A stretch of 64,000 bases of DNA from a bacterium. GTDB taxonomy: Bacteria; Planctomycetota; UBA8108; UBA1146. Position numbers and translations under genes: made by a program. The stretch is taken from contig JAPOLY010000005.1 of the NCBI GenBank assembly GCA_029976805.1, positions 1,353-65,352 of the forward strand, given 5' to 3'. Below the pieces are notes generated by a model. It saw nothing but the letters and a program-made list of their open reading frames with translations, had not been told where the DNA came from and did not search any database. Numbering within the stretch: position 1 is the stretch's first letter; each line of letters starts with the position of its first letter. This document shows, one piece after another, positions 1 through 64,000 of the stretch.

Positions 1-1
1 G

Positions 2-130
2 CACGGGGGAACCCTGCTTTTCATCATCGACAAGGACAAAAAGATTCGTTGGGAAGTCATTGATCCCATGTTCTGGGACAAGGGCCTCTACCGGTCGGTC
101 ATCCGCAGATTGCTCGCCGAGAGTTCCTGA
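2..130 (+). CDS. 3' end of a thioredoxin-fold redoxin/peroxiredoxin-like gene (partial, runs off window start)
   Basis: Frame-2 translation is ...GTLLFIIDKDKKIRWEVIDPMFWDKGLYRSVIRRLLAESS*. 'FIIDKDKKIRW' resembles the C-terminal beta-strand motif of AhpC/TSA/redoxin proteins. The stop is at 128-130. Confidence 0.4.
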   Translation, partial: HGGTLLFIIDKDKKIRWEVIDPMFWDKGLYRSVIRRLLAESS

Positions 131-135
131 ACACC

Positions 136-543
136 ATGGCTGACAAAAGAAGCGACTCCGAAAGCTCAAGGCCTTATGAAAAGCTCGTCCTTGTTTGCAC
201 TCAGGGGAAGAGCTGCCCACGCCAGGGCGGTGCAGAGATCTGCTCCAAACTCCGGGAGCAGGTTTTTCAGGCTGGCCAAAAGAACCGCATCCGCGTCGTC
301 AAATCCGGCTGTCTCGCCCAGTGCGGACACGGCCCCATCGTTGCAGTGGAGCCAGAAGGAGTCTGGTTTTCCGCAGTGGAAGCGGACCATTGCGAAAAAC
401 TGGCCGACTGGATCCTGAGCATGGGGCCCCTCCCTGAGGGACTGATCTTTGATCCCCCGGAGCAGGGCAAAAACATCCTTCCAGAGGCAGATTGGCGGAT
501 CCCTCCCCAAACCTCCGGAGAAGCCGGGAATTCGCCGATTTGA
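136..543 (+). CDS. thioredoxin-like [2Fe-2S] ferredoxin
   Basis: 135 aa with Cys pattern C-x5-C ... C-x3-C (CTQGKSC...GCLAQCGHGP), typical of the thioredoxin-like 2Fe-2S ferredoxin/NuoE fold. Confidence 0.6.
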   Translation: MADKRSDSESSRPYEKLVLVCTQGKSCPRQGGAEICSKLREQVFQAGQKNRIRVVKSGCLAQCGHGPIVAVEPEGVWFSAVEADHCEKLADWILSMGPLPEGLIFDPPEQGKNILPEADWRIPPQTSGEAGNSPI

Positions 544-701
544 GGCTTCCCGACAAGTCCCGGGAAACCTGCTGAATCCTGTCAGAATCTGTCCACAGAA
601 CACACCCCTGACGATATCCTTGGAGCCTGATGATCAGGGTACCGGTGACGTTACACCGTTGCCCCACCCATAACGCCGGGTCAATCCCGAGGAGAAGACA
701 G

Positions 702-2786
702 ATGAGTCAAGACATTACGCAGATGCGCAACATTGGCATCAGCGCCCACATCGACAGTGGCAAGACGACCCTCACTGAGAGGATCCTCTTCTACACCAAC
801 CGCATTCACTCCATCCATGAGGTGCGAGGCAAAGACGGCGTTGGAGCAACCATGGACTCCATGGAACTCGAACGTGAACGTGGTATCACGATTCAGTCCG
901 CTGCGACCTATCTGGAATGGAAAAACAAGCACATCAACATCATCGACACCCCGGGTCACGTCGACTTCACCGTGGAGGTGGAGCGTGCCCTTCGAGTGCT
1001 CGATGGAGCGATCCTCGTGCTCTGCTCCGTATCGGGAGTGCAGAGTCAGTCGATCACTGTTGACCGCCAGATGCGCCGTTACAACGTTCCGAGACTGGCC
1101 TTCGTCAACAAGTGCGACCGTACCGGTGCAGACCCCCTTCGCGTCTGTGACCAGTTGAGAGAAAAACTGCGCCTGAACTCCGTAATGTTCCAACTTCCCA
1201 TCGGATTGGAAAATGATCACGTAGGTGTCGTCGATCTGATCACGATGAAGGCGATCTACTTCGATGGCGACAATGGTGAAAACCTTCGCTACGAAGACAT
1301 CCCCGCTGACATGGCAGACGAAGCAGAAGAGCGTCGTGAAATGATGCTCGATGCCATCTCCATGTTCTCCGACGAATTGACGGAGGCGATGCTGGAGGAA
1401 AATGTCACCGAGGAGCTGATCATGGAGGCCACCCGCCGGGGTGTGATCTCTCTCGAGCTGTGTCCGGTGTTCTGTGGCTCCGCCTATAAGAACAAGGGTG
1501 TCCAGCCGCTCATGGATGCGGTCAACGCTTTCCTGCCAAGTCCGGTAGATATCAAGAACTACGCCATCAATCCGAAAAATGAAGAAGAGCGCCACGAAGT
1601 CACCAATAGCGAGGATGACCCGCTGCTCAGCTACGCCTTCAAATTGGAAGATGGTGCTTACGGTCAGCTGACCTACATCCGCATTTACCAGGGAAAACTG
1701 GTGAAAGGCGAGTTCGTCTACAACGCCCGCACCGATAAAAAAGTCAAGGTCGGACGTATCGTGCGAATGCACTCTGACGATATGGATGACATCGACGAAG
1801 CAGGCTCAGGAGACATCGTCGCTCTCTTCGGAATCGATTGTGCATCCGGTGATACCTTCCGCTCAGACGATACCGAGCTGGTACTCGACTCGATGCACGT
1901 TCCTGAGCCGGTGATTCACCTCGCCATCAATCCTGTCGACCGCAAGGCTTCCGACAACATGTCCAAGGCCCTTCAGCGCTTCACCAAGGAAGACCCCACT
2001 TTCCGCGTTCGTTTCGACGCGGTCAGCAGTGAGACCATTATCTCCGGTATGGGAGAACTTCACCTGGAGGTTTACGTCGAACGTATGAAGCGGGAATTCA
2101 AGGCAGAAGTGGAAGTCGGTGCTCCGCAGGTCGCCTACCGCGAGCGCATCACCTCACTGACAGAGTTCGATTTCACCCACAAAAAGCAGACCGGTGGATC
2201 GGGTCAGTTTGGCCGCATCATCGGAACGATGGGCCCCAATGAAGAGGGCACCTTCGAATTCGAAAGCAAAGTCACCGGTGGTAATGTCCCCCGCGAGTAC
2301 ATTCCTTCCGTCGAAAAAGGCTTCAATGCCAGTATCGACAAGGGACAGTTGATCGGCGCGCCTGTGGATGGTCTTTCCGTCGTGCTCAGTGACGGTAACT
2401 ACCACAACGTCGACTCCTCGGATATGGCCTTCCAGGCTGCGGCAAAGGGTTGCTTCCGCGAGTACTACATGAAGGGCAAGCCGGAGGTGCTCGAGCCGCT
2501 GATGAAAGTCAGCCTCGAAGGACCCAGTGAGTTCCAGGGCGACATGATCGGTACCCTGAACCAGCGTCGGGGTATTCTCACCGATACCTTCGATGAAGAC
2601 GGTTTCGTCCGCATCGAGGCCGATGTGCCGCTGGCGGAAATGTTCGGATATTCGACCACTCTTCGTTCTGCGACCCAGGGTAAAGCCGAGTTCACCATGG
2701 AGTTTGCTCGCTACTCCCCGGCACCGCGGGATGTTCAGGAAGAGTTGATCGCCGAGTACAAGAGGGAGCTGGAAGAGAAGAAGTAA
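702..2786 (+). CDS. fusA: elongation factor G paralog (EF-G2-like translational GTPase)
   Basis: G1 motif [17 protein letters not shown] and NKCDR motifs, full EF-G domain II-V length. The ATG at 702 is preceded by GAGGAGAAG. The gene is not in an str operon (it is flanked by a ferredoxin and an aldehyde dehydrogenase), and the N-terminus is divergent from canonical FusA. Confidence 0.9.
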
Positions 2787-2811
2787 TCTCTCCCGGATCT
2801 GAAATTCAAAA

Positions 2812-2852
2812 CGCCCGCAGGACCGATACGATCCTGCGGGCGTTTTTTTTGT
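2812..2852. terminator. rho-independent terminator (bidirectional, between convergent genes)
   Basis: CGCCCGCAGGAC-loop-GTCCTGCGGGCG stem followed by T8, and preceded by an A-run on the other strand. Confidence 0.7.
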
Positions 2853-2866
2853 TTGGACAGTCCTGA

Positions 2867-4426
2867 TCAGGGGCGAACGAAGGTCTCCACGGTTCGCTTG
2901 GATCCCTGCAGGGCGATCCGTTGTGAGTAAAGGTCCAGAGCCCGGAGACCTCCGAGCTCGGCTCCACCACCCGCTCTGCCCGGTCCCCCATGGAGAGAGG
3001 AAGGCAGTGCCAGTCCGGATCCCGGTGCCTGCGGTGCCATCTTTTCTGACCCCAAATAGAAGCGTCCACTGTAGGATCCTCCGCGTCGCAGAAAATCGTG
3101 GACCCAATCATCCGAGTCACTGTAAACGGAAGTCACCAACGTTCCGGCTCCACGACTGTTGAGACATGCTGCTGAGGCTGCGGATCCGTCGTACCTGCAG
3201 ATCGTCGACACGGGACCGAAGACTTCCAGATCATGAATCACGTCCGCCCCACCCTCGTCACGGGCTTCCAGAATCGTCGGAGCAAAGAAATAGCCTTTAC
3301 CTGCCTCTGCACCCACGCCGTCGCAGCGTTCACCATTGCCATGGATCACATCCGCGACCTCTTTCAGTTTGTTGACTCCATCGAGGACTGAACTCAACTG
3401 ATCCGCAGTGGCCAGGGGGCCCATGTTGACAGTTTCATCGTCGGGGCTGCCCGTCACCCTGCTCGACACTTCTTCAAGGAAGGACTCGACGAAAGCATCA
3501 CGACGCGAGTCCGGGACGAAGATTCGCCGCACTGCGGTGCACTTCTGGCCACTCTTCTGGGTGACCTCCCGCGCCACTTCCCTGACCATCAGGTTCCAGG
3601 TTTCCGACCCGGGCTCCACATCATCACCAAGGAACGCCGCGTTGAGGCTGTCCGCTTCGATATTGACGGGGACGGACTGGGACAGAAGATTTTCATGGGA
3701 GCGAATACGCAGGCCCGTATCAGCGGACCCGGTAAACGCGACGACATCCTGACCATTCAGGTGATTGAAAAGATCCCCCACCGAGCCACAGATCAGGCTC
3801 AGCACGCCATCCGGCAACACACCGGAATCGACGATGGCCTCGATGCAACGCTCGGTCACCAGACAGGTGCTCGAGGCGGGCTTGGTGATCACGGGCATTC
3901 CCGCAAGAATGGCGGCAGCCGCTTTTTCGGCAAAGCCCCATGCCGGAAAATTGAAGGCATTGATGTGGACGGCAACTCCATTGCGGGGAACCCGGGCATG
4001 ACGACCCCAGAACACGGAAGAGCGGCCCAATTGCTCGCCGTCACCATCCTCCAGGAAAGCCCCACTCCCCAACTCCTTGCCGAGGGCACCGTAGTGATAG
4101 AGGGTTCCCGATGCTCCGTCGATGTCAAACTTGGAATCCTTGCGGGTGGTTCCGCAGGATTTCATCGACAACTCCAGCAGTTCATCACGAATGGCATGGA
4201 TCGCTTTCGACATGCCGATCAGCAACTCACCCCGAGCTTCATGGGAGAGCTCTCTCAATGCAGATCCCCCCTGAACACGGGCATGCTGGACGACCTCCGC
4301 CATGTCCAGTCCCTCAGCGGAAACGCGAGCAAGAACTTCCTCTGTGGTGGGATCACGGAGTTCGACTCCCTTGTCCCCATCTGCAGCGTGCCAATTACCT
4401 GCCGCATAACTTCTGACGATTTTCAT
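2867..4426 (-). CDS. NAD(P)-dependent aldehyde dehydrogenase, PaaN/PaaZ-like ring-opening semialdehyde dehydrogenase family
   Basis: ALDH superfamily with catalytic Cys in GQKCTA context and a Rossmann GxGxxG region. The start is set at the MKIVRSY ATG (4426), preceded by GGGAGG. The subfamily call is inference. Confidence 0.7.
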   Translation of the reverse strand: MKIVRSYAAGNWHAADGDKGVELRDPTTEEVLARVSAEGLDMAEVVQHARVQGGSALRELSHEARGELLIGMSKAIHAIRDELLELSMKSCGTTRKDSKFDIDGASGTLYHYGALGKELGSGAFLEDGDGEQLGRSSVFWGRHARVPRNGVAVHINAFNFPAWGFAEKAAAAILAGMPVITKPASSTCLVTERCIEAIVDSGVLPDGVLSLICGSVGDLFNHLNGQDVVAFTGSADTGLRIRSHENLLSQSVPVNIEADSLNAAFLGDDVEPGSETWNLMVREVAREVTQKSGQKCTAVRRIFVPDSRRDAFVESFLEEVSSRVTGSPDDETVNMGPLATADQLSSVLDGVNKLKEVADVIHGNGERCDGVGAEAGKGYFFAPTILEARDEGGADVIHDLEVFGPVSTICRYDGSAASAACLNSRGAGTLVTSVYSDSDDWVHDFLRRGGSYSGRFYLGSEKMAPQAPGSGLALPSSLHGGPGRAGGGAELGGLRALDLYSQRIALQGSKRTVETFVRP

Positions 4427-4580
4427 TTGGGCCTCCCACACTTTCAGATCGGTGCCGGTTTTCAGGTGCCATTAGAAACACCGAAAGCGGGAGATTCCAC
4501 ACTTCCACGAAGAAGAGTTGCGGGGTTTTACTGCAATAGGTCTGGTTTAAGAACCGCGGAGAGTGAGATCTTCCGAAATC

Positions 4581-6692
4581 TCAGGGCAAACAGGGTCCCA
4601 GAGAGTCCTCCGTGGGATCCAGACCGTATCCGGGATAAGGATAGGGGATCGTTTCTCCGCCTGAGAAGAGATACGAGAGACTGTATATGGCATCACCAAT
4701 ATTCAGAATACCGTCGTCATTGGTGTCTGCCGCATCTGGACAGACAGAGGGAGCCCCGCCGATAAAAAGGTAATCGAGCATGAAAATGGCATCGGCAATG
4801 TTCACGGTCTGGTCGTAGGTCGCATCTCCCCTGACAAACAGGAATTGGGGCTGCTCTGAAACCAGAACCGTACCGGGTATGAAATAGGGCTCGAGGGCAA
4901 ATCCCCCTTCGATCGCATAAATCGTGTTGATCGGAGGAAAACCGATCCCGTTCGCAAAACTCAATTCGGTGGAACTGCCCAAAGGCAATCCAAAGGTGAC
5001 CTCGTAGTTCAGGGTACACAGAGTGTGATTGATCCCGGGATCCACAGTACGGCCGTCGAAGGGCGGCAAGGTATCGAAAATCACAGCCAGATAGAGGCTC
5101 GAATTCTCACCCTCATCGAAAATGTTTGAAATGATGAACTCGGGAGACAACTGGGCTGCCTGGGTACCGTCGATGGAAATTTCATTCATCTGCAAAAAGG
5201 TACCGTCGAATTCAACGCCGATCTGATAACCCTGCAGGGGATCGACATGTGTCCCGAGAACCGGGTGGTAAACCGGTTGACCACCGAAGACCGAGATATC
5301 CGCAAACATCATGTAGTTATCGGGAACTGTCACAACGACGGGCATGACTGTCTGTATCTGATCACTTCCACCCGGTCCCTCGACTGTCAGTGAAACCGTG
5401 TATTCCCCGGGCTCAGTGTAAGTGTGGAATCCAGAGGACGCAGTGCTGGTGGTTCCGTCACCTAAGTCCCAGAAGTGGCTGGCGATCATCCCGTTGCTGT
5501 TGCTCTCAAAATAAATTTGATGGGGCGCCACTCCATCATTCTCGGAGGAGATCACAAGCGAAGCCTCCGGAGCGGGAATGTTGTTCTGGTAGTGGATACT
5601 TCCATCGCTGCGCAGGGTGGCCATATGAACATTCGCCGCCACATCGAGACTCATGGAGTGATCCTCGGCTTCAATTCCGGTGTCCTCAGTCGTCAGGATC
5701 GTATCCGCCATACTGGCCAACCGAATCAAGCCTCCCTCAATCCATGTCGCTTTCCAGGATCCTTCAGCAATGGAGTCGAGTTTCAGATCCGTGATTGCCG
5801 CACCCGACTGGCGCTGACTTCCAATCTGATTCACAACTCCGACGTTGAGATCTGCATGAATGAAATGAATCACCGTCCCCGAGACTGCCACCAGATGCAG
5901 CGATCCATCAAGGAGCACAGAAGCGGCCCAATCTTCGGGAGTGAAACCGAAATCATGAAGTACAAGAGAGGGCCCCTGAGACAACTCATCGAGCACCGAG
6001 TACCGGAAGAGTCCCCCCTCGTTCCATAAAACCGCTCCCGATCCATTCCCCAATCGTGCGACCGCACAGGATGAACCGCTTCCCAGAGAAACTTCAGGAT
6101 TGCCTCCCAGACGGTAGAAGATCTCTTGCCCAGTCACGGAGGTTTCAATCCAGCTGCTCAGACAGGTTCCATTCACCAGGGAGGTCACCACAGGATCGTG
6201 AGCGTCGCCCAAGCCTGCACTGTACTGAACCGGCAACTCAAAACCTGAAGCAACACTCTGGGCCACGAAAATCGCTTGTTGCCCTGAAGGCAGGGGCAGG
6301 TCAAAAGCCATATGAATACTGGCCAGAGGTCCCTGCTTGTGAACGAGATCACCCAGGCCGGAAGGTGTATCAAAGACGGGGATCAACTGATTGCCCCCCA
6401 CCAACGACCCTCCAAAGAGAATCTGGGTGTCGGAGTGAGCACTGAAGGTCAAAAAGGGTGGCAGGCAACCGAGGCAGCTCTTGTCGACCTCGACAAAGGG
6501 TTGTTGCATTTGATACCCGGGAGGCGAAATCAATTCCGGCTCACTAAACTGGGCATGGAGTGAGGAGGCCGTCAGTGAGGTGATTCCCAGGACCAAAGCG
6601 ACCAGACAACGAGCCAAAAACCCCACCCTGCGGGCAGCGGAAGTGCGCTCTTGAGAGTCACTCTTGCGGACTATGGAAATCATCGATCGCAT
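4581..6692 (-). CDS. secreted protein with a PKD domain and the C-terminal RGD-dockerin-like/Cys-tail module
   Basis: Long signal peptide (…LVALVLGITSLTASSLHAQ), PKD motif (WDLGDGTTSTASSGFHTYTEPGEYTVSLTV), C-terminus ...VRGDATYDQTVNIADAIFMLDYLFIGG...DTNDDGILNIGDAIYSLSYLFSGG...LDPTEDSLGPCLP. Confidence 0.7.
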   Translation of the reverse strand: MRSMISIVRKSDSQERTSAARRVGFLARCLVALVLGITSLTASSLHAQFSEPELISPPGYQMQQPFVEVDKSCLGCLPPFLTFSAHSDTQILFGGSLVGGNQLIPVFDTPSGLGDLVHKQGPLASIHMAFDLPLPSGQQAIFVAQSVASGFELPVQYSAGLGDAHDPVVTSLVNGTCLSSWIETSVTGQEIFYRLGGNPEVSLGSGSSCAVARLGNGSGAVLWNEGGLFRYSVLDELSQGPSLVLHDFGFTPEDWAASVLLDGSLHLVAVSGTVIHFIHADLNVGVVNQIGSQRQSGAAITDLKLDSIAEGSWKATWIEGGLIRLASMADTILTTEDTGIEAEDHSMSLDVAANVHMATLRSDGSIHYQNNIPAPEASLVISSENDGVAPHQIYFESNSNGMIASHFWDLGDGTTSTASSGFHTYTEPGEYTVSLTVEGPGGSDQIQTVMPVVVTVPDNYMMFADISVFGGQPVYHPVLGTHVDPLQGYQIGVEFDGTFLQMNEISIDGTQAAQLSPEFIISNIFDEGENSSLYLAVIFDTLPPFDGRTVDPGINHTLCTLNYEVTFGLPLGSSTELSFANGIGFPPINTIYAIEGGFALEPYFIPGTVLVSEQPQFLFVRGDATYDQTVNIADAIFMLDYLFIGGAPSVCPDAADTNDDGILNIGDAIYSLSYLFSGGETIPYPYPGYGLDPTEDSLGPCLP

Positions 6693-7384
6693 CTGCCTAG
6701 TCCCTCCTCATGAGACCGGTTTCAAAACTTCAGGAGTAGTCGTCTGTTCTGACTGAAAGGCTCAAGCGTCAAATCCGCGGGACTCTTCGATACCCCGACA
6801 AAACGTGAGAACCACACACCTCTGCTTTAAAAAAGCCTGGAACGACACCTCAAGTTCCGAATGAATAATTCACTTTCCTATTGGACCATCGATCCCTACC
6901 GGGGGAAAGGCAGTAAAGCCCCGGTAAATCCGGCTCAAAACCACTGAAAATCAGGCTCTCTCGAAACGGTGGCAAGAAATGAACCGCACCGTCTCTAATG
7001 AGTCCTCGCATGCTCCTGCAGCGACTCCTGAAAACGCAGGGCGAAATGGACCCCCAATGAGCAAAAAATGCCGACTCCGAGGACCAGAGGACTCCTTGTG
7101 TTTCCGGCCGGAGTGGAATTCCAGCCTGCAGTCGGCGAAGCTCCGTCAGCAGTGGCTGGGCCCGACACGGGTGTTTTCGCTGGAAATGCCCCAGAGAGCC
7201 ATAGCAGCAAACTCAGGAGCACTGGAAGTGCAGATATCTTGAAGACGGTGACCTGTTTCACGGTGCTCCTTCCTGTTCACCATTTTACCGGTTGGGACCA
7301 GAACCGCTCGATAGAAACCCCCACCGGAGAGATACTTGAAGACAGTGGCAGTGGTGCTGCTCTTTTTGTGATCCGGGAGGCTCG

Positions 7385-8539
7385 ATGTCCTCGCACGAAA
7401 TCACCCGTAATCCGACACGTGCCGTACGCGTGGGTGACCGCGTCATTGGATCAGGTCACCCGATTCTGGTTCAGAGCATGTGCGCAACCCACACCACCGA
7501 TCTCGATGCCACCTGCCGACAGGTCGATGCCTTGTCAGCAGCAGGTGCAGGGATCGTGCGCCTCGCCGTCGACTCGAAAAAGGATGCCGAAGCAGCGATC
7601 GCTATCGCCGACAGGGTTCAAGCCCACATCTGCATCGATCTGCAGGAGAACTGGCGTCTCGCCGAGATACTCGCTCCCCATGTGGCAAAGATTCGCTACA
7701 ACCCGGGACACCTTCACCATCACGAAAAGAAGGTCCCTTGGCAGGAAAAGGTTCAACGCATTGCTGACTGGGCAGTCGCCTCTGATATCGCTCTGAGGAT
7801 TGGTGTCAACTGCGGGTCTGTTGATCCACTTCAAAAGGAAAAATGGCCCTCAGAGGACGACATTTCACCGCTGGTGGCCAGTGCACTCGAGCATTCCGAG
7901 TTTCTCGATTCCATCGGCTTTGAACGCTATGTCGTCTCCCTCAAGGATTCCAATCCGAACACAGTCATCGAGGCAAACCGCCGATTTGCCGAACAGAGAC
8001 CGGAGATTCCCCTGCACCTCGGGGTGACGGAGGCGGGATTGCCCCCTGACGGAGTCATCAAAACCCGGGTTGCCTTCGAGCAGTTGCTCTCCCGGGGGAT
8101 CGGTGACACCTTGCGGGTGTCATTGACTCTTCCCAATGAAGAAAAACATCAGGAGATCATCGAGGGCCAGAAAATCATCGATGATGTCTATGCCGGCAGG
8201 GTCCGCAGTGTGGTCCGTTACGAAACGAACGGGCCCAACATCATCTCGTGCCCCTCCTGCTCCAGGGTAGAGAACGGTGACTTCGTCAAGTTGGCCAAAG
8301 AGGTCAAGGAACTCTCCAAAGCCTACCAGGAACACTCCCTGACCATCGCCGTCATGGGCTGCCGGGTGAATGGACCCGGCGAAACCGATGATGCGGATCT
8401 GGGTCTCTGGTGTGCCCCCAGCTTCGTCAATCTCAAGCGCGGTGAGGAATCCCTCGGAGCGTATCCTTACGATGAAATTCTGGGAAAACTCCAGCAGGAG
8501 ATAGAAGGCCTGATCGAAAGTCGATCATCCACTTCCTGA
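7385..8539 (+). CDS. ispG: 4-hydroxy-3-methylbut-2-enyl diphosphate synthase (GcpE)
   Basis: Full-length GcpE/IspG signature ([13 protein letters not shown]..., CPSCSR Fe-S cysteines), GGGAGG RBS. Confidence 0.9.
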
Positions 8540-8561
8540 ACGGCGATTCCAAGAATTGAAC

Positions 8562-11147
8562 TCAGGGTTCGCAACCTTCATCGCAACACAGATCCCCCGC
8601 AGTCGGATCCACCCCGCAGACACCCGGTGCCGGAGGTGCAGATCCTCCAGAGAAAAGATGGGTCAGGAGTGCGACGGGGTCGGCAATATCGAGAACTTCG
8701 TCGTCATTGACATCCCCTGCATTGGCGCATTGAAGAGGACCTCCTGCGAACAAAAAATCCAGCAGTGCGATGGGATCGGCGACATTGATCAAACTGTCGG
8801 TATTGGCGTCCCCACGGACGAAGCGACCACTCACCCACCCGTCCGGAAACTGAACCACACTGACCGTGTTCCCTGATTGCGCGCCATAACCGAGGTTGGC
8901 GGCATAGATTTTGTCACCGGCAGGACTCGCGGCAATTCCAAAGGTGTAATCCCCCCCAACCGGAATGATCCTTTCGATGGCATCGATCATCGGCGGGGAG
9001 TTGGGGTCACCGACGATGTTGAAATCAGGAAGACGCACGATCGCCACATTGCCGAGACCCGCCCCCAACTCTCCTGGACCCGTGTTGGGGTGTCGACTGA
9101 ACCCCCAGTTGGTGACCGCAAGGTAGGAAGTATTTGGAACGAGGACCATCTCTTCCGGTCCGGTCCCGATACGAAGCCTGGCGACCACCTCTCTGGATTG
9201 ACGATCAATGACAGAGGCATGGTCCAGAGATCGATCGAAGCCGAAGTTGCCGACCAGCAGATGCTCTCCATTCTCGGTCAACGCGAGGGCTTGCGGGAAC
9301 TCATCCACGGCGATCGAAGTCGCGACGAGGGTGTCCACCGTGATTTCCCAAACCCTGACCCCCGTGGGGTCTGAAACGTAAACCAAATCCCCCTCCGGAG
9401 CGGCAATCATCTCACGGGGAGCACCAAGCCCCCCGACCTCGCCGAGCACCTGGTGTCCGGGAATCGACCACCGGGTCACTCGCCCGTCTCCAGCGGTGGC
9501 CACAAACAGCGATTGCCCATCCGGCGTAATCGCAAGTCCCAGAGGAGTCACCCCCAATGCGGGAAAAGAATCGATCAGATCGAGGGTCACCGGGTCGATA
9601 CATTCGATCCGGTCCGCCAGATAATTGACGATGTAGAGACGCGTGCCATCCGGAGTCAACGCCAGACGATAGGGGCCCGATGAAACCGGGATCGTCGCCT
9701 CCACCTCATCGGTGGCGAGATCGATCACGGAAAGAGAACTGCCACCCGCTGCCCCACTGAAGTTCGTGACGAAGAGTCGACCGATGCCGGCATGCAGGGC
9801 AAGCCCGATAGGCCCGGTGCCGACTTCGATGGGACTGGCGAGTTCGGAAGGATGATCCGGTGCACACGTCTCTCGCACGAGCAGGGAATACCCTCCGGAT
9901 TCTCCGCTGGCGTGTCCATCGATGACGATGGTGACCGTTTCACCTGCGGCCACGAATGTTGCCGGGATACGGGCACGTGTGGCATCGAGACCGCAACCGT
10001 CATCATTGCAGGCTCTGACATTGGCGTTGGTGGGCTCTGTGGAAACAGACGGGCAGGGGCCGCTGATCAGGGCGATCTCGGTATCAAAATCACTGCCACA
10101 ACTGTCGATTTCAATCCAGGTGTTCTGAGTCGCGGTGTAGCGATAGAAGTGTTCCGGCGCACCCGCAAAAACGAATTGGCACTGGTGCTCAAAACGGGAG
10201 ACTCCAGTGGTCACTCCAGCGACCTGAAAAGGCAGAGAGGGGATGACAAAAGCCTGTTCACACACCTCACCGGGCCCCGGTGGAGGAACCGCTGTTATCG
10301 TCCCCACCGCTTCACCGGAGTCGCTGATTCCGAAGCCATCGAAAACCACGAAATATTCGACCCCCTCCGTCACCATGAAAGAGAGGCGTGATCGCCAACC
10401 GTTCTCTCCGCAGGCATCGTCGCTGCAACCTATCGCGGTACCGGACCCTGCAGGTCCATTCTGGGATCCCGCCAGCGGGCAGTTCCCCTCGTAAACGTAG
10501 ACCTTGGTATCAAAATTGGAGTCACACAGATCGATACGAATCTCGCCCGTCTCTGCGGCGACAAATCGACGAACCACATCGGGAGCTCCGGTCACATCAA
10601 AAGGACAGGATTCGTTATAGTCGTCGACGGCCCCGATGGTCGAAACAGTGCCATTCCACGGGATCGAAATCATCTCTGCCTGCTCACAAAGGTCCGAGGG
10701 GGCCCTCTCCGAGATGCTCAGGTCATAACTTCCGCAGTCGGCAGCCCCGTAACCGTCAACCACCAGGAAATAGTCCACACCCGCCAGCAAGTCGACGTCG
10801 ACCAGTTGTGATCGCCAGCCGTTCACTCCGCAGGCGTCATCATTACAACCGGCGTACACTCCCGAATTTGAAACGGACGGGCAACTGCCTTCGTAAAGAT
10901 AGACCTTCGTATCAAAATCGGAGGAACAGAGATCGATGGTCACGGTGAGGTCCCTGTCGGGCGTGTAGCGATAAACGACGTCTCGTCCGCCGGTTGGATT
11001 AAACGGGCAGATTTCGTTGTAGTCGTCCAGTGCACCGCAGGTCTCACCGCTCCCCACAAAGGGAATCGCACCGATCACCGCTGCCGACGCACAGTCTTCT
11101 CCACCGACACCCTGGGCAGAGAGTATGCCAGGGCAACAAGCGGACAA
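8562..11147 (-). CDS. secreted protein: three PPC-like Cys-rich ~135 aa repeats, YVTN-type beta-propeller, C-terminal RGD-dockerin-like/Cys-tail module
   Basis: Three repeats of the form C..DDYNE.CPF...DVVYR....I.IDLC.S.FDTKVY.YEG.CP....GCNDDACG.NGWRS. Beta-propeller repeats (LYIVNYLADRIECID..., LFVATAGDGRVT...). C-terminus FVRGDANTDSLINVADPIALLDFLFAGG...DVNDDEVLDIADPVALLTHLFSGG...CGVDPTAGDLCC. The annotated TTG start lacks a signal peptide. An in-frame upstream extension does encode one (see findings). Confidence 0.7.
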   Translation of the reverse strand: MSACCPGILSAQGVGGEDCASAAVIGAIPFVGSGETCGALDDYNEICPFNPTGGRDVVYRYTPDRDLTVTIDLCSSDFDTKVYLYEGSCPSVSNSGVYAGCNDDACGVNGWRSQLVDVDLLAGVDYFLVVDGYGAADCGSYDLSISERAPSDLCEQAEMISIPWNGTVSTIGAVDDYNESCPFDVTGAPDVVRRFVAAETGEIRIDLCDSNFDTKVYVYEGNCPLAGSQNGPAGSGTAIGCSDDACGENGWRSRLSFMVTEGVEYFVVFDGFGISDSGEAVGTITAVPPPGPGEVCEQAFVIPSLPFQVAGVTTGVSRFEHQCQFVFAGAPEHFYRYTATQNTWIEIDSCGSDFDTEIALISGPCPSVSTEPTNANVRACNDDGCGLDATRARIPATFVAAGETVTIVIDGHASGESGGYSLLVRETCAPDHPSELASPIEVGTGPIGLALHAGIGRLFVTNFSGAAGGSSLSVIDLATDEVEATIPVSSGPYRLALTPDGTRLYIVNYLADRIECIDPVTLDLIDSFPALGVTPLGLAITPDGQSLFVATAGDGRVTRWSIPGHQVLGEVGGLGAPREMIAAPEGDLVYVSDPTGVRVWEITVDTLVATSIAVDEFPQALALTENGEHLLVGNFGFDRSLDHASVIDRQSREVVARLRIGTGPEEMVLVPNTSYLAVTNWGFSRHPNTGPGELGAGLGNVAIVRLPDFNIVGDPNSPPMIDAIERIIPVGGDYTFGIAASPAGDKIYAANLGYGAQSGNTVSVVQFPDGWVSGRFVRGDANTDSLINVADPIALLDFLFAGGPLQCANAGDVNDDEVLDIADPVALLTHLFSGGSAPPAPGVCGVDPTAGDLCCDEGCEP

Positions 11148-11230
11148 CAGAAGAAGACATGCGAAGCGAAAGAAACCGATGGGACCTCCAGAACCGAAAA
11201 TCGGGACTTCCCTATTCTACAGGGTGAAAT

Positions 11231-11272
11231 TTAAAAAAGGCTCCCGTGATCCTGCCGGATCACGGGAGCCTC
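11231..11272 (-). terminator. rho-independent terminator for the 11325..14621 gene
   Basis: On the minus strand, GGCTCCCGTGATCC-GGCA-GGATCACGGGAGCC followed by TTTTTTAAATTT. Confidence 0.55.
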
Positions 11273-11324
11273 CATGTCATGCCGAAGTCACTCGAACCTG
11301 TCAGGCCTGATCAGGGACACAGCA

Positions 11325-14300
11325 TTAAGGACACTGAGGGAACGAATCACAGCTCAGGACACTACCATTCGGATCGACCCCGCATACCGGGAACGGAGCC
11401 GCCGGGGGCGCCCCTCCAGCAAACAGGTATGACAGCAGGCTTACCGTATCCGCAATATTGGTCGCATCGTCATCGTTGACGTCAACCGCTGCAATGCAGA
11501 TCGGAGCTCCACTGCTGAAGAGGTAATCCAGAGAAGCCACGGCATCACTGATGTCGTGAGAACCGTCACCATTGATGTCGCCACGGACCCACTCCTGAAC
11601 GTTGCACTCGTCCGGCTCACCGTTATTGTCAGCGTCGGCACTCGTGCCGGACGCGATATCACAGCTGTCCGGAATACCGTTGGCGTTACAGTCTGCCACT
11701 GTGCCGTTGGCCACTTCACAACTGTCGAGAACGCCGCTGCTGTCACAGTCGTTCGCCGGGTCAGCCGAGATCTGACAGCTGTCCGGAGTCGAATCTCCGT
11801 CACAGTCCGTCTCCAGACCACCCACGAGGTCACAGACGTCCAGAGCACCATTCAGGTTGCAGTCCAGCGCGGCGTTGCCAGCGATCTGGCAGGAGTCGAG
11901 CTGGCCATTGAAATCGCAGTCCGGCGCGCCGGCTGCCAAATCACAGCTGTCGAGCTGACCGTTGCTGTCGCAGTCAGGGCCTGCAGTCTGATCGGCGTCA
12001 CAGTTGTTTGGAATGCCGTCACCGTCGATGTCATCGTCGCAGTCGTCGATGGTTCCGTCCTGGTCAGTGTCAACCTCACAGGCGTCCAGGTTGCCGTCAG
12101 TGTCACAGTCTGCCGCACCGGCAGCGAGATCACAAAGATCGGGCACACCATTGGTATCGCAGTCCGCCACACTGCCGTTGGCAGTGCTGCACTCATCCGG
12201 AATGTTATCGAAGTCACAGTCGATGCTGGTGCCGTTGGCAATGTCCTCTGCGTCCGGAGTTCCGTTGGCGTTGCAGTCGGCCACGCCGGAGCAATCCACG
12301 TCTTCGTATGCGAAGTCATCGATGGCGGCTTCCACGATGGAACCGGCACCAAGGTCTCCGACAATAAAGCGCATTTGCACCGTCGAGGTCAGCAAGACAA
12401 AGTCCGCCACGTTGAAGGAATGCTGGATCCAGCCACCGATGGTGTCCGGCCCAGTAGGACCGAGGAGTTCAACATTGGTCCAGTTGGCCAGGTCATCCGA
12501 AATCTGGATCGTCATGGTGTCGGCACCCGGGCTGGCCCCGGCATTGTTGGAATACCAGCGCCAGTAACTGATCACGGGGCTGCTGGCACCCAGCAGGTCC
12601 ATGACCGGGCTGTAGAGGGTGGTCTCTCCACCGTCGACGTCATTCTCACCCAGGGTTCCGCCCACACTTCCCTGACCGGTGAACCAGCAGTTGGTTCCCG
12701 CTGGGGAGTGATCCGCACCCGGCTGAGCAGTCGTGCCAATCGGTGCACCACGCTCCCAGATACCGGTGGTCGCCGTCGCCGGAGCACCCACGCTCCAGCC
12801 ACTGGCCACTTCGAAATCGGTGGTTTCCTCGGTGAGACCAAAGGCACTGACGCCGGTAGCAAGGGCACCACCTGTGGCTCCCTCAGGGTACGTCACGGTC
12901 TGGCCACCCGTGCTCTCGGCAACGATGTACCAGCCAAAGGTTTCCCCGCAGGGAATCGCCGGGAAGGTCATTTCGTAATTCAGTCCGCCGGTGGAAGCCA
13001 ACGGAATGGCCTGACTCCCGGCAGCGGTTTCCACCTGAAGAGACTCGGTTCCGGCAGCCACTGCCGATCCTGCCAACGGGGTGATGGTCACCGCAAAGGT
13101 TTCTCCACCCAAAGGATTGAAGATGGTTGGGTCGCCATTGGGAACCGCAATCGCCAGTGCAGCAGCCACGTCGATTTCGCAGGGAACCACTCCGGAAGGA
13201 GTATTGCCAACGGAAGCGTTCACTCCGTAAACGTGCACACCCGGCAATGCCGAGCTGTCCGTGTAAGAAGTGGACGATCCTGCAAGACTGGTCAACGGAG
13301 TTCCGTCACGGGTGATCTGAATGAGGTCATAGACTTCACCATTACCCCAGGAGAGATCCACACTCTCACCATTCTGGTTACAGGTGAGGCCAGTCACCGG
13401 AAGGGTGAAATCACCACTTGGCGCCAGAATCTCGACACTGGAACTGCCACCACCGGTGAAGTGATCCAGAGTGGCGGTCACAAGAGTCGGCGGAGCGTTC
13501 GCCACGAAACGGAAGCTGTGCATGGTGCCCCAGCGAATCGCGTGGGCATTCACATTCTGGGCTTCCGTCTGGGTGGACCAGCTCATGGTGCCCGCGCCCT
13601 GATTCGGCGTCCAGGCGAGGTTGCTGTAAGGCTCTCCACTATGGTACTCGGGGTGCGTGGAGTCGACACCGGTCAGGGTCACTCCCCCGGCCAGCGGGAA
13701 CTCAAAGGACTGAACATTGCGCGTCGAATCCATGTTGTAGATGGCATACTCGTAGGCGTGCTGGCCCGCACCCAAATCGGTGACACGGTAACCCATGATC
13801 ACGAGACCGTTCTCGGCGTCGAAGACTTCGACCAGGGTCACTTCAGGATCGAAATCTTGCCAGGCCTGAATTCCCGGCTGCTGACGCTGGGTGGTTCCGG
13901 TCAGGCTCATGTTGCGGTTGCCAGTCTGCCCGAAGGTCACTGTTCGGTAAGAGCAGTTGTTGTGGGAGTTGCCTGCGGCGGAGTCATCGACCGTCACGTA
14001 CTGGCCCTCGACGACGTAAATCGCCCCGGGGAATGCGCCATTGTCGATGTCATTGGTGGCCACCCGAAGTCGCTTGGAGGTGGCGTCGTTGATCAGACCC
14101 GAATTAATGATCGGGTACTGGAAGAGACCATTGGCGACATCAAAGACTTCCGAACGGGGACCAAGGCCACTCTGCTGACCATTCAGCCCGGAGGAGTAGG
14201 GGTCCGAACAGCCCACTCCAAGGAGTGAACCGGTTCCGGGGTTGATGCAACCGCACCCACAGACGTTACCGGTCAGGGCCAGGAAGCCATGCTTCAGCCA

Positions 14301-14621
14301 GCTCATGCCGATCTGTTCAAACTTGCCCTCATGCAGACGGTAAAGGTTCTGTCCGATCACCGGATGCTCGTTGGTGTTGGAAATCCACAGCAGAGGCTCG
14401 GTGCCAATATTGCACGAAGTGGTACCCACGCTGTAGGCGTGAAAACCTCCCGCCGCACCATAGTTGGAGGTGCCCACCAGATCACCGATGATCACATCGG
14501 TTCCGGTTCCACCCACACCTCCCTGGCCAGGATCACAAGGCTGTGCCTGAATCGGTGCCGTAAAAGAAAATGCTCCCAGAATGAGAGTGACGACGAGCGC
14601 CATTTTGCTGGTTTGATACAT
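11325..14621 (-). CDS. large secreted protein with ~12 tandem Cys/Asp-rich (DCxxNGxPDxCD) calcium-binding-type repeats and the C-terminal RGD-dockerin-like/Cys-tail module
   Basis: The start is placed at MYQTSKMALVVTLILGAFSFTAPIQAQ (AGGAG 10 nt upstream), which gives a signal peptide. The central region has repeats such as DCNANGTPDAEDIANG / DCDTNGVPDLCDLAAGAA / DCDSNGQLDSCDLAAGAP. C-terminus WVRGDINGDGSHDISDAVASLDYLFSSG...DVNDDDATNIADTVSLLSYLFAGG...CGVDPNGSVLSCDSFPQCP. Confidence 0.75.
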   Translation of the reverse strand: MYQTSKMALVVTLILGAFSFTAPIQAQPCDPGQGGVGGTGTDVIIGDLVGTSNYGAAGGFHAYSVGTTSCNIGTEPLLWISNTNEHPVIGQNLYRLHEGKFEQIGMSWLKHGFLALTGNVCGCGCINPGTGSLLGVGCSDPYSSGLNGQQSGLGPRSEVFDVANGLFQYPIINSGLINDATSKRLRVATNDIDNGAFPGAIYVVEGQYVTVDDSAAGNSHNNCSYRTVTFGQTGNRNMSLTGTTQRQQPGIQAWQDFDPEVTLVEVFDAENGLVIMGYRVTDLGAGQHAYEYAIYNMDSTRNVQSFEFPLAGGVTLTGVDSTHPEYHSGEPYSNLAWTPNQGAGTMSWSTQTEAQNVNAHAIRWGTMHSFRFVANAPPTLVTATLDHFTGGGSSSVEILAPSGDFTLPVTGLTCNQNGESVDLSWGNGEVYDLIQITRDGTPLTSLAGSSTSYTDSSALPGVHVYGVNASVGNTPSGVVPCEIDVAAALAIAVPNGDPTIFNPLGGETFAVTITPLAGSAVAAGTESLQVETAAGSQAIPLASTGGLNYEMTFPAIPCGETFGWYIVAESTGGQTVTYPEGATGGALATGVSAFGLTEETTDFEVASGWSVGAPATATTGIWERGAPIGTTAQPGADHSPAGTNCWFTGQGSVGGTLGENDVDGGETTLYSPVMDLLGASSPVISYWRWYSNNAGASPGADTMTIQISDDLANWTNVELLGPTGPDTIGGWIQHSFNVADFVLLTSTVQMRFIVGDLGAGSIVEAAIDDFAYEDVDCSGVADCNANGTPDAEDIANGTSIDCDFDNIPDECSTANGSVADCDTNGVPDLCDLAAGAADCDTDGNLDACEVDTDQDGTIDDCDDDIDGDGIPNNCDADQTAGPDCDSNGQLDSCDLAAGAPDCDFNGQLDSCQIAGNAALDCNLNGALDVCDLVGGLETDCDGDSTPDSCQISADPANDCDSSGVLDSCEVANGTVADCNANGIPDSCDIASGTSADADNNGEPDECNVQEWVRGDINGDGSHDISDAVASLDYLFSSGAPICIAAVDVNDDDATNIADTVSLLSYLFAGGAPPAAPFPVCGVDPNGSVLSCDSFPQCP

Positions 14622-14970
14622 TTGTGACGTGCTCCTCTGCATGTCGTTTGTCCGGTTACAGACGATCGAGAACAACTCGACCACTACCCTGATCCCGCCC
14701 GTCACACCCCGCTGAAAATTCCTGACGAGGTGCCACCTTCATGAATACTCACAGACGGCATGGTAATACCTTCGCCCATCATACCACTGGTGACACGAAT
14801 GGCACCGGTTCGCATGCTCTGAATGAGATCGGAAATCTGGTGGGGTTAACCCCGATAAAATCCGTCCGTCTCGGTAATTTTGCCATGAAGGTCCTCTTTA
14901 TTCGGCCAATCCTGTCCTCCTGAGGATGCAAGAGGAGCCAGACTGCCAAAACGAGGATCAGGAATTGAAA

Positions 14971-15000
14971 ATCCCCCCGATTCCGAAGAATCGGGGGGAT
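14971..15000 (-). terminator. terminator-like hairpin immediately downstream of tRNA-fMet
   Basis: ATCCCCCCGATTC-TTCG-GAATCGGGGGGAT perfect 13 bp stem. The minus-strand continuation is UUUUCAAUU. Confidence 0.35.
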
Positions 15001-15009
15001 CCGATATTT

Positions 15010-15085
15010 TGGTAGCGGGGGCAGGACTCGAACCTGCGACCTTCGGGTTATGAGCCCGACGAGCTGCCAACTGCTCCACCCCGCG
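15010..15085 (-). tRNA. initiator tRNA-fMet (anticodon CAT)
   Basis: The minus-strand sequence CGCGGGGTGGAGCAGTTGGCAGCTCGTCGGGCTCATAACCCGAAGGTCGCAGGTTCGAGTCCTGCCCCCGCTACCA is nearly identical in architecture to E. coli tRNA-fMet: three G-C pairs closing the anticodon stem, a 1:72 mismatch, and an encoded CCA end. Confidence 0.9.
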
Positions 15086-15180
15086 AAAATTCATTAGGCA
15101 AGAGAGGGAAAGTACGAAATCCGAGAGAGTCGGTCAAGATAACCCGAGAGGAAATCAGCAAAGTTCCAAACCCCGGATCC

Positions 15181-16275
15181 TCACGATTTACCCACAAACT
15201 CGTCAATCAGCCCCAGTAACTGCTCTGTGTCTGCCATGGAGATCGCTCCCATGTGAGTAATCCGGAAGGTTTTTTCCTTCAGATCACCGTAACCGTTAGA
15301 GAGGAACATGCCGTGCTCACGGAGGAATCCATTGAGATCGGCAATCGACATTCCACGCGTGTTTTCGATGCAGGTCAGGGAAACCGACTCATAACCCGGC
15401 TCTGCGAAAAGACCGAAGGAGTCTGTCGCCCATTCCCTTACGCGGTTCGCTTTTTGCTGATGAGCCCCAAACCAGGCATCTTCGTCAGCAAGAATCATCC
15501 GCAATCGATCCTTGAGTGCCTGCATGACCGCAATCGTCGGAGTACTTGGAGTCTGATGCTTTTTCCATGACTTGTGCATCGCCAGAACATCAAAGTACAT
15601 CCCCCGATTTTCAATGGTCTCAGCTCTCTCGAGAGCCCGCTCAGAAACCGCCAACAGTGCAAGGCCCGGAGGAATCGCCAGTGCCTTCTGACTGCCTGTC
15701 ACCAAATAGTCGATGGGCGGCAGGGAGTCGAAATGAATTGGCACAGCGCCGGCACTGGTGATGGCATCAACCAGGAGGAACACATCCGGAAAATCTGCCA
15801 CAACCTCGGCGATTTCGGCGAGGGGGTTCATGACTCCGGTACTCGTTTCATTGTGAACGATAGTGACCGCGTCATAGTCACCCTTGGACAATTCCTCCCG
15901 AACCAGTTCCGGCTTGACCGCTTGTCCCCAGGGAACGTCCACCCGGGTCGCATTTTTGCCGTTACTGGCGCAAACTTTGAAGAATCTCTGACTGAAAGCG
16001 CCATTCACGAAACAGAGGACATTTTCCCGAACTCCACAGCGTGCTGCAGTTTCCATTCCCCCGGTCCCCGAGGAGGTCAAGACATAGACAGGATCCTTCG
16101 TGCGGAACAGTCGCTGGGAGTTCGTGTGCAACTCCTCACCCAATACTGAAAATTCCGGTGCACGGTGGCCAATCATCGGGCGAGTCATCGCCTGAAGGAT
16201 AGAATCCTCGACTTCCACCGGTCCGGGAATGAACAGTCGGGGAACATCTCTTTGGGAATCTTCAGGATTTGACAT
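15181..16275 (-). CDS. class V aminotransferase (serine-pyruvate / alanine-glyoxylate aminotransferase family)
   Basis: PLP-dependent AGT/SGAT family motifs across the full length. GAGGAGG RBS. The start overlaps the upstream stop (TAATG). Confidence 0.8.
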   Translation of the reverse strand: MSNPEDSQRDVPRLFIPGPVEVEDSILQAMTRPMIGHRAPEFSVLGEELHTNSQRLFRTKDPVYVLTSSGTGGMETAARCGVRENVLCFVNGAFSQRFFKVCASNGKNATRVDVPWGQAVKPELVREELSKGDYDAVTIVHNETSTGVMNPLAEIAEVVADFPDVFLLVDAITSAGAVPIHFDSLPPIDYLVTGSQKALAIPPGLALLAVSERALERAETIENRGMYFDVLAMHKSWKKHQTPSTPTIAVMQALKDRLRMILADEDAWFGAHQQKANRVREWATDSFGLFAEPGYESVSLTCIENTRGMSIADLNGFLREHGMFLSNGYGDLKEKTFRITHMGAISMADTEQLLGLIDEFVGKS

Positions 16276-17450
16276 TACACATCCTCCTCATCGGTGTAAC
16301 GAACCACCATTCCGGTGGAAATTTTCGGCTCAAAAAAGGTGGTCTTCGGTGGAAAGACCTCTTGTGCCAGAGTTCTGCTCCAGAACTCTTCTTTCCCCAC
16401 AGGCGGAAGAAGGCAAAGTAATCCGTGCTCACTTCGATCCAAGTGCTCACGGGCAACAGGCTCAAGATGAGGAGTCGCCGGTGAACCCAGATCATCAAAC
16501 TCCCCGACAACATCCGCAAGCCTGCGGGCGAGTGTGGGCTGATCAAGATCGGGTCGAGTTTTCAGAGTCCACTCTTTGCCATTGCTGGCAACAAGACTCC
16601 ACTCCTCGCCTTCACCGTCATCCAAAACCTCGATGATCCGATCGGCAACCAGCTCCAAATCAGGGCCGTCGCCGGGTTTCCAACTCCAGATTCTGTGAGT
16701 CGGATGAATATGGAGACCTTCCTGACGAAGATCACCGATGAAAGAGAGAACAAAGCCCCCACCCACCAATTGATCGTCCCCGGAAAGTTCAATCGCCGTC
16801 GTATAGCGGTGATGCCCATCAGCCACTGCCGAAGGCAGGGGCTCCAAAGCCTCCTCGATGGCCCTGACATGATCGGGGTCATCGATTCGCCTCAGGGTGT
16901 GGACATCGCCCTTGAAGTCTTTGCTTTCAAAGACCAGCTCTCCTGCTTCAGGTCCGGCATCGACTCCCGCAAGGACTTCTTCCAGTCCCTCACAGGAGAG
17001 TTGAACGACACCGGTGTCGATGGTCGTCAATCGCGCCTGAGCAACCAGTCGAGCAACGGTATGCGGGCGAATTTCTTCGTGCCTTTCCACCCCTTCTCCC
17101 CATGGGCGAGCTTCCGCCACTGCGATCACCCCCTGCAAGAGAGAGGTCCCTCCGGCTCGATTGCCGTATCGAATGCTGTAACGATAGATCGCAGGTTTCT
17201 CCTCGTGAATGATGGTGCCCGCTTCCACGGCGGCTCTCATCGATTCTCCGCACTTGCGAAACACATTTTCGTCAGGAGTTACTCCGGGCTCATCGCCGAG
17301 GATCCAACGCACTGCGTTTTCCGGAGCATGATTCAGAAGTTGACCGTGCATTTCATCGGGAATCACATCATAGGGTGGACAGATTACTGCACCCGGGTCG
17401 ACCCGATCTGGGTTGGGGACAAATCCCCTGAACGCCTTCATCCTCGGCAT
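16275..17450 (-). CDS. DUF1015 family protein
   Basis: N-terminal MPRMKAFRGF...ICPPYDVIP matches the conserved DUF1015 N-terminus. It is translationally coupled to its neighbours. Confidence 0.7.
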   Translation of the reverse strand: MPRMKAFRGFVPNPDRVDPGAVICPPYDVIPDEMHGQLLNHAPENAVRWILGDEPGVTPDENVFRKCGESMRAAVEAGTIIHEEKPAIYRYSIRYGNRAGGTSLLQGVIAVAEARPWGEGVERHEEIRPHTVARLVAQARLTTIDTGVVQLSCEGLEEVLAGVDAGPEAGELVFESKDFKGDVHTLRRIDDPDHVRAIEEALEPLPSAVADGHHRYTTAIELSGDDQLVGGGFVLSFIGDLRQEGLHIHPTHRIWSWKPGDGPDLELVADRIIEVLDDGEGEEWSLVASNGKEWTLKTRPDLDQPTLARRLADVVGEFDDLGSPATPHLEPVAREHLDRSEHGLLCLLPPVGKEEFWSRTLAQEVFPPKTTFFEPKISTGMVVRYTDEEDV

Positions 17451-17453
17451 GTT

Positions 17454-18683
17454 TTACTCCTCCATGTTTGCGTAACAAATATTGAGAGCCTGCAAGGCAT
17501 AGGAGGTAGCCAGAACAGGGTCACCCTCCCACCAACGGTCTACAGGATTCGTCCACGAGCCGTCTTTTCCCTGGCGCTCAAGAAGAACCGTGGCAATCTC
17601 CCGCGCCCAGTCATGCGATTTGCCCTCGGCATCCACCAACTCCTTCTGCCCCAGAACCTCCAGGGTTCTGGCCATGACAGCCAGATAGTAGAAGTAGCCG
17701 GTCTGCCCGCGGGCAGGTTGTTCTGGGGTGGCCATTCCCGGGTTTTCTGTCACGGTCCAATTGCTGCTGATCCACTCCACGGCTGAAGTGACCCGCGGAT
17801 CATCTTTACCAAGCCCGGCATAAATCAGCGATTTCACAGCTGCGTAGGTCATCGAGCCATAGGAGGAAAAGGTCACTGCTCCAGCAGCATCCACCGTTTT
17901 CGCTGCTTTCGATTCGTCAGGGTGGTAGAAGAAACCACCATCTTCACTGGAGGCTTTTTTGACCCCATCGAGGACATCGTTGGAGGATTTTCGATTCTGG
18001 CATCTGGAAATGAAAACTTGAGCCCTCTTCCAGACATCCGAATCCTCGGTCAGTCCTGCAGCATGAAGGGCTTCCAGAGCCAACTGAGTATTACTCAAGT
18101 CCGGGCGACGATCACTGCCGTATCCGACACCACCATAGGAACCGGTGTGCTTCTTTCGATCGAATGCCACCGGTGTTGAATCTTCCGCACACTGAAGGCC
18201 TGCAACGTAATCACGCATTCGGGCGATGGCGTCCCGATAAAGGGGCTCCTTGCGGTTATGGTCCAATGCCGACAAGGCAAGGATGGCAATACTGGTCTTG
18301 TAGTTCATCAAGCCCTGACCCGGGATGTAAACGCCTCCGTCTTCTTGCTGTTGATCCAGCAAGGACTGCACCGCAGCCGTGACAAAAGGGCCATCCTTTT
18401 CACGGTAGGCACGGGGGGTATCAGCCAGGGCCTTGAGTACCATTCCGGTGATTCCCGGATCTCCTGCCATCGATCCCCACGAGCCGTCACTGCGCTGGTT
18501 GTCAATCAGCCAATTCGCTCCACGATCGATGGACTTTTTCAGTCCTGCTTTGTCGAGTCCTCTGGAGTCTTGTCCAAAAACCCCGATAGCAGGGCATACC
18601 AACATGAACAGCAAAATAAGGAGGCTTGAAAAGACAGGGACTCCCTTGTTCTTTTTGACAAAATGATGGTGGGTAACAGTCAT
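17454..18683 (-). CDS. secreted prenyltransferase / squalene-oxidase-repeat (terpenoid cyclase alpha-alpha toroid fold) protein
   Basis: Signal peptide/TM followed by repeated DGSWG / DGGF motifs (RSDGSWGS, QEDGGVY, GKDGSWTN) characteristic of squalene-hopene cyclase-type repeats. Confidence 0.6.
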   Translation of the reverse strand: MTVTHHHFVKKNKGVPVFSSLLILLFMLVCPAIGVFGQDSRGLDKAGLKKSIDRGANWLIDNQRSDGSWGSMAGDPGITGMVLKALADTPRAYREKDGPFVTAAVQSLLDQQQEDGGVYIPGQGLMNYKTSIAILALSALDHNRKEPLYRDAIARMRDYVAGLQCAEDSTPVAFDRKKHTGSYGGVGYGSDRRPDLSNTQLALEALHAAGLTEDSDVWKRAQVFISRCQNRKSSNDVLDGVKKASSEDGGFFYHPDESKAAKTVDAAGAVTFSSYGSMTYAAVKSLIYAGLGKDDPRVTSAVEWISSNWTVTENPGMATPEQPARGQTGYFYYLAVMARTLEVLGQKELVDAEGKSHDWAREIATVLLERQGKDGSWTNPVDRWWEGDPVLATSYALQALNICYANMEE

Positions 18684-19486
18684 TAGCGATTCTCCTCTAT
18701 CGTCTCTGGCTCATTGGAGCCTCTCCGGGGTAATTCCATGCGAATGGCGTCGGGATCAATCTCGCCCGGCAGGGCTTTTCGAATAGAAACCCTGACCGGT
18801 GGCGGCTCATTTCCATCTTTTTTCCAGGGCAGTACGTCCCCATAAGCAAAATAGTCTCCATCAGGGTAGGGCAATGCCAGCGGATTATCGAGGATTGCCC
18901 ACGGTCTGTGGCTCAGGGAAATCAACTCACCTGTCACCCTTGCCATGAACTCATCTTTTGGCTCAGCACCTTCCGGAGCTCCAGGTGGAGGGTCGAGAAG
19001 CAAAAAACCGGAACCGGTATAGGCAAATCCACAGCGCACCATTTCGCGCTCCATGGGAGCATTGATGATGCAATTTTCGGCTCTGATCCGACGGACGAAA
19101 TCACGGCCCTCTCCATCCTTCACCGGATAATGAAAATGGATGACCAATCTGTCGCCCCCAGTCAAACCACCCAGATCACGCTCTGATTCCGGACTTCGAC
19201 TTTCTTTCACTTCCATTAACATCAGCGCCGTCTGCAGATGCATGGGATCACAATCGACTGCAATCAGGCATTCATGGGACTTTGCTCCCGGAAGATTGAT
19301 CAGATATTCGACAAAACCCTGAGACATGTTGAAAAAGCCATCGAGATGAATCGTCCCAGTCGCCGCTTCAAATTGCACAGCCCCCAGGGCGACGGTTTCC
19401 CCCGGTTGAGACTCTGTTCCGGGAATAAGATCGACCGGGAGCCCACTCAAGGCTGTCGCCATGATGATGATGAGGCAACCGTTCAT
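18683..19486 (-). CDS. hypothetical secreted protein, first gene of a 4-gene minus-strand operon
   Basis: The start is taken at MNGCLIIIMATALSG, which is signal-like. No family was recognised. It ends with a TAATG overlap into the next gene. Confidence 0.4.
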   Translation of the reverse strand: MNGCLIIIMATALSGLPVDLIPGTESQPGETVALGAVQFEAATGTIHLDGFFNMSQGFVEYLINLPGAKSHECLIAVDCDPMHLQTALMLMEVKESRSPESERDLGGLTGGDRLVIHFHYPVKDGEGRDFVRRIRAENCIINAPMEREMVRCGFAYTGSGFLLLDPPPGAPEGAEPKDEFMARVTGELISLSHRPWAILDNPLALPYPDGDYFAYGDVLPWKKDGNEPPPVRVSIRKALPGEIDPDAIRMELPRRGSNEPETIEENR

Positions 19487-19823
19487 CTCTTCCCTTTCGC
19501 ATTTGATCAAATGCACAAAGTTCCCCCGAAGGGTTCTCGCGCATGAAATGGAAACTCTGGGTCCATAATCGCAAAATCCACGCCGTCTACCAGTCCCCCG
19601 GACCTCATTTCACAGACTCCCAGCCATATAGACGGGTCTCGATCAACAGCCGTTCCGGCAATAGGTTCCTGAGATCGGGCTTCCTTGCCACCCTGAGGGC
19701 CTCAACTTGCGTTTTGCAGGCGATTTGTATAGCCTTCTCAGGTGCCGACCGATTCGACCCTCGCTCAAATCAACCGGTTTTCCGGGGACATGGTTTCCCG
19801 GAATGCCCCTGCTTCGGAGACTG

Positions 19824-20975
19824 ATGGACCCCAAAAGGAACACTTCCCAGCCGGAATCTTCCTCCAGATGGAGCATCGTCCTCGAGGTCTCCGCCGGCAT
19901 CGTCCGGCTTCCCGTATCCCGTATCGATTCCAGGGAAGTACTCGTCGATTCGACGATTCGTCTTCAGGTGGGACAACGCTACGAATTGATCGTTGAGAGA
20001 CCGGATGGTCACGCTGAACTGATCCATGCGGAAGTTCTGCGCAGAAATGATGCAGGCCTTCTTTTACGCTGGAAACCGACTCACCCCCGGGAGCTCTCTG
20101 CACTCGAGCGTCTCTTTGGGGATGAAGAACAAAAAGCGCCCGAAAGTGGTGATCTCGAATCTGCATTGAGATCCCGCTCCCGATTGGTTCGCACCTCTGC
20201 CATCGCAGCACAACGGGACAGTGTCCGTGTTCTCAATCTTTCCGCCATCAAGGAATTGATTCAGGCCTCTGTGGATGAGGTGATCCGCGAGAGTGGACGC
20301 TCACTCGGTGAGGAGGAACTGCGCAGGCTTCGAGAAGAGTCTGAAAAAAGTTTTCAGGAAAAGCTGGCCGAGTTCCAGAACGAGAATGCAGACTTGCACT
20401 CTCACATCGAAAACCTGAATGCCAAACTGCAAAGAACCCAGGAACTCCTCGGCAGCGAAAAAGAACGGGAAGTTGCCCGCGACCGATTCGCATTGACACG
20501 CGAGAGCCTGCTGGAGCTGGAGTCGACGATGGATCGAATCGTCGACAAGGCGGCCGGTGCCCACCACCTTCCTGAAGAGGTGGGCCAGGAGATTCGGGAA
20601 GTGATTCAAAATTCTCTCGATCTTGAACGCTCCAGAGCGACAGATCGTGAAGAGAAAACCAGAAGTGAGAACATCGAGCTCCTCGAACGGAAAGTGCAGC
20701 GTCTGGCGAAGAATCTGGATGCTGCAAAAACCCAAAGAGACGAGGCTCTGGAAACCGCCCGCAGACTGGATCGCCGTGACTCCAATACGTCAGGAACAAG
20801 CACTTCCATTCCGGCGTTTTCATCCAGCCCGGCAGAAGACCCCAGTGGTCGTCGAAGGGCGCTGTTGGCCGACCTCGTTTCCGAAAATCGCCAACTTCGA
20901 CAGCAAATTGTAAAACAAGTACCTTCAGATCCCAAACGGGGGCATGATCCCCAGATTGAGAAGGATCTTGCCTGA
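19824..20975 (+). CDS. coiled-coil protein with an N-terminal beta-rich, PilZ-like(?) domain
   Basis: The start is set at MDPKRN (GGAG 5 nt upstream). The N-terminal ~110 aa is beta-rich. Residues ~150-380 are heptad-like, charged and coiled-coil (EELRRLREESEKSFQEKLAEFQNENADLHSHIENLNAKLQRTQELL...). The PilZ assignment is weak. Confidence 0.5.
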   Translation: MDPKRNTSQPESSSRWSIVLEVSAGIVRLPVSRIDSREVLVDSTIRLQVGQRYELIVERPDGHAELIHAEVLRRNDAGLLLRWKPTHPRELSALERLFGDEEQKAPESGDLESALRSRSRLVRTSAIAAQRDSVRVLNLSAIKELIQASVDEVIRESGRSLGEEELRRLREESEKSFQEKLAEFQNENADLHSHIENLNAKLQRTQELLGSEKEREVARDRFALTRESLLELESTMDRIVDKAAGAHHLPEEVGQEIREVIQNSLDLERSRATDREEKTRSENIELLERKVQRLAKNLDAAKTQRDEALETARRLDRRDSNTSGTSTSIPAFSSSPAEDPSGRRRALLADLVSENRQLRQQIVKQVPSDPKRGHDPQIEKDLA

Positions 20976-21018
20976 GCCATACTCGGCTTTCTGAAGAGTA
21001 AATCTGAGAGGACGATCG

Positions 21019-22047
21019 ATGAGTGAAACCGTATACGTGGGCATGGATCTCGGTACCAGCCGAACCTCCATCACTACTTCCACCGGAGTCAGAACCACGG
21101 TGTGGTCATATGTGGGCTACGCTCAGGACCACGTCAGCAAAAAGTTGCTCGGCGGCAGAGACAAGGTCTTCGGTGAGGAAGCGGTTCAAAACCGCATGGC
21201 GGTCGATCTGGTCCGCCCCCTCGACAAGGGTGTGATCCGTGAGGACGAGAATGCCAAGCGGGCAACCCGTGACCTGATCGAGCATATTCTTGAACAGGCT
21301 GAGATTCCTTCCGGAAGCACTGTCTATGGAGTCATCGGTGCACCGGCGGAAGCCAGCGTCGGATCCAAGGCCCACATTCTTGAAGCCGCATCCGAATTCA
21401 TGGACAGCATCATTGTCTGCTCTGAACCCTTCTCCGTAGCATACGGATTGGACTTCCTTTCCGACACACTCGTGATCGATATCGGAGCCGGAACCGTCGA
21501 CCTGTGCAGAGTGCATGGAACGATGCCGAAAGAAGACGACCAGAGAACCCACCATTTCGGCGGAGATGCCATCGACCAGCGCCTCTTCGACCTGATTCAG
21601 GAGAAGCACCCGGAAGCCCAGTTCTCGGTCAACATGGTGCGTGAAATCAAAGAGAACTTTGCCAGTGTGGGACGCCAGCAGGATGCAGTCATGGCCACCT
21701 TCCCGGTCAAAGGCAAGCCGACTGAGTTCGACATCACCGACCAGGTTCGTGAAGCCTGCATGGGTATCGTCCAACCGACGGTCGAAGCTCTCCAGGATCT
21801 GATTGCTACCTACGACCCCGAGTTCCAGCAGAAGATGCGCAACCATGTCCTCCTTGGTGGAGGCGGTAGTCAGATCACCGGTCTGGCCCGCGCGATGGAA
21901 GAAGCCCTCGTCGAGTACGGTGGAGGCAAGGTCAAGACTGTGGAAGAGCCACAATACGCTGGATCCAATGGTGCCTTGCGTATCGCTCTCGACATGCCGG
22001 AAGAGTTCTGGAAAGAGTTCATGGACAATCAAAAGGAAAATGCCTGA
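21019..22047 (+). CDS. MamK-family actin-like filament protein
   Basis: Actin-fold phosphate-1 motif VGMDLGTSRT. Extended similarity to MamK throughout (YVGYAQD, GAPAEAS, CSEPFSVAYGLDFL, LVIDIGAGTVDLCRVHG, EKHPEAQFSVNMVREIKENFASVG, LLGGGGSQITGLARAMEEAL, NGALRIALDMPEEFW). Confidence 0.75.
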   Translation: MSETVYVGMDLGTSRTSITTSTGVRTTVWSYVGYAQDHVSKKLLGGRDKVFGEEAVQNRMAVDLVRPLDKGVIREDENAKRATRDLIEHILEQAEIPSGSTVYGVIGAPAEASVGSKAHILEAASEFMDSIIVCSEPFSVAYGLDFLSDTLVIDIGAGTVDLCRVHGTMPKEDDQRTHHFGGDAIDQRLFDLIQEKHPEAQFSVNMVREIKENFASVGRQQDAVMATFPVKGKPTEFDITDQVREACMGIVQPTVEALQDLIATYDPEFQQKMRNHVLLGGGGSQITGLARAMEEALVEYGGGKVKTVEEPQYAGSNGALRIALDMPEEFWKEFMDNQKENA

Positions 22048-22068
22048 ACCACTTTCTCCGCAAAACAA

Positions 22069-22108
22069 AAGAGGCCGGAAGCGATTTTCGCTTCCGGCCT
22101 CTTTTTTT
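22069..22108. terminator. rho-independent terminator (bidirectional)
   Basis: GAGGCCGGAAGCG-ATTT-TCGCTTCCGGCCTC followed by T7, between convergent genes. Confidence 0.7.
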
Positions 22109-22126
22109 GTGACGAGAAGATGTGAT

Positions 22127-22963
22127 CTAGAGTGCTTCGCCGATCTTCGGTTTCGGAACAACGGTTTTATCCCCGGCAAGCCATGAACGGATCTCCCGAG
22201 CCTGGACCTTTCGCAAGGTAGGCTCAGCCTCCGCATCGAAAACGAAGTTGCCTGGAACCTTCGCACGTCTCTTGAGCCCGCCCCACGCAGCCTGGCGAAC
22301 GACTTCATCGGGGTCATCCAGAGCACTGGCCAAGAGGTCTAGGGAGCTCTGACGCGCATCCTCGGCGAATCCACAAACACACAAAAAGCGAACTTCTGAA
22401 TCTCGCTCGACGATAAAGCGATCCTGCAACGCATCAAACGCCACAGGAACGTTCATCGTCAGCAAAATCGAAGCGGCAGATCGGCGAGCCGTGACATTTC
22501 CCTCTGCAAGAACTGCAACGACAGGAGAGAGGGCATCGCTGCCATATTCGAGAAGGGCCGCCTCTATCAAATTGTCATCGACGACATTGCCTTCAGCCAG
22601 CATGGAGATCAGACGGGGCAATGCACGTTCATCTCCCTCTCTGGCCAAAATCATACAGATCACCCGTTTGGTACGGGCTCCAATAAAAGGGTCATCGAGT
22701 TCAGCGGCCAACAGGTTTCGCGTGATGATGGGAGCTTTGCTGAGGCTGAGAAGGATCCGGTCGAGAGCCCGCTTTTGAATGCTCTCATCGTAAGAGCCGA
22801 GATTCGGGATCAGGGTCGTATTGCGGATGTCCTCAAGAACATCTTCACGATCCGGTGTTTTATCGGGAGTCGAGCAGCCCACAGACAGTAGTACTGTGAG
22901 AGCCAATATCCAGCACAGTGAATACTGCACTCCTGTGAAGCCCTTGTCTCCGTCGACCATCGC
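22127..22963 (-). CDS. HEAT/PBS-lyase-repeat lipoprotein
   Basis: The start is taken at MVDGDKG...LTVLLSVGCS (lipobox). Repeated alpha-helical HEAT-like units (LISMLAEGNVVDDNLIEAALLEYGSDALSPVVAVLAEGNVTARRSAASILL). Confidence 0.55.
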   Translation of the reverse strand, partial: AMVDGDKGFTGVQYSLCWILALTVLLSVGCSTPDKTPDREDVLEDIRNTTLIPNLGSYDESIQKRALDRILLSLSKAPIITRNLLAAELDDPFIGARTKRVICMILAREGDERALPRLISMLAEGNVVDDNLIEAALLEYGSDALSPVVAVLAEGNVTARRSAASILLTMNVPVAFDALQDRFIVERDSEVRFLCVCGFAEDARQSSLDLLASALDDPDEVVRQAAWGGLKRRAKVPGNFVFDAEAEPTLRKVQAREIRSWLAGDKTVVPKPKIGEAL

Positions 22964-22995
22964 AAACCGCCTTTCGGCTGAGCTACGCAAACGGA

Positions 22996-25482
22996 TCAAA
23001 GCCCCTGAACCGGTCTGCTGGCAGAGGTGTTGAGATCTTCCCAACGCTCATCCAGAGTCTGAAGGCGCCCACCCAACTGATCGAGGGTCACCGTTCTTCT
23101 GGCAAAAGCAGAAAGGTCGTCCTCAAGGATGCCCAGCGGAATTTCACCGGAGATCATGGCCTCCTGAAGACGAACACTGAGGAACGTTGCAACCGACAGG
23201 AAATCAACCCCACGCTCGGACATTTTGGTCAGCAACTCAGAATATCCCAACTGAGTCAGGTCCCCTGCTGAGGGATACAGAATCTGATACTGCTCCTCGA
23301 GCAGATTCCTGAACTTGCCGTGCTGGTTCGCTTCACGTCCAAGTCCATCAATGAAGACAGCAAAATCCTGAAGGCTGTCCTTGTCGAAAGTCCTCAACAA
23401 GGAAATGGTTTCGTCTGAAAGGTCAGTTTCACCCCTCATGACGACCAGGTCCCCCTTCTCATAGAAGGTCTTCAACTTGTCGAAGGAAAGGCTGACCGCA
23501 TAGGGACTCGTGGGAACCACGATTTCCCTGCGAGGGGACACCACGTCATCGTAATCAAGGTCAGGATTCAGGCTTTTGATGTTTTCGACCAGAATTGCCG
23601 CCGCCTGGAAGAAGAGCTGACGCTCGTTCTTGGACCAGGTCGCAACCGACTTCTCCGGATGCCTGAGTTTGAGCATGCTCAGTTTCTCGGTCGCTTCCGG
23701 CAGATAATCTTCAAAAATCTTCAGGCGGCTGATGAGTTCGCGTTTCTTGACGATGCTCAGCAAGGTCAAGTCGACCACTTCAGCGCGGGAGAATCCCTCC
23801 ACCGGCGTTCTGCTGATGGGATCGAGTCCGACAAGGTCACGCCCTTTGAGAATGTAGCGATCATTGAAGAGCACACTGTTGCGAGTATCGAAGTGTCGAC
23901 TCTCTTTCGGAGTGGAAATGGGATCGACCCCATCTTCCGAAAGAATGTGCGGAGTCAGAACGATGATGATTTCAGAACGCTGTTTCTGGGAACTCTTGCG
24001 TCCGAAAAATCCTCCAATAACCGGAAGGTCGCCCAATCCGGGAATGGAATTTTTGGTATCGAATTCACTTTCCTTGATCAGACCACCAAGGATCAGGGGC
24101 CGATGGTTTTTAACCCTTGCCTGTCCCCTGAAATTCCGGGTCGCCACCTGCGGGATTCCCAGCAGGTCCTCCTCGAAGACCCGCTGTCTTCCTTGAAGAT
24201 TATTGACGGTGATATCGACCAGCATCGAGACTTCGTTTTCGTCATTACCACTGATTCGAGGCTTGACGACCAGAGTCGTACCGATGTGCTCAGTTCCAAC
24301 CTTGTTGGCATTCTCGACAAAGTTTCCACCACTGACGTCACGGACGACGTCGGTAGAGATGAAGGTTGGAATCTTTTCTCCAAGGTGAAGCTGACTCTGG
24401 CGATCGTCCAGCGCGTACAACTTGGGACGTGCTTTGATAATCGCGTCACCGTTGCGAACCAGTGCATGAACACCAGCAAGAAACTGGGAGGACAGAGCCT
24501 CGGCCGTGTCATCAAAGAGGAAAGAGAGACCCGATTGCTGAATGGGATTGAAATTGCTGCTGATCTCGGGAAGGGGTTCTCCCGGCAGAGGAGAGGCGAA
24601 ATTCACTACCGAATTGCGTTTTTCAAAGGCGAGTGTATCGACTCCCAGATCGGAAAGAGCGTCCGCTTCCAGTTCGATGATCTGCACCTCGATCATGATC
24701 TGCCTTGCGGGCACATCGATCATGGCAATGAATTCTTCAATCCGTTTCAGATCCTCATCCGTGCCCACCATCAGAATACGATTTCGTGTTTCCGTCGATG
24801 GTGATTCCTCAAAGGTCAGAGAGAGAGAAGCGTCTTCGATTCCAGTGCCCAACTTGACAGGGGGCAGTGAAATCGGGTCGACATGCGGGATCTCCAGAAC
24901 GTATGGGTATTCCGGAAGATCCCAGGATTGGAGCATCGTTCCGCTGGCAGCCTCATACTTTGAGTAGACCGCTTTCTCATATTTGCGGGTGATGGTCCTG
25001 TTTCCCTGTTTGACTGCGTCAGTCTTGACTTCCTCGGTTCGGTGATAGACCTGGCAAACCTTGCTGGCTGCCAGCGACTCCAGAACCAACTGGATTCCGG
25101 CATATTTGACCGTGATCGATTCCTGCTTGAGTCGATCCCGAATTCCCACCTGTTCAAAGCTGCGAATCGTTCTGATCAGCGATTCTGTAATTTCCTTTGT
25201 GCCATTGATCATCAGAGAGTTCTCACGGCCAGCAACACGACTGATGGTCTTGTCGTCGACAAACTTTTTCAGCCCTTGAGTGTCATTCAAAAACTGAAAC
25301 ACCTCATCGGTTTCAGCATGAAAAAGCTCGACAAAGGTGATGTTGGGGACCTGAGCGTCGGCAACTGGGACTTGGGCAAAGAAGGCCACGCACAAAGTGA
25401 GCACGATCCAACCGAAATTGAATCTTTCCCGTCTCTTACGACCGGGGTTGCTGACAAATGCGGACTTTTTGGAACGGTCCAT
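22996..25482 (-). CDS. secretin-family outer-membrane channel protein (GspD/PilQ-like) with a long N-terminal extension
   Basis: C-terminal secretin domain (LLGIPQVATRNFRGQARVKNHRPLILGGLIKE...IPGLGDLPVIGGFFGRK...SEIIIVLTPHIL) and a secretin-N-like domain (ILMVGTDEDLKRIEEFIAMIDVPARQIMIEVQIIEL). The start is at MDRSKK with an AGGAG/AAGGAAG RBS and a signal peptide (WIVLTLCVAFFAQVPVADAQ). Confidence 0.75.
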   Translation of the reverse strand: MDRSKKSAFVSNPGRKRRERFNFGWIVLTLCVAFFAQVPVADAQVPNITFVELFHAETDEVFQFLNDTQGLKKFVDDKTISRVAGRENSLMINGTKEITESLIRTIRSFEQVGIRDRLKQESITVKYAGIQLVLESLAASKVCQVYHRTEEVKTDAVKQGNRTITRKYEKAVYSKYEAASGTMLQSWDLPEYPYVLEIPHVDPISLPPVKLGTGIEDASLSLTFEESPSTETRNRILMVGTDEDLKRIEEFIAMIDVPARQIMIEVQIIELEADALSDLGVDTLAFEKRNSVVNFASPLPGEPLPEISSNFNPIQQSGLSFLFDDTAEALSSQFLAGVHALVRNGDAIIKARPKLYALDDRQSQLHLGEKIPTFISTDVVRDVSGGNFVENANKVGTEHIGTTLVVKPRISGNDENEVSMLVDITVNNLQGRQRVFEEDLLGIPQVATRNFRGQARVKNHRPLILGGLIKESEFDTKNSIPGLGDLPVIGGFFGRKSSQKQRSEIIIVLTPHILSEDGVDPISTPKESRHFDTRNSVLFNDRYILKGRDLVGLDPISRTPVEGFSRAEVVDLTLLSIVKKRELISRLKIFEDYLPEATEKLSMLKLRHPEKSVATWSKNERQLFFQAAAILVENIKSLNPDLDYDDVVSPRREIVVPTSPYAVSLSFDKLKTFYEKGDLVVMRGETDLSDETISLLRTFDKDSLQDFAVFIDGLGREANQHGKFRNLLEEQYQILYPSAGDLTQLGYSELLTKMSERGVDFLSVATFLSVRLQEAMISGEIPLGILEDDLSAFARRTVTLDQLGGRLQTLDERWEDLNTSASRPVQGL

Positions 25483-25696
25483 TTTCTTCCTTGCTCCTGC
25501 GAGTGAGACTGCGGGTCCACTTCGACAGATGGTCAGCCGATCTCTACACGCCAGAGAATAAACGGAGTTTCCCATTTTGAGTGGGAATCGACTCTCCAGC
25601 AGGCGATTTGTTTCGGCATTTCTACGAGAGTCGGCAGAGCCCGGATTGGGGCCCCTGCACAGGGTCGCAGTGCTCAAGATATCGATTATCGGCACG

Positions 25697-27886
25697 TTAT
25701 CTTCCATTCTCAACCAGAACCCAGCCACTCCAGCCAGAAACACGGTCAGTTGTCGATTTATCGCGAATCGACCTGCAGGCCTCTCTGAGAGCCTCTGCAG
25801 GCGAAATTCGGGCTCTGGCTGAGTCGATGAGATGGAGCGTTATTTGACGGGTCACTTCATCTTCGACAGGCCACAGTGACCCCAGAATCCCCTGACATCC
25901 CGCTTCCAAAACTGCTCGAGGAAAGCCTGCCAGATCATCAGATCCGGGCCCCCCAGCCAGTGCAGTCTCACAACCTGTGAGTAAAACGAGGCGACAGTCG
26001 GAAAGATTCCAGCCAGCCAAATTTCTCGCCAACAACTTTCCATCCGTGAAATTCTGGTCCGGAGTCAATCGAAGGGATGAGGATTGGGGGTCGCGTGGGT
26101 CGAAGTCCCCATGACACGCCAGGTGCAAGACCTTCTTGCCATGAAGTTGATCCCCAAGCCCGGTCACGGTCGCAGCCCCACCCGAGAGAACCATCGAGCT
26201 GGCCAATTTTTTGGCGACCGTCTCCCCCTCTGCTCTGGCACCGGGCAACCGGGCTTTTTCCGGGACATCGGGATCCACCAGAGACAACCAGTCTTCCGCT
26301 GGCAGGTATGAAAGCTCCCGTGAAGCGGACTTCAGATTCGGCAGCAGACTGACCGCGGTTCGATCCATCAGCGATCGTCCTGAGACGGGCAACATTCCCC
26401 AGGGAATTCTTCTCAACTCGTCCAACGGTACCAGCAACAATCTCTCAGTGACCGGCACCCCCGACCCGAACAACTTTGAGGAAATCCACGCCGCAGATTC
26501 GAGGTCTTTACCGCGACTGGAGTGAAGTCGGTTTATGAAGCCGACCAACTCACCCTTTTCACAATCCACAAGGCTCAACTTCCATAAACCTGCGTGGGTC
26601 GTCCATGTCAGCAATCGGGTTCCACAGTTCACCATGACCTGAACCGTGAAATCATCTCCCGCTTCCACTGCGAGAGCCTCGATCTGTTTGACATCAGGAG
26701 GGACTTCACCAGGATTGCGCACCCGCAGAAATTCTGAAGCATGCAGGGAAGCGAGGACTTCTCCGGATTGTGCCAAGAGTTCCGTCAACAGGAATGCGGG
26801 CTCTCGACGCTGGAACATGGCGGCGTGATCGGAACTGTATCGCAAGCGAATCTGTTCCACGGTCGCCACAGCAAGCCTGGCGTGCTCAATGGCGAGCGGG
26901 TATTCGCTCCGGAATTGATAAACTTTTGCCAGAGCCAGATCAGTCTTCCAGAGCGTCTCCAGATCACCCTTCAACTCCCGGGCAGATTCCACTGCCGTTC
27001 TCGTTTCTGTGAGCCAGCCTCTCGCTGCGGCGGTCTGTGATATTTCCACCAATGCCGCCGCAGCCAAAGCCCTGTCCCCGCTGGCTGTGGCTTTGTTCAA
27101 TGCACTGCGGGCATCATCCAACGATTGGATCAGGGCTTGCCGGCTTTCACCGGCATCGGAACTGCTCGAACTTTCTTCCCGTGCTCTTTTCGCTCTGTCA
27201 ATCAAGGCTCTCGTTTGAACCGGCGATCCTTCGGGAGCCAATTCAAAAGCGCGTGTGAGATCTCTTTTCGATCGGGGACCCTGAACACGATCAATCCTTG
27301 CAAAGACATCGAGAACGGAGGCATTCAACCGATACCACTCCGCTTCTTCTTCACGGTTCGTAGCGAAAGCCTTCAGTTCCTTCAGTTCCCGATAGGCAAC
27401 TATGGGATTTCCATCCCGCAAGTTTTTTGAGACCCGGTTCATGACCTCTTTGCGGCTTCCGCCGGTCGGATACCAGGGTTTCTGGTTCCAGTTTTGGATT
27501 GTCAGAAGATCGATCAAATCTCCCGACTCATTCCAGATTCTGGTGACGACTTGACCTTCAGGTACTCGACCGGGATCAGGCCCCCAAAGTTCCTCACCAC
27601 TGATTCCCAGATTCGCTTCCTTCCCATCCACATAGAAGGAAGCGAGACTGATTTCTGACTCTGCAGTTTTGAGGAGGACTTCCACACGACGGTCATCCCC
27701 GGATTCAGGTAAGTGAATATTGAAGAGCTCGCCCTCGATCAACGGTCGGTCGCCAGACAGTTCATCGATCAGTTGTGAAACAGACTGTGCATGTGAAGGG
27801 CTCGAAAATGCCACCAGAATGAGGCATGAGAAGAAAACCGGGGCTGAGCATTTCAGCAGATCCAAGAGGGTTGGACACCTGTTCAA
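25697..27886 (-). CDS. CHAT-domain (caspase-like) peptidase with an N-terminal TPR-like helical region, probably secreted
   Basis: C-terminal CHAT domain with His (HLACHGDF) and Cys (LVLLTGCETA) dyad. Helical repeats upstream. A signal-like hydrophobic segment (CSAPVFFSCLILVAFSSPSHAQ) is reached only from TTG starts near 27886/27865, so the exact start is uncertain. The ORF as drawn extends to 28015. Confidence 0.65.
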   Translation of the reverse strand: MNRCPTLLDLLKCSAPVFFSCLILVAFSSPSHAQSVSQLIDELSGDRPLIEGELFNIHLPESGDDRRVEVLLKTAESEISLASFYVDGKEANLGISGEELWGPDPGRVPEGQVVTRIWNESGDLIDLLTIQNWNQKPWYPTGGSRKEVMNRVSKNLRDGNPIVAYRELKELKAFATNREEEAEWYRLNASVLDVFARIDRVQGPRSKRDLTRAFELAPEGSPVQTRALIDRAKRAREESSSSSDAGESRQALIQSLDDARSALNKATASGDRALAAAALVEISQTAAARGWLTETRTAVESARELKGDLETLWKTDLALAKVYQFRSEYPLAIEHARLAVATVEQIRLRYSSDHAAMFQRREPAFLLTELLAQSGEVLASLHASEFLRVRNPGEVPPDVKQIEALAVEAGDDFTVQVMVNCGTRLLTWTTHAGLWKLSLVDCEKGELVGFINRLHSSRGKDLESAAWISSKLFGSGVPVTERLLLVPLDELRRIPWGMLPVSGRSLMDRTAVSLLPNLKSASRELSYLPAEDWLSLVDPDVPEKARLPGARAEGETVAKKLASSMVLSGGAATVTGLGDQLHGKKVLHLACHGDFDPRDPQSSSLRLTPDQNFTDGKLLARNLAGWNLSDCRLVLLTGCETALAGGPGSDDLAGFPRAVLEAGCQGILGSLWPVEDEVTRQITLHLIDSARARISPAEALREACRSIRDKSTTDRVSGWSGWVLVENGR

Positions 27887-28052
27887 AGACAGGTCATCTC
27901 TTGAATCAATTTGTGGCAGAACGGCCACTTTGGAAAAGGGCTTTTTCACTTCCCACAGGGAAGTGATCTTTGATCGGTAAATTTGGCGACTCCGAGATTG
28001 CTGCCGGGGCGGCAACCCGACACACCAAATATGCCGGAATCACAAAAAAACT

Positions 28053-29090
28053 TCAATCCCGGTCTGCGTCCACTGCAGGTGAACGGTTCATGCCATCCCA
28101 AACCACCGGAGCCGGCGTCACTTTCGCGAGATCGAAGTGGTCGATCAGGTCTTCTGGACGCAATTTTTGCCCCTCCGGTGCGAGACCACTCAGGCTCGCC
28201 AGGGTACCGACGATCTCCTCAGGCGTGACCCCCTGCCGGCGATAGTGGGCAAGGCTCGTATCTCCATGGCGCTTGGCCAATCGCAACCCATCCGGCCCCA
28301 CCAAAAGGGGGACATGAATAAAAGCCGGTGGGCTCCAACCCAGATATCGGTATAGGAGGATCTGACGCGGGGTTGAAGGGATCAGATCATCTGCTCTCAG
28401 CACTTCTGTCACCCCATCTGCGGCATCATCGACGACGACAGCCAACTGATAGGACGGGGTTCCATCTCGCTTTCGGAGAACAAAATCCCCCGCCAATGCC
28501 CCCTCCTCTTTCCCCCGAAACCCATCTTCAAAGGGAACCGAACCATCTTCGAGCCTCAATCTCAAGGCCGGATCCCTCCCCGTGGCACTTTTAGCCTCCT
28601 CGAGCGAGGACCACTGATCACGACAGGTACCGGGGTAGACCATCTCGGAAGGCGGCAGTTTCGATTCATGGGGAGCACTGGCCGCTTCCTCGATCTCCCT
28701 CCGCGTACAAACGCAGGGGTAGGCGACCTTCTGTTTGACCAACTCACTCAACGCCGCCTCATGATGCTGCCGAAACTGGCTCTGGATACGGATTTCATCG
28801 TCCCAGTCCAGGCCCAACCATTGCAAATCCTCGATGGCGGATTCCGTCGCCCCCTGTCGCACGCGTGGACCATCCAGATCCTCGATTCTCAAAAGCAATT
28901 TCCCGCCCTGCTTTCGCATCGACAGCCACGCAAACAAAAAGGAGCGGGCATTGCCCAAATGGAGAACACCGGTCGGACTGGGGGCGAGCCTGCCGACAGG
29001 AAGTGGACCGTTCTCACCCTTTATTGCGGGTTCAGACTGTGGCTCTTTTGCCGAATGCACTGAAAATTTTCCTCTCTCGGGCTCCACCAT
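28053..29090 (-). CDS. gluQ: glutamyl-Q tRNA(Asp) synthetase (truncated GluRS paralog)
   Basis: PSPTGxLHLGN class-I HIGH-type motif. It has a GluRS catalytic domain without an anticodon-binding domain (345 aa). CxC...C zinc-site residues are present. Confidence 0.75.
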   Translation of the reverse strand: MVEPERGKFSVHSAKEPQSEPAIKGENGPLPVGRLAPSPTGVLHLGNARSFLFAWLSMRKQGGKLLLRIEDLDGPRVRQGATESAIEDLQWLGLDWDDEIRIQSQFRQHHEAALSELVKQKVAYPCVCTRREIEEAASAPHESKLPPSEMVYPGTCRDQWSSLEEAKSATGRDPALRLRLEDGSVPFEDGFRGKEEGALAGDFVLRKRDGTPSYQLAVVVDDAADGVTEVLRADDLIPSTPRQILLYRYLGWSPPAFIHVPLLVGPDGLRLAKRHGDTSLAHYRRQGVTPEEIVGTLASLSGLAPEGQKLRPEDLIDHFDLAKVTPAPVVWDGMNRSPAVDADRD

Positions 29091-29588
29091 GGGCCGTCAA
29101 AGTGGGATCTTTCGTGGATTCCAGGTTTGGTGATATCATGGAGTTGTGGATCCGAACAGGGTCCCTCTGCAGGGTGACCTGCGGCGTGCGCAGGTACTGC
29201 GGAGTTTTGCGAGACTTTTTCCACTGGCAGGACGCTGCCAGTGAGGACGGTGCCCGGTTGTGGGTGTCACGTCCACGTGAGACCGGGAAACTCCAAACCA
29301 AGAAAGGAGGTGGTCCATTGATGATTGTCCGTGGCTCTATCAGGAGGTGGGTTCGTTAACCCGCGCCTCTGACGGGGGAAGCGGTGAATCCGCTTAATCC
29401 ACCTGGTAGAAACAGGGCCCGAAGGGAAAACCTTCGGGCCCTTCTTCTTTTTCCGGTGAGAGCAGTCCCTTTCTTGGCTCTCGCCAGACCCCCCTCCTGT
29501 CCTGCCCTCTATCCCTCTCTCCACTCCCGATCGATAAATTCCTTCCCATGGCTCGCCGTTAGGCTTGTTTCGGGGCATCCCTGTCGAC

Positions 29589-30767
29589 ATGATGGAAACA
29601 GTTCGTATTCACCGGGTTCTGAAACTTCCCCATGACGAGGAGCGGGTCACCTTGAGTGCCGAGACCAAGGCTCGACTGAAGAGCATCCAACTACTCCTCG
29701 AACGAATCCGCCATGCCGTCCGATTTGACGAGCTCAAGGAAAAACTGGGGAGCCTGGAAGAGAAGATGTCCGCCCAGGATTTCTGGGACGACCGGGAAGC
29801 CGCAGAGAAAATTATCCAGTCGATGAAGTCGACCAAGTCTTCGGTTCAGTCCATCGAGAAACTTGAACAGGGACTGGAAGACGTACAGGTCCTCATGGAG
29901 CTTGCGGAATCAGAGTCGGATGAAGAATCTCTGGAGGAAGCAGAATCGGAAACCCTGAGGCTTCAGGAAAGTGCAGAGAGCCTTGAGTTGAAAACGCTCC
30001 TCAATGGGAAATACGACCAGGCAAGCGCATACATCGAAATTCAGTCCGGTGCAGGTGGCACTGACGCCGCAGACTGGACCCTGATGGTTCAACGCATGTT
30101 CCTTCGCTGGGGTGAAAAACAGGGCTACAAAACCCAGATCATCGATGAACAGCACGGTGAAGAAGCCGGCCTCAAGTCATCCACGATCCACCTTTCAGGG
30201 GACTATGCATATGGCTACCTGCGTTCTGAATCCGGTGTGCACCGGATCGTTCGAATTTCCCCGTTCGACGCACAGGCACGCAGACAGACCGCATTTTGTT
30301 CCATTCGTGTCACACCGGAAACCGACAATACAGATGGCGTAGAAATCGTCGACTCTGACCTTCGCGTCGATACCTATCGTGCTAGCGGAGCTGGAGGCCA
30401 GCACGTGAACACGACCGACTCGGCGGTTCGCATCACTCACATGCCCACCGGGATCGTCGTCCAATGCCAAAATGAACGCAGTCAGCATGCCAACAAGGCC
30501 CAGGCTCTCAGGGTTCTCAAGGCAAGGATCATCGAGGTGCAGGAAGAAAAGCGGCGCGAAGAAATGAATGCCATCCAGGGTTCAAAAAGTGACATCGCTT
30601 TTGGCAGTCAGATCCGATCCTATGTCATGCACCCCTACAAGATGGTCAAAGACCATCGAACTGACCACGAAACCAGTAACGTCGATGCCGTACTCGACGG
30701 TGAATTGCAGCCTTTCATTGAGCATTGGTTGCGCCACAGAAACCGAACAGAAACGGAATCACAGTGA
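29589..30767 (+). CDS. prfB: peptide chain release factor 2 (encoded in a single frame, no programmed +1 frameshift)
   Basis: SPF tripeptide (RISPFD), GGQ motif (SGAGGQHVNTTDSAVRITH), and RF2-specific N-terminal domain. The region corresponding to the E. coli CUU-UGA-C shift site reads CGA TTT GAC with no stop. The start could alternatively be the TTG at 29565. Confidence 0.9.
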   Translation: MMETVRIHRVLKLPHDEERVTLSAETKARLKSIQLLLERIRHAVRFDELKEKLGSLEEKMSAQDFWDDREAAEKIIQSMKSTKSSVQSIEKLEQGLEDVQVLMELAESESDEESLEEAESETLRLQESAESLELKTLLNGKYDQASAYIEIQSGAGGTDAADWTLMVQRMFLRWGEKQGYKTQIIDEQHGEEAGLKSSTIHLSGDYAYGYLRSESGVHRIVRISPFDAQARRQTAFCSIRVTPETDNTDGVEIVDSDLRVDTYRASGAGGQHVNTTDSAVRITHMPTGIVVQCQNERSQHANKAQALRVLKARIIEVQEEKRREEMNAIQGSKSDIAFGSQIRSYVMHPYKMVKDHRTDHETSNVDAVLDGELQPFIEHWLRHRNRTETESQ

Positions 30768-30781
30768 AAGAGGAAATGATC

Positions 30782-32017
30782 ATGGAAACATTGGAAAATT
30801 CCGATCCCGACATCGCCGCCATCGTGACTCGCGAGGAGGAACGGCAGCGAAATGAGATCAACCTCATCGCCAGTGAAAACATCGTCAGTGAAGCGATCCT
30901 GACTGCCCAGGGATCCGTCTTGACCAACAAGTATGCTGAAGGCTACCCGGGTAAACGCTACTACGGGGGCTGCGAAGTGGTTGACGAAGCAGAAAATCTG
31001 GCACGGGATCGTGCAAAGGAACTCTTCGGTGCCGACCATGCCAATGTGCAGCCCCATTCAGGAACTCAGGCGAACATCGCTGCCTACTCTGCTCTTCTCA
31101 AACCGGGAGACAAGGTACTGGCGATGGATCTCGCCCACGGTGGACATCTTTCGCACGGTGCAAAGGTGAGCCTGACCGGCAAGGTCTACAACTTCACCCA
31201 CTATCCCGTCAATGCAGAAACTGAAACCATCGACATCGACGAGGTGCTGAAAATTGCCAAGGAGGTACAGCCCCAGCTGATTATTGCCGGTGCCAGTGCC
31301 TATCCTCGCGTGATCGACTTTGAGGCTTTCCGCAAGGTAGCGGATGAGGTGGAATCCAAATTCATGGTCGACATGGCACACATCGCCGGGTTGGTTGCCG
31401 CCGGCGTCCATCCCAGTCCTGTCCCCCATGCCGATGTCGTCACCACCACGACCCACAAAACTCTCAGAGGGCCGCGCAGCGGATTGATCCTCTGTCGCAA
31501 GAAATGGGCACGCAAAATTGACTCCGGAGTTTTCCCGGGAGATCAGGGTGGCCCGTTGATGCACCTGGTCGCTGCGAGAGCGGTCTGTTTCCGTGAAGCG
31601 ATGTCTGAAGAGTTCCGCGAATATGCCCGCAGTATTGTCACCAATGCTCAAAAACTTGGGCAGATCCTCATGGACGGCGGAGTTCGACTGGTCGCAGGAG
31701 GCACCGACAATCATATGGTGTTGGCGGACGTTCGCTCATTGGATCTGACGGGAGATATTGCGGAACGGGCTCTGGGTGAAGCTGGAATCGTCGTCAACAT
31801 GAACATGATTCCCCATGACCCGAATCCTCCCCTGAGACCCAGCGGAATCCGCATTGGAACTCCTACTGTCACCAGTCGGGGAATGGGAGATGTTGAGATC
31901 GAACGCATCGGCAGTTGGATTCTTGAAGTTCTCAAAAATCCGGAGGACACTTCACTCCATCGGAGCATTCGCTCTCAGGTCCGTGAAATGTGCGGAGAAT
32001 TCCCGACCAGAATCTGA
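30782..32017 (+). CDS. glyA: serine hydroxymethyltransferase
   Basis: Canonical SHMT sequence (YAEGYPGKRYYGGCE..., TTTTHKTLRGPRSG). AAGAGGA RBS. The start overlaps the prfB stop. Confidence 0.95.
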   Translation: METLENSDPDIAAIVTREEERQRNEINLIASENIVSEAILTAQGSVLTNKYAEGYPGKRYYGGCEVVDEAENLARDRAKELFGADHANVQPHSGTQANIAAYSALLKPGDKVLAMDLAHGGHLSHGAKVSLTGKVYNFTHYPVNAETETIDIDEVLKIAKEVQPQLIIAGASAYPRVIDFEAFRKVADEVESKFMVDMAHIAGLVAAGVHPSPVPHADVVTTTTHKTLRGPRSGLILCRKKWARKIDSGVFPGDQGGPLMHLVAARAVCFREAMSEEFREYARSIVTNAQKLGQILMDGGVRLVAGGTDNHMVLADVRSLDLTGDIAERALGEAGIVVNMNMIPHDPNPPLRPSGIRIGTPTVTSRGMGDVEIERIGSWILEVLKNPEDTSLHRSIRSQVREMCGEFPTRI

Positions 32018-32022
32018 TCCGT

Positions 32023-32093
32023 GTATCCGTCTCAAGACCCGTTTCCGTCTCAAGACCCGTTTCCGTCTCAAGACCCGTATCCGTCTCAAGACC
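32023..32093. repeat. tandem direct repeat, 4 x 18 bp (GT[A/T]TCCGTCTCAAGACCC) in convergent intergenic region
   Basis: Directly visible: gtatccgtctcaagaccc / gtttccgtctcaagaccc / gtttccgtctcaagaccc / gtatccgtctcaagacc. Each unit contains the mini inverted repeat GTCT-ca-AGAC. Confidence 0.85.
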
Positions 32094-33084
32094 TCTCGGA
32101 ACGGGACTGGATACCGATCGCCTGATGAACCGCTTCCATCGTCTCCTCGACGATGGGGCGGATCTTCCGTGCACCCTCCCTGAGAATCTCCTCAACCTTG
32201 TCTGGATCACTCTCCAGATTCGCCCTTGCAGTTCGTGCATCGGCGAAATGCTCAAGGAGGGCCTCAAAAAGTTCCTGCTTGGCGTGACCGTATCCATAAC
32301 CGATGCCTGTTGATCGCATCTTGTCCGCCATCTCGTCGACTTTTTCTTGCGGCGCTACCAACTTGTAGAGTTCATGGATCGTGTTGCCCTCGGGATCCTT
32401 GGGATCATCCACCCCCTGAGAATCGGTGACGATACCCATGATCTTTTTTCGAAGTTTTTTCTCCGGTTCAAAGATCCCCAGGTCATTCCCGTAGGATTTG
32501 CTCATCTTCTGGCCATCCACACCGGGAACCTTGGCAGCCTGTCCTTCAAGGATCAGTGGCTCAGGAAGTGGAAACACTTCGCCATACAGTTGATTGAATT
32601 TTCCTGCGATATCCCGGGTCACCTCTACGTGTTGCTTCTGATCCTGTCCCACCGGAACGCGATGGGATCGGACGATCAAAATGTCTGCAGCCATGAGACA
32701 TGGATAGGCGAAAAGACCATGATCCGCAGAAATTCCTTTTTCGACCTTGTCTTTATATGCATGACAACGCTCAAGGAGCCCCATCGGGGTCAGTGTCGAG
32801 AGAACCCAGGACAACTCACAAACCTCTGGAACATCTTCCTGCCGGTAAATCACCGCTTTTTCAGGATCGAGTCCCAAGGCCAAATAATCACAAGCAATAC
32901 CGAAAATGTTGTCGCGGAGTGTTTCGGCTTTTTTGACGGTGGTCAGGGCGTGGTAGGTGGCGATGAAGTAGTGCGCTCCGCCCTCCCTCTGGAGGTCGAT
33001 CCACTGGCGAACAGCACCGAAGTAGTTCCCCAGATGGATTCCCGAACTGGTCGGAGTCAATCCAGAGAGTGTGACCTGACTCAT
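32086..33084 (-). CDS. trpS: tryptophan--tRNA ligase
   Basis: HIGH-region variant (TPTSSGIHLGNYFGA) and KMSKS motif. Typical bacterial TrpRS length. The start is at MSQVTLSG. Confidence 0.9.
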   Translation of the reverse strand: MSQVTLSGLTPTSSGIHLGNYFGAVRQWIDLQREGGAHYFIATYHALTTVKKAETLRDNIFGIACDYLALGLDPEKAVIYRQEDVPEVCELSWVLSTLTPMGLLERCHAYKDKVEKGISADHGLFAYPCLMAADILIVRSHRVPVGQDQKQHVEVTRDIAGKFNQLYGEVFPLPEPLILEGQAAKVPGVDGQKMSKSYGNDLGIFEPEKKLRKKIMGIVTDSQGVDDPKDPEGNTIHELYKLVAPQEKVDEMADKMRSTGIGYGYGHAKQELFEALLEHFADARTARANLESDPDKVEEILREGARKIRPIVEETMEAVHQAIGIQSRSERS

Positions 33085-33323
33085 CGCTGATTCCCGTCCT
33101 TGGCTCTGTTTCTGTATCCGATACCCGGACAGGCCCGGGCACGGAGGCATTCCGAGGGTATCCCGAAGGATATGGCCCTAATCAGGAATCAGGGTACAGA
33201 AATCACCGCAGAACTCCAGAAAGACAGCAAAACTTGTCCCAAGAACTAATCTTGAGCAGAATGATCTCCCTTGATCGCCAAAGCCTAAATGCGGAAGATC
33301 CTGAATCGAATGAGGAGGCCCCC

Positions 33324-34169
33324 ATGGCGAAGACAACTTCAAAACCCCGTGGAAGTTTGATGCGGGCCTTCATTACCGGGTTGGCAACTCTGCTACCCAC
33401 GGTACTGACCATTATCATCATCACGGTCTCCTACAACTTCCTTGACGAGAAAATTGCACAACCGATCACAGGCCTGATCCGTAAAGGTTTCTCCTCCGAA
33501 ATCGCCAAAGAGTACTTTTGGAAAGACACCGTCAAGCTTCAGGATTGGCAACTGGATGAAGCCATCGATGACAGTGGCCTCCCGGAACGAGCCGGTGACA
33601 TTCCCTTCTCTCAGCAAGTTGAGCAAATCAGCCCAAACTGGCTTGGGTTCATCATCGCCATCTTCCTCGTGCTCGCTGTGGGTATTATCTTCCGTGGAGT
33701 CCTGGGAAGACAACTGCTGAAATTGATCGAAGGTCTGATCAAGCGCATCCCTTTCATCAAAATCATCTACCCGTATGCCAAACAGGTGACAGAGTTCTTC
33801 TTTGAGGAAAAAAACAAAATCGAATACGACACTGCAGTGGCAGTTCAGTATCCGAGAATGGGAATCTGGTCCCTTGGATTCGTGACCAGCAATGGATTCA
33901 AGACGATTCAGGAAAAGCATGGAGGCCCCATGGTCGCCATCTTCATCCCCTCCAGTCCCACGCCAATCACCGGATACACGATTCTGGTTCCCCGAGACGA
34001 GATCATTCCACTCGACTTGAGTGTCGACGAAGTACTGAGATTCACGATTTCAGGCGGGGTGATCGTGCCAACGGATGAGATTCCCCAAATGGGCTCTGCG
34101 CCCGATTTGAAGGGAACCGGAGATCTATCTGTGGACTCAAATTCTACAGAAGATGGCCCGAACGCTTGA
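33324..34169 (+). CDS. DUF502-family membrane protein
   Basis: The start is at MAKTTSK (GAGGAGG 6 nt upstream). An N-terminal TM helix (FITGLATLLPTVLTIIIITV) plus the conserved DUF502 core. Confidence 0.55.
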   Translation: MAKTTSKPRGSLMRAFITGLATLLPTVLTIIIITVSYNFLDEKIAQPITGLIRKGFSSEIAKEYFWKDTVKLQDWQLDEAIDDSGLPERAGDIPFSQQVEQISPNWLGFIIAIFLVLAVGIIFRGVLGRQLLKLIEGLIKRIPFIKIIYPYAKQVTEFFFEEKNKIEYDTAVAVQYPRMGIWSLGFVTSNGFKTIQEKHGGPMVAIFIPSSPTPITGYTILVPRDEIIPLDLSVDEVLRFTISGGVIVPTDEIPQMGSAPDLKGTGDLSVDSNSTEDGPNA

Positions 34170-34226
34170 CGGGAGAATCTTCCTGACTAGCATCAGGTTT
34201 CTGGAAATGCTGATTTGTCAAAGGGT

Positions 34227-34303
34227 CGGGCCGTAGCGCAGTTTGGTAGCGCGCCACGATGGGGCCGTGGAGGTCGGTGGTTCGAATCCACTCGGTCCGA
34301 CCA
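34227..34303 (+). tRNA. tRNA-Pro (anticodon GGG)
   Basis: CGGGCCGTAGCGCAGTTTGGTAGCGCGCCACGATGGGGCCGTGGAGGTCGGTGGTTCGAATCCACTCGGTCCGACCA has the cloverleaf with anticodon loop AUGGGGC, an encoded CCA, and close resemblance to the E. coli proL tRNA. Confidence 0.9.
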
Positions 34304-34403
34304 TACTTTTCAATCGCGACGTCTTTTTTGATCATGGTCGACTTGCCGATCATTCGGGATACCAGGCAACTGTTCGGCCAAATCCGGCAGTGAGGCATGA
34401 TCC

Positions 34404-35258
34404 GTGACTGACCCAGCCTCCACAGACTCAAGCCCCCCGAGTTCCCTTCCAAAGGACTCCCCTCATTCTGCTGAAGCCAGAGTGCCCCTGATTCATCGGG
34501 ATCAGGGAAGAACTGTGCATTACTTCGGGGATTCTCAGCCAATCCTCGAAAAACTGGGGTTCATGTCGGGTAAACCGTCTACTCCAGCTTATGAGCACTT
34601 GCCGGGAAGAACGCAGCACCCTGTCTATTCGATTTCAAAATCGGACAAGTTCATGTGGAAGTTATGCCGCCGTGGAGGATTTCTGTCCCGATTCAATCGA
34701 AAGACCTACTTTTCCACTCGGCGTTTCGTGGAGGAATTGGTCCTTTCTGATCGATTGCACAGATCAGGAATCCCGTCTTCAAGAGTGTTGGCATTTTCGG
34801 CAACACGAATGGGTCTCGGTTTCGAAGTCGCCCAAATCATCCAATTGGAAGAGAATGTCATTTCCATCAGCGATCTGCTGGGAATCAATAAAACACCTCC
34901 TGCCCGAACCCAGATTCGCAGCACAGGTGAGCTGATCCACCGCTTCCATAGCGCAGGCTTCCTCCATGGTGACCTCAATCTCATGAATATTATGGTCAAT
35001 GCAGATGCAAAGGCCCCGGTCAAATCGCTTCTGGTAGATCTGGATCCGGGCTCTGTACCGCCGGGTGCGAACAGGACAGGAAATCTCGCAAGACTGGCCC
35101 GTTCCTATGCGAAGATCCTCAACAAAGGAGGCTCTCGGCTCACAGCCGGTGACCGATTCAGGTTTCTTTACTGTGCAACCGGTGGAGATCGAAACCTGAT
35201 GAAAGCCGCCCTCAAGCAATGCCTCCCTTTTCTTCCGGAAAGTGAACACTCCCGTTGA
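34404..35258 (+). CDS. lipopolysaccharide kinase family protein (Kdo kinase KdkA / InaA-like)
   Basis: Protein-kinase-like fold with catalytic-loop HGDLNLMNIM and DLD motif (LLVDLDPG), as in KdkA/WaaP-family LPS kinases. Confidence 0.55.
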   Translation: MTDPASTDSSPPSSLPKDSPHSAEARVPLIHRDQGRTVHYFGDSQPILEKLGFMSGKPSTPAYEHLPGRTQHPVYSISKSDKFMWKLCRRGGFLSRFNRKTYFSTRRFVEELVLSDRLHRSGIPSSRVLAFSATRMGLGFEVAQIIQLEENVISISDLLGINKTPPARTQIRSTGELIHRFHSAGFLHGDLNLMNIMVNADAKAPVKSLLVDLDPGSVPPGANRTGNLARLARSYAKILNKGGSRLTAGDRFRFLYCATGGDRNLMKAALKQCLPFLPESEHSR

Positions 35259-36076
35259 AACCTGTTATTGGCTCCATCAACTTCCTGAATGCTGACCCTC
35301 TCTGTCTAAAACTGGAGGACGTGGATCATCGTTGGGAAGTTCTTCATGACCTCCCCAGCAATCTGGCAGCAAAATTGCGCCAGAAGCACTTGGACGTCGC
35401 ATTGGTTCCTCAGGTGGAAGCTTGCAGGTCAGAAGACTATCGAATTCTTCCTGGTCACTGCATCTCTTGTGATGGAGCAGTCGGATCGATTCTTCTCTTT
35501 GGTGACACTGAGTGGAAGAACCTACGAACTGTTTCGGTCGACAAGGCCAGTAATTCTTCAGTGGCACTGCTCTCTGTCTTGAGACATCTGGACGGATTGC
35601 CTCCTCTGGAAATCTCTGTTGGACAATCGGATCTCTCACCACTTGAATCGGATCACAAATCAGATTCGGTTCTCCTCATCGGAGATCCGGCATTGGAAAA
35701 TGCCCACTCTCCATACCCCCGCCATGATCTGGGAACGATGTGGAAGGAAAGGACCGGACTTCCCTTCGTATTTGCTGTGTGGCTGGCTCGACCTACGATC
35801 CCCCAATGGGTGGTGGATTCGATTCATGAATCAGCCCGGCAGGGACTCTCAAGTCGTAATTCAATTGCAAAGATCTACTGTCGGGAGAACCCTGGAGTCC
35901 TCGATTTGCCTTCCGCCCTGCATTACCTTCATGAAAACATTCGCTATGAACTGGGTGATCCACAGATAGAGGCACTGAGAGAGTTCCATCGCTTGCGTTG
36001 TGAGATGGACCCCAACCTCAATCCGCAATGGTCACCCCGATTCCTTACTGCAGATGAAATCGGTGACAAGTCATGA
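35255..36076 (+). CDS. MqnA/MqnD-family (futalosine-pathway menaquinone biosynthesis, chorismate dehydratase-like) protein
   Basis: Matches the VitK2_biosynth family: N-terminal VIGSINFLNADPL and C-terminal LLIGDPALE...DLGTMWKERTGLPFVFAVWLAR. Confidence 0.6.
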   Translation: MKPVIGSINFLNADPLCLKLEDVDHRWEVLHDLPSNLAAKLRQKHLDVALVPQVEACRSEDYRILPGHCISCDGAVGSILLFGDTEWKNLRTVSVDKASNSSVALLSVLRHLDGLPPLEISVGQSDLSPLESDHKSDSVLLIGDPALENAHSPYPRHDLGTMWKERTGLPFVFAVWLARPTIPQWVVDSIHESARQGLSSRNSIAKIYCRENPGVLDLPSALHYLHENIRYELGDPQIEALREFHRLRCEMDPNLNPQWSPRFLTADEIGDKS

Positions 36077-36927
36077 TTGAACTGACAGCCACGGTGATCA
36101 CCTTCAATGAAGAAGGCAACATCCGTGAATGTCTGGAATCCCTCAGTTGGGTTTCAACCATCATCGTTGTCGATTCAGGATCGACAGACAGAACCGTCGA
36201 GATTGCCCGAGAATACACAGATCACGTTCATGTGACCGACTGGCCTGGCCACGTTGAACAAAAGAACAGGGCAATCTCGCTCTCCAAGACGGACTGGATC
36301 ATCTCTCTCGATGCGGACGAGCGGGTTTCTGAAGAGCTTCGGGAAGAAATTATCCAGAACCTGCAAACCGAGCCTGAGGTTCCGGGTTTTTCAATGCCCA
36401 GGCGAACTTGGCATTTGGGTCAATGGATCCGAAATAGTGGCTGGTACCCGGATCGAAAGATTCGGGTTTTCAATCGACAAAAAGCTCACTGGGCGGGAAT
36501 GAATCCTCACGATCGAATTTCAATTCAAGGGACTCCCATGAAATTGAAAGGGGACCTGCTCCACTATTCATTCCGCGATCTTCATCATCACATTGAAGGA
36601 ATGGATTTCTTTACTGGCATTTCGGGCAAGGAAATGGACCTTCATGGAGTGGGAAGTCCACTGCTGGGAATGCTTCTCCGAGCTCCTTGGAGATTTTTCA
36701 GAATGCTGGTTCTTCAGAAAGGTTATCGGGATGGATTCGCCGGATTCATTCTGGCAGGCCTCGGGATGATCTATGTCTTCCTCAAATATGCTTGCCTCTG
36801 GGAGAGGCGCCAACTGAAGCGAAGGGGCCTCGATCCAGATTCCCAACCCAGGAATCATCGCGGCCCTGAATGGAAGCCCCCCAGAAAGCTGCCTCCTTCA
36901 CTGGTGAAATCCGGGGGCGACGGGTGA
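36073..36927 (+). CDS. family 2 glycosyltransferase
   Basis: GT2 N-terminal fold: VITFNEEGNIRECLESL...IIVVDSGSTDRT...ISLDADERV (DxD motif). Confidence 0.75.
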   Translation: MIELTATVITFNEEGNIRECLESLSWVSTIIVVDSGSTDRTVEIAREYTDHVHVTDWPGHVEQKNRAISLSKTDWIISLDADERVSEELREEIIQNLQTEPEVPGFSMPRRTWHLGQWIRNSGWYPDRKIRVFNRQKAHWAGMNPHDRISIQGTPMKLKGDLLHYSFRDLHHHIEGMDFFTGISGKEMDLHGVGSPLLGMLLRAPWRFFRMLVLQKGYRDGFAGFILAGLGMIYVFLKYACLWERRQLKRRGLDPDSQPRNHRGPEWKPPRKLPPSLVKSGGDG

Positions 36928-38036
36928 AAATTTTTCACCTGTTTTCAAACTACAAATTCACCGGGCCAGCAGACCTTGCACTTTTGTTGGCGAAATCTCA
37001 GCAGAACCTTGGCCACGAGGTCACCTTCTTCTGTGGTAACCCTCCCCTTGGATCTCCCAACCACCTTTCCGAGATTGCCACTGAGCGGGGATTAGATCCC
37101 CGTTCAGACCTGTTCTTGCCGAAGCATTTTCGATTAGGGCAATTTCTGAATGACTTCAAAACCCTCAAGCAACAGATCAAAGAAGAAAAGCCGGACTGGA
37201 TTCATTGCCACCTCCCCAGTGACCACCTCCTGGGTTGCCTGGTAAAAGAACCGCAATCCCCCCCCATCGTCAAAAGCCAATATGATCTGGATCCTGTAAA
37301 AAATTTACGCGGTAGATACTGTCGCTCCCGAACAGATCTGTGGATCACGCCCACCCCATCGGCCACTCGAAATCTGCACTCCTGGAAAATCAGTCAAAAC
37401 CGGATTTTGGAACACCCTCCCATCGTCGATCTCCTTCGCTTCCAACCTGAATCGAAAGAAACCCCGATCGCCAAGGAACAGGATTCGATACACATAGGAG
37501 TCGTGGCCAGAATGCAACATCACCGGCGATTCGCTGAGTTGATTCGGGGCTTCTCACTTGCTGCAAAGGAAAACCCTGCACTGCACCTGCACATACTCGG
37601 ACGCGGAACCCATCAGGACGAAGTTGCAAAAGAGCCTGCCAGACAAAGTGGCTTTACTGATCGTATCCACTTCCCGGGTTATCTGGATTCAGAGCTGTAC
37701 CCCGGTCAACTCGCTCAGATGGATATGCTGATCTTTCTGGTTCCGGGTTCGGATGGAACATGTCGTGCTGCCAGGGAAGCCATGGCCAGTGGAGTTCCGG
37801 TCATCGCCTCCCGACGTGGCTTGCTGCCTGAACTGATTCCGCCCAAGGCGGGACTTCTCCTGGAAAACGACTCACCCGAAGCCATCTCCCGGGCGATCCT
37901 GAAGTTGTCGCAGGAAACCGGGTTGAGAAGAGACCTCGCCGCCGGTGGGCGTGCCTATACCGAGTCTTTTTGCAATGCGGAGACTTTGTCCCACGCACTC
38001 GAGTCAGTGCTTCAGGGCAGAATCAGCACTATTTAG
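36924..38036 (+). CDS. family 4 (GT-B) glycosyltransferase
   Basis: GT1/GT4 C-terminal motif (FPGYLDSELYPGQ...DMLIFLVPGSDGTCRAAREAMASGVPVIASRRGLLPELI). The likely real start is the GTG at 36924 overlapping the upstream TGA (GTGA). The track ORF begins at 36870. Confidence 0.7.
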   Translation: MKIFHLFSNYKFTGPADLALLLAKSQQNLGHEVTFFCGNPPLGSPNHLSEIATERGLDPRSDLFLPKHFRLGQFLNDFKTLKQQIKEEKPDWIHCHLPSDHLLGCLVKEPQSPPIVKSQYDLDPVKNLRGRYCRSRTDLWITPTPSATRNLHSWKISQNRILEHPPIVDLLRFQPESKETPIAKEQDSIHIGVVARMQHHRRFAELIRGFSLAAKENPALHLHILGRGTHQDEVAKEPARQSGFTDRIHFPGYLDSELYPGQLAQMDMLIFLVPGSDGTCRAAREAMASGVPVIASRRGLLPELIPPKAGLLLENDSPEAISRAILKLSQETGLRRDLAAGGRAYTESFCNAETLSHALESVLQGRISTI

Positions 38037-38165
38037 GCAAAAATAGCCTTTTTCAGAGTTTTTCCTACAGATCACCAGTGCATGTGTCGAGGAATCCATT
38101 GGGCGGGAAGGACTCGCCCGTGGCCCCAGTGGCCTTGAAAGGCCTATGGCCAAAACCGAAAGGGT

Positions 38166-38744
38166 ATGGATATGAACAACGTCAACAACGGTCAAATTGC
38201 GACCAACAACATTAATAGTGTGATTTTCCCCACGGCTCGCGTCGTCAGTGGTCTCCTGGGTTTCTATGCCCTGTGCACCATTGCCACCAACTACACCGTG
38301 ACCAACAACTTTGACTTCAACGTGTTCTCCGGAATCGTCGCCATGGCTATGGTGATCTGTTTCTCGGTTTGCACTGCAAGTATGTGGAAGAACGGCTTCC
38401 AGGTCTTCTCTGGCAACGTCGATAACGTTGTTGAGGCCAACACCTTCTGGAACAAGCTTGCCAATGGCTTCATTGTTTCCTGCGTGGTCTTTACCGCTGG
38501 TGCCTTCATTAACAGTGCCGGCAGCTCCAACATCGTCAGCGCCCTGACCCCGGCCTTTTTCCCCTTCTTTATTGGCTTGTGCGCCTACTACACCTGCAAG
38601 ACGGTTGCAGCCGCTTGCGCCACGACCGCCACGGAGTGCACCGTCAATAACAACGCTGATGCTGTGGTGGCTAACAGCGTAAAAAGTGTCATGACTGACA
38701 TGAATGTCATTCAAGATACAAATGCAAAGACCTACACCTCCTGA
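38166..38744 (+). CDS. Cys-rich, Asn-rich tetraspan membrane protein of unknown function (compositionally atypical, own terminator)
   Basis: 192 aa with four hydrophobic helices containing 13 Cys (ALCTIATNY, VICFSVCTASMW, VSCVVFTAG, GLCAYYTCKTVAAACATTATEC). Asn-rich termini. GC content is visibly lower than the flanks. GAAAGGG RBS. Confidence 0.5.
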   Translation: MDMNNVNNGQIATNNINSVIFPTARVVSGLLGFYALCTIATNYTVTNNFDFNVFSGIVAMAMVICFSVCTASMWKNGFQVFSGNVDNVVEANTFWNKLANGFIVSCVVFTAGAFINSAGSSNIVSALTPAFFPFFIGLCAYYTCKTVAAACATTATECTVNNNADAVVANSVKSVMTDMNVIQDTNAKTYTS

Positions 38745-38775
38745 ATCGATACAGAATACAGTTCGTAAACTGCAA

Positions 38776-38812
38776 GCCTGTGGAGACTTACAAGTCTCCA
38801 CAGGCTTTTTTT
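38776..38812 (+). terminator. rho-independent terminator
   Basis: GCCTGTGGAGAC-TTACAA-GTCTCCACAGGC followed by T7. Confidence 0.75.
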
Positions 38813-38863
38813 CGTTGTGGCAGCCTCCACATTCACTCATGGCTGAATAACTTCATGAAGTCA

Positions 38864-38907
38864 TGTGATTTACAATGGTTGAATCACCGACTTTGTAATC
38901 CTATTCT
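38864..38907 (+). promoter_or_regulatory. putative sigma70-like promoter (TTGAAT-N17-TATTCT) overlapped by an inverted repeat GTGATT-N11-AATCAC, upstream of the giant adhesin gene
   Basis: AT-rich island in an otherwise GC-rich region. The hexamers and palindrome were read directly. No experimental support. Confidence 0.25.
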
Positions 38908-39056
38908 TGTGTCGTAACTGTTTTATTAACCCGCCTGATCGTTCAGGCAGGAAGTTTTGATTTATCTCTATGGGAGGTGTGTCCCCTGCACCCGTCAAAA
39001 GTGCACGTGGATTCTTCCATGGAACATGGATTCCCCTATTTTGCCCGGGAGAAGTT

Positions 39057-42000
39057 ATGTCTCAGCTCCTTCGTCATCGCCTTGCCACTTTGCTACTGGC
39101 GATTTTTGTATTGGTAACCGGTGTCTTTTGCAGCGACGTCACAGTTGCTGGTGATGCTGTGTTCGTGGATACCGCCCAAATCAAGGTTTACGGTGCACGC
39201 TCAGACTCAAATCTGGGTAAATCCGTATCCGGTGCCGGTGATGTCAACATGGATGGTTACAAAGACACCATTCTTGGAGCACCGGAAAATGACAACACCT
39301 CGGATGGTCGCAGGGGCCATGCCTACATCGTATTGGGTTCCCCCAATATCGAGACTGAAATCGACCTGAAGAACCCGACACCTGGTACCACGATTAAAAT
39401 CGTCGGTTCACATGCGGGAGACCTTCTCGGTTACTCGGTCTCCGATGCAGGAGACGTCAACGGTGACGGGATTTCCGACTTCCTGATCGGAGCCCCAAAT
39501 TCTTATGGAAGCGGTGGATCGGATGAGGACGGCAATGGACGTGCCTACCTGATCTATGGTTCAGCCAACCTTCCCTCTGTCATCCACGTCGGATCACTGG
39601 GTAGCCTCGGCGTCACCTTTATTGGTGGACAGGAATCGGGTCACTTTGGCTACTCTGTCAGTGGTGCTGGAGACTTCAACTCTGATGGATATGCCGATCT
39701 CCTGATCGGTGCGCCGGATGAGGAGCATGGATCTTCCAACAGCGGTGCCGCATACCTCATCTACGGGGGCATGCTCTCTGGAACCATCGATCTGAAATTC
39801 GGTCACTCTTCTGTGACACGCTTCAAAACCGGTGGCAACAGTGACAATGTCGGTCACTCCGTTGCTGACCTCGAAGACTTCGATGGTGACGGTCACGATG
39901 ACATCGCGATCACCGCCATGCGCCATCCTGACGACGGCGGTATTAACGCCGGACGGGTCTGGGTGGTTTATGGTGGAATGTCCACAGGACCCAACGTCAA
40001 CTTGAACAATCTCTCGGACTACGGTCTTTCCGGCACAAAAATTCGCGTTCCCGATGGTGACCATGAGCTGGGTCAATCTGTCGCTGGAGCAGGGGATGCC
40101 GACAACGACGGTGATTCCGAGATTTTGATCAGCCGTTCCCTTCACGATCAGGATCCCACCACTTTGCAGACGATTGCCTATCTGGTGCGTGGATCCGCTG
40201 ATCGCCCGGCAACGATTCATCTCGGTCAGGGTGGTCCAGGCATCACTGCCTACAAAACCCTTTTCGACAATGATGAAGATGGCCAGACGGTTCACGGTAT
40301 CTATGACCACTCTGGAGATGGCCTTGACGATCACATCGTTGGTATCCCGAGAACCGTGATTCTTGAGCAGGAAAAAGGCAGCGCTCATCGCGTCAATGGT
40401 GGACAGGATCTTGGAGCCAATGAAGTGCTCGATCTTCACCAGCAGGAAGGCAGAGCCTACCTGGGAGTCCATGACAACCAGTCCGTGGGACGTTCCGTGG
40501 GTGGAGTTGGTGATATCAACGACGACCGCGCCAACGACCTCGTCATCGGTGCCCCTGGTGCCAGTCCTTACGGTCGTTTCCGTGCCGGTGTTGCCTACTT
40601 CTTCCTCGGCAAGGAACTCCGTTCACCGAATCAGGTTCAAACCAGTGCAGTCGGTCAGGTTGTGACCGTCACTTGGAACAATCGGGCCGTTTACGACACC
40701 GTTGAGTTGTTCCGTGATGGCATGCTGTTGGCCACACTTCCTGGTGATACTGAAACCTACACCGACTCAAATGTGGCCTACGGGGATCACACCTACAGAG
40801 TCCGCGGAAATCGCAGACACATCACGACCGTTAAAAAGTCGAGCATGATTCGTGTACTGACGCCGATTTCCAACTTCGAGTGCACCTCTCAGGGTCGCAA
40901 TGTGACCCTCGAGTGGCATAACAACGACAACTACTCTTCCACGGATGTCTATCGTGACGGAAACCTGATTGCGACCACTCCAGGTGGCGCCCAGTCTTAC
41001 TCCGATATCGACGTTTCGTATGGCCCCCATACCTACACCCTTGTGTCGCGTGGAGACCGAAGCGAAACCTTGCCGACCCACTGCATGATCAATGTCTTGC
41101 AGCCCCCTTACCTGCCCAGCTGTTTTGCTGAGCCAAACCCGGTCAGCAATGATGTGGAAGCCACCATTAACTGGACCAATGGCCCTGACACGATTTATGA
41201 AAACATCCGTATCTTCCGGGACGATCAGCTTCGCGCCACGATCTCCGGAACAGCGGTCACCTACACAGAAGTGCTTCCCGAGCCGGGAACCTACACCTAC
41301 TCCGTGCAAGGTGTCGATGACTCTGGGCGTGCACTCAGTGACAAGATCTACTGTGAAGTCGTCGATCCGATCGCACCGAAAGCTTTGGAGTGCAGCTCCA
41401 TCGGCCAGATCGCATTCTTCAACTGGGTTAATACCGACGCTTACGACACGATCATCATTGAGTTTGGCCCCGCGGATGGTTCGCAACCTCCGGTGAATCT
41501 GGCCACTCTTGCCGGTAACACCCAGTCCTACCAGACGACTGTGGCTGCCCCGGGTGAGTACACCGTATGTATTCGCGGTGAAAGCCTGATGGATCCCAAC
41601 TCGCCGAACTTCGGTCAGTCCAGCAGGATCTGCTGCACCCTTTCCGTTCCCTACCCTCTGGCAAACCTGACTTCGTCAGCCCAGGGTCAAGTCGTGAATC
41701 TGGAATGGGAAAATGGCGGTGAGTATGACACCATCGAAATCCTTCGGGATGGTCTCTTCCTTGCAAGCATCAGTGGTCACCTGACCAACTACACTGACAA
41801 CGCAGTTCCCTTCGGACTTCGGGAGTACACTCTGAGAGCCAAGCTGCGTCAGGGTGTGACCGACGATATCAGCACCTCTATCACGGTGTTGCGTTCTCCC
41901 GAGAACTTCACCTGCCGTGGTGAAGCAGATCAGGTTCGCCTGAACTGGACCAACCCACTTCCCAGCTACAGCGATATCGACATTTACAGGGATGGGCAGC

Positions 42001-45000
42001 ACCTGACGAGCGTCTCCGGTGACGATATGGAGTACATCGATGCTCCTCTGAGCCCGGGATCCTTCAGTTACTCCATCAAGGCACGTCTTGGAAGCAGCAC
42101 CAGTGATTCTTCCGATTGCGATACGGTGATTCCTGAGCCGATCAACACGGTTGGAACTGGGCTTCTGAATGGTCGCAACGTACTGATCACCTGGGCTAAC
42201 CCGGTGACGGAAGCCACTTCGGTGCGCCTCTTCCGCGATGGCAATGAGATTGCTTCGCTTCCGCCGACCACCACTGCATTCCTTGATCCGGATCTTTTAG
42301 TCGGAACCTACACCTACTGTGTGCGGGCAGAGATTGATGATAACTACAGCAGTCTTTCCTGTGCAGATGCCATCGTCCCGGCTCCGCCGAATGACATCAC
42401 CTGCACTGTTGATAACGCTGTCACCACGGTCACTTGGACCAACGGTGAACTCTACGACAACATCATCATCATGCGTGATGGTGGAACTATCGAAGAAGAA
42501 ATCGCCGGTGATGCCAGTTCTTACGTCGATAACAATCCAGGGCCAGGACCTCACCTTTATCAGGTCTTCGGGCGCATCGGCGACTTCGTCTCCGAAAGCC
42601 TCGACTGCCAGGTCATCGTGCCTTATCCGCCGGCGCAGCTCGTCTGCACTCTGGCGAATGGCACGGATTCGGTCTTGAGTTGGATCAACACCGAGCCTTC
42701 CACAAGCATCCTGATCTACAGGGACGGAGTTCAAATCGCTGAAGTGGCACCGGATGCCGGTGGATACACGGATGCGGGTGTTGCTCCGGCCACCTACACC
42801 TACTGTGTGGTCAATGTCTTTGCCCATGCTCCGGGTTCCAAGACCAGTGCGCCGACCTGCTGCGACCTGGTTGTTCCGGCACCGCCGACCAATCTCACCT
42901 GCCTCTCCGTTTCCGGAGACGTGGAGTTGGCATGGGTCAACAATGATGCCTACGAAACCCTGACCCTGCGTCGTGATGGCAACGTCATTGCGGAGTTGGA
43001 TGGAACCAGCACCTCGTACACCGATCCGCTGGTCACTCCTGGGAATCACATGTACTCCATTGCCGGAACGATCCTGGGCAATACCTCCACTTACGATTCC
43101 TGCATGGAAGATGTGCCTGCAGCGATTACGGACCTCTCCTTGAGTTCCTTCGCTGATACCGTGACTCTCAACTGGAATCACAGTGGACCCGGCGATGAAG
43201 TGGTCATCGCCCGTGACGGCACCGTGATCGCCACTTTGAGCAGCTCTGAGACCACCTACACCGATACGGGCCTTGCTGCCGGTGATTACGAGTACTGCCT
43301 GACGATGACCATCGGTGACGGTACCAGCCCGACCGTTTGCGGATTCATTCACGTTCTTGCAAATCCGAGTGACCTCAGTTGTGTCTCCGCTGCCGGCTTC
43401 GTTAATCTTTCATGGACCAACAACGACGCCTACGACAATCTGGTCATCGAGCGCGATGGAACCTTGCTGGCGATCCTGTCCGGAACAGACACCAGCTACA
43501 CCGACGGCAGCGCCGCGGTGGGCCTGCGTTCCTACACCCTCCGTGGTGAGACCTCGACCAGCATCAGTGGTAATGACAGCTGCACCGTCGACCACTTCCT
43601 TACGGCACCGGGTAACCTCAGTTGCTCCGTGACTGCCGGAGAAGCCGACCTTTCGTGGACCAATGGTGACACCTACGAAAGCATCGTCGTCAGCCGCGAT
43701 GGCACCCTTCTCGAGATTCTTCCGGGAGATGTCACCAGCTACCATGATGCCACCATCGTTTATGGATCCCGTTCCTACTCCCTGGTGGCAACCGGTGGCA
43801 GTATCGAAAGTGATCCGACCAGCTGTGGCCTCGAAGTTCCGGCCATGCCTATGGACCTCGCCTCCAGCACCCTCGACGACACCGTTACCCTGACCTGGAC
43901 CCTTGCGGCACCGGGTGAGGCTCAGACAGTGACACGCGATGGAGCTGTGATCGCCACCATCGGTGGTGGTATGACGATGTTCACCGACACCCCGGGACCG
44001 GGCACCTACGAATACTGTGTGACCAACTCCATCGGCGGCAATACCAGTGCCACTGTGTGTACCGCTGCCAGAGTGCTCGCCAACATGACCGGATTCTCCT
44101 GCAGCTCCGCTGCCGGTCTGGTCACCATCACCTGGACCAACAACGACACCTACGGTGCCCTGTTGCTGGAGCGGGACGGCGAAAAACTGGCCAGCCTCAA
44201 TGGTGATACCAGTTCCTACGTCGATACCACTGCAGATACCGGCAACCACACCTACGAGTTGACTGCTTCTGTGGAGACGGAAAACACCACCAGTGGAACC
44301 TCCACCTGTACCGTGCTTCACGAGTTGGCTCCGGTCTCCGACCTGGCCTGCTCCGTCACCGCCGGTGAAGTCGATCTTTCCTGGAACGTCAACGACACCT
44401 ACGAGTCGATCAGCCTGAGCCGTGACGGTGAGTTCCTCGCCCTTCTCTCCGGAGATGCGACCTCTTACCACGATGCGGACGCGCTGGCCTTTGGTGCTCA
44501 CACCTACTCTCTGGTGGCTGCTGCCGGCTCTATCGAAAGTGATGCGACCAGTTGCACCGTCGAGGTTCCGTCCACTCCCGAGAATCTGGTTTGCACCCTT
44601 TCGAATGGTGCTCAGGTTCAGTTGAGCTGGGATCTTCCGGCTGCCGGCAGTTCCGTCAGCATCTTCCGGGATGGTGCCCTGATCGACACTCTGGGTGGAT
44701 CAGCCACGAGTTACACCGACACTCCGGGTTCGGGGGTCTACACCTACTCCGTAGTCAACAACAGTGCCGACGGTACTTCACCGGCGACCTCTTGTGACAT
44801 CGTCGTTCCGGTGCCGCTGTCCGGCCTCGGTTGCACGACCATCGGTGACGGTAACATTCTCACGTGGACGAATGGTGAAACTTACGACTCCATTGCCGTC
44901 TACCGCAATGGTGAGAAGATCGGTGCCGCCAATGGAGGAACCGAGTCCTTCACCGACTTCCCGCTGGATGCCGGAACCTACGACTACGACCTGATCGCCA

Positions 45001-45569
45001 GCATCGGTACCTCCGAGACGGCTCCGGTCTCTTGCTCTGTCACGATCCTGCCGCCACCGATCAATCTTGCGTGCACTTTCTACGGTGCACCGATCAACCT
45101 GAACTGGGTCAACACTGCCAACTACACGACGATTCACATCGAGCGTAACGGGGTACTTCTGGCCTCGATTTCCGGCAATGCCACCCAGTACCAGGACATC
45201 GTTCCGGTGGAAGGTGACTACAGCTACGTGATCTATGGTGAGCATGCCGACGGTGTCACCACCTCGACCACCTGCTCCGGATACGTCAAGCGCTTCCTCA
45301 GGGGTGATGCCAACAGCGACACCAACTGCGATATCGCTGACGGTATCTGGGTCCTGAACTGGCTCTTCATCGGAGGACAGGAGCCGACCTGTTACGACTC
45401 CGCGGACTTCGACGATAACGGACTCGTCACCATTGGCGACGCCATGCTGATGATCTTCTACTACCTGCACGCTGAGGGTATGCCGAGCATGCCTCCCGCG
45501 AACAACTACCCGGAGCCGGGTCTCGACCCGACCGACGACACTCTCGACTGTATTGATTCGCCCTACTAG
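39057..45569 (+). CDS. giant secreted adhesin-like protein: 7 FG-GAP repeats (integrin-alpha-type beta-propeller), ~19 tandem ~88 aa Ig/FN3-like domains, C-terminal RGD-dockerin-like/Cys-tail module
   Basis: Signal peptide MSQLLRHRLATLLLAIFVLVTGVFCSDVTVAG. FG-GAP motifs (GDVNMDGYKDTILGAP, GDVNGDGISDFLIGAP, GDFNSDGYADLLIGAP, GDINDDRANDLVIGAP ...). Repeated domain consensus L.W.N...YD.I.I.RDG..IA.L.G..TSYTD.....G.H.Y.L. The C-terminus is FLRGDANSDTNCDIADGIWVLNWLFIGG...DFDDNGLVTIGDAMLMIFYYL...LDPTDDTLDC. Confidence 0.85.
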   Translation: MSQLLRHRLATLLLAIFVLVTGVFCSDVTVAGDAVFVDTAQIKVYGARSDSNLGKSVSGAGDVNMDGYKDTILGAPENDNTSDGRRGHAYIVLGSPNIETEIDLKNPTPGTTIKIVGSHAGDLLGYSVSDAGDVNGDGISDFLIGAPNSYGSGGSDEDGNGRAYLIYGSANLPSVIHVGSLGSLGVTFIGGQESGHFGYSVSGAGDFNSDGYADLLIGAPDEEHGSSNSGAAYLIYGGMLSGTIDLKFGHSSVTRFKTGGNSDNVGHSVADLEDFDGDGHDDIAITAMRHPDDGGINAGRVWVVYGGMSTGPNVNLNNLSDYGLSGTKIRVPDGDHELGQSVAGAGDADNDGDSEILISRSLHDQDPTTLQTIAYLVRGSADRPATIHLGQGGPGITAYKTLFDNDEDGQTVHGIYDHSGDGLDDHIVGIPRTVILEQEKGSAHRVNGGQDLGANEVLDLHQQEGRAYLGVHDNQSVGRSVGGVGDINDDRANDLVIGAPGASPYGRFRAGVAYFFLGKELRSPNQVQTSAVGQVVTVTWNNRAVYDTVELFRDGMLLATLPGDTETYTDSNVAYGDHTYRVRGNRRHITTVKKSSMIRVLTPISNFECTSQGRNVTLEWHNNDNYSSTDVYRDGNLIATTPGGAQSYSDIDVSYGPHTYTLVSRGDRSETLPTHCMINVLQPPYLPSCFAEPNPVSNDVEATINWTNGPDTIYENIRIFRDDQLRATISGTAVTYTEVLPEPGTYTYSVQGVDDSGRALSDKIYCEVVDPIAPKALECSSIGQIAFFNWVNTDAYDTIIIEFGPADGSQPPVNLATLAGNTQSYQTTVAAPGEYTVCIRGESLMDPNSPNFGQSSRICCTLSVPYPLANLTSSAQGQVVNLEWENGGEYDTIEILRDGLFLASISGHLTNYTDNAVPFGLREYTLRAKLRQGVTDDISTSITVLRSPENFTCRGEADQVRLNWTNPLPSYSDIDIYRDGQHLTSVSGDDMEYIDAPLSPGSFSYSIKARLGSSTSDSSDCDTVIPEPINTVGTGLLNGRNVLITWANPVTEATSVRLFRDGNEIASLPPTTTAFLDPDLLVGTYTYCVRAEIDDNYSSLSCADAIVPAPPNDITCTVDNAVTTVTWTNGELYDNIIIMRDGGTIEEEIAGDASSYVDNNPGPGPHLYQVFGRIGDFVSESLDCQVIVPYPPAQLVCTLANGTDSVLSWINTEPSTSILIYRDGVQIAEVAPDAGGYTDAGVAPATYTYCVVNVFAHAPGSKTSAPTCCDLVVPAPPTNLTCLSVSGDVELAWVNNDAYETLTLRRDGNVIAELDGTSTSYTDPLVTPGNHMYSIAGTILGNTSTYDSCMEDVPAAITDLSLSSFADTVTLNWNHSGPGDEVVIARDGTVIATLSSSETTYTDTGLAAGDYEYCLTMTIGDGTSPTVCGFIHVLANPSDLSCVSAAGFVNLSWTNNDAYDNLVIERDGTLLAILSGTDTSYTDGSAAVGLRSYTLRGETSTSISGNDSCTVDHFLTAPGNLSCSVTAGEADLSWTNGDTYESIVVSRDGTLLEILPGDVTSYHDATIVYGSRSYSLVATGGSIESDPTSCGLEVPAMPMDLASSTLDDTVTLTWTLAAPGEAQTVTRDGAVIATIGGGMTMFTDTPGPGTYEYCVTNSIGGNTSATVCTAARVLANMTGFSCSSAAGLVTITWTNNDTYGALLLERDGEKLASLNGDTSSYVDTTADTGNHTYELTASVETENTTSGTSTCTVLHELAPVSDLACSVTAGEVDLSWNVNDTYESISLSRDGEFLALLSGDATSYHDADALAFGAHTYSLVAAAGSIESDATSCTVEVPSTPENLVCTLSNGAQVQLSWDLPAAGSSVSIFRDGALIDTLGGSATSYTDTPGSGVYTYSVVNNSADGTSPATSCDIVVPVPLSGLGCTTIGDGNILTWTNGETYDSIAVYRNGEKIGAANGGTESFTDFPLDAGTYDYDLIASIGTSETAPVSCSVTILPPPINLACTFYGAPINLNWVNTANYTTIHIERNGVLLASISGNATQYQDIVPVEGDYSYVIYGEHADGVTTSTTCSGYVKRFLRGDANSDTNCDIADGIWVLNWLFIGGQEPTCYDSADFDDNGLVTIGDAMLMIFYYLHAEGMPSMPPANNYPEPGLDPTDDTLDCIDSPY

Positions 45570-45595
45570 GCCTTCATCCCGTTGAGATCTTGTCA

Positions 45596-45636
45596 AATCC
45601 CCCCGCCGTATTGAGACGGCGGGGGGATTTTTTTTG
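45596..45636 (+). terminator. rho-independent terminator
   Basis: ATCCCCCCGCCGT-loop-ACGGCGGGGGGAT followed by T8. Confidence 0.75.
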
Positions 45637-45788
45637 CGTCCTCAACCGGTTCAATCCAACCTATCGGGGTGCCGGATTCCGGCTCTCAGGTTATGCTTAT
45701 TTCCGAGGGCAGGGCATGGCCAGCAGGTCTCTTCAGACCCTCAGTCAGAACTTCGAAACATCGCCTGAAACTGCATTGAAAGCGGCAA

Positions 45789-46199
45789 ATGATCACCGGA
45801 ACCGGCATACCCACTGGAACGGAAGAACGAGCACCAGGATCCTATGGACCCGTCTGCTCCCAGTGTCCCGTTCGCTCCGGTTGCCTCAAAATCTGTGATC
45901 TGGTCGAAAATGTGATCCCCAGCATGGAGAAAGGGCGGGTCGACGCTGAGGACCTCCCTCGCCTGTATATGGGGATTCGTACCGTGAATGTTCTCCTCGA
46001 AAACACCCACCTGCTGACTGACCGGCAGCAGCAAGTTGTCCAGCTTTACTATCGTGAAGCCATGCAGCAGCAGGAAATTGCCCAACGCCTGAAAGTCACT
46101 CAACAGGCTGTGGCAGATGCCCTGGTCCGTGCTCGTCGAGCTGTGGGAAAACACTTTGGCAACCGCGAACTCGCCCGCAACACTCGCTCTGGAACCTGA
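45789..46199 (+). CDS. small regulator: 4-Cys cluster plus sigma-70 region-4-type HTH (no region 2)
   Basis: CSQCPVRSGCLKIC (CxxC...CxxxC), followed by LTDRQQQVVQLYYREAMQQQEIAQRLKVTQQAVADALVRARRAV, which matches sigma-70 region 4.2 / LuxR-like HTH. The start is uncertain (weak RBS). Confidence 0.45.
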   Translation: MITGTGIPTGTEERAPGSYGPVCSQCPVRSGCLKICDLVENVIPSMEKGRVDAEDLPRLYMGIRTVNVLLENTHLLTDRQQQVVQLYYREAMQQQEIAQRLKVTQQAVADALVRARRAVGKHFGNRELARNTRSGT

Positions 46200-46596
46200 T
46201 CTGGCGGCTTTTTCAGGTTAAAGGCCTGATTTCGGCAAGTTTTCCCTGAGTTCAGGCAAGCCCCCCCACTCACTTCCTGTGCCGATTGACACCGGTCCTT
46301 CCCCGGCTAGAATTAAAGATCGGTACCACTGTCAGAGTGAACAAAGTGATTCTCAGGTCTTGAGTCTCCCCAATTTTGGCCCGGTGTCTTCTTTTCAGAG
46401 AAGGTCATTCGTATCCACTGGGGAAACATGTTCAGACCCGGTTCCGGTAACCAACCTGCGGAGAATCCGGTTCGCTTCCGACTGTATTCACCATTTTTCG
46501 TCGGGTGAGCCCAATCCCGACCTTTTCCGCTCCGAACCCTGAGTGGTTCGCATGCGGGGCCTCCCATGAGGTAATTCTCGAGGAAAGAGTGTTCAC

Positions 46597-48747
46597 ATGT
46601 TGCACACCAAAGATTCGATTATCGGTCTTCGATCTTCCGAATTTGCGACCATGAACCGTTGGCTACTGCTGGCGCTGATCCTGATCGTCGGTTCGGTGCA
46701 AAACCAGGCCTCGGCACAGGTGTTCTGTGATCCTGCCAATCCGACTTACGGAACCTGCTTTCTGCAGACAGGAACATTCAGCGGTGACCTTCCCTTTGCG
46801 GTGACCCTGATCCCTGCCACCAACGATCTTTACGTGGCGGATTATCTCAGTGGTGTTTTCTACCGCTACGACGCTCTTGACCTCGCCGCAGCGGCAGAAA
46901 ACTTGGCCTGCCCCAAAGGCCCTGCCACCTACCTCGGGATGGCTTTTTCTGTTCTCGACAACAACCTTTACTGGATCGTCAATGATCAGGGAAGCCTGCT
47001 GCTGGTGGTCTCCAGCCTTGGAGGAAGCTTCATCTCTGAAACCGAGTTGACTCCTCCTTCCGGAACGACCGCCCTCTCGGGACTGACCTGGTTCCCGTCA
47101 ACAAATACTCTTTGGACCAATGACTTTGAAAATGATCAGTACCTCGAGATGAACATGGACGGTTCCTTCACCGGAAACTCCTTCGGAAACCCCCAATCCT
47201 CGGGAGCTGCAGGCGCCTTTGGACTGGGACTTTCGGTCGCTCAGGACATCCTTACTTTTGAGTTCTTCTTTGACCTCCCGGTCGGCCCACCTTCTGCAAA
47301 CCGCACAAGCCTGGTCGAGCGTGTCAATTCGAACGGTGAATCCCAGGGCCTCTCATTCCCGCTGGCCAGCATCAATAACCTGAGTGGCTGGATCACCGGA
47401 ATCGCCTGGGCTCCCCAGGGTTCTGCTGCGGAATCCCCCAGTAACTTCCTCCTCGATCTCACCAATCGGGTGATCGTCGAGGTTCCGGTTCCCAACCCGC
47501 CCGCCCCTTCCATAACCTCTGTCGATTGCACCGCTGACAGCTCCAACGATGTCACTCTCAGCTGGACCAATCCCCTCGCCTACGATCAGGTTGAGATCTT
47601 CAGGGACGGAACCCTGATCTCCACCCTCGGCCCTGGAGGCGATACGTTCCTGGACGAGGATCTCGAGCCGGGGAGCTACAGTTACGAAGTCGTTCCCTTC
47701 CCTGCAGGAGCCAGTTCCGGATTGCCTGCCGCAACATGTGAGCTGGTAGTCGGGTTCGGCAGGCTTCTGGGAGAGGTGGCTCACTCCGGAACTGCACCGG
47801 GTGGCGCAGACGTCATCGAATCAACGAATCAGTTGATCGTTGCCGATTCCAGTGGACTGACCGCATGGTTCTACCAGAAAGACCTCACCCCTCTCTCCAC
47901 CAGCATCCCGGGCCCTTACAGCAGTGCCCAATCCCTCGCTGGTATCGCCGCCGATGGCGACGACAATTTGGCTTGGCTGACGGAGAGCGGAGATCTGAGA
48001 ATCACCGACTTGAGTGGAACCGAAACAGCGGCATTCGCTCTGGCCCTGAACCCCGGCGCCGTTTTGGGTGGCCTGACCTGGTCTGCTCAGATGGAAAGCT
48101 GGCTGACAGTCAACCTTGCTGAGGGTCTGATCCTGAAAATCAATACCGACGGTACTCTCGAAGAAGTCCCCGCTGCACTTCCCACAGGAATGTCTGCGGC
48201 CTCCTTCTTCGGCGGAATCGCCTCCCGTGCAGGTTCCACCAATGTCTATGATCTGGCATTCGGAGCCCTCAACAGTGGCGGTGTCACTCGCCTCGAAAGA
48301 TTCGTGGGGAATACCCCGGTCGGACTGGGATTCGATCTCACGCCCAGCGTCAACTCCGGAGATATTCGTGGGCTCGCAGCCACTGCGAACGGGCCCTTCA
48401 ACTTCCCGGTGACCTACGTGGTCGGTCGCGACTCTGGAACCATCACCATGCTCTCTGGAGATCTCAGTGGTACCGGATCAGACTTCGTTCGCGGGGACGC
48501 GGTGGCAGATGGATCCCTGAACCTTCTCGATGCCACCGAAATGCTGCTTCAACTTTTCCAGTTACAGGACAGCCTTTGCCTCGATTCACTCGACGCCAAT
48601 GACGATGGAGCTTTCAACATTGCGGATCCCCTGCTCCTGCTGGACTACCTTTTCTCCGGCGGCACTCCGATTTCCGATCCTTCGGGAGTGTGTGGAGAAG
48701 ATCCGACGGTCGACAATCTGACCTGCCAGGAGTTCCCCGGCTGCTAA
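46597..48747 (+). CDS. secreted protein with one Ig/FN3-like domain of the giant-protein repeat type and the C-terminal RGD-dockerin-like/Cys-tail module
   Basis: GAGGAAAGAG RBS. Long signal peptide (...MNRWLLLALILIVGSVQNQASAQ). Internal domain VTLSWTNPLAYDQVEIFRDGTLISTLGPGGDTFLDEDLEPGSYSYEV. C-terminus FVRGDAVADGSLNLLDATEMLLQLF...DANDDGAFNIADPLLLLDYLFSGG...CGEDPTVDNLTCQEFPGC. Confidence 0.7.
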   Translation: MLHTKDSIIGLRSSEFATMNRWLLLALILIVGSVQNQASAQVFCDPANPTYGTCFLQTGTFSGDLPFAVTLIPATNDLYVADYLSGVFYRYDALDLAAAAENLACPKGPATYLGMAFSVLDNNLYWIVNDQGSLLLVVSSLGGSFISETELTPPSGTTALSGLTWFPSTNTLWTNDFENDQYLEMNMDGSFTGNSFGNPQSSGAAGAFGLGLSVAQDILTFEFFFDLPVGPPSANRTSLVERVNSNGESQGLSFPLASINNLSGWITGIAWAPQGSAAESPSNFLLDLTNRVIVEVPVPNPPAPSITSVDCTADSSNDVTLSWTNPLAYDQVEIFRDGTLISTLGPGGDTFLDEDLEPGSYSYEVVPFPAGASSGLPAATCELVVGFGRLLGEVAHSGTAPGGADVIESTNQLIVADSSGLTAWFYQKDLTPLSTSIPGPYSSAQSLAGIAADGDDNLAWLTESGDLRITDLSGTETAAFALALNPGAVLGGLTWSAQMESWLTVNLAEGLILKINTDGTLEEVPAALPTGMSAASFFGGIASRAGSTNVYDLAFGALNSGGVTRLERFVGNTPVGLGFDLTPSVNSGDIRGLAATANGPFNFPVTYVVGRDSGTITMLSGDLSGTGSDFVRGDAVADGSLNLLDATEMLLQLFQLQDSLCLDSLDANDDGAFNIADPLLLLDYLFSGGTPISDPSGVCGEDPTVDNLTCQEFPGC

Positions 48748-48765
48748 TATTGCGATCGCTGACGA

Positions 48766-48804
48766 AAAAAGCCCCTCTCCGGGTCACCGGAGAGGGGCTT
48801 TTTT
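48766..48804. terminator. rho-independent terminator (bidirectional)
   Basis: AAGCCCCTCTCCGG-GTCA-CCGGAGAGGGGCTT followed by T8. An A-run precedes it on the opposite strand. Confidence 0.75.
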
Positions 48805-48820
48805 TTGGGCTCTTTCCCCC

Positions 48821-49837
48821 TCAGGGAAGAAGCGATTCGACCAGCAAGGGAAGTGAAACATCATAGCGATACTGGATCGAGGAATGATCGTCATCAAACT
48901 CCTCATACCGATGATCGATCCCATGATTCTCCAACCTTGAGGCCATGATTCTGGCTCCATGGTGCAAGCGATATTGATCACGGAAACCGCAGTCCAGGTA
49001 CAACAGGTTCAGGGATTTCAGGGACTCTGCATGTCGGGAGACCATCTCTACCGGATCCCACCGAAGCCAGTTCTGCCAGCGTTTTTCGATCAACTCTCCG
49101 GTCTTCGGATCAAAGGGCAGCTGGATTCGTTCCGGGTTATCCGTATCAGGGTCATAGAATGCACAGAGAGCCAAGGTCATCAGCGTCATGATGTCACTGC
49201 CACGATACTTGACCTTTCCGCTGATCTTTTTGAGGAACGCTGCGGGGTCACCATCAAATCGTCTCAAGGTATCGACGGCCGGGGGAAAATCGGGCACACA
49301 TGCATAGGGAAAATAAAGATCCCCACTATGGCAGGCGATGCTCCCCCAAACGTCTGCATGCATCATCCCATGGACCAGTGCGCCGTAGCCTCCCGAAGAA
49401 AATCCGAAGAGCCCCCGGTGGTTGCGTCCAGGGAGAGTACGGAAATGCTGATCAATCCACGGAACCAATTCTTGCGTCAGGTAACTCGCCCACGGGCCCA
49501 CTGCCGGGGAGTCGATGTATTGGTTTCCACCCAGAGCAGTAAATCCATCAGGCATGACGACGATCGCTGGTTTCATTTCACCAGTACCCACAAGTCGATC
49601 GAGACGCTCCGGAAGGTTTTCGTTGAAGCCGTCCCAATTGAGCGATTTCAGACCACTGGAAGTATAGGCAGCAAGATAAACCAGAACCGGATAACGATCC
49701 GGCGTCTCCCCGTATCCCGGAGGAGTCCAGACGGCGACTTTTCGGTCACAAGAATCGCCCCGTGGATTGTTCGACAGCAATTCTGAGTGATGCTCCCTCA
49801 CTTCAACACTTCCGCGTTGCCCATCATATTTGAGCAC
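48821..49837 (-). CDS. alpha/beta-hydrolase esterase (enterochelin-esterase / S-formylglutathione-hydrolase-like 'putative esterase' family)
   Basis: GFSSGG nucleophile-elbow motif (GLFGFSSGGYGAL), the conserved acid and His regions. GTG start. Confidence 0.6.
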   Translation of the reverse strand: MLKYDGQRGSVEVREHHSELLSNNPRGDSCDRKVAVWTPPGYGETPDRYPVLVYLAAYTSSGLKSLNWDGFNENLPERLDRLVGTGEMKPAIVVMPDGFTALGGNQYIDSPAVGPWASYLTQELVPWIDQHFRTLPGRNHRGLFGFSSGGYGALVHGMMHADVWGSIACHSGDLYFPYACVPDFPPAVDTLRRFDGDPAAFLKKISGKVKYRGSDIMTLMTLALCAFYDPDTDNPERIQLPFDPKTGELIEKRWQNWLRWDPVEMVSRHAESLKSLNLLYLDCGFRDQYRLHHGARIMASRLENHGIDHRYEEFDDDHSSIQYRYDVSLPLLVESLLP

Positions 49838-49990
49838 TTCACCCGTCCTTTCCGAATGTGTGTCTGGCCTGACGGCCCCGAGGGGTTAGAATCTCTCTTC
49901 TGCCCCCCGGGGGCAAGCCTGTGGGTTTTCGTCTTTGAGGCGGGCCTGCCACCACCTGTTCCTGAACATGAGGAAGGGATCCCTGAGATC

Positions 49991-51712
49991 ATGAGCGAAA
50001 CTGCCTATCCAAGAGAATTTCTGGCTGCCGAATTTGCAGCAGACAGCATCGAGTCCATCGAAGCAGCCTACCAACAGCTTCTTGACCGGGACATCTCGAC
50101 CCGCGAAGCCCTGGAGCAGTGGTGCCGGGACTGGAGTGAACTCGACTCCTGCGTTGCCGAAGAGAGCTCCAGACGATACGTGAAAAACACCTGCTTCACC
50201 GACGATCCGGAGGTGAAGGCCCGATTCATGGAGTGGCTCAAGGACATCTCACCCAGCCTGAAAAAAATCAGCTTTGAGATGGATCGCAAGTTTATGGCCT
50301 CTCCCGCGATCAGCGAACTCGACAGCGAAGAGTTCGGAATGTGGATCCGATCGGTCAAAAACAGTGTCGAACTCTTTCGGGAAGAAAACATCCCGTTGCA
50401 GACCGAGGAAAAAGAACTCGACGCAAAATATGATGAAGTGATCGGTGCAATGACCATCGATTTTGACGGAGAAACCCGAACTTTGCCTTACATGGGCCGG
50501 ATTCTCGAAGAAACCGATCGCGATCGCAGAGAGCAGGCATTCCGGGCCGTCAACGAGCGCATTCTCCAGGACGAAGAACAGATCCAGACCATCTTCGATC
50601 GCCAACTGGAGTTGCGCCACCAGATGGCTCTCAACTGCGGTATGGACAACTACCGGACCCTGCGATTCCGCCAACTGGAGCGCTTCGATTATGGACCGGA
50701 AGAGTGCCTCCAGTTTCACGATTCCATCGAAAAAGTCGTACTTCCATTGATCCGGGAGAGAACTGAGCGTCGCCGTGAGCAAATGGGTCTCGACAAACTT
50801 CGCCCGTGGGACAGTGCCGTTGACCCGCTTGGCCGCTCTCCCCTTCGTCCGCTGGAGAAGGGGACAGAGTTGATCGACGGGTGCCGTCAGGTCTTCGGCA
50901 AGGTCCACCCTGACCTCGAGGGAATGTTCAACATTCTCATCGATGGTGACCTGCTCGATTTGGACTCCCGCAAGGGCAAGGCACCGGGTGGTTATCAGGC
51001 CTGTTTCCATGAGATCCGCAAGCCCTTCATCTTCATGAATGCAGCCGGCAAACAGGGAGATGTGGAAACATTGCTCCACGAGGGAGGGCATGCCTTCCAT
51101 TCAATTGAGGCCCGCGACCACTCCCTGATCGCCAATCGCAGTGCCCCCATCGAATATTGTGAAGTCGCTTCGATGGCGATGGAGTTGCTGGGTGCTCCCC
51201 ACCTCAATGTTTTCTATGGTGACGGAGACGAAGTAACCCGAGCCCGTATCGATCATCTGGAAGGCATCATTAGTCTGTTCCCCTGGGTGGCGATGATCGA
51301 CTCCTTCCAGCACTGGCTCTACACCCATCCGGGCCACAGCCGGGACGAGCGTCGTAAAACCTGGTTGGGAATCATGGATCGCTTCGGAACAGGTCAGATC
51401 GACTGGACCGGTCTGGAAGAGATCCGCGCCCACCGCTGGATGCGACAGTCCCACCTCTTCGGGGTCCCCTTCTATTATGTCGAATACGCCATCGCCCAGT
51501 TGGGTGCATTGCAAGTCTGGAGAAATCATCGGAACGATGCAGACGAAGCGATTCGTCTCTATCGTAATGGCCTCTCCAAAGGCAACACTGTGACTCTTCC
51601 CCAACTCTATGAGGAGACGGGGATCCGTTTTGACTTCTCCTTTGAGAATCTGTCGGACCTGATTGGAATGGTCCGCGAAGAAATTGAAAATCTGGAAGGC
51701 GCAGGAGTCTAG
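49991..51712 (+). CDS. pepF: M3-family oligoendopeptidase F
   Basis: HEXXH zinc motif (HEGGHAFH) in M3B context, ~570 aa core. The start is at MSETAYP, with an AGGAAGGGA RBS. Confidence 0.8.
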   Translation: MSETAYPREFLAAEFAADSIESIEAAYQQLLDRDISTREALEQWCRDWSELDSCVAEESSRRYVKNTCFTDDPEVKARFMEWLKDISPSLKKISFEMDRKFMASPAISELDSEEFGMWIRSVKNSVELFREENIPLQTEEKELDAKYDEVIGAMTIDFDGETRTLPYMGRILEETDRDRREQAFRAVNERILQDEEQIQTIFDRQLELRHQMALNCGMDNYRTLRFRQLERFDYGPEECLQFHDSIEKVVLPLIRERTERRREQMGLDKLRPWDSAVDPLGRSPLRPLEKGTELIDGCRQVFGKVHPDLEGMFNILIDGDLLDLDSRKGKAPGGYQACFHEIRKPFIFMNAAGKQGDVETLLHEGGHAFHSIEARDHSLIANRSAPIEYCEVASMAMELLGAPHLNVFYGDGDEVTRARIDHLEGIISLFPWVAMIDSFQHWLYTHPGHSRDERRKTWLGIMDRFGTGQIDWTGLEEIRAHRWMRQSHLFGVPFYYVEYAIAQLGALQVWRNHRNDADEAIRLYRNGLSKGNTVTLPQLYEETGIRFDFSFENLSDLIGMVREEIENLEGAGV

Positions 51713-51756
51713 TCAGACCTGCGCCCATGATTCGGAACTGAAGAAATGAGGTCTTC

Positions 51757-52512
51757 ATGAAACAGGTGTCGCTCAATCGCTTCACCCTTCTCCTGCCAGC
51801 ATTGTTGGCAGTGCTGATTCCCCTTCTCGCCCAAGGGGACGAGCCCGCAGGCGAAAAGAAAATGCAGAAAATGGACTCTGCCGTGGCCCAGGTCGCCAAG
51901 TTCATTGACAAGAACATCGCTGATAAAAAGATCAACAAGGAGGTCGCCGGCTGGAAAAGTCGACTTCCCAAGTTCCCTACTGTGGAATTCACTCCAGGAG
52001 CCACTTACGTCTGGAAGCTGAAGACCAACAAGGGGGACATCGAAGTCGCCTTCATGCCGGATGTGGCCCCCAATCATGTGGCCAATTTCCTCTACCTCAC
52101 CCAATTGGGGTTCTTTGACGGCCTTAAATTCCATCGGGTCATCACCGGCTTCATGGCTCAGGGTGGTTGCCCACAAGGCTCCGGAAGAGGAGATCCCGGT
52201 TACCGTTTCATGGGGGAGTACTCTCCGAGTGTCAAACACACCACCAAGGGATTGCTCTCTATGGCCAATGCCGGTGCGGGAACCGACGGCAGTCAGTTCT
52301 TCCTGACCTTTGTTCCTACCCCCTGGCTGGACAACAAGCACACCATCTTCGGAAAAATGAGATCAGGTGACGAAACCCTCAAAAAGCTGGAGGCCGCAGG
52401 CAGCCGCGGAGGCCGCCCGTCCGAAGAGTTGAAAATTATCAAGGCGTCCATCGCTGTTGAGCCCGCAAAGGCTCCGGTGAAAAAGGAAACCCCCAAGAAA
52501 GAAGGAAGTTGA
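51757..52512 (+). CDS. secreted cyclophilin-type peptidyl-prolyl cis-trans isomerase
   Basis: Signal peptide ([17 protein letters not shown]) plus cyclophilin core ([15 protein letters not shown]...GSQFFLTF...HTIFGKM). Confidence 0.85.
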
Positions 52513-52513
52513 A

Positions 52514-53098
52514 GTGAGCACTTCTGAAAAAAATATCATGGCGATGCGTGAAGCCATCGAAACCATGAACATCGATACCGGATCTGACGGCTGGAAAACT
52601 TCTCTACCGATGTTTCCTGAAGTCGAAATCGACGCGGACGCTGAGATCTTCTGGGTTCTGGAAACCAATCATGGCAATTTGAAAATCCGCCTGATGCCGG
52701 ACGTTGCCCCCAATCACGTACGCAATGTGATGTACCTCACCGAATTGGGATTCTACGACGACCTGACCTTTCACCGGGTGATCACCGGTTTCATGGCTCA
52801 GGGTGGCTGCCCGGAGGGCACCGGAATGGGTGGTCCCGGCTATCGTTTTGCCGGAGAGTTCTCCCCCAATGCCCGTCACGATCGTCGCGGATTGCTGTCG
52901 ATGGCCAATGCCGGTCCGAATACCGACGGAAGCCAGTTCTTCATTACCTTCACCCCCACTCCGCATCTGGATGACAACCACACCATCTACGGAGAAGTGG
53001 TCGAAGGTCATCCCACTTTGGAAGCCCTCGAAGGTCGGGGTTCTGGACACGGCGGAACCAGTGAGCCTCTGCTGATGGTCAAGGCCAGCATTCAGTAA
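52514..53098 (+). CDS. cytoplasmic cyclophilin-type peptidyl-prolyl cis-trans isomerase (tandem paralog)
   Basis: Same cyclophilin core ([15 protein letters not shown]...GSQFFITF...HTIYGEV) without a signal peptide. The start is 2 nt after the upstream stop. Confidence 0.85.
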
Positions 53099-53121
53099 TG
53101 AATCCGAACCTTGCCTGAAGA

Positions 53122-53160
53122 AAGAGCCCGTTTTCCCATAGGAAAACGGGCTCTTTTTAT
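53122..53160. terminator. rho-independent terminator (bidirectional)
   Basis: AAAGAGCCCGTTTTCC-CATA-GGAAAACGGGCTCTTT followed by TTTAT, with an A-run on the other side. Confidence 0.7.
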
Positions 53161-53186
53161 TTCAACATCACCGACGGGTCTGCCCC

Positions 53187-53807
53187 TCAGTTCATACGAT
53201 CATCATGTGGTAATTGGCTCCAGACTCGAAGGTTCGAATCACTGGACTGATTCAACAGACGATTCCAAAGATCGTCCCGAGCTCCAGACAGCAGGTCGTC
53301 TCCGCTGGTCCGAATCATGACCCAGACCGATTCCAATAACTCCGACTCAAGTTGCCCTGCTTCCCACCCTGAATAGCCACGGAAGAAGTGAAGCCTGTCT
53401 TCAGAAATGTGCTGAGCCGATACCGCTTCCACCGTTTCCTCAAAGTCAGAAGGCTGGTGTACCCCGGGTAATAACTCCCTGCCGTCTGGCAGAACAATTT
53501 CAGTCGTTGAAGATCCAGAAGTATCAATCAGACAAAAAGCCTGATCTGTTCCCACAGGCCCCCCCGTCAGAAAGTGACTTTTCAGTTCCGATCCGCTGAT
53601 CAACTTCGACATCATCGAACGGTGATCTTCAGGAACAGGGTGGTTGAGGACCAGGCCCGAAGTTCCCAGTCCTTCCTCATGATCGGTGAGCAGAATGACC
53701 GTGCGATAGAAATTGGGGTCCATTGGAATCATGGGCGAAGCAATCAGGCAGTTTCCCGGTTCAATCTGATCACAAACCTTCACCATTTTGACTCCCGTTA
53801 CCATCAA
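53187..53807 (-). CDS. YqgE/AlgH-family (UPF0301/DUF179) protein
   Basis: NFYRTVILLTDHEEGLGTSGLVLNHP matches the DUF179 signature (NF..SV.LL..H...GA.GL.LNRP). The exact start among several in-frame Met is uncertain. Confidence 0.6.
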   Translation of the reverse strand: MMVTGVKMVKVCDQIEPGNCLIASPMIPMDPNFYRTVILLTDHEEGLGTSGLVLNHPVPEDHRSMMSKLISGSELKSHFLTGGPVGTDQAFCLIDTSGSSTTEIVLPDGRELLPGVHQPSDFEETVEAVSAQHISEDRLHFFRGYSGWEAGQLESELLESVWVMIRTSGDDLLSGARDDLWNRLLNQSSDSNLRVWSQLPHDDRMN

Positions 53808-53832
53808 GGCCCCGAATCCATGACACTTTACA

Positions 53833-54519
53833 TCATGGAGACAACATCTCTTCCTGTAACCGGTATCGCAATCCCACCAGCGAGATCAAATCGCGGCGAT
53901 TATGCAGGTAGATCGGCTCGATCACCTCAAAGGGGGCTCCTTCCCGCAAGTCCTGAAATCGCAAGGGAGCCTCGGATCCTGGAACATCCGCTTCGCACCG
54001 GGGTAACCCCAGTAATCGCTCTTCCGCTGTAACAAGACGACAATCGGGCCACGTGCGACGATACTTTTTCCTGACCAGTGGTAGCAGGTCCCTCGAAATC
54101 AATGGGCATTCAGAATCCAGCTGATGCCACTTCCAGCGTTGACAAAGAAATGGAAGATCAAAACCATCTCCGTTGTAGGTCACGATTTCGCGAAACTCCG
54201 CCATTTTATCTCGCAAGCGTTTCAACTGCCGACGCTCACTGGCTGCATCACCGGCATACCATTGGGACAGGTGCAGAACCGTTCCTTTCCGGTAGAGAAA
54301 TCCGATCATGGCGGCCAAAGAACGTGACGCTCTCAAACCCGTTGTCTCCAGATCGAGAAACATGACATCCTCGGGGGTTTGATTCAGAACTTCAGGTGAT
54401 ACGACCCCCTCCAGATCGACTTCCACATCTTCAGGAATCGTTGGCGAAAAAAAATGAGTGTTTTTTTTGGGCTGGAGCTTTTGAATCACCCGTCGGAGCC
54501 TCTGCTTCCCCTGTTTCAT
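53833..54519 (-). CDS. RNase-H-like DEDDh 3'-5' exonuclease, YprB/MrfB-like
   Basis: Exo motifs MFLDLETTG (I), YNGDGFDLPFL (II), YLHNRRDL (III, H-x4-D). The ATGA overlap with the upstream helicase gene indicates translational coupling. Confidence 0.6.
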   Translation of the reverse strand: MKQGKQRLRRVIQKLQPKKNTHFFSPTIPEDVEVDLEGVVSPEVLNQTPEDVMFLDLETTGLRASRSLAAMIGFLYRKGTVLHLSQWYAGDAASERRQLKRLRDKMAEFREIVTYNGDGFDLPFLCQRWKWHQLDSECPLISRDLLPLVRKKYRRTWPDCRLVTAEERLLGLPRCEADVPGSEAPLRFQDLREGAPFEVIEPIYLHNRRDLISLVGLRYRLQEEMLSP

Positions 54520-57029
54520 CCGCGATTCCCCCGTGACGTCAATCGTGCCACCTTTCGTATCTTGCGTTCCACCCGTTCATCCAATGCTGGTGCAGGAGGT
54601 TTGAGAGGAGACTCTACAGGTGCGGGTACTCCATGGAGTTCAGGTTTATAGGGCTCCAATCCCAACAACCGATGCAACAGCCAGCGTGTTGCCTCCTTCG
54701 GGTAGGGATACTCCATCACTTCCGATTCGAGAGAAGATTCGATTCGCGACGCTCCTGGCAAAACACAGGAAGGACAACCCGCCACACAGGGGCATTCGAC
54801 TACCGCTTCGAGAACATCTTTGAGGATTTCCCCATGTTGTTCATGACCAAGCTCTGAATAGCCGATTCCGCCCGGATAAAGATCAAAGATATGGATCAGA
54901 TTGTCGTCGACATGATGATCGATATCCCCAGGGTCACACATTGCCCGAATGGCCAACAAATCCCTGAACAGACGGGCAACACCGTGCATTCCGGACCGCA
55001 GGAAACCGGGGCCATGCTCTTCCGATTGCATGACGGTCTCCCTGTCCAGCGAGATTTCATGACTGACCGTATCCAGCTCGAGGGGAGGGAGATGGACTTC
55101 ACCGTATCCAATGTTCTCCGTCGAATGAAAGCGGACCTTTTTATAGCCGGTCAACCTCGTTCGGATCTCCACTTCTGCCAGACGAATACGCGCTCCACAG
55201 ACTTCACGGGTATCCCATTCCTCTGTGACAGTGACCCGTTTCTGGGTCAGTACTTGAGTATAGTAACCGGTCTTCGTTCTGCGGATCTTGACCAGACAGT
55301 TCACATGATCCATCTCCTCAACGATAAATGTCTCTGTTCGATGAATGTAGATAGCACCTTCATAGAGGCTCAACATCGCTGCGACATAATCAAGTTCTCC
55401 GACGATGTTGTCAGGGCCGAGTTCAAGGATTGTGAAGTTCTCTTCACTTGCGGTGCGCAACTTGACCTGTGTCGCAGGATACTCCTCCCGGGCGAGATAC
55501 CAGGCTCCCCCTTCCTCCCGCAGGCGTTTCTCCTCCTGCAAGACGGTACACATGGCGGTCACACCGGGGCCAAGAAGATCATCATCCGCTGAGGTCAGTG
55601 GCAACTCATAGGCTGCACAAATCAAATGTCGCGCCACGATGTAGGGGTTGTCTGTTTCAATCACTGCGTTTTCTGGCGAGCTCCCGAACAGACTCTCCGG
55701 ATGACGAACAAACCACTGATCGATGGGGTCATTGCCCGCAATCATGAAGACCAGTGATTCCCCATGTCGGCGTCCTGCTCTGCCCGCCTGCTGCATGAAC
55801 GAACAGACACTCCCCGGCCAACCGACGATGATGCAACCATCGAGTCCGCCTACGTCGATTCCCACTTCCAGTGCACTGGTTGAAACCACACCGCCCAATT
55901 CTCCATCGAACAGCGAAGACTCAATTCGACGTCTTTCCGTCGGCAGGTAACCAGCACGGTAAGGTTCAATCTTGCTGGCAACTTCCTCACGATCACTGGC
56001 TCCACGCGCCCTCTCGCGTATATAGCGCAAGATCAGTTCCACATTGTTGCGGGTGCGGGCAAAACAGATGGTTCTCAATCCCCGCCGAACCAGTTCCGGC
56101 AATAGTCTGACCGCCACCGAGGTGGGCCCCCTCCGGGTCAGGGTTCCATCGGTGCGCTCAACCACGGGTGGATTCCATAACACCACCTCCTTGTGACCGC
56201 GGGGTGAACCATCGTCTTCAATGACGCTGACATCCCGGCCGATCAGTCGCCCGACATGCTCTCCCGGATTGCGAATCGTCGCACTCGCAGCGATGAAGAC
56301 CGGGTCGGAACCGTGGTGCCGACAGATTCGCCGCAACCTTCGGATCACAGAGGAAACGTGGGACCCGAAGATGCCACGCAAGGTATGCACTTCATCGAGA
56401 ACGACATAGCGCAAGTTGGCAAAGAGCGCCCCCCATCCCCCATGGTTGGGAAGAATGGAAGCGTGCAACATATCCGGGTTGGTCAGAATAATCCGACCGG
56501 AACGGCGCAATCGACGACGCATTGTGGGCTCCGTGTCGCCATCGTAGATCCCGGTCTCCAATTGCAGACCCATCCCATCGATGACTCCACGCAAATGTCG
56601 ATGCTGATCCTGGGAGAGCGCCTTGGTCGGATAGAGCAACAATGCATGCGCTCCCGGATCACGGACCATCGCATCGATCACCGGCAACGTACAACACAGG
56701 GTTTTGCCACTGGCAGTCGACGAGGCAATCACCACATCTTCGCCGGCAAGAGTTCGGGAGATGGATTGGGCTTGATGCCGATACAGGGGCCAGGTACCGG
56801 ATTTCTGCAAATGTTCAAGAATGCGTGAATCCAGTGGAGGGGCCTCCTCCGCAGGAACCGCATCCCGGGCTGGCAAGGTCTGCCGCGCCACCAACTCTTC
56901 AGCGGAACCCAATCGGGCTTCCACATCCGACAACACTTCGAGAGGAGTGGGTGCCTCATGAAGGGCCGAGTCATGAAGAGGATTTCTGAGGGGTTTTCGG
57001 AGTGGATTTCTTCGGGGTCTGGTTTCCAA
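54516..57029 (-). CDS. DEXH-box helicase with C-terminal DUF1998 zinc-binding domain, YprA/MrfA (Lhr-like) family
   Basis: Walker A (SSTASGKTL), DEVH box (VVLDEVH), helicase motifs III-VI (SATIRNP, QQAGRAGRR), and a C-terminal four-Cys cluster (CPCVAGCPSC) typical of the MrfA Zn-binding DUF1998 domain. Confidence 0.75.
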   Translation of the reverse strand: METRPRRNPLRKPLRNPLHDSALHEAPTPLEVLSDVEARLGSAEELVARQTLPARDAVPAEEAPPLDSRILEHLQKSGTWPLYRHQAQSISRTLAGEDVVIASSTASGKTLCCTLPVIDAMVRDPGAHALLLYPTKALSQDQHRHLRGVIDGMGLQLETGIYDGDTEPTMRRRLRRSGRIILTNPDMLHASILPNHGGWGALFANLRYVVLDEVHTLRGIFGSHVSSVIRRLRRICRHHGSDPVFIAASATIRNPGEHVGRLIGRDVSVIEDDGSPRGHKEVVLWNPPVVERTDGTLTRRGPTSVAVRLLPELVRRGLRTICFARTRNNVELILRYIRERARGASDREEVASKIEPYRAGYLPTERRRIESSLFDGELGGVVSTSALEVGIDVGGLDGCIIVGWPGSVCSFMQQAGRAGRRHGESLVFMIAGNDPIDQWFVRHPESLFGSSPENAVIETDNPYIVARHLICAAYELPLTSADDDLLGPGVTAMCTVLQEEKRLREEGGAWYLAREEYPATQVKLRTASEENFTILELGPDNIVGELDYVAAMLSLYEGAIYIHRTETFIVEEMDHVNCLVKIRRTKTGYYTQVLTQKRVTVTEEWDTREVCGARIRLAEVEIRTRLTGYKKVRFHSTENIGYGEVHLPPLELDTVSHEISLDRETVMQSEEHGPGFLRSGMHGVARLFRDLLAIRAMCDPGDIDHHVDDNLIHIFDLYPGGIGYSELGHEQHGEILKDVLEAVVECPCVAGCPSCVLPGASRIESSLESEVMEYPYPKEATRWLLHRLLGLEPYKPELHGVPAPVESPLKPPAPALDERVERKIRKVARLTSRGNRG

Positions 57030-57204
57030 ATCAGCTCTCTTTCAATCAGATACGGCGGCAACGACGTCGACCGGGGACCCTAACATAACCCTAACAAAAG
57101 TTCCAGATCCCCCTGAAACGCCTCCCTGAGGTTGTGTTTGGTAAATCTTTGCTGTTCCGGTATCGTGATCCACAGGGGACCGCACCGCTGGAAATTGGGG
57201 AATC

Positions 57205-58437
57205 TTGAAGCTGAATACACCTGCTACGCCGACCCAACGAACCTCTTCTGGCGGCCTTTGCCAGTCACTGATCGGTTTGCTGATTCTGGTTCTGAGTGGC
57301 TGCGGTGGTGGGCCGGACCCTCGTACTGAACCCGTCAATCCGATCCCTCTTGTCGAATTTGAATCTTTGCTGCAACGGGGAAAAACCTATCAGGCACGGG
57401 CACTGATCGAACCCTTCGCCAGCCCGGAGCAAGCGAACAGCATCCGCGGTATCGCCAGACTCGGCCTCGGTCGATGTGATCTGGCCGACAAGCGCTACGA
57501 GGACAGCCTGCTGCATTTGGACAAGGCCAGACGGCTATTGCCACCGGGACCGGATCAGGCGCAGGCACGATTCTATTTGGGGGTCGCCTATCTGCGCACC
57601 AAATCGGTGATGAGCGCTCTGAATCATCTGGAGGCAGCGTTTGCAGGGGTCAGTAACAGCGATCTGAAGAAACGATCCGCCTATCTGATCGTTCGGACTC
57701 AGGATGAGTTGGGAGATCCTGTCTCCACTCTTTATCGCGAAGCTTCCGCCGGAACCTATTACAGTGAATATTCCGGAATCTGGTCGCAACCGGCCCCGGT
57801 TGTCGCCCAACCTCCCGTCGAGACGACACCACGGGAGATCACTCCCAAACCGGAGGTACGCCGACTTACCCCACCACCACTACGCCTGCTGAAACGACAG
57901 CAATGGAACGCTCGACCGGTTCGAATTTCCTCGGTCAATCCGATGAGTCGGCCCTTCCGCATCACCGTTCACCACACTGCCGATCAGGAGAGCCTCTCCT
58001 CCATCAGTCAGAGTGATCCCCGTGAATACCTGAAAATTCTTCAGCGTCACTGTCAGAACAATCTTGACTGGGGAGACCTTGGATATCACTTCCTGATCAG
58101 CAAGGACGGTCGAATCTGGGAGGGGCGGCCGATGAAATACCAGGGAGCCCATGCGGGAAATCCCACACTCAACAGGGGAAACATCGGTATCGCCCTCATA
58201 GGCAATTTCGATCACACCAAGCCGAGTACCGCACAGGTCCGCAGCCTCCAAAATCTTCTGGCCAGCCTCTGTGACCTGTACCGGATCCAGCCTTCAAAGA
58301 TCTTTGGCCATGGCGACCTCAAAACCACCGGTTGCCCGGGCAGACACTTGAGTTCCATTCTCCGCGAGCTGGTGCGCAAACTCGAAAACAGTCACCTGTC
58401 ACGTCGAAAAGACAGATTTGATTCAAAATCCCGCTGA
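57205..58437 (+). CDS. lipoprotein N-acetylmuramoyl-L-alanine amidase (Amidase_2/PGRP fold) with N-terminal TPR-like region
   Basis: Lipobox LVLSGCGG. C-terminal amidase_2 motifs (ITVHHTAD, GYHFLISKDGRIWEGR, GAHAGNPTLNRGNIGIALIGNF, GHGDLKTTGCPG). Confidence 0.75.
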   Translation: MKLNTPATPTQRTSSGGLCQSLIGLLILVLSGCGGGPDPRTEPVNPIPLVEFESLLQRGKTYQARALIEPFASPEQANSIRGIARLGLGRCDLADKRYEDSLLHLDKARRLLPPGPDQAQARFYLGVAYLRTKSVMSALNHLEAAFAGVSNSDLKKRSAYLIVRTQDELGDPVSTLYREASAGTYYSEYSGIWSQPAPVVAQPPVETTPREITPKPEVRRLTPPPLRLLKRQQWNARPVRISSVNPMSRPFRITVHHTADQESLSSISQSDPREYLKILQRHCQNNLDWGDLGYHFLISKDGRIWEGRPMKYQGAHAGNPTLNRGNIGIALIGNFDHTKPSTAQVRSLQNLLASLCDLYRIQPSKIFGHGDLKTTGCPGRHLSSILRELVRKLENSHLSRRKDRFDSKSR

Positions 58438-59656
58438 TCCTCCATCCCGTCCCTGCATCGCTCCTCAAGTTCTTGAAGAGTTGGCAAGGGAATACGGAAC
58501 TCCTCTCTACATTCTGAACCTCGACATCGTTGATCAACAATGGAGCAAGCTCTCAGCCTTCGATTCGATTCGATATGCCCAAAAGGCCCACTCGGGATTA
58601 CACCTGTTGAAATGGCTCGCCAAAAAGAACGCTCACGTCGATGCCGTCTCGGGCACGGAGGTTCTCAAGGCGATCCATGCCGGATTCCCGGTTGAACACA
58701 TCGAACTGGCGACCGATGTTCTCGACCGGAGATCCCTGAAAGTGATCGAAGAACATGAAGTTCGTGTGAACATCGGCACTCTCAGTATGATCCCGGAGCT
58801 CGCCTCCACTCCCTGCAGAGAGTGCACCCTGCGAATCAATCCAGGGTTCGGTGGAGGCCATGATCAGAAGGTGACCACCGGAGGCTCCGCTTCCAAGCAC
58901 GGCATCTGGTGGGAGCAGCTTCCTCAGGCCTATGAAATGGCAGACGCGAATAACCTGACCGTCACCGGACTGCACATGCACATTGGCTCAGGGGTGACTC
59001 TCGATCTTCTTGAAAAGCAGATCGGGTTTATGCAGGGCTGCCTCTACGATGCTCCGGACTCAGTATCGAGGATCTCCACCGGAGGAGGACTCCCTATCCC
59101 CTACCAACCTCATGAAACGGAATTCTCCGTCGAGCAATGGAGCCAAACCTGGCTCGAGGCCAGAAACCGTTGGCAAGTCGACCTCGACAGACCGATTCAT
59201 CTGGAAGTGGAACCGGGCAGATTCCTGGTCGCTCAGGCAGGAATCCTCATCACGGAAGTCAGAGGAACCAAATCGACTCCTGATCATGACTGGATCATGG
59301 TCGATGCAGGATTCCACACTCTGGCACGTCCTCTCCTTTACGGGGCCTATCATGAGGTGGTGGCACTTCGAAAAACCTCAGGAAAATCCTGGCCCCAGCT
59401 GGTTGCCGGCCCCCTTTGTGAATCAGGGGATGTCCTCACCACCGGGCCATCAGGCGAGTTGCAACCGCGACACTTGCCCAGACAGGAACCCGGAGATTAC
59501 CTCGCTCTTCTTGATGTCGGGGCTTACGGAATATCCATGGCCAGCGGCTACAACGGGTTTGAATTACCTGCAGAGGTGACCTTCGAAGAGGGCCAACCCC
59601 GTCTGACTCGAGCTCGTCAAACACCCCAGGAACAGTGGATTCAGGAACTCTCCTGA
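58418..59656 (+). CDS. lysA: PLP-dependent Orn/DAP/Arg decarboxylase family 2 enzyme, probably diaminopimelate decarboxylase
   Basis: TIM-barrel and C-terminal beta domain motifs (YAQKA, HMHIGSG, EPGRFLVAQAG, CESGD). The start overlaps the amidase end by 20 nt, so the true start may be later. Confidence 0.7.
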   Translation: MIQNPADPPSRPCIAPQVLEELAREYGTPLYILNLDIVDQQWSKLSAFDSIRYAQKAHSGLHLLKWLAKKNAHVDAVSGTEVLKAIHAGFPVEHIELATDVLDRRSLKVIEEHEVRVNIGTLSMIPELASTPCRECTLRINPGFGGGHDQKVTTGGSASKHGIWWEQLPQAYEMADANNLTVTGLHMHIGSGVTLDLLEKQIGFMQGCLYDAPDSVSRISTGGGLPIPYQPHETEFSVEQWSQTWLEARNRWQVDLDRPIHLEVEPGRFLVAQAGILITEVRGTKSTPDHDWIMVDAGFHTLARPLLYGAYHEVVALRKTSGKSWPQLVAGPLCESGDVLTTGPSGELQPRHLPRQEPGDYLALLDVGAYGISMASGYNGFELPAEVTFEEGQPRLTRARQTPQEQWIQELS

Positions 59657-59772
59657 TAACTCCAGCCTTTGGCAAAGCCAGGGGCTGCAGTCGGTATTTA
59701 CCGGCGGCTCACAAATGGGTAAGTTGATGGCCAGTGGAAGACTAATCCCGTTCAAACGGACAGGAGGTGTTT

Positions 59773-60033
59773 ATGATCTTCGGTTTCTTTGGAAAAAAGA
59801 AGCGAGAAGAAGAGCGACGCAAGAATGAACAGCTGCGCCGTGAGTTCAAGATCGAAAAAGAAGCTCTGGAAACCGAGCTGGAGTTGCTCGAAAAGAAACT
59901 CAACGTCGAATTGGAATCGCAAGAGGGTGACCGTACCACCACGCTCAGTCGATACCCCAGACGTATCGTAGAGTTGCGAATTCGCATCGATGCCATCAAT
60001 CGCAAGATTGAGAAAATCGTCGATCCCGACTGA
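59773..60033 (+). CDS. small highly charged coiled-coil protein
   Basis: AGGAGG RBS 5 nt upstream of the ATG. 86 aa, KKKREEERRKNEQLRREFKIEKEALETELELLEKKLN... No family recognised. Confidence 0.35.
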   Translation: MIFGFFGKKKREEERRKNEQLRREFKIEKEALETELELLEKKLNVELESQEGDRTTTLSRYPRRIVELRIRIDAINRKIEKIVDPD

Positions 60034-60036
60034 GAA

Positions 60037-60324
60037 CTATTCCGCCTTTTGATCCGATTCAGATTCATCTTTCCCGCGGTAGGCATTGCGCCTGCGGGCG
60101 TACTCTCCAGCAGTCATGCCAAAGGTACTTTCCACATCTCCCTTTTCTCCGATGACATTTTCGTGGATTCGCTCCAGAAAAGGAACGCACCAGCCACAAC
60201 CGGTTCCCGCACCGAAACACTCTGAAAGCTGGGAAGGTTTCACCGGGCGCGTCTGGCGGGTGAAATTGACCAACTTCCTCATCGATACGTGGAAGCAATA
60301 GCAAACTTTGTCATCGAGTTTCAC
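60037..60324 (-). CDS. BFD-like [2Fe-2S]-binding domain protein
   Basis: Cys pattern CYC...C-x2-GxGCGWC (VCYCFHV...CFGAGTGCGWC) characteristic of bacterioferritin-associated-ferredoxin-like domains. Confidence 0.55.
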   Translation of the reverse strand: MKLDDKVCYCFHVSMRKLVNFTRQTRPVKPSQLSECFGAGTGCGWCVPFLERIHENVIGEKGDVESTFGMTAGEYARRRNAYRGKDESESDQKAE

Positions 60325-60493
60325 GGGTCACCCCTCCACTGGCTTCATGACTCCAGAATCGCAAATCCCCTGAACTGAGCAGATTTGGACTGAATGATGG
60401 CCGGGCAGCAGCGGTTTTCTGAAACCCGAACCGAATCACCGGTATCATGACGGAAGGAAATCGGTGTTGAAACCACCCTGAGAAGGAAGAGCG

Positions 60494-61543
60494 ATGAATC
60501 CACCCAACATCAAAGTTGATCTCCGCTCCGATACGGTCACCCATCCGACAGAGGAGATGCTCGAGGCGATGAGAACCGCCCCCCTCGGAGACGATGTCAT
60601 GGGTGAAGACCCGACCATCAATCTTCTGGAAGAGGAAAGTGCTCAACTGCTCGGCAAGGAAGCAGCCATCTTCGTCCCCTCCGGAACCATGGCCAACAGC
60701 ATCGCCATTGGAGCCCAGACCCGACCCGGTGATGAAATCCTGCTCATGGAAGACAGTCATATCTTTCTTTATGAAGCGGGAGGATCCTCCCGCCTGTGGG
60801 GTGTTCATCCACGTCCCATCTCTTCAACCGATGGCTGTCTCACTGCTGAGGACATCGACTCCCGGATTCGCCCCGATGATCCCCACCAACCGATCACTTC
60901 AATGGTCTGCCTTGAAAATACGCACAACATGGCAGGTGGAATTGTCGTCTCCCCGGAACAGATGGCACCCGTGATTGCGACGGCCAAAAAGCACTCATTG
61001 CGATTGCATCTGGATGGTGCCCGTCTTTTTCATGCTCAGGCAGCCCTCGGTATCCCCGCTTCCGACTTGGTGAAAGACTTCGATTCCATTTCCTTCTGTC
61101 TGTCAAAAGGTCTTTCATGCCCCGTCGGTTCCATCCTGTGTGGTGACCAGAAGACGATTGCGGAAGCTCACCGACTGCGCAAACTGCTCGGAGGTGGAAT
61201 GCGTCAGGCTGGAGTGTTGGCGGCAGCAGGCCGGGTGGCTCTGGCAGAGAGTGTTCCACGCCTCAAGGATGATCATCGAAGATGTCAGATTCTTGCAGAG
61301 GGTCTCGCAAACTTGCCGGGAATCGAGGTCTCCCCGAACCCCACCCATTCGAATATCGTTTTCATTCGCAAGGCGGGTTCGACTGCAGAGGACTACGACC
61401 GACACCAGACCTCCCTCGAGGAACGGGGCGTCCAGGTCTTCAGTATCGGCCCTCGGGGCTTACGGGCGGTGGTTCACCGTCAAATCGACGATGTGGCGAT
61501 AGAACGTGCCCTGGAGGCTTTTTCAGCCGAATTTCAGTCCTGA
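60494..61543 (+). CDS. ltaE: low-specificity L-threonine aldolase
   Basis: DLRSDTVT N-terminus, PLP-lysine region, and overall Beta_elim_lyase/threonine aldolase similarity. Confidence 0.8.
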
Positions 61544-61786
61544 TTCCTTTCCGAACCCTCACTCCTTCCGGGTACTGAAGGGGTGGAGATGGAGAGTCTC
61601 CAGTCCCCTGAGGCCTCGGCCGAGGGGGTTGAGGTGGTGCCGACCCGGAACCGGCGAATTCCGGGAGCATGGTATACTCCTTCAGCGATTCTTTTGGCCC
61701 TTTGGGCCTCTTTGGTTCGTTTCGCCCGCCGGTCGATTTACAGCACTGGTCGATTCACCTTGCTGGTCGATTCAAAAGGAGTGGAC

Positions 61787-62407
61787 ATGTGCCCTGCTGC
61801 TGAAAAGCCTGACTCTGAAGCCGGAGCCGAGGAGAACGATGACATCCGTCTCGTTCGCCTGGCGATGGCCGGAGACACACAGGCCTTTACCCAGCTGGCA
61901 GAGAACATCGCACCACTGCTCCTCGGAATGGCCCGCAGAAAGGTCGGACGGGAAGACGCAGAGGATCTTGCACAGGAGGCGATGCTTCACCTGTGGAAAT
62001 CACTGCCGAACCTTCGTGAGCCCCAGGCATTCTATGGCTGGCTTTCCAGACTGCTGCGCAATCGTGCGCACCGTTGGATTGAGCGCCGGCAACGGAAAAC
62101 CGTGGTCCTCGAGGAGGCCCGTCACGAACTGTTGCTCAGGGCCCAAACCCGTACCGACCAACAGGATTTCACCGACGCCGGTGAATCCGAATCGCGGGAA
62201 TGGCTCGACCAGCTTCCGGATGAGATGCGCCTCGCACTCACCTGGAAGTACGTGGATGGTCTCGATTACGACACCATCGGCGAAAGACTCTCCCTCTCCT
62301 TTCATCAGGTCGATTACCTGATGCGCCGGGCCCGAAAAGCCCTGAAGTCGCTTCTCGACCAACGGGAAACCGCCCGTCGGGATCTTTCGAATGGAGGCCG
62401 AGGATGA
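61787..62407 (+). CDS. ECF-type RNA polymerase sigma factor
   Basis: Region 2 (LAQEAMLHLWKSLPNLREPQAFYGWLSRLLRNRA) and region 4 (LALTWKYVDGLDYDTIGERLSLSFHQVDYLMRRARKAL). AAGGAG RBS. The start is at MCPAAEKP. The track ORF begins earlier at 61583. Confidence 0.8.
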   Translation: MCPAAEKPDSEAGAEENDDIRLVRLAMAGDTQAFTQLAENIAPLLLGMARRKVGREDAEDLAQEAMLHLWKSLPNLREPQAFYGWLSRLLRNRAHRWIERRQRKTVVLEEARHELLLRAQTRTDQQDFTDAGESESREWLDQLPDEMRLALTWKYVDGLDYDTIGERLSLSFHQVDYLMRRARKALKSLLDQRETARRDLSNGGRG

Positions 62408-63093
62408 GTGCCGATTCTCTCTTTTCACTGCAAAGCTGCCCCACCATCGTCGAGGCATTGCCCCGATTTATCGATGGCGAATCTGGACCGACCGAAGAGA
62501 TTCGGGTGGCCCAGCATCTCGAGCGTTGCAGTCGTTGTCGCAAACAGCATGACCATATGGTGCAAGAGTGGAAAGACACCCTCGCTGTCATCCATGGTGA
62601 CCCGAGCACTGAAACCCGAACCTGGGTCAAAGACATCACCTCTGCTCTACCTCAGCAGGAGGAACCGGTCACGACCGATGAAAGTCCGGTCACCCTTTCT
62701 GCTCCTGCGACGGTGCCCGGCCCGGGCTCTGGTCGCTGGGCCAGCGTGGCCGCCTCCCTGTTACTCGCCCTCTTCCTCTTCCCCGGAACTGAAAAGACCC
62801 CCTCTCCCAGCGGAACTGAATCTGCTCCCGTTGCCCTGACCCTCATCCGCGGAGACGTCGATGCCAGTGGCAAACTGGATTGGCGAGACGTTCAGGGGCT
62901 GATCGATTTCCTGCAGGAAGATGGACCGGAACCGCGCTGCATTGCTGCCGGTGACTTTGACGAGGATGGAGAGATCACCATCGATGATTCGGTTTTGGCT
63001 CTTTCACACCTCACCGAAGGGGCCGGACTCGATTCCACCATTCTTTACTCCCAAACAGTGGATTCCCTGCCCTGCTTTGAACACTGCCCCTGA
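62404..63093 (+). CDS. zinc-finger anti-sigma factor whose periplasmic domain is the RGD-dockerin-like/Cys-tail module
   Basis: ATGA overlap with the sigma gene. zf-HC2 motif (HLERCSRCRKQHDHM). Single TM (WASVAASLLLALFLFPG). Extracytoplasmic LIRGDVDASGKLDWRDVQGLIDFL...DFDEDGEITIDDSVLALSHL...DSLPCFEHCP. Confidence 0.7.
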   Translation: MSADSLFSLQSCPTIVEALPRFIDGESGPTEEIRVAQHLERCSRCRKQHDHMVQEWKDTLAVIHGDPSTETRTWVKDITSALPQQEEPVTTDESPVTLSAPATVPGPGSGRWASVAASLLLALFLFPGTEKTPSPSGTESAPVALTLIRGDVDASGKLDWRDVQGLIDFLQEDGPEPRCIAAGDFDEDGEITIDDSVLALSHLTEGAGLDSTILYSQTVDSLPCFEHCP

Positions 63094-63112
63094 GACCCGG
63101 AGATCCCCGACC

Positions 63113-64000
63113 ATGCTTCCGAAGAGCCTGCTTCTGCTGACGATCGCCTTGCCACTGTGGATCTTCCACAGCCCGGTGGATGAATCTGTTGCAGCAAGCT
63201 CCAGATCCCCGGTCCATGTCGACGAGGAAAAACCCTTTGTTCTTCTCGCCACAGTCCACAACTTCGGCTACGTCGAACCCTGTGGCTGACCCAAGAGAAA
63301 GATCAAGCTCGGCAGTCTGTCGCGGCGACTCACTTACCTGAACTCACTGAAAGCCCAGGGCATCGAACCGTGCATCGTTGACGGTGGAGACTGGCTCTTT
63401 CACCTCAACAAGTTGCGCTCCAATCCACTGGTCATGAAACAAATGGACGAAAAAGCCAAATTGCTCATCGATGCCTACAACCGCTTTGGAACCGCAGCGG
63501 TCTGCCTGGGTGAGCACGATATGGCTTTGGGTCTCGATCGCCTTCTCGAGTTGGCGAAGGAACTCAAATTTCCACTCCTCTGTGCCAACATGACCCTCAA
63601 GGATGGAACACGCCCCTTTGGGGGAAGCACCATTGTCGATAGTCAGGGTCGTAAAGTTCTTCTGGTTGGTGCCATCCAGATCCCCAACGAGCGTTTTATC
63701 GGCAAACATTGTCCAGACGCACAATTTACCGATCCCTACGAAGCGATCAAAAAAGAGATCGACCAATCCAGAGGAAAGTTTGATCTGTGTGTCGTCCTCG
63801 GTCATATCGATCGTCGGGATGTGGATCGACTCGCAGCGGAGGTTCCGGGAATTGACGTCATCGTCGAACCCCACTCCCATGACCGGACAGAAATCACCTG
63901 GATCACCGAGGACATCAAAACCGGTCTTCATGAGGGAACGGTTCTCCTCAAGCCCAGTGGTCAGGGTTCCGAATTTGCCAGAGCTGATCTCTGGTTCCGA
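63113..64000 (+). pseudogene. 5'-nucleotidase/metallophosphoesterase (UshA/CapA-like) gene interrupted by an in-frame TGA at 63287; continues off the window
   Basis: A signal peptide ORF (MLPKSLLLLTIALPLWIFHSP...VEPCG*) is followed in the same frame by IVDGGDWLF, LGEHDMALG, PLLCANMTLKDG, GRKVLLVGAI, which are metallophosphoesterase/5'-NT N-domain motifs. No start codon follows the stop for ~140 nt. Confidence 0.5.

What the first reader, a model, noticed from the sequence alone, without database searches (positions are those of the whole stretch)
61787..63093. ECF sigma / anti-sigma pair in which the anti-sigma's only extracytoplasmic domain is the dockerin-like module
The anti-sigma has a zf-HC2 cytoplasmic domain and one TM. 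Its periplasmic or surface part consists solely of the RGD-dockerin/Cys-tail module found on the giant secreted proteins. This is architecturally analogous to Clostridium RsgI anti-sigma factors that display carbohydrate-binding modules to sense extracellular substrate. Here the sensed entity would be whatever binds the dockerin-like module, perhaps a cohesin-like scaffold or the surface layer. This would couple occupancy of the docking system to transcription of ECF-dependent genes, possibly the adjacent 5'-nucleotidase-like gene or the distant adhesins.
Basis: partly seen in the sequence, partly recalled or inferred. Interest (0 to 1): 0.65.

Follow-up and report, generated by a model that had tools for sequence, protein, structure and literature searches.

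The report
Anti-sigma factor with dockerin-like sensor
A marine planctomycete carries a stress-type sigma factor whose membrane-bound inhibitor exposes, outside the cytoplasm, only a small calcium-type "dockerin" protein-docking module. This sensor domain is unusual, but it most likely controls the adjacent selenoprotein/cytochrome genes and not the giant surface proteins.

Summary
Window 61787-62407 encodes an ECF sigma factor. Window 62404-63093 overlaps it by ATGA and encodes a 229-aa class-I (zf-HC2, HxxxCxxC) anti-sigma. This protein has one hydrophobic helix, a 17-aa P/S/T-rich tether and an 84-aa C-terminal module.

An HMM built only from the five large-protein modules in the window scores this module at 37-40 bits (E about 1e-11 to 1e-13). 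Its AlphaFold model (core pLDDT above 90) matches only dockerins in the PDB.

The module is a diverged subtype. It scores 35-42 bits against 70-106 for canonical copies, and it lacks the LFxGG and CGxDP motifs. It is nevertheless the best-conserved part of the protein across about 15 marine Planctomycetota MAGs.

In every relative the pair is followed within about 20 nt by an UshA-like "PCGU" selenoprotein fused to a tetrahaem cytochrome, then its Cys paralogue, then a TraT-like lipoprotein. A conserved bipartite promoter-like motif occurs once per locus, upstream of sigma. It is not found near the adhesin-like genes.

The architecture is real and unusual: a new variant of a known kind. The "docking-occupancy sensor" reading remains speculative. 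The RsgI comparison is an analogy, not family membership.

The parts
61549..61575 (+). Conserved bipartite motif TTCCGAAyC-N14-GGTAC(T). It is a candidate ECF-type, autoregulated promoter of the sigma operon.
   Evidence: It occurs exactly once per locus, always upstream of sigma, in 17 related loci. The spacing is fixed and the spacer sequence varies. It is unique in the window, where 0.03 matches are expected by chance. Its function is inferred.
61670..61678 (+). Conserved TGnTATACT, which looks like an extended -10 element. It is a possible housekeeping promoter in the sigma leader.
   Evidence: It is invariant in an alignment of four divergent upstream regions. The consensus scan found no full sigma-70 promoter. 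Its function is inferred.
61787..62407 (+). ECF sigma factor gene (206 aa).
   Evidence: Sigma70_r2, Sigma70_r4_2 and TIGR02937 all score above their cutoffs.
62404..63093 (+). Anti-sigma factor gene (229 aa), translationally coupled to sigma by an ATGA overlap.
   Evidence: Twelve homologue clusters and about 15 genome loci share the same architecture.
62437..62541 (+). Cytoplasmic zf-HC2 (ZAS) anti-sigma domain, aa 12-46, with H38-x3-C42-x2-C45 plus C12.
   Evidence: Pfam PF13490 scores 34.7 bits, above the gathering score. The residues are conserved. AF2 models the helices at pLDDT 70-86.
62728..62790 (+). Single transmembrane helix, aa ~109-129 (SGRWASVAASLLLALFLFPGT).
   Evidence: It is the only hydrophobic segment. 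AF2 models helix 111-125. W112, A117, L121 and L125 are invariant.
62791..62838 (+). Flexible P/S/T/E-rich tether, aa 130-145.
   Evidence: It is 0-8% identical in the most distant homologues and varies in length.
62839..63090 (+). Extracytoplasmic dockerin-like module, aa 146-229. It has two Ca-loop/helix repeats (GDVDASGKLDWRD and GDFDEDGEITIDD), C179, and the tail T-x-D-S-L-P-C224-x3-C228-P.
   Evidence: The five-module HMM scores it at 37-40 bits. Pfam Dockerin_1 gives E 0.0023, which is below the gathering score. The AF2 core has pLDDT above 90, and the Foldseek top 31 PDB hits are all dockerins. It is the most conserved region of the protein.
63113..64000 (+). Start of the downstream gene X. 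It encodes an UshA-like 'PCGU' (seleno)protein fused to a tetrahaem cytochrome c. It runs off the window and is the probable first target of the sigma factor.
   Evidence: NF041198 UshA_like_PCGU scores 7.5e-71. The gene carries Cytochrome_C554 and four CxxCH motifs. The gap after the anti-sigma is 19 nt and includes a GGAG. The synteny is conserved.
63287..63289 (+). In-frame TGA in gene X (EPCG-TGA-PKRK). It is a candidate selenocysteine codon.
   Evidence: TGA sits at this position in all 14 distinct orthologous sequences. The paralogue Y has CGC (Cys) at the same site. The family is curated as a selenoprotein family.
4584..4853 (-). Canonical RGD-dockerin/Cys-tail module at the C-terminus of a 703-aa PKD-domain protein.
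8565..8837 (-). Canonical module at the C-terminus of an 861-aa beta-propeller protein.
11328..11603 (-). Canonical module at the C-terminus of a 1126-aa Cys/Asp-repeat protein.
45282..45566 (+). Canonical module at the C-terminus of a 2199-aa FG-GAP protein.
48475..48744 (+). Canonical module at the C-terminus of a 716-aa protein.

Best explanation
This is a genuine ECF sigma / class-I (zinc-finger, ZAS-type) anti-sigma pair from a marine Planctomycetota lineage.

The anti-sigma holds sigma in the cytoplasm through its N-terminal domain and crosses the inner membrane once. On a short flexible tether it presents a single small Ca2+-type dockerin fold with three conserved cysteines.

The most likely mechanism has three steps. 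First, the module is a protein-binding sensor at the outer face of the inner membrane, and it binds a dedicated periplasmic or envelope partner. That partner is probably not the one used by the canonical modules of the giant proteins. Second, gain or loss of the interaction changes the stability of the anti-sigma. As in other single-pass class-I anti-sigmas, this would run through site-1 cleavage followed by intramembrane proteolysis. Third, the freed sigma transcribes its own operon. That operon runs on into the UshA-like PCGU selenoprotein/tetrahaem cytochrome gene, its Cys paralogue and a TraT-like outer-membrane lipoprotein.

Shown here: the architecture, the homology and fold of the module, its strong conservation, the operon layout and synteny, and the conserved upstream motif.

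Inferred: partner binding, proteolytic release, and the regulon.
For: Sigma and anti-sigma domains score above the curated cutoffs, and the two genes overlap by ATGA.

The module is homologous to the five other copies in the window (HMM 37-40 bits, E about 1e-11 to 1e-13). It shares the family tail motif TxDxLxC...C.

The AF2 model has a core pLDDT above 90. The 31 best PDB matches are all dockerins, most solved in complex with cohesins, at TM 0.7-0.88 and rmsd 1.4-3 A. Both Ca-loop ligand patterns are intact.

The module is the best-conserved region of the protein. At the deepest comparison it is 68% identical, against 50-55% for the anti-sigma domain and 0-8% for the tether. That pattern is expected for a specific binding surface.

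The wider module family contains proteins that combine it with Pfam Cohesin. P0285 carries PF00404 plus PF00963, and the inter-module domain of P0016 is 40% identical to that cohesin. The fold is therefore used for cohesin-type protein docking in this phylum.

The anti-sigma version is a separate subtype in every genome, scoring 35-42 bits against 70-106.

Gene X starts 18-25 nt after the anti-sigma in all relatives and is followed by Y and TraT. The bipartite motif occurs once per locus, upstream of sigma only.
Against: No partner has been identified. There is no cohesin in the window or in the 20-kb related loci.

Pfam Dockerin_1 scores below its gathering score (18.5 against 22.9).

The structural model rests on an alignment dominated by canonical modules, and its tail is poorly modelled (pLDDT 53-66). 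The full-length model was poor (pLDDT 48).

Strong conservation could equally reflect the folding constraints of a small Ca/disulfide-stabilised domain.

Proteolytic release, the promoter and the regulon are all inferred. No site-1 or site-2 protease gene was examined.
Confidence: 0.45

Rival explanations
1. The anti-sigma module binds the same cohesin-like scaffold or surface structure that docks the giant secreted proteins. Occupancy of the docking system then feeds back on transcription, possibly of the adhesin-like genes. A variant: dockerin-tagged cargo in transit titrates a shared periplasmic receptor away from the anti-sigma.
For: The module is homologous to the canonical copies, and both types occur in the same genome. 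There are five canonical copies in the 64-kb window and two in L020. Members of the module family carry cohesin domains, so cohesin-dockerin assemblies plausibly exist in these bacteria. A cohesin/dockerin 'planctosome' has been hypothesised for other Planctomycetes (PMC6461901).
Against: The anti-sigma module is a consistently diverged subtype, scoring 35-42 bits against 70-106. The conserved YLFxGG and CGxDP signatures are replaced, which predicts a different binding specificity.

The tether is only 17-26 residues from the inner membrane, so the module cannot reach an extracellular scaffold.

No copy of the sigma-upstream motif lies near any of the five module-bearing genes.

The conserved genomic partners are cytochrome/selenoprotein genes, not adhesins.
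Confidence: 0.12
2. The module has no protein partner and acts as a physico-chemical switch. Dockerin folds need Ca2+, and this one carries three invariant periplasmic cysteines. Loss of Ca2+ or reduction/mis-oxidation of its disulfide would unfold it and expose the anti-sigma to periplasmic proteases. Envelope Ca2+ or redox state would thus be linked to expression of periplasmic haem/selenium redox proteins.
For: Both Ca-binding loops are intact. C179, C224 and C228 are invariant across all homologues. The downstream genes encode periplasmic tetrahaem cytochromes with a redox-type CGU/CGC motif. The module is small and is the only extracytoplasmic domain.
Against: These MAGs are marine, and seawater Ca2+ is high and nearly constant (established knowledge). 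This makes Ca2+ a poor signal. The surface-exposed residues are also invariant, not only the ligand and core residues. An odd number of cysteines gives no clear disulfide scheme, and the tail is poorly modelled.
Confidence: 0.2
3. The signal is cytoplasmic. The ZAS zinc/thiol centre (C12, H38, C42, C45) releases sigma on oxidation, as in RsrA. The extracytoplasmic dockerin module only anchors or stabilises the protein and carries no signal.
For: The complete C-x25-H-x3-C-x2-C ligand set has RsrA-like spacing and is conserved. The best NCBIfam hit is antisig_RsrA, although far below its cutoff (23.4 against 62.5 bits).
Against: Most ZAS proteins are not redox sensors (established knowledge). 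RsrA is soluble and has no TM helix or outer domain. The outer module is more conserved than the ZAS domain itself, which is hard to explain for a passive anchor.
Confidence: 0.15

Closest known systems
Class I (ZAS, zf-HC2) single-pass anti-sigma factors of ECF sigma factors, e.g. RsiW/SigW, RslA/SigL, RskA/SigK
   Same: It has an N-terminal anti-sigma domain with HxxxCxxC. The gene lies immediately downstream of, and is translationally coupled to, an ECF sigma gene. It has one TM helix and a variable extracytoplasmic C-terminal domain. These features were tested.
   Different: The extracytoplasmic domain is a dockerin-like module. I found no such combination in the literature searches, in the ECF reclassification paper, or in profile searches outside this one family.
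RsgI/SigI polysaccharide-sensing anti-sigma factors of cellulosome-producing clostridia
   Same: The logic is the same: a single-pass anti-sigma displays outside the membrane a module type that also occurs on the organism's secreted multi-protein machinery. Signalling is by regulated proteolysis (PMC10328401 and PMC6582324, titles and abstracts).
   Different: The families differ on both sides. This protein has zf-HC2 and not RsgI_N, and an ECF sigma and not SigI. No periplasmic autoproteolytic domain was detected. The outer module is a protein-docking fold and not a carbohydrate-binding or glycoside-hydrolase module. It is an analogy only.
Type I dockerins (Pfam PF00404) of cellulosomes
   Same: It has two loop-helix Ca-binding repeats with a D-x-D/N-x-D/S-G...D pattern. 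The predicted fold superposes on cohesin-bound dockerins at TM 0.7-0.88. Other members of the same planctomycetal module family pass the Pfam cutoff (P0016 47.8 bits, P0090 51.1 bits).
   Different: It scores below the Pfam gathering score (18.5 against 22.9). It carries an invariant mid-module Cys and a Cys-containing C-terminal tail (TxDxLxC...C). It is attached to a regulator and not to an enzyme or adhesin. No cohesin partner is known.
RsrA/SigR (soluble ZAS redox sensor)
   Same: It has the same zinc-ligand spacing (C12/H38/C42/C45 here, against C11/H37/C41/C44 in RsrA, the latter from my own knowledge). There is a weak TIGR03988 hit.
   Different: RsrA has no membrane segment and no extracytoplasmic domain. 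The score is far below the family cutoff.
Hypothetical 'planctosome' cohesin/dockerin assemblies of freshwater Planctomycetes (PMC6461901)
   Same: Cohesin and dockerin modules sit on non-cellulolytic secreted proteins of Planctomycetes. The module family here includes cohesin-bearing proteins.
   Different: That proposal concerns peptidase display. It involves no regulator and is itself untested.

Membership tests
ECF (group 4) sigma-70 factors | Regions 2 and 4 only, with a match to the ECF superfamily model | tested here: met
   Sigma70_r2 4.4e-15 and Sigma70_r4_2 1.9e-8. TIGR02937 scores 81.3 bits against a cutoff of 42.9. No region-3 hit.
Class I ZAS anti-sigma factors | N-terminal anti-sigma domain with a zf-HC2 / HxxxCxxC motif | tested here: met
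   PF13490 scores 34.7 bits against a gathering score of 22.2, over aa 12-46. H38, C42 and C45 are at least 90% conserved.
Class I ZAS anti-sigma factors | Encoded next to and co-transcribed with the cognate ECF sigma | tested here: met
   ATGA overlap. The same pairing occurs in all related loci.
Class I ZAS anti-sigma factors | Physical binding and inhibition of the sigma factor | not testable with these tools
   This needs co-purification, two-hybrid or in vitro transcription assays.
RsgI anti-sigma-I factors | N-terminal RsgI_N domain that binds SigI | tested here: not met
   The Pfam scan at E<=0.1 returned only zf-HC2 and Dockerin_1.
RsgI anti-sigma-I factors | Cognate sigma is SigI-type | tested here: not met
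   The sigma matches ECF models. No SigI model appears among the 25 NCBIfam hits listed (of 91).
RsgI anti-sigma-I factors | Extracellular carbohydrate-binding or glycoside-hydrolase sensing module | tested here: not met
   The only extracytoplasmic domain is dockerin-like.
Type I dockerin (PF00404) | Score at or above the Pfam gathering threshold | tested here: not met
   18.5 bits against 22.9, E 0.0023.
Type I dockerin (PF00404) | Duplicated Ca-binding loop plus helix (F-hand) and the dockerin fold | tested here: met
   The loops are D151-x-D153-x-S155-G...D162 and D184-x-D186-x-D188-G...D195. The AF2 core has pLDDT above 90, and the top 31 Foldseek PDB hits are dockerins. This is a prediction, not a solved structure.
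Type I dockerin (PF00404) | Ca2+-dependent binding to a cohesin | not testable with these tools
   No cohesin was found in the window or the loci. The rest of the MAG could not be searched.
Planctomycetal RGD-dockerin/Cys-tail module (the family on the five large proteins) | Significant match to a profile built from the other copies | tested here: met
   36.9-40.4 bits, E 2e-11 to 1e-14. The orthologues score 35-42 bits.
Planctomycetal RGD-dockerin/Cys-tail module (the family on the five large proteins) | Full signature F-x-RGD...LFxGG...C...NDDG...LFxGG-PxP-CGxDPTxDxLxC...C | tested here: inconclusive
   Retained: RGD, the mid-module Cys, both Ca loops, TxDxLxC and the terminal Cys. Lost: both LFxGG motifs and the PxP-CGxDP segment. 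The scores are about half those of canonical copies.

The most novel reading that the evidence does not exclude
The dockerin-bearing anti-sigma is a built-in reporter of a planctomycetal cohesin-dockerin assembly pathway. A periplasmic cohesin-like receptor or module-handling factor normally caps the anti-sigma's module. When dockerin-tagged cargo in transit competes for that factor, or when the factor is missing, the uncapped anti-sigma is degraded and the sigma factor switches on. This would be a regulator that monitors a protein-docking system by carrying a decoy copy of its docking tag.
Probability: 0.1. Interest if true: 0.7.

Novelty: new variant of a known kind. Interest (0 to 1): 0.4.

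Why it matters
ECF anti-sigma factors are a main route by which bacteria sense the envelope, and for most of them the sensed signal is unknown. In this case the sensor is a fold whose only well-characterised biochemical role is high-affinity Ca2+-dependent protein docking. That gives a concrete experiment: fish for the partner using an 84-residue domain. It also links the regulator to an uncharacterised periplasmic selenoprotein/tetrahaem cytochrome operon in uncultured marine Planctomycetota. If the partner proved to be a cohesin, it would be the first regulatory use of the cohesin-dockerin pair that I know of, and it would support the idea that these bacteria build cellulosome-like surface assemblies. 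If not, this is one more anti-sigma sensor-domain variant of lineage-restricted interest.

Tried and rejected
- Full-length AF2 with the 13-sequence alignment gave a poor model (pLDDT 48). It was used only for the N-terminal helices and the TM helix.
- I searched for a cohesin in the window. Pfam scans of 37 large ORFs and tblastn with the cohesin regions of P0285 and P0016 found nothing. The related 13-20 kb loci also gave nothing.
- I looked for independent zf-HC2 + dockerin fusions elsewhere. The single-sequence search and a mixed profile returned only this one family among PF13490-bearing hits. These word-indexed searches are not exhaustive, and the exhaustive search lists only 150 of 44,057 hits without annotation.
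- Literature searches for anti-sigma + dockerin and for planctomycete dockerins found no description of this architecture. Peer et al. (PMC3035643) is not held.
- The sorting-signal idea for the canonical module (a strictly C-terminal tag like PEP-CTERM or the T9SS CTD) was rejected. Family members carry the module N-terminally after the signal peptide, internally, or in tandem arrays.
- My first impression that P0016 has cohesin-like domains was not confirmed by Pfam or PDB sequence searches. It was later supported indirectly through 40% identity to the PF00963-annotated region of P0285.
- Rfam found no SECIS or other RNA family near the TGA or in the sigma leader. RNAalifold gave a 7-bp stem with no covariation, which is uninformative.
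- The sigma-70 consensus scan found no canonical promoter in 61300-64000.
Full report
**1. What is at the coordinates**

Window 61787-62407 (+) encodes a 206-aa protein preceded by AAAAGGAG. It carries Sigma70_r2 (4.4e-15) and Sigma70_r4_2 (1.9e-8), and it scores 81 bits on the ECF superfamily model TIGR02937 (cutoff 42.9). No NCBIfam subfamily cutoff is reached, so it is an ECF sigma of no named group.

Its TGA overlaps the ATG of a 229-aa ORF at 62404-63093 (ATGA). That protein has these parts:
- A zf-HC2 anti-sigma domain at aa 12-46 (34.7 bits against a gathering score of 22.2), with C12/H38-x3-C42-x2-C45.
- One hydrophobic segment at aa ~109-129. It is the only Kyte-Doolittle peak and is helical in the AF2 model.
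- A 17-residue P/S/T/E-rich tether.
- An 84-residue C-terminal module at aa 146-229.

The N-terminal domain must meet sigma in the cytoplasm and there is a single TM helix. The C-terminal 100 residues are therefore extracytoplasmic. This is an inference from topology logic; no dedicated predictor was available.

**2. Is the C-terminal module the one found on the large proteins?**

tblastn with the anti-sigma C-terminus finds the C-termini of four large ORFs at E 1e-6 to 1e-8, and a fifth weakly. These ORFs are:
- 4581-6692(-), a PKD-domain protein
- 8562-11147(-), a beta-propeller protein
- 11325-14705(-), a protein with Cys/Asp-rich repeats
- 38970-45569(+), an FG-GAP protein of 2199 aa
- 46597-48747(+)

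All five have signal-peptide-like N-termini, and each ends in the module.

An HMM built only from these five copies scores the anti-sigma at 39.6-40.4 bits. E is 2e-11 against all 888 six-frame fragments of the window, and the next best fragment has E 4.4.

The HMM alignment covers the dockerin core (model positions 4-68). A 65-sequence family alignment shows that the tail also keeps the near-invariant T-x-D-x-L-x-C and the terminal Cys of the family.

**3. What the module is**

Pfam Dockerin_1 hits the anti-sigma at E 0.0023, which is below the gathering score (18.5 against 22.9). It hits three of the five large proteins at similar levels.

The module family is very large. A profile of the six window copies finds 44,057 representative clusters at E<=1e-3 among 1.84 billion. 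The module sits C-terminally, N-terminally after a signal peptide, or in tandem arrays. It is therefore a modular domain and not a terminal sorting tag.

Members with source names are almost all 'hypothetical' or 'dockerin type I domain/repeat-containing protein' from Planctomycetota. About half carry precomputed PF00404. P0016 and P0090 pass the Pfam cutoff.

An AF2 model of the anti-sigma module, built with a 65-sequence alignment, has a mean pLDDT of 80. Residues ~10-60 are above 90 and the tail is at 53-66. The 31 best Foldseek matches in the PDB are all dockerins, most in complex with cohesins, at target-normalised TM 0.7-0.88 and rmsd 1.4-3 A.

Some family members combine the module with a Pfam Cohesin domain in one polypeptide. 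P0285 carries PF00404 plus PF00963. The repeated inter-module domain of P0016 is 40% identical to that region, E 2e-37. Cohesin-dockerin type docking is thus plausible in this phylum, as was hypothesised for other Planctomycetes (PMC6461901).

**4. The anti-sigma copy is a distinct subtype under strong constraint**

With the same HMM, canonical modules in related genomes score 70-106 bits. The anti-sigma copies always score 35-42 bits. The two LFxGG motifs and the PxP-CGxDP segment are replaced (LIDFLQEDG, LSHLTEGAG, LDSTILY).

The module is nevertheless the most conserved part of the protein. Against the most distant homologues it is 68% identical. The anti-sigma domain is 50-55% identical and the tether 0-8%. 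W160, all Ca-loop ligands, C179, C224 and C228 are invariant.

**5. Distribution and context**

The window is 100% identical over the anti-sigma to contig JAAXJX010000006.1 of 'MAG: Planctomycetia bacterium SW42618_bin_2'.

The protein family comprises 12 clusters in the 5.8-billion protein set. It occurs in about 15 species-level genomes (L007-L021), all marine Planctomycetota MAGs. One contig is labelled Bacillota but is syntenic with the rest. More distant hits (L022-L026) are canonical modules on large secreted proteins.

The synteny is strict: Amidase_2 / small ORF / Fer2_BFD(-) / threonine-aldolase-like / sigma / anti-sigma / gene X / gene Y / TraT-like lipoprotein / FG-GAP protein.

Gene X starts 18-25 nt after the anti-sigma stop. 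In the window the gap is 19 nt and contains a GGAG. The genes very probably form one operon.

X and Y are signal-peptide proteins. Each has an UshA-like metallophosphoesterase domain of the curated 'UshA_like_PCGU (seleno)protein' family NF041198 and a C-terminal tetrahaem cytochrome c with four CxxCH motifs.

**6. Promoter and regulon**

Upstream regions of sigma from divergent relatives share two blocks.

The first is TTCCGAAyC-N14-GGTAC(T), with fixed spacing and an unconserved spacer. It is present exactly once in 17 loci and always upstream of sigma. L020 has GCTACT in place of GGTACT. It resembles an ECF-type '-35 GAAC / -10' pair, and I take it as the candidate autoregulated promoter. 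This is an inference.

The second is TGnTATACT (61670-61678), which looks like an extended -10 element.

In the 64-kb window the first motif occurs only at 61549-61575, even in relaxed form. None of the five module-bearing genes has it. The evidence therefore points to a local regulon (sigma, anti-sigma, X, Y, TraT) and gives no support for control of the distant adhesin-like genes.

**7. Mechanism**

The steps that are shown are the architecture, the homology and fold of the module, its conservation, and the operon layout. The rest is inferred.

My preferred reading (0.45) is a protein-binding sensor on a short tether. It binds a dedicated periplasmic or envelope partner, and occupancy controls the stability of the anti-sigma through regulated proteolysis, as in other single-pass class-I anti-sigmas.

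I consider it less likely (0.12) for four reasons:
- The subtype is diverged.
- The tether is short and cannot reach beyond the periplasm.
- No promoter motif lies near the adhesin genes.
- The conserved neighbours are cytochromes.

Two other rivals remain. One is a partner-less Ca2+/disulfide fold switch (0.2). The other is cytoplasmic ZAS redox sensing with a passive outer domain (0.15).

**8. Comparison with known systems**

Membership in the ECF sigma and class-I ZAS anti-sigma families is met on the sequence-testable features.

RsgI/SigI membership fails on all three features tested:
- no RsgI_N domain
- the sigma is not SigI-type
- no carbohydrate-binding module

The resemblance to RsgI is functional only. 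Dockerin membership is met by fold and Ca-loop pattern but not by the Pfam threshold, and cohesin binding is untestable here.

I found no description of an anti-sigma factor with a dockerin domain. I also found no independent fusion outside this family, within the limits of the searches.

**9. Verdict**

This is a real, conserved and unusual sensor-domain variant of a well-known regulatory kind, restricted to one uncultured marine lineage, with a concrete testable hypothesis. I score interest at 0.4 and rate it a new variant of a known kind.

Noticed in passing
window 63113-64000 (TGA at 63287-63289); full gene in L007 10710-12170: The gene after the anti-sigma has an in-frame TGA in the motif EPCG-TGA-PKRK. 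TGA sits at this site in all 14 distinct orthologous sequences, while the adjacent paralogue Y has CGC (Cys). The protein matches NCBIfam NF041198 'UshA-like (seleno)protein, PCGU' and is fused to a tetrahaem cytochrome c (four CxxCH). Gene callers split it into a 56-59 aa ORF plus a ~400 aa ORF.
   Followed up: yes
window 63284-63320: The ~35 nt after the TGA are almost invariant at the nucleotide level, including synonymous positions (AAGATCAAGCTCGGCAGT). The proteins are only ~67% identical. RNAalifold pairs GGCUGACC (which contains the UGA) with GGCAGUC. There is no covariation and no Rfam SECIS hit, so a SECIS-like element is possible but unproven.
   Followed up: partly
window 61577-61665 (sigma leader): The leader contains several perfect or near-perfect palindromes: GGAGATGGAGAGTCTCC, CCTCGGCCGAGG and CCGGAAC..GAATTCCGG. 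The first is conserved in the closer relatives (L004, L007-L012), and the whole block is absent from L001/L003. No Rfam family matches. This could be a leader or attenuator structure, or a protein-binding site.
   Followed up: no
P0285 and P0016: Some members of the module family alternate the RGD-dockerin/Cys-tail module with cohesin domains in one polypeptide (dockerin-cohesin-dockerin). This would allow self-assembling chains. P0285 carries precomputed PF00963. The P0016 repeats are 40% identical to that region but are missed by Pfam at E<0.01.
   Followed up: partly
window ~11620-12300 (-), inside ORF 11325-14705: The ORF holds a long array of short Cys/Asp repeats of the form DCDxNGxxDxC, which look like thrombospondin-type-3 Ca-binding repeats. 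The array lies immediately upstream of the C-terminal module and has no Pfam assignment.
   Followed up: no
L018 and L026 (QNYK01000079.1, QNYK01000025.1): These contigs are labelled 'MAG: Bacillota bacterium isolate MAG 7'. They carry the planctomycetal sigma/anti-sigma/PCGU operon in full synteny, and a canonical module protein. The bin is probably mislabelled or contaminated.
   Followed up: no
window 22996-28015 (-): A type II/III secretin gene (915 aa) overlaps the end of a 772-aa CHAT-domain (caspase-like) protein gene. Next to it are a HEAT-repeat protein and an MreB/actin-like gene (21019-22047). The secretin is a possible export route for the module-bearing proteins.
   Followed up: no
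window 59767-60033 (+) and 60037-60324 (-): A small, highly charged coiled-coil-like ORF (88 aa) and a small Fer2_BFD-like Cys protein (95 aa) lie upstream of the threonine-aldolase-like gene. Both are conserved in synteny with the sigma operon in all relatives. Their functions are unknown.
   Followed up: no
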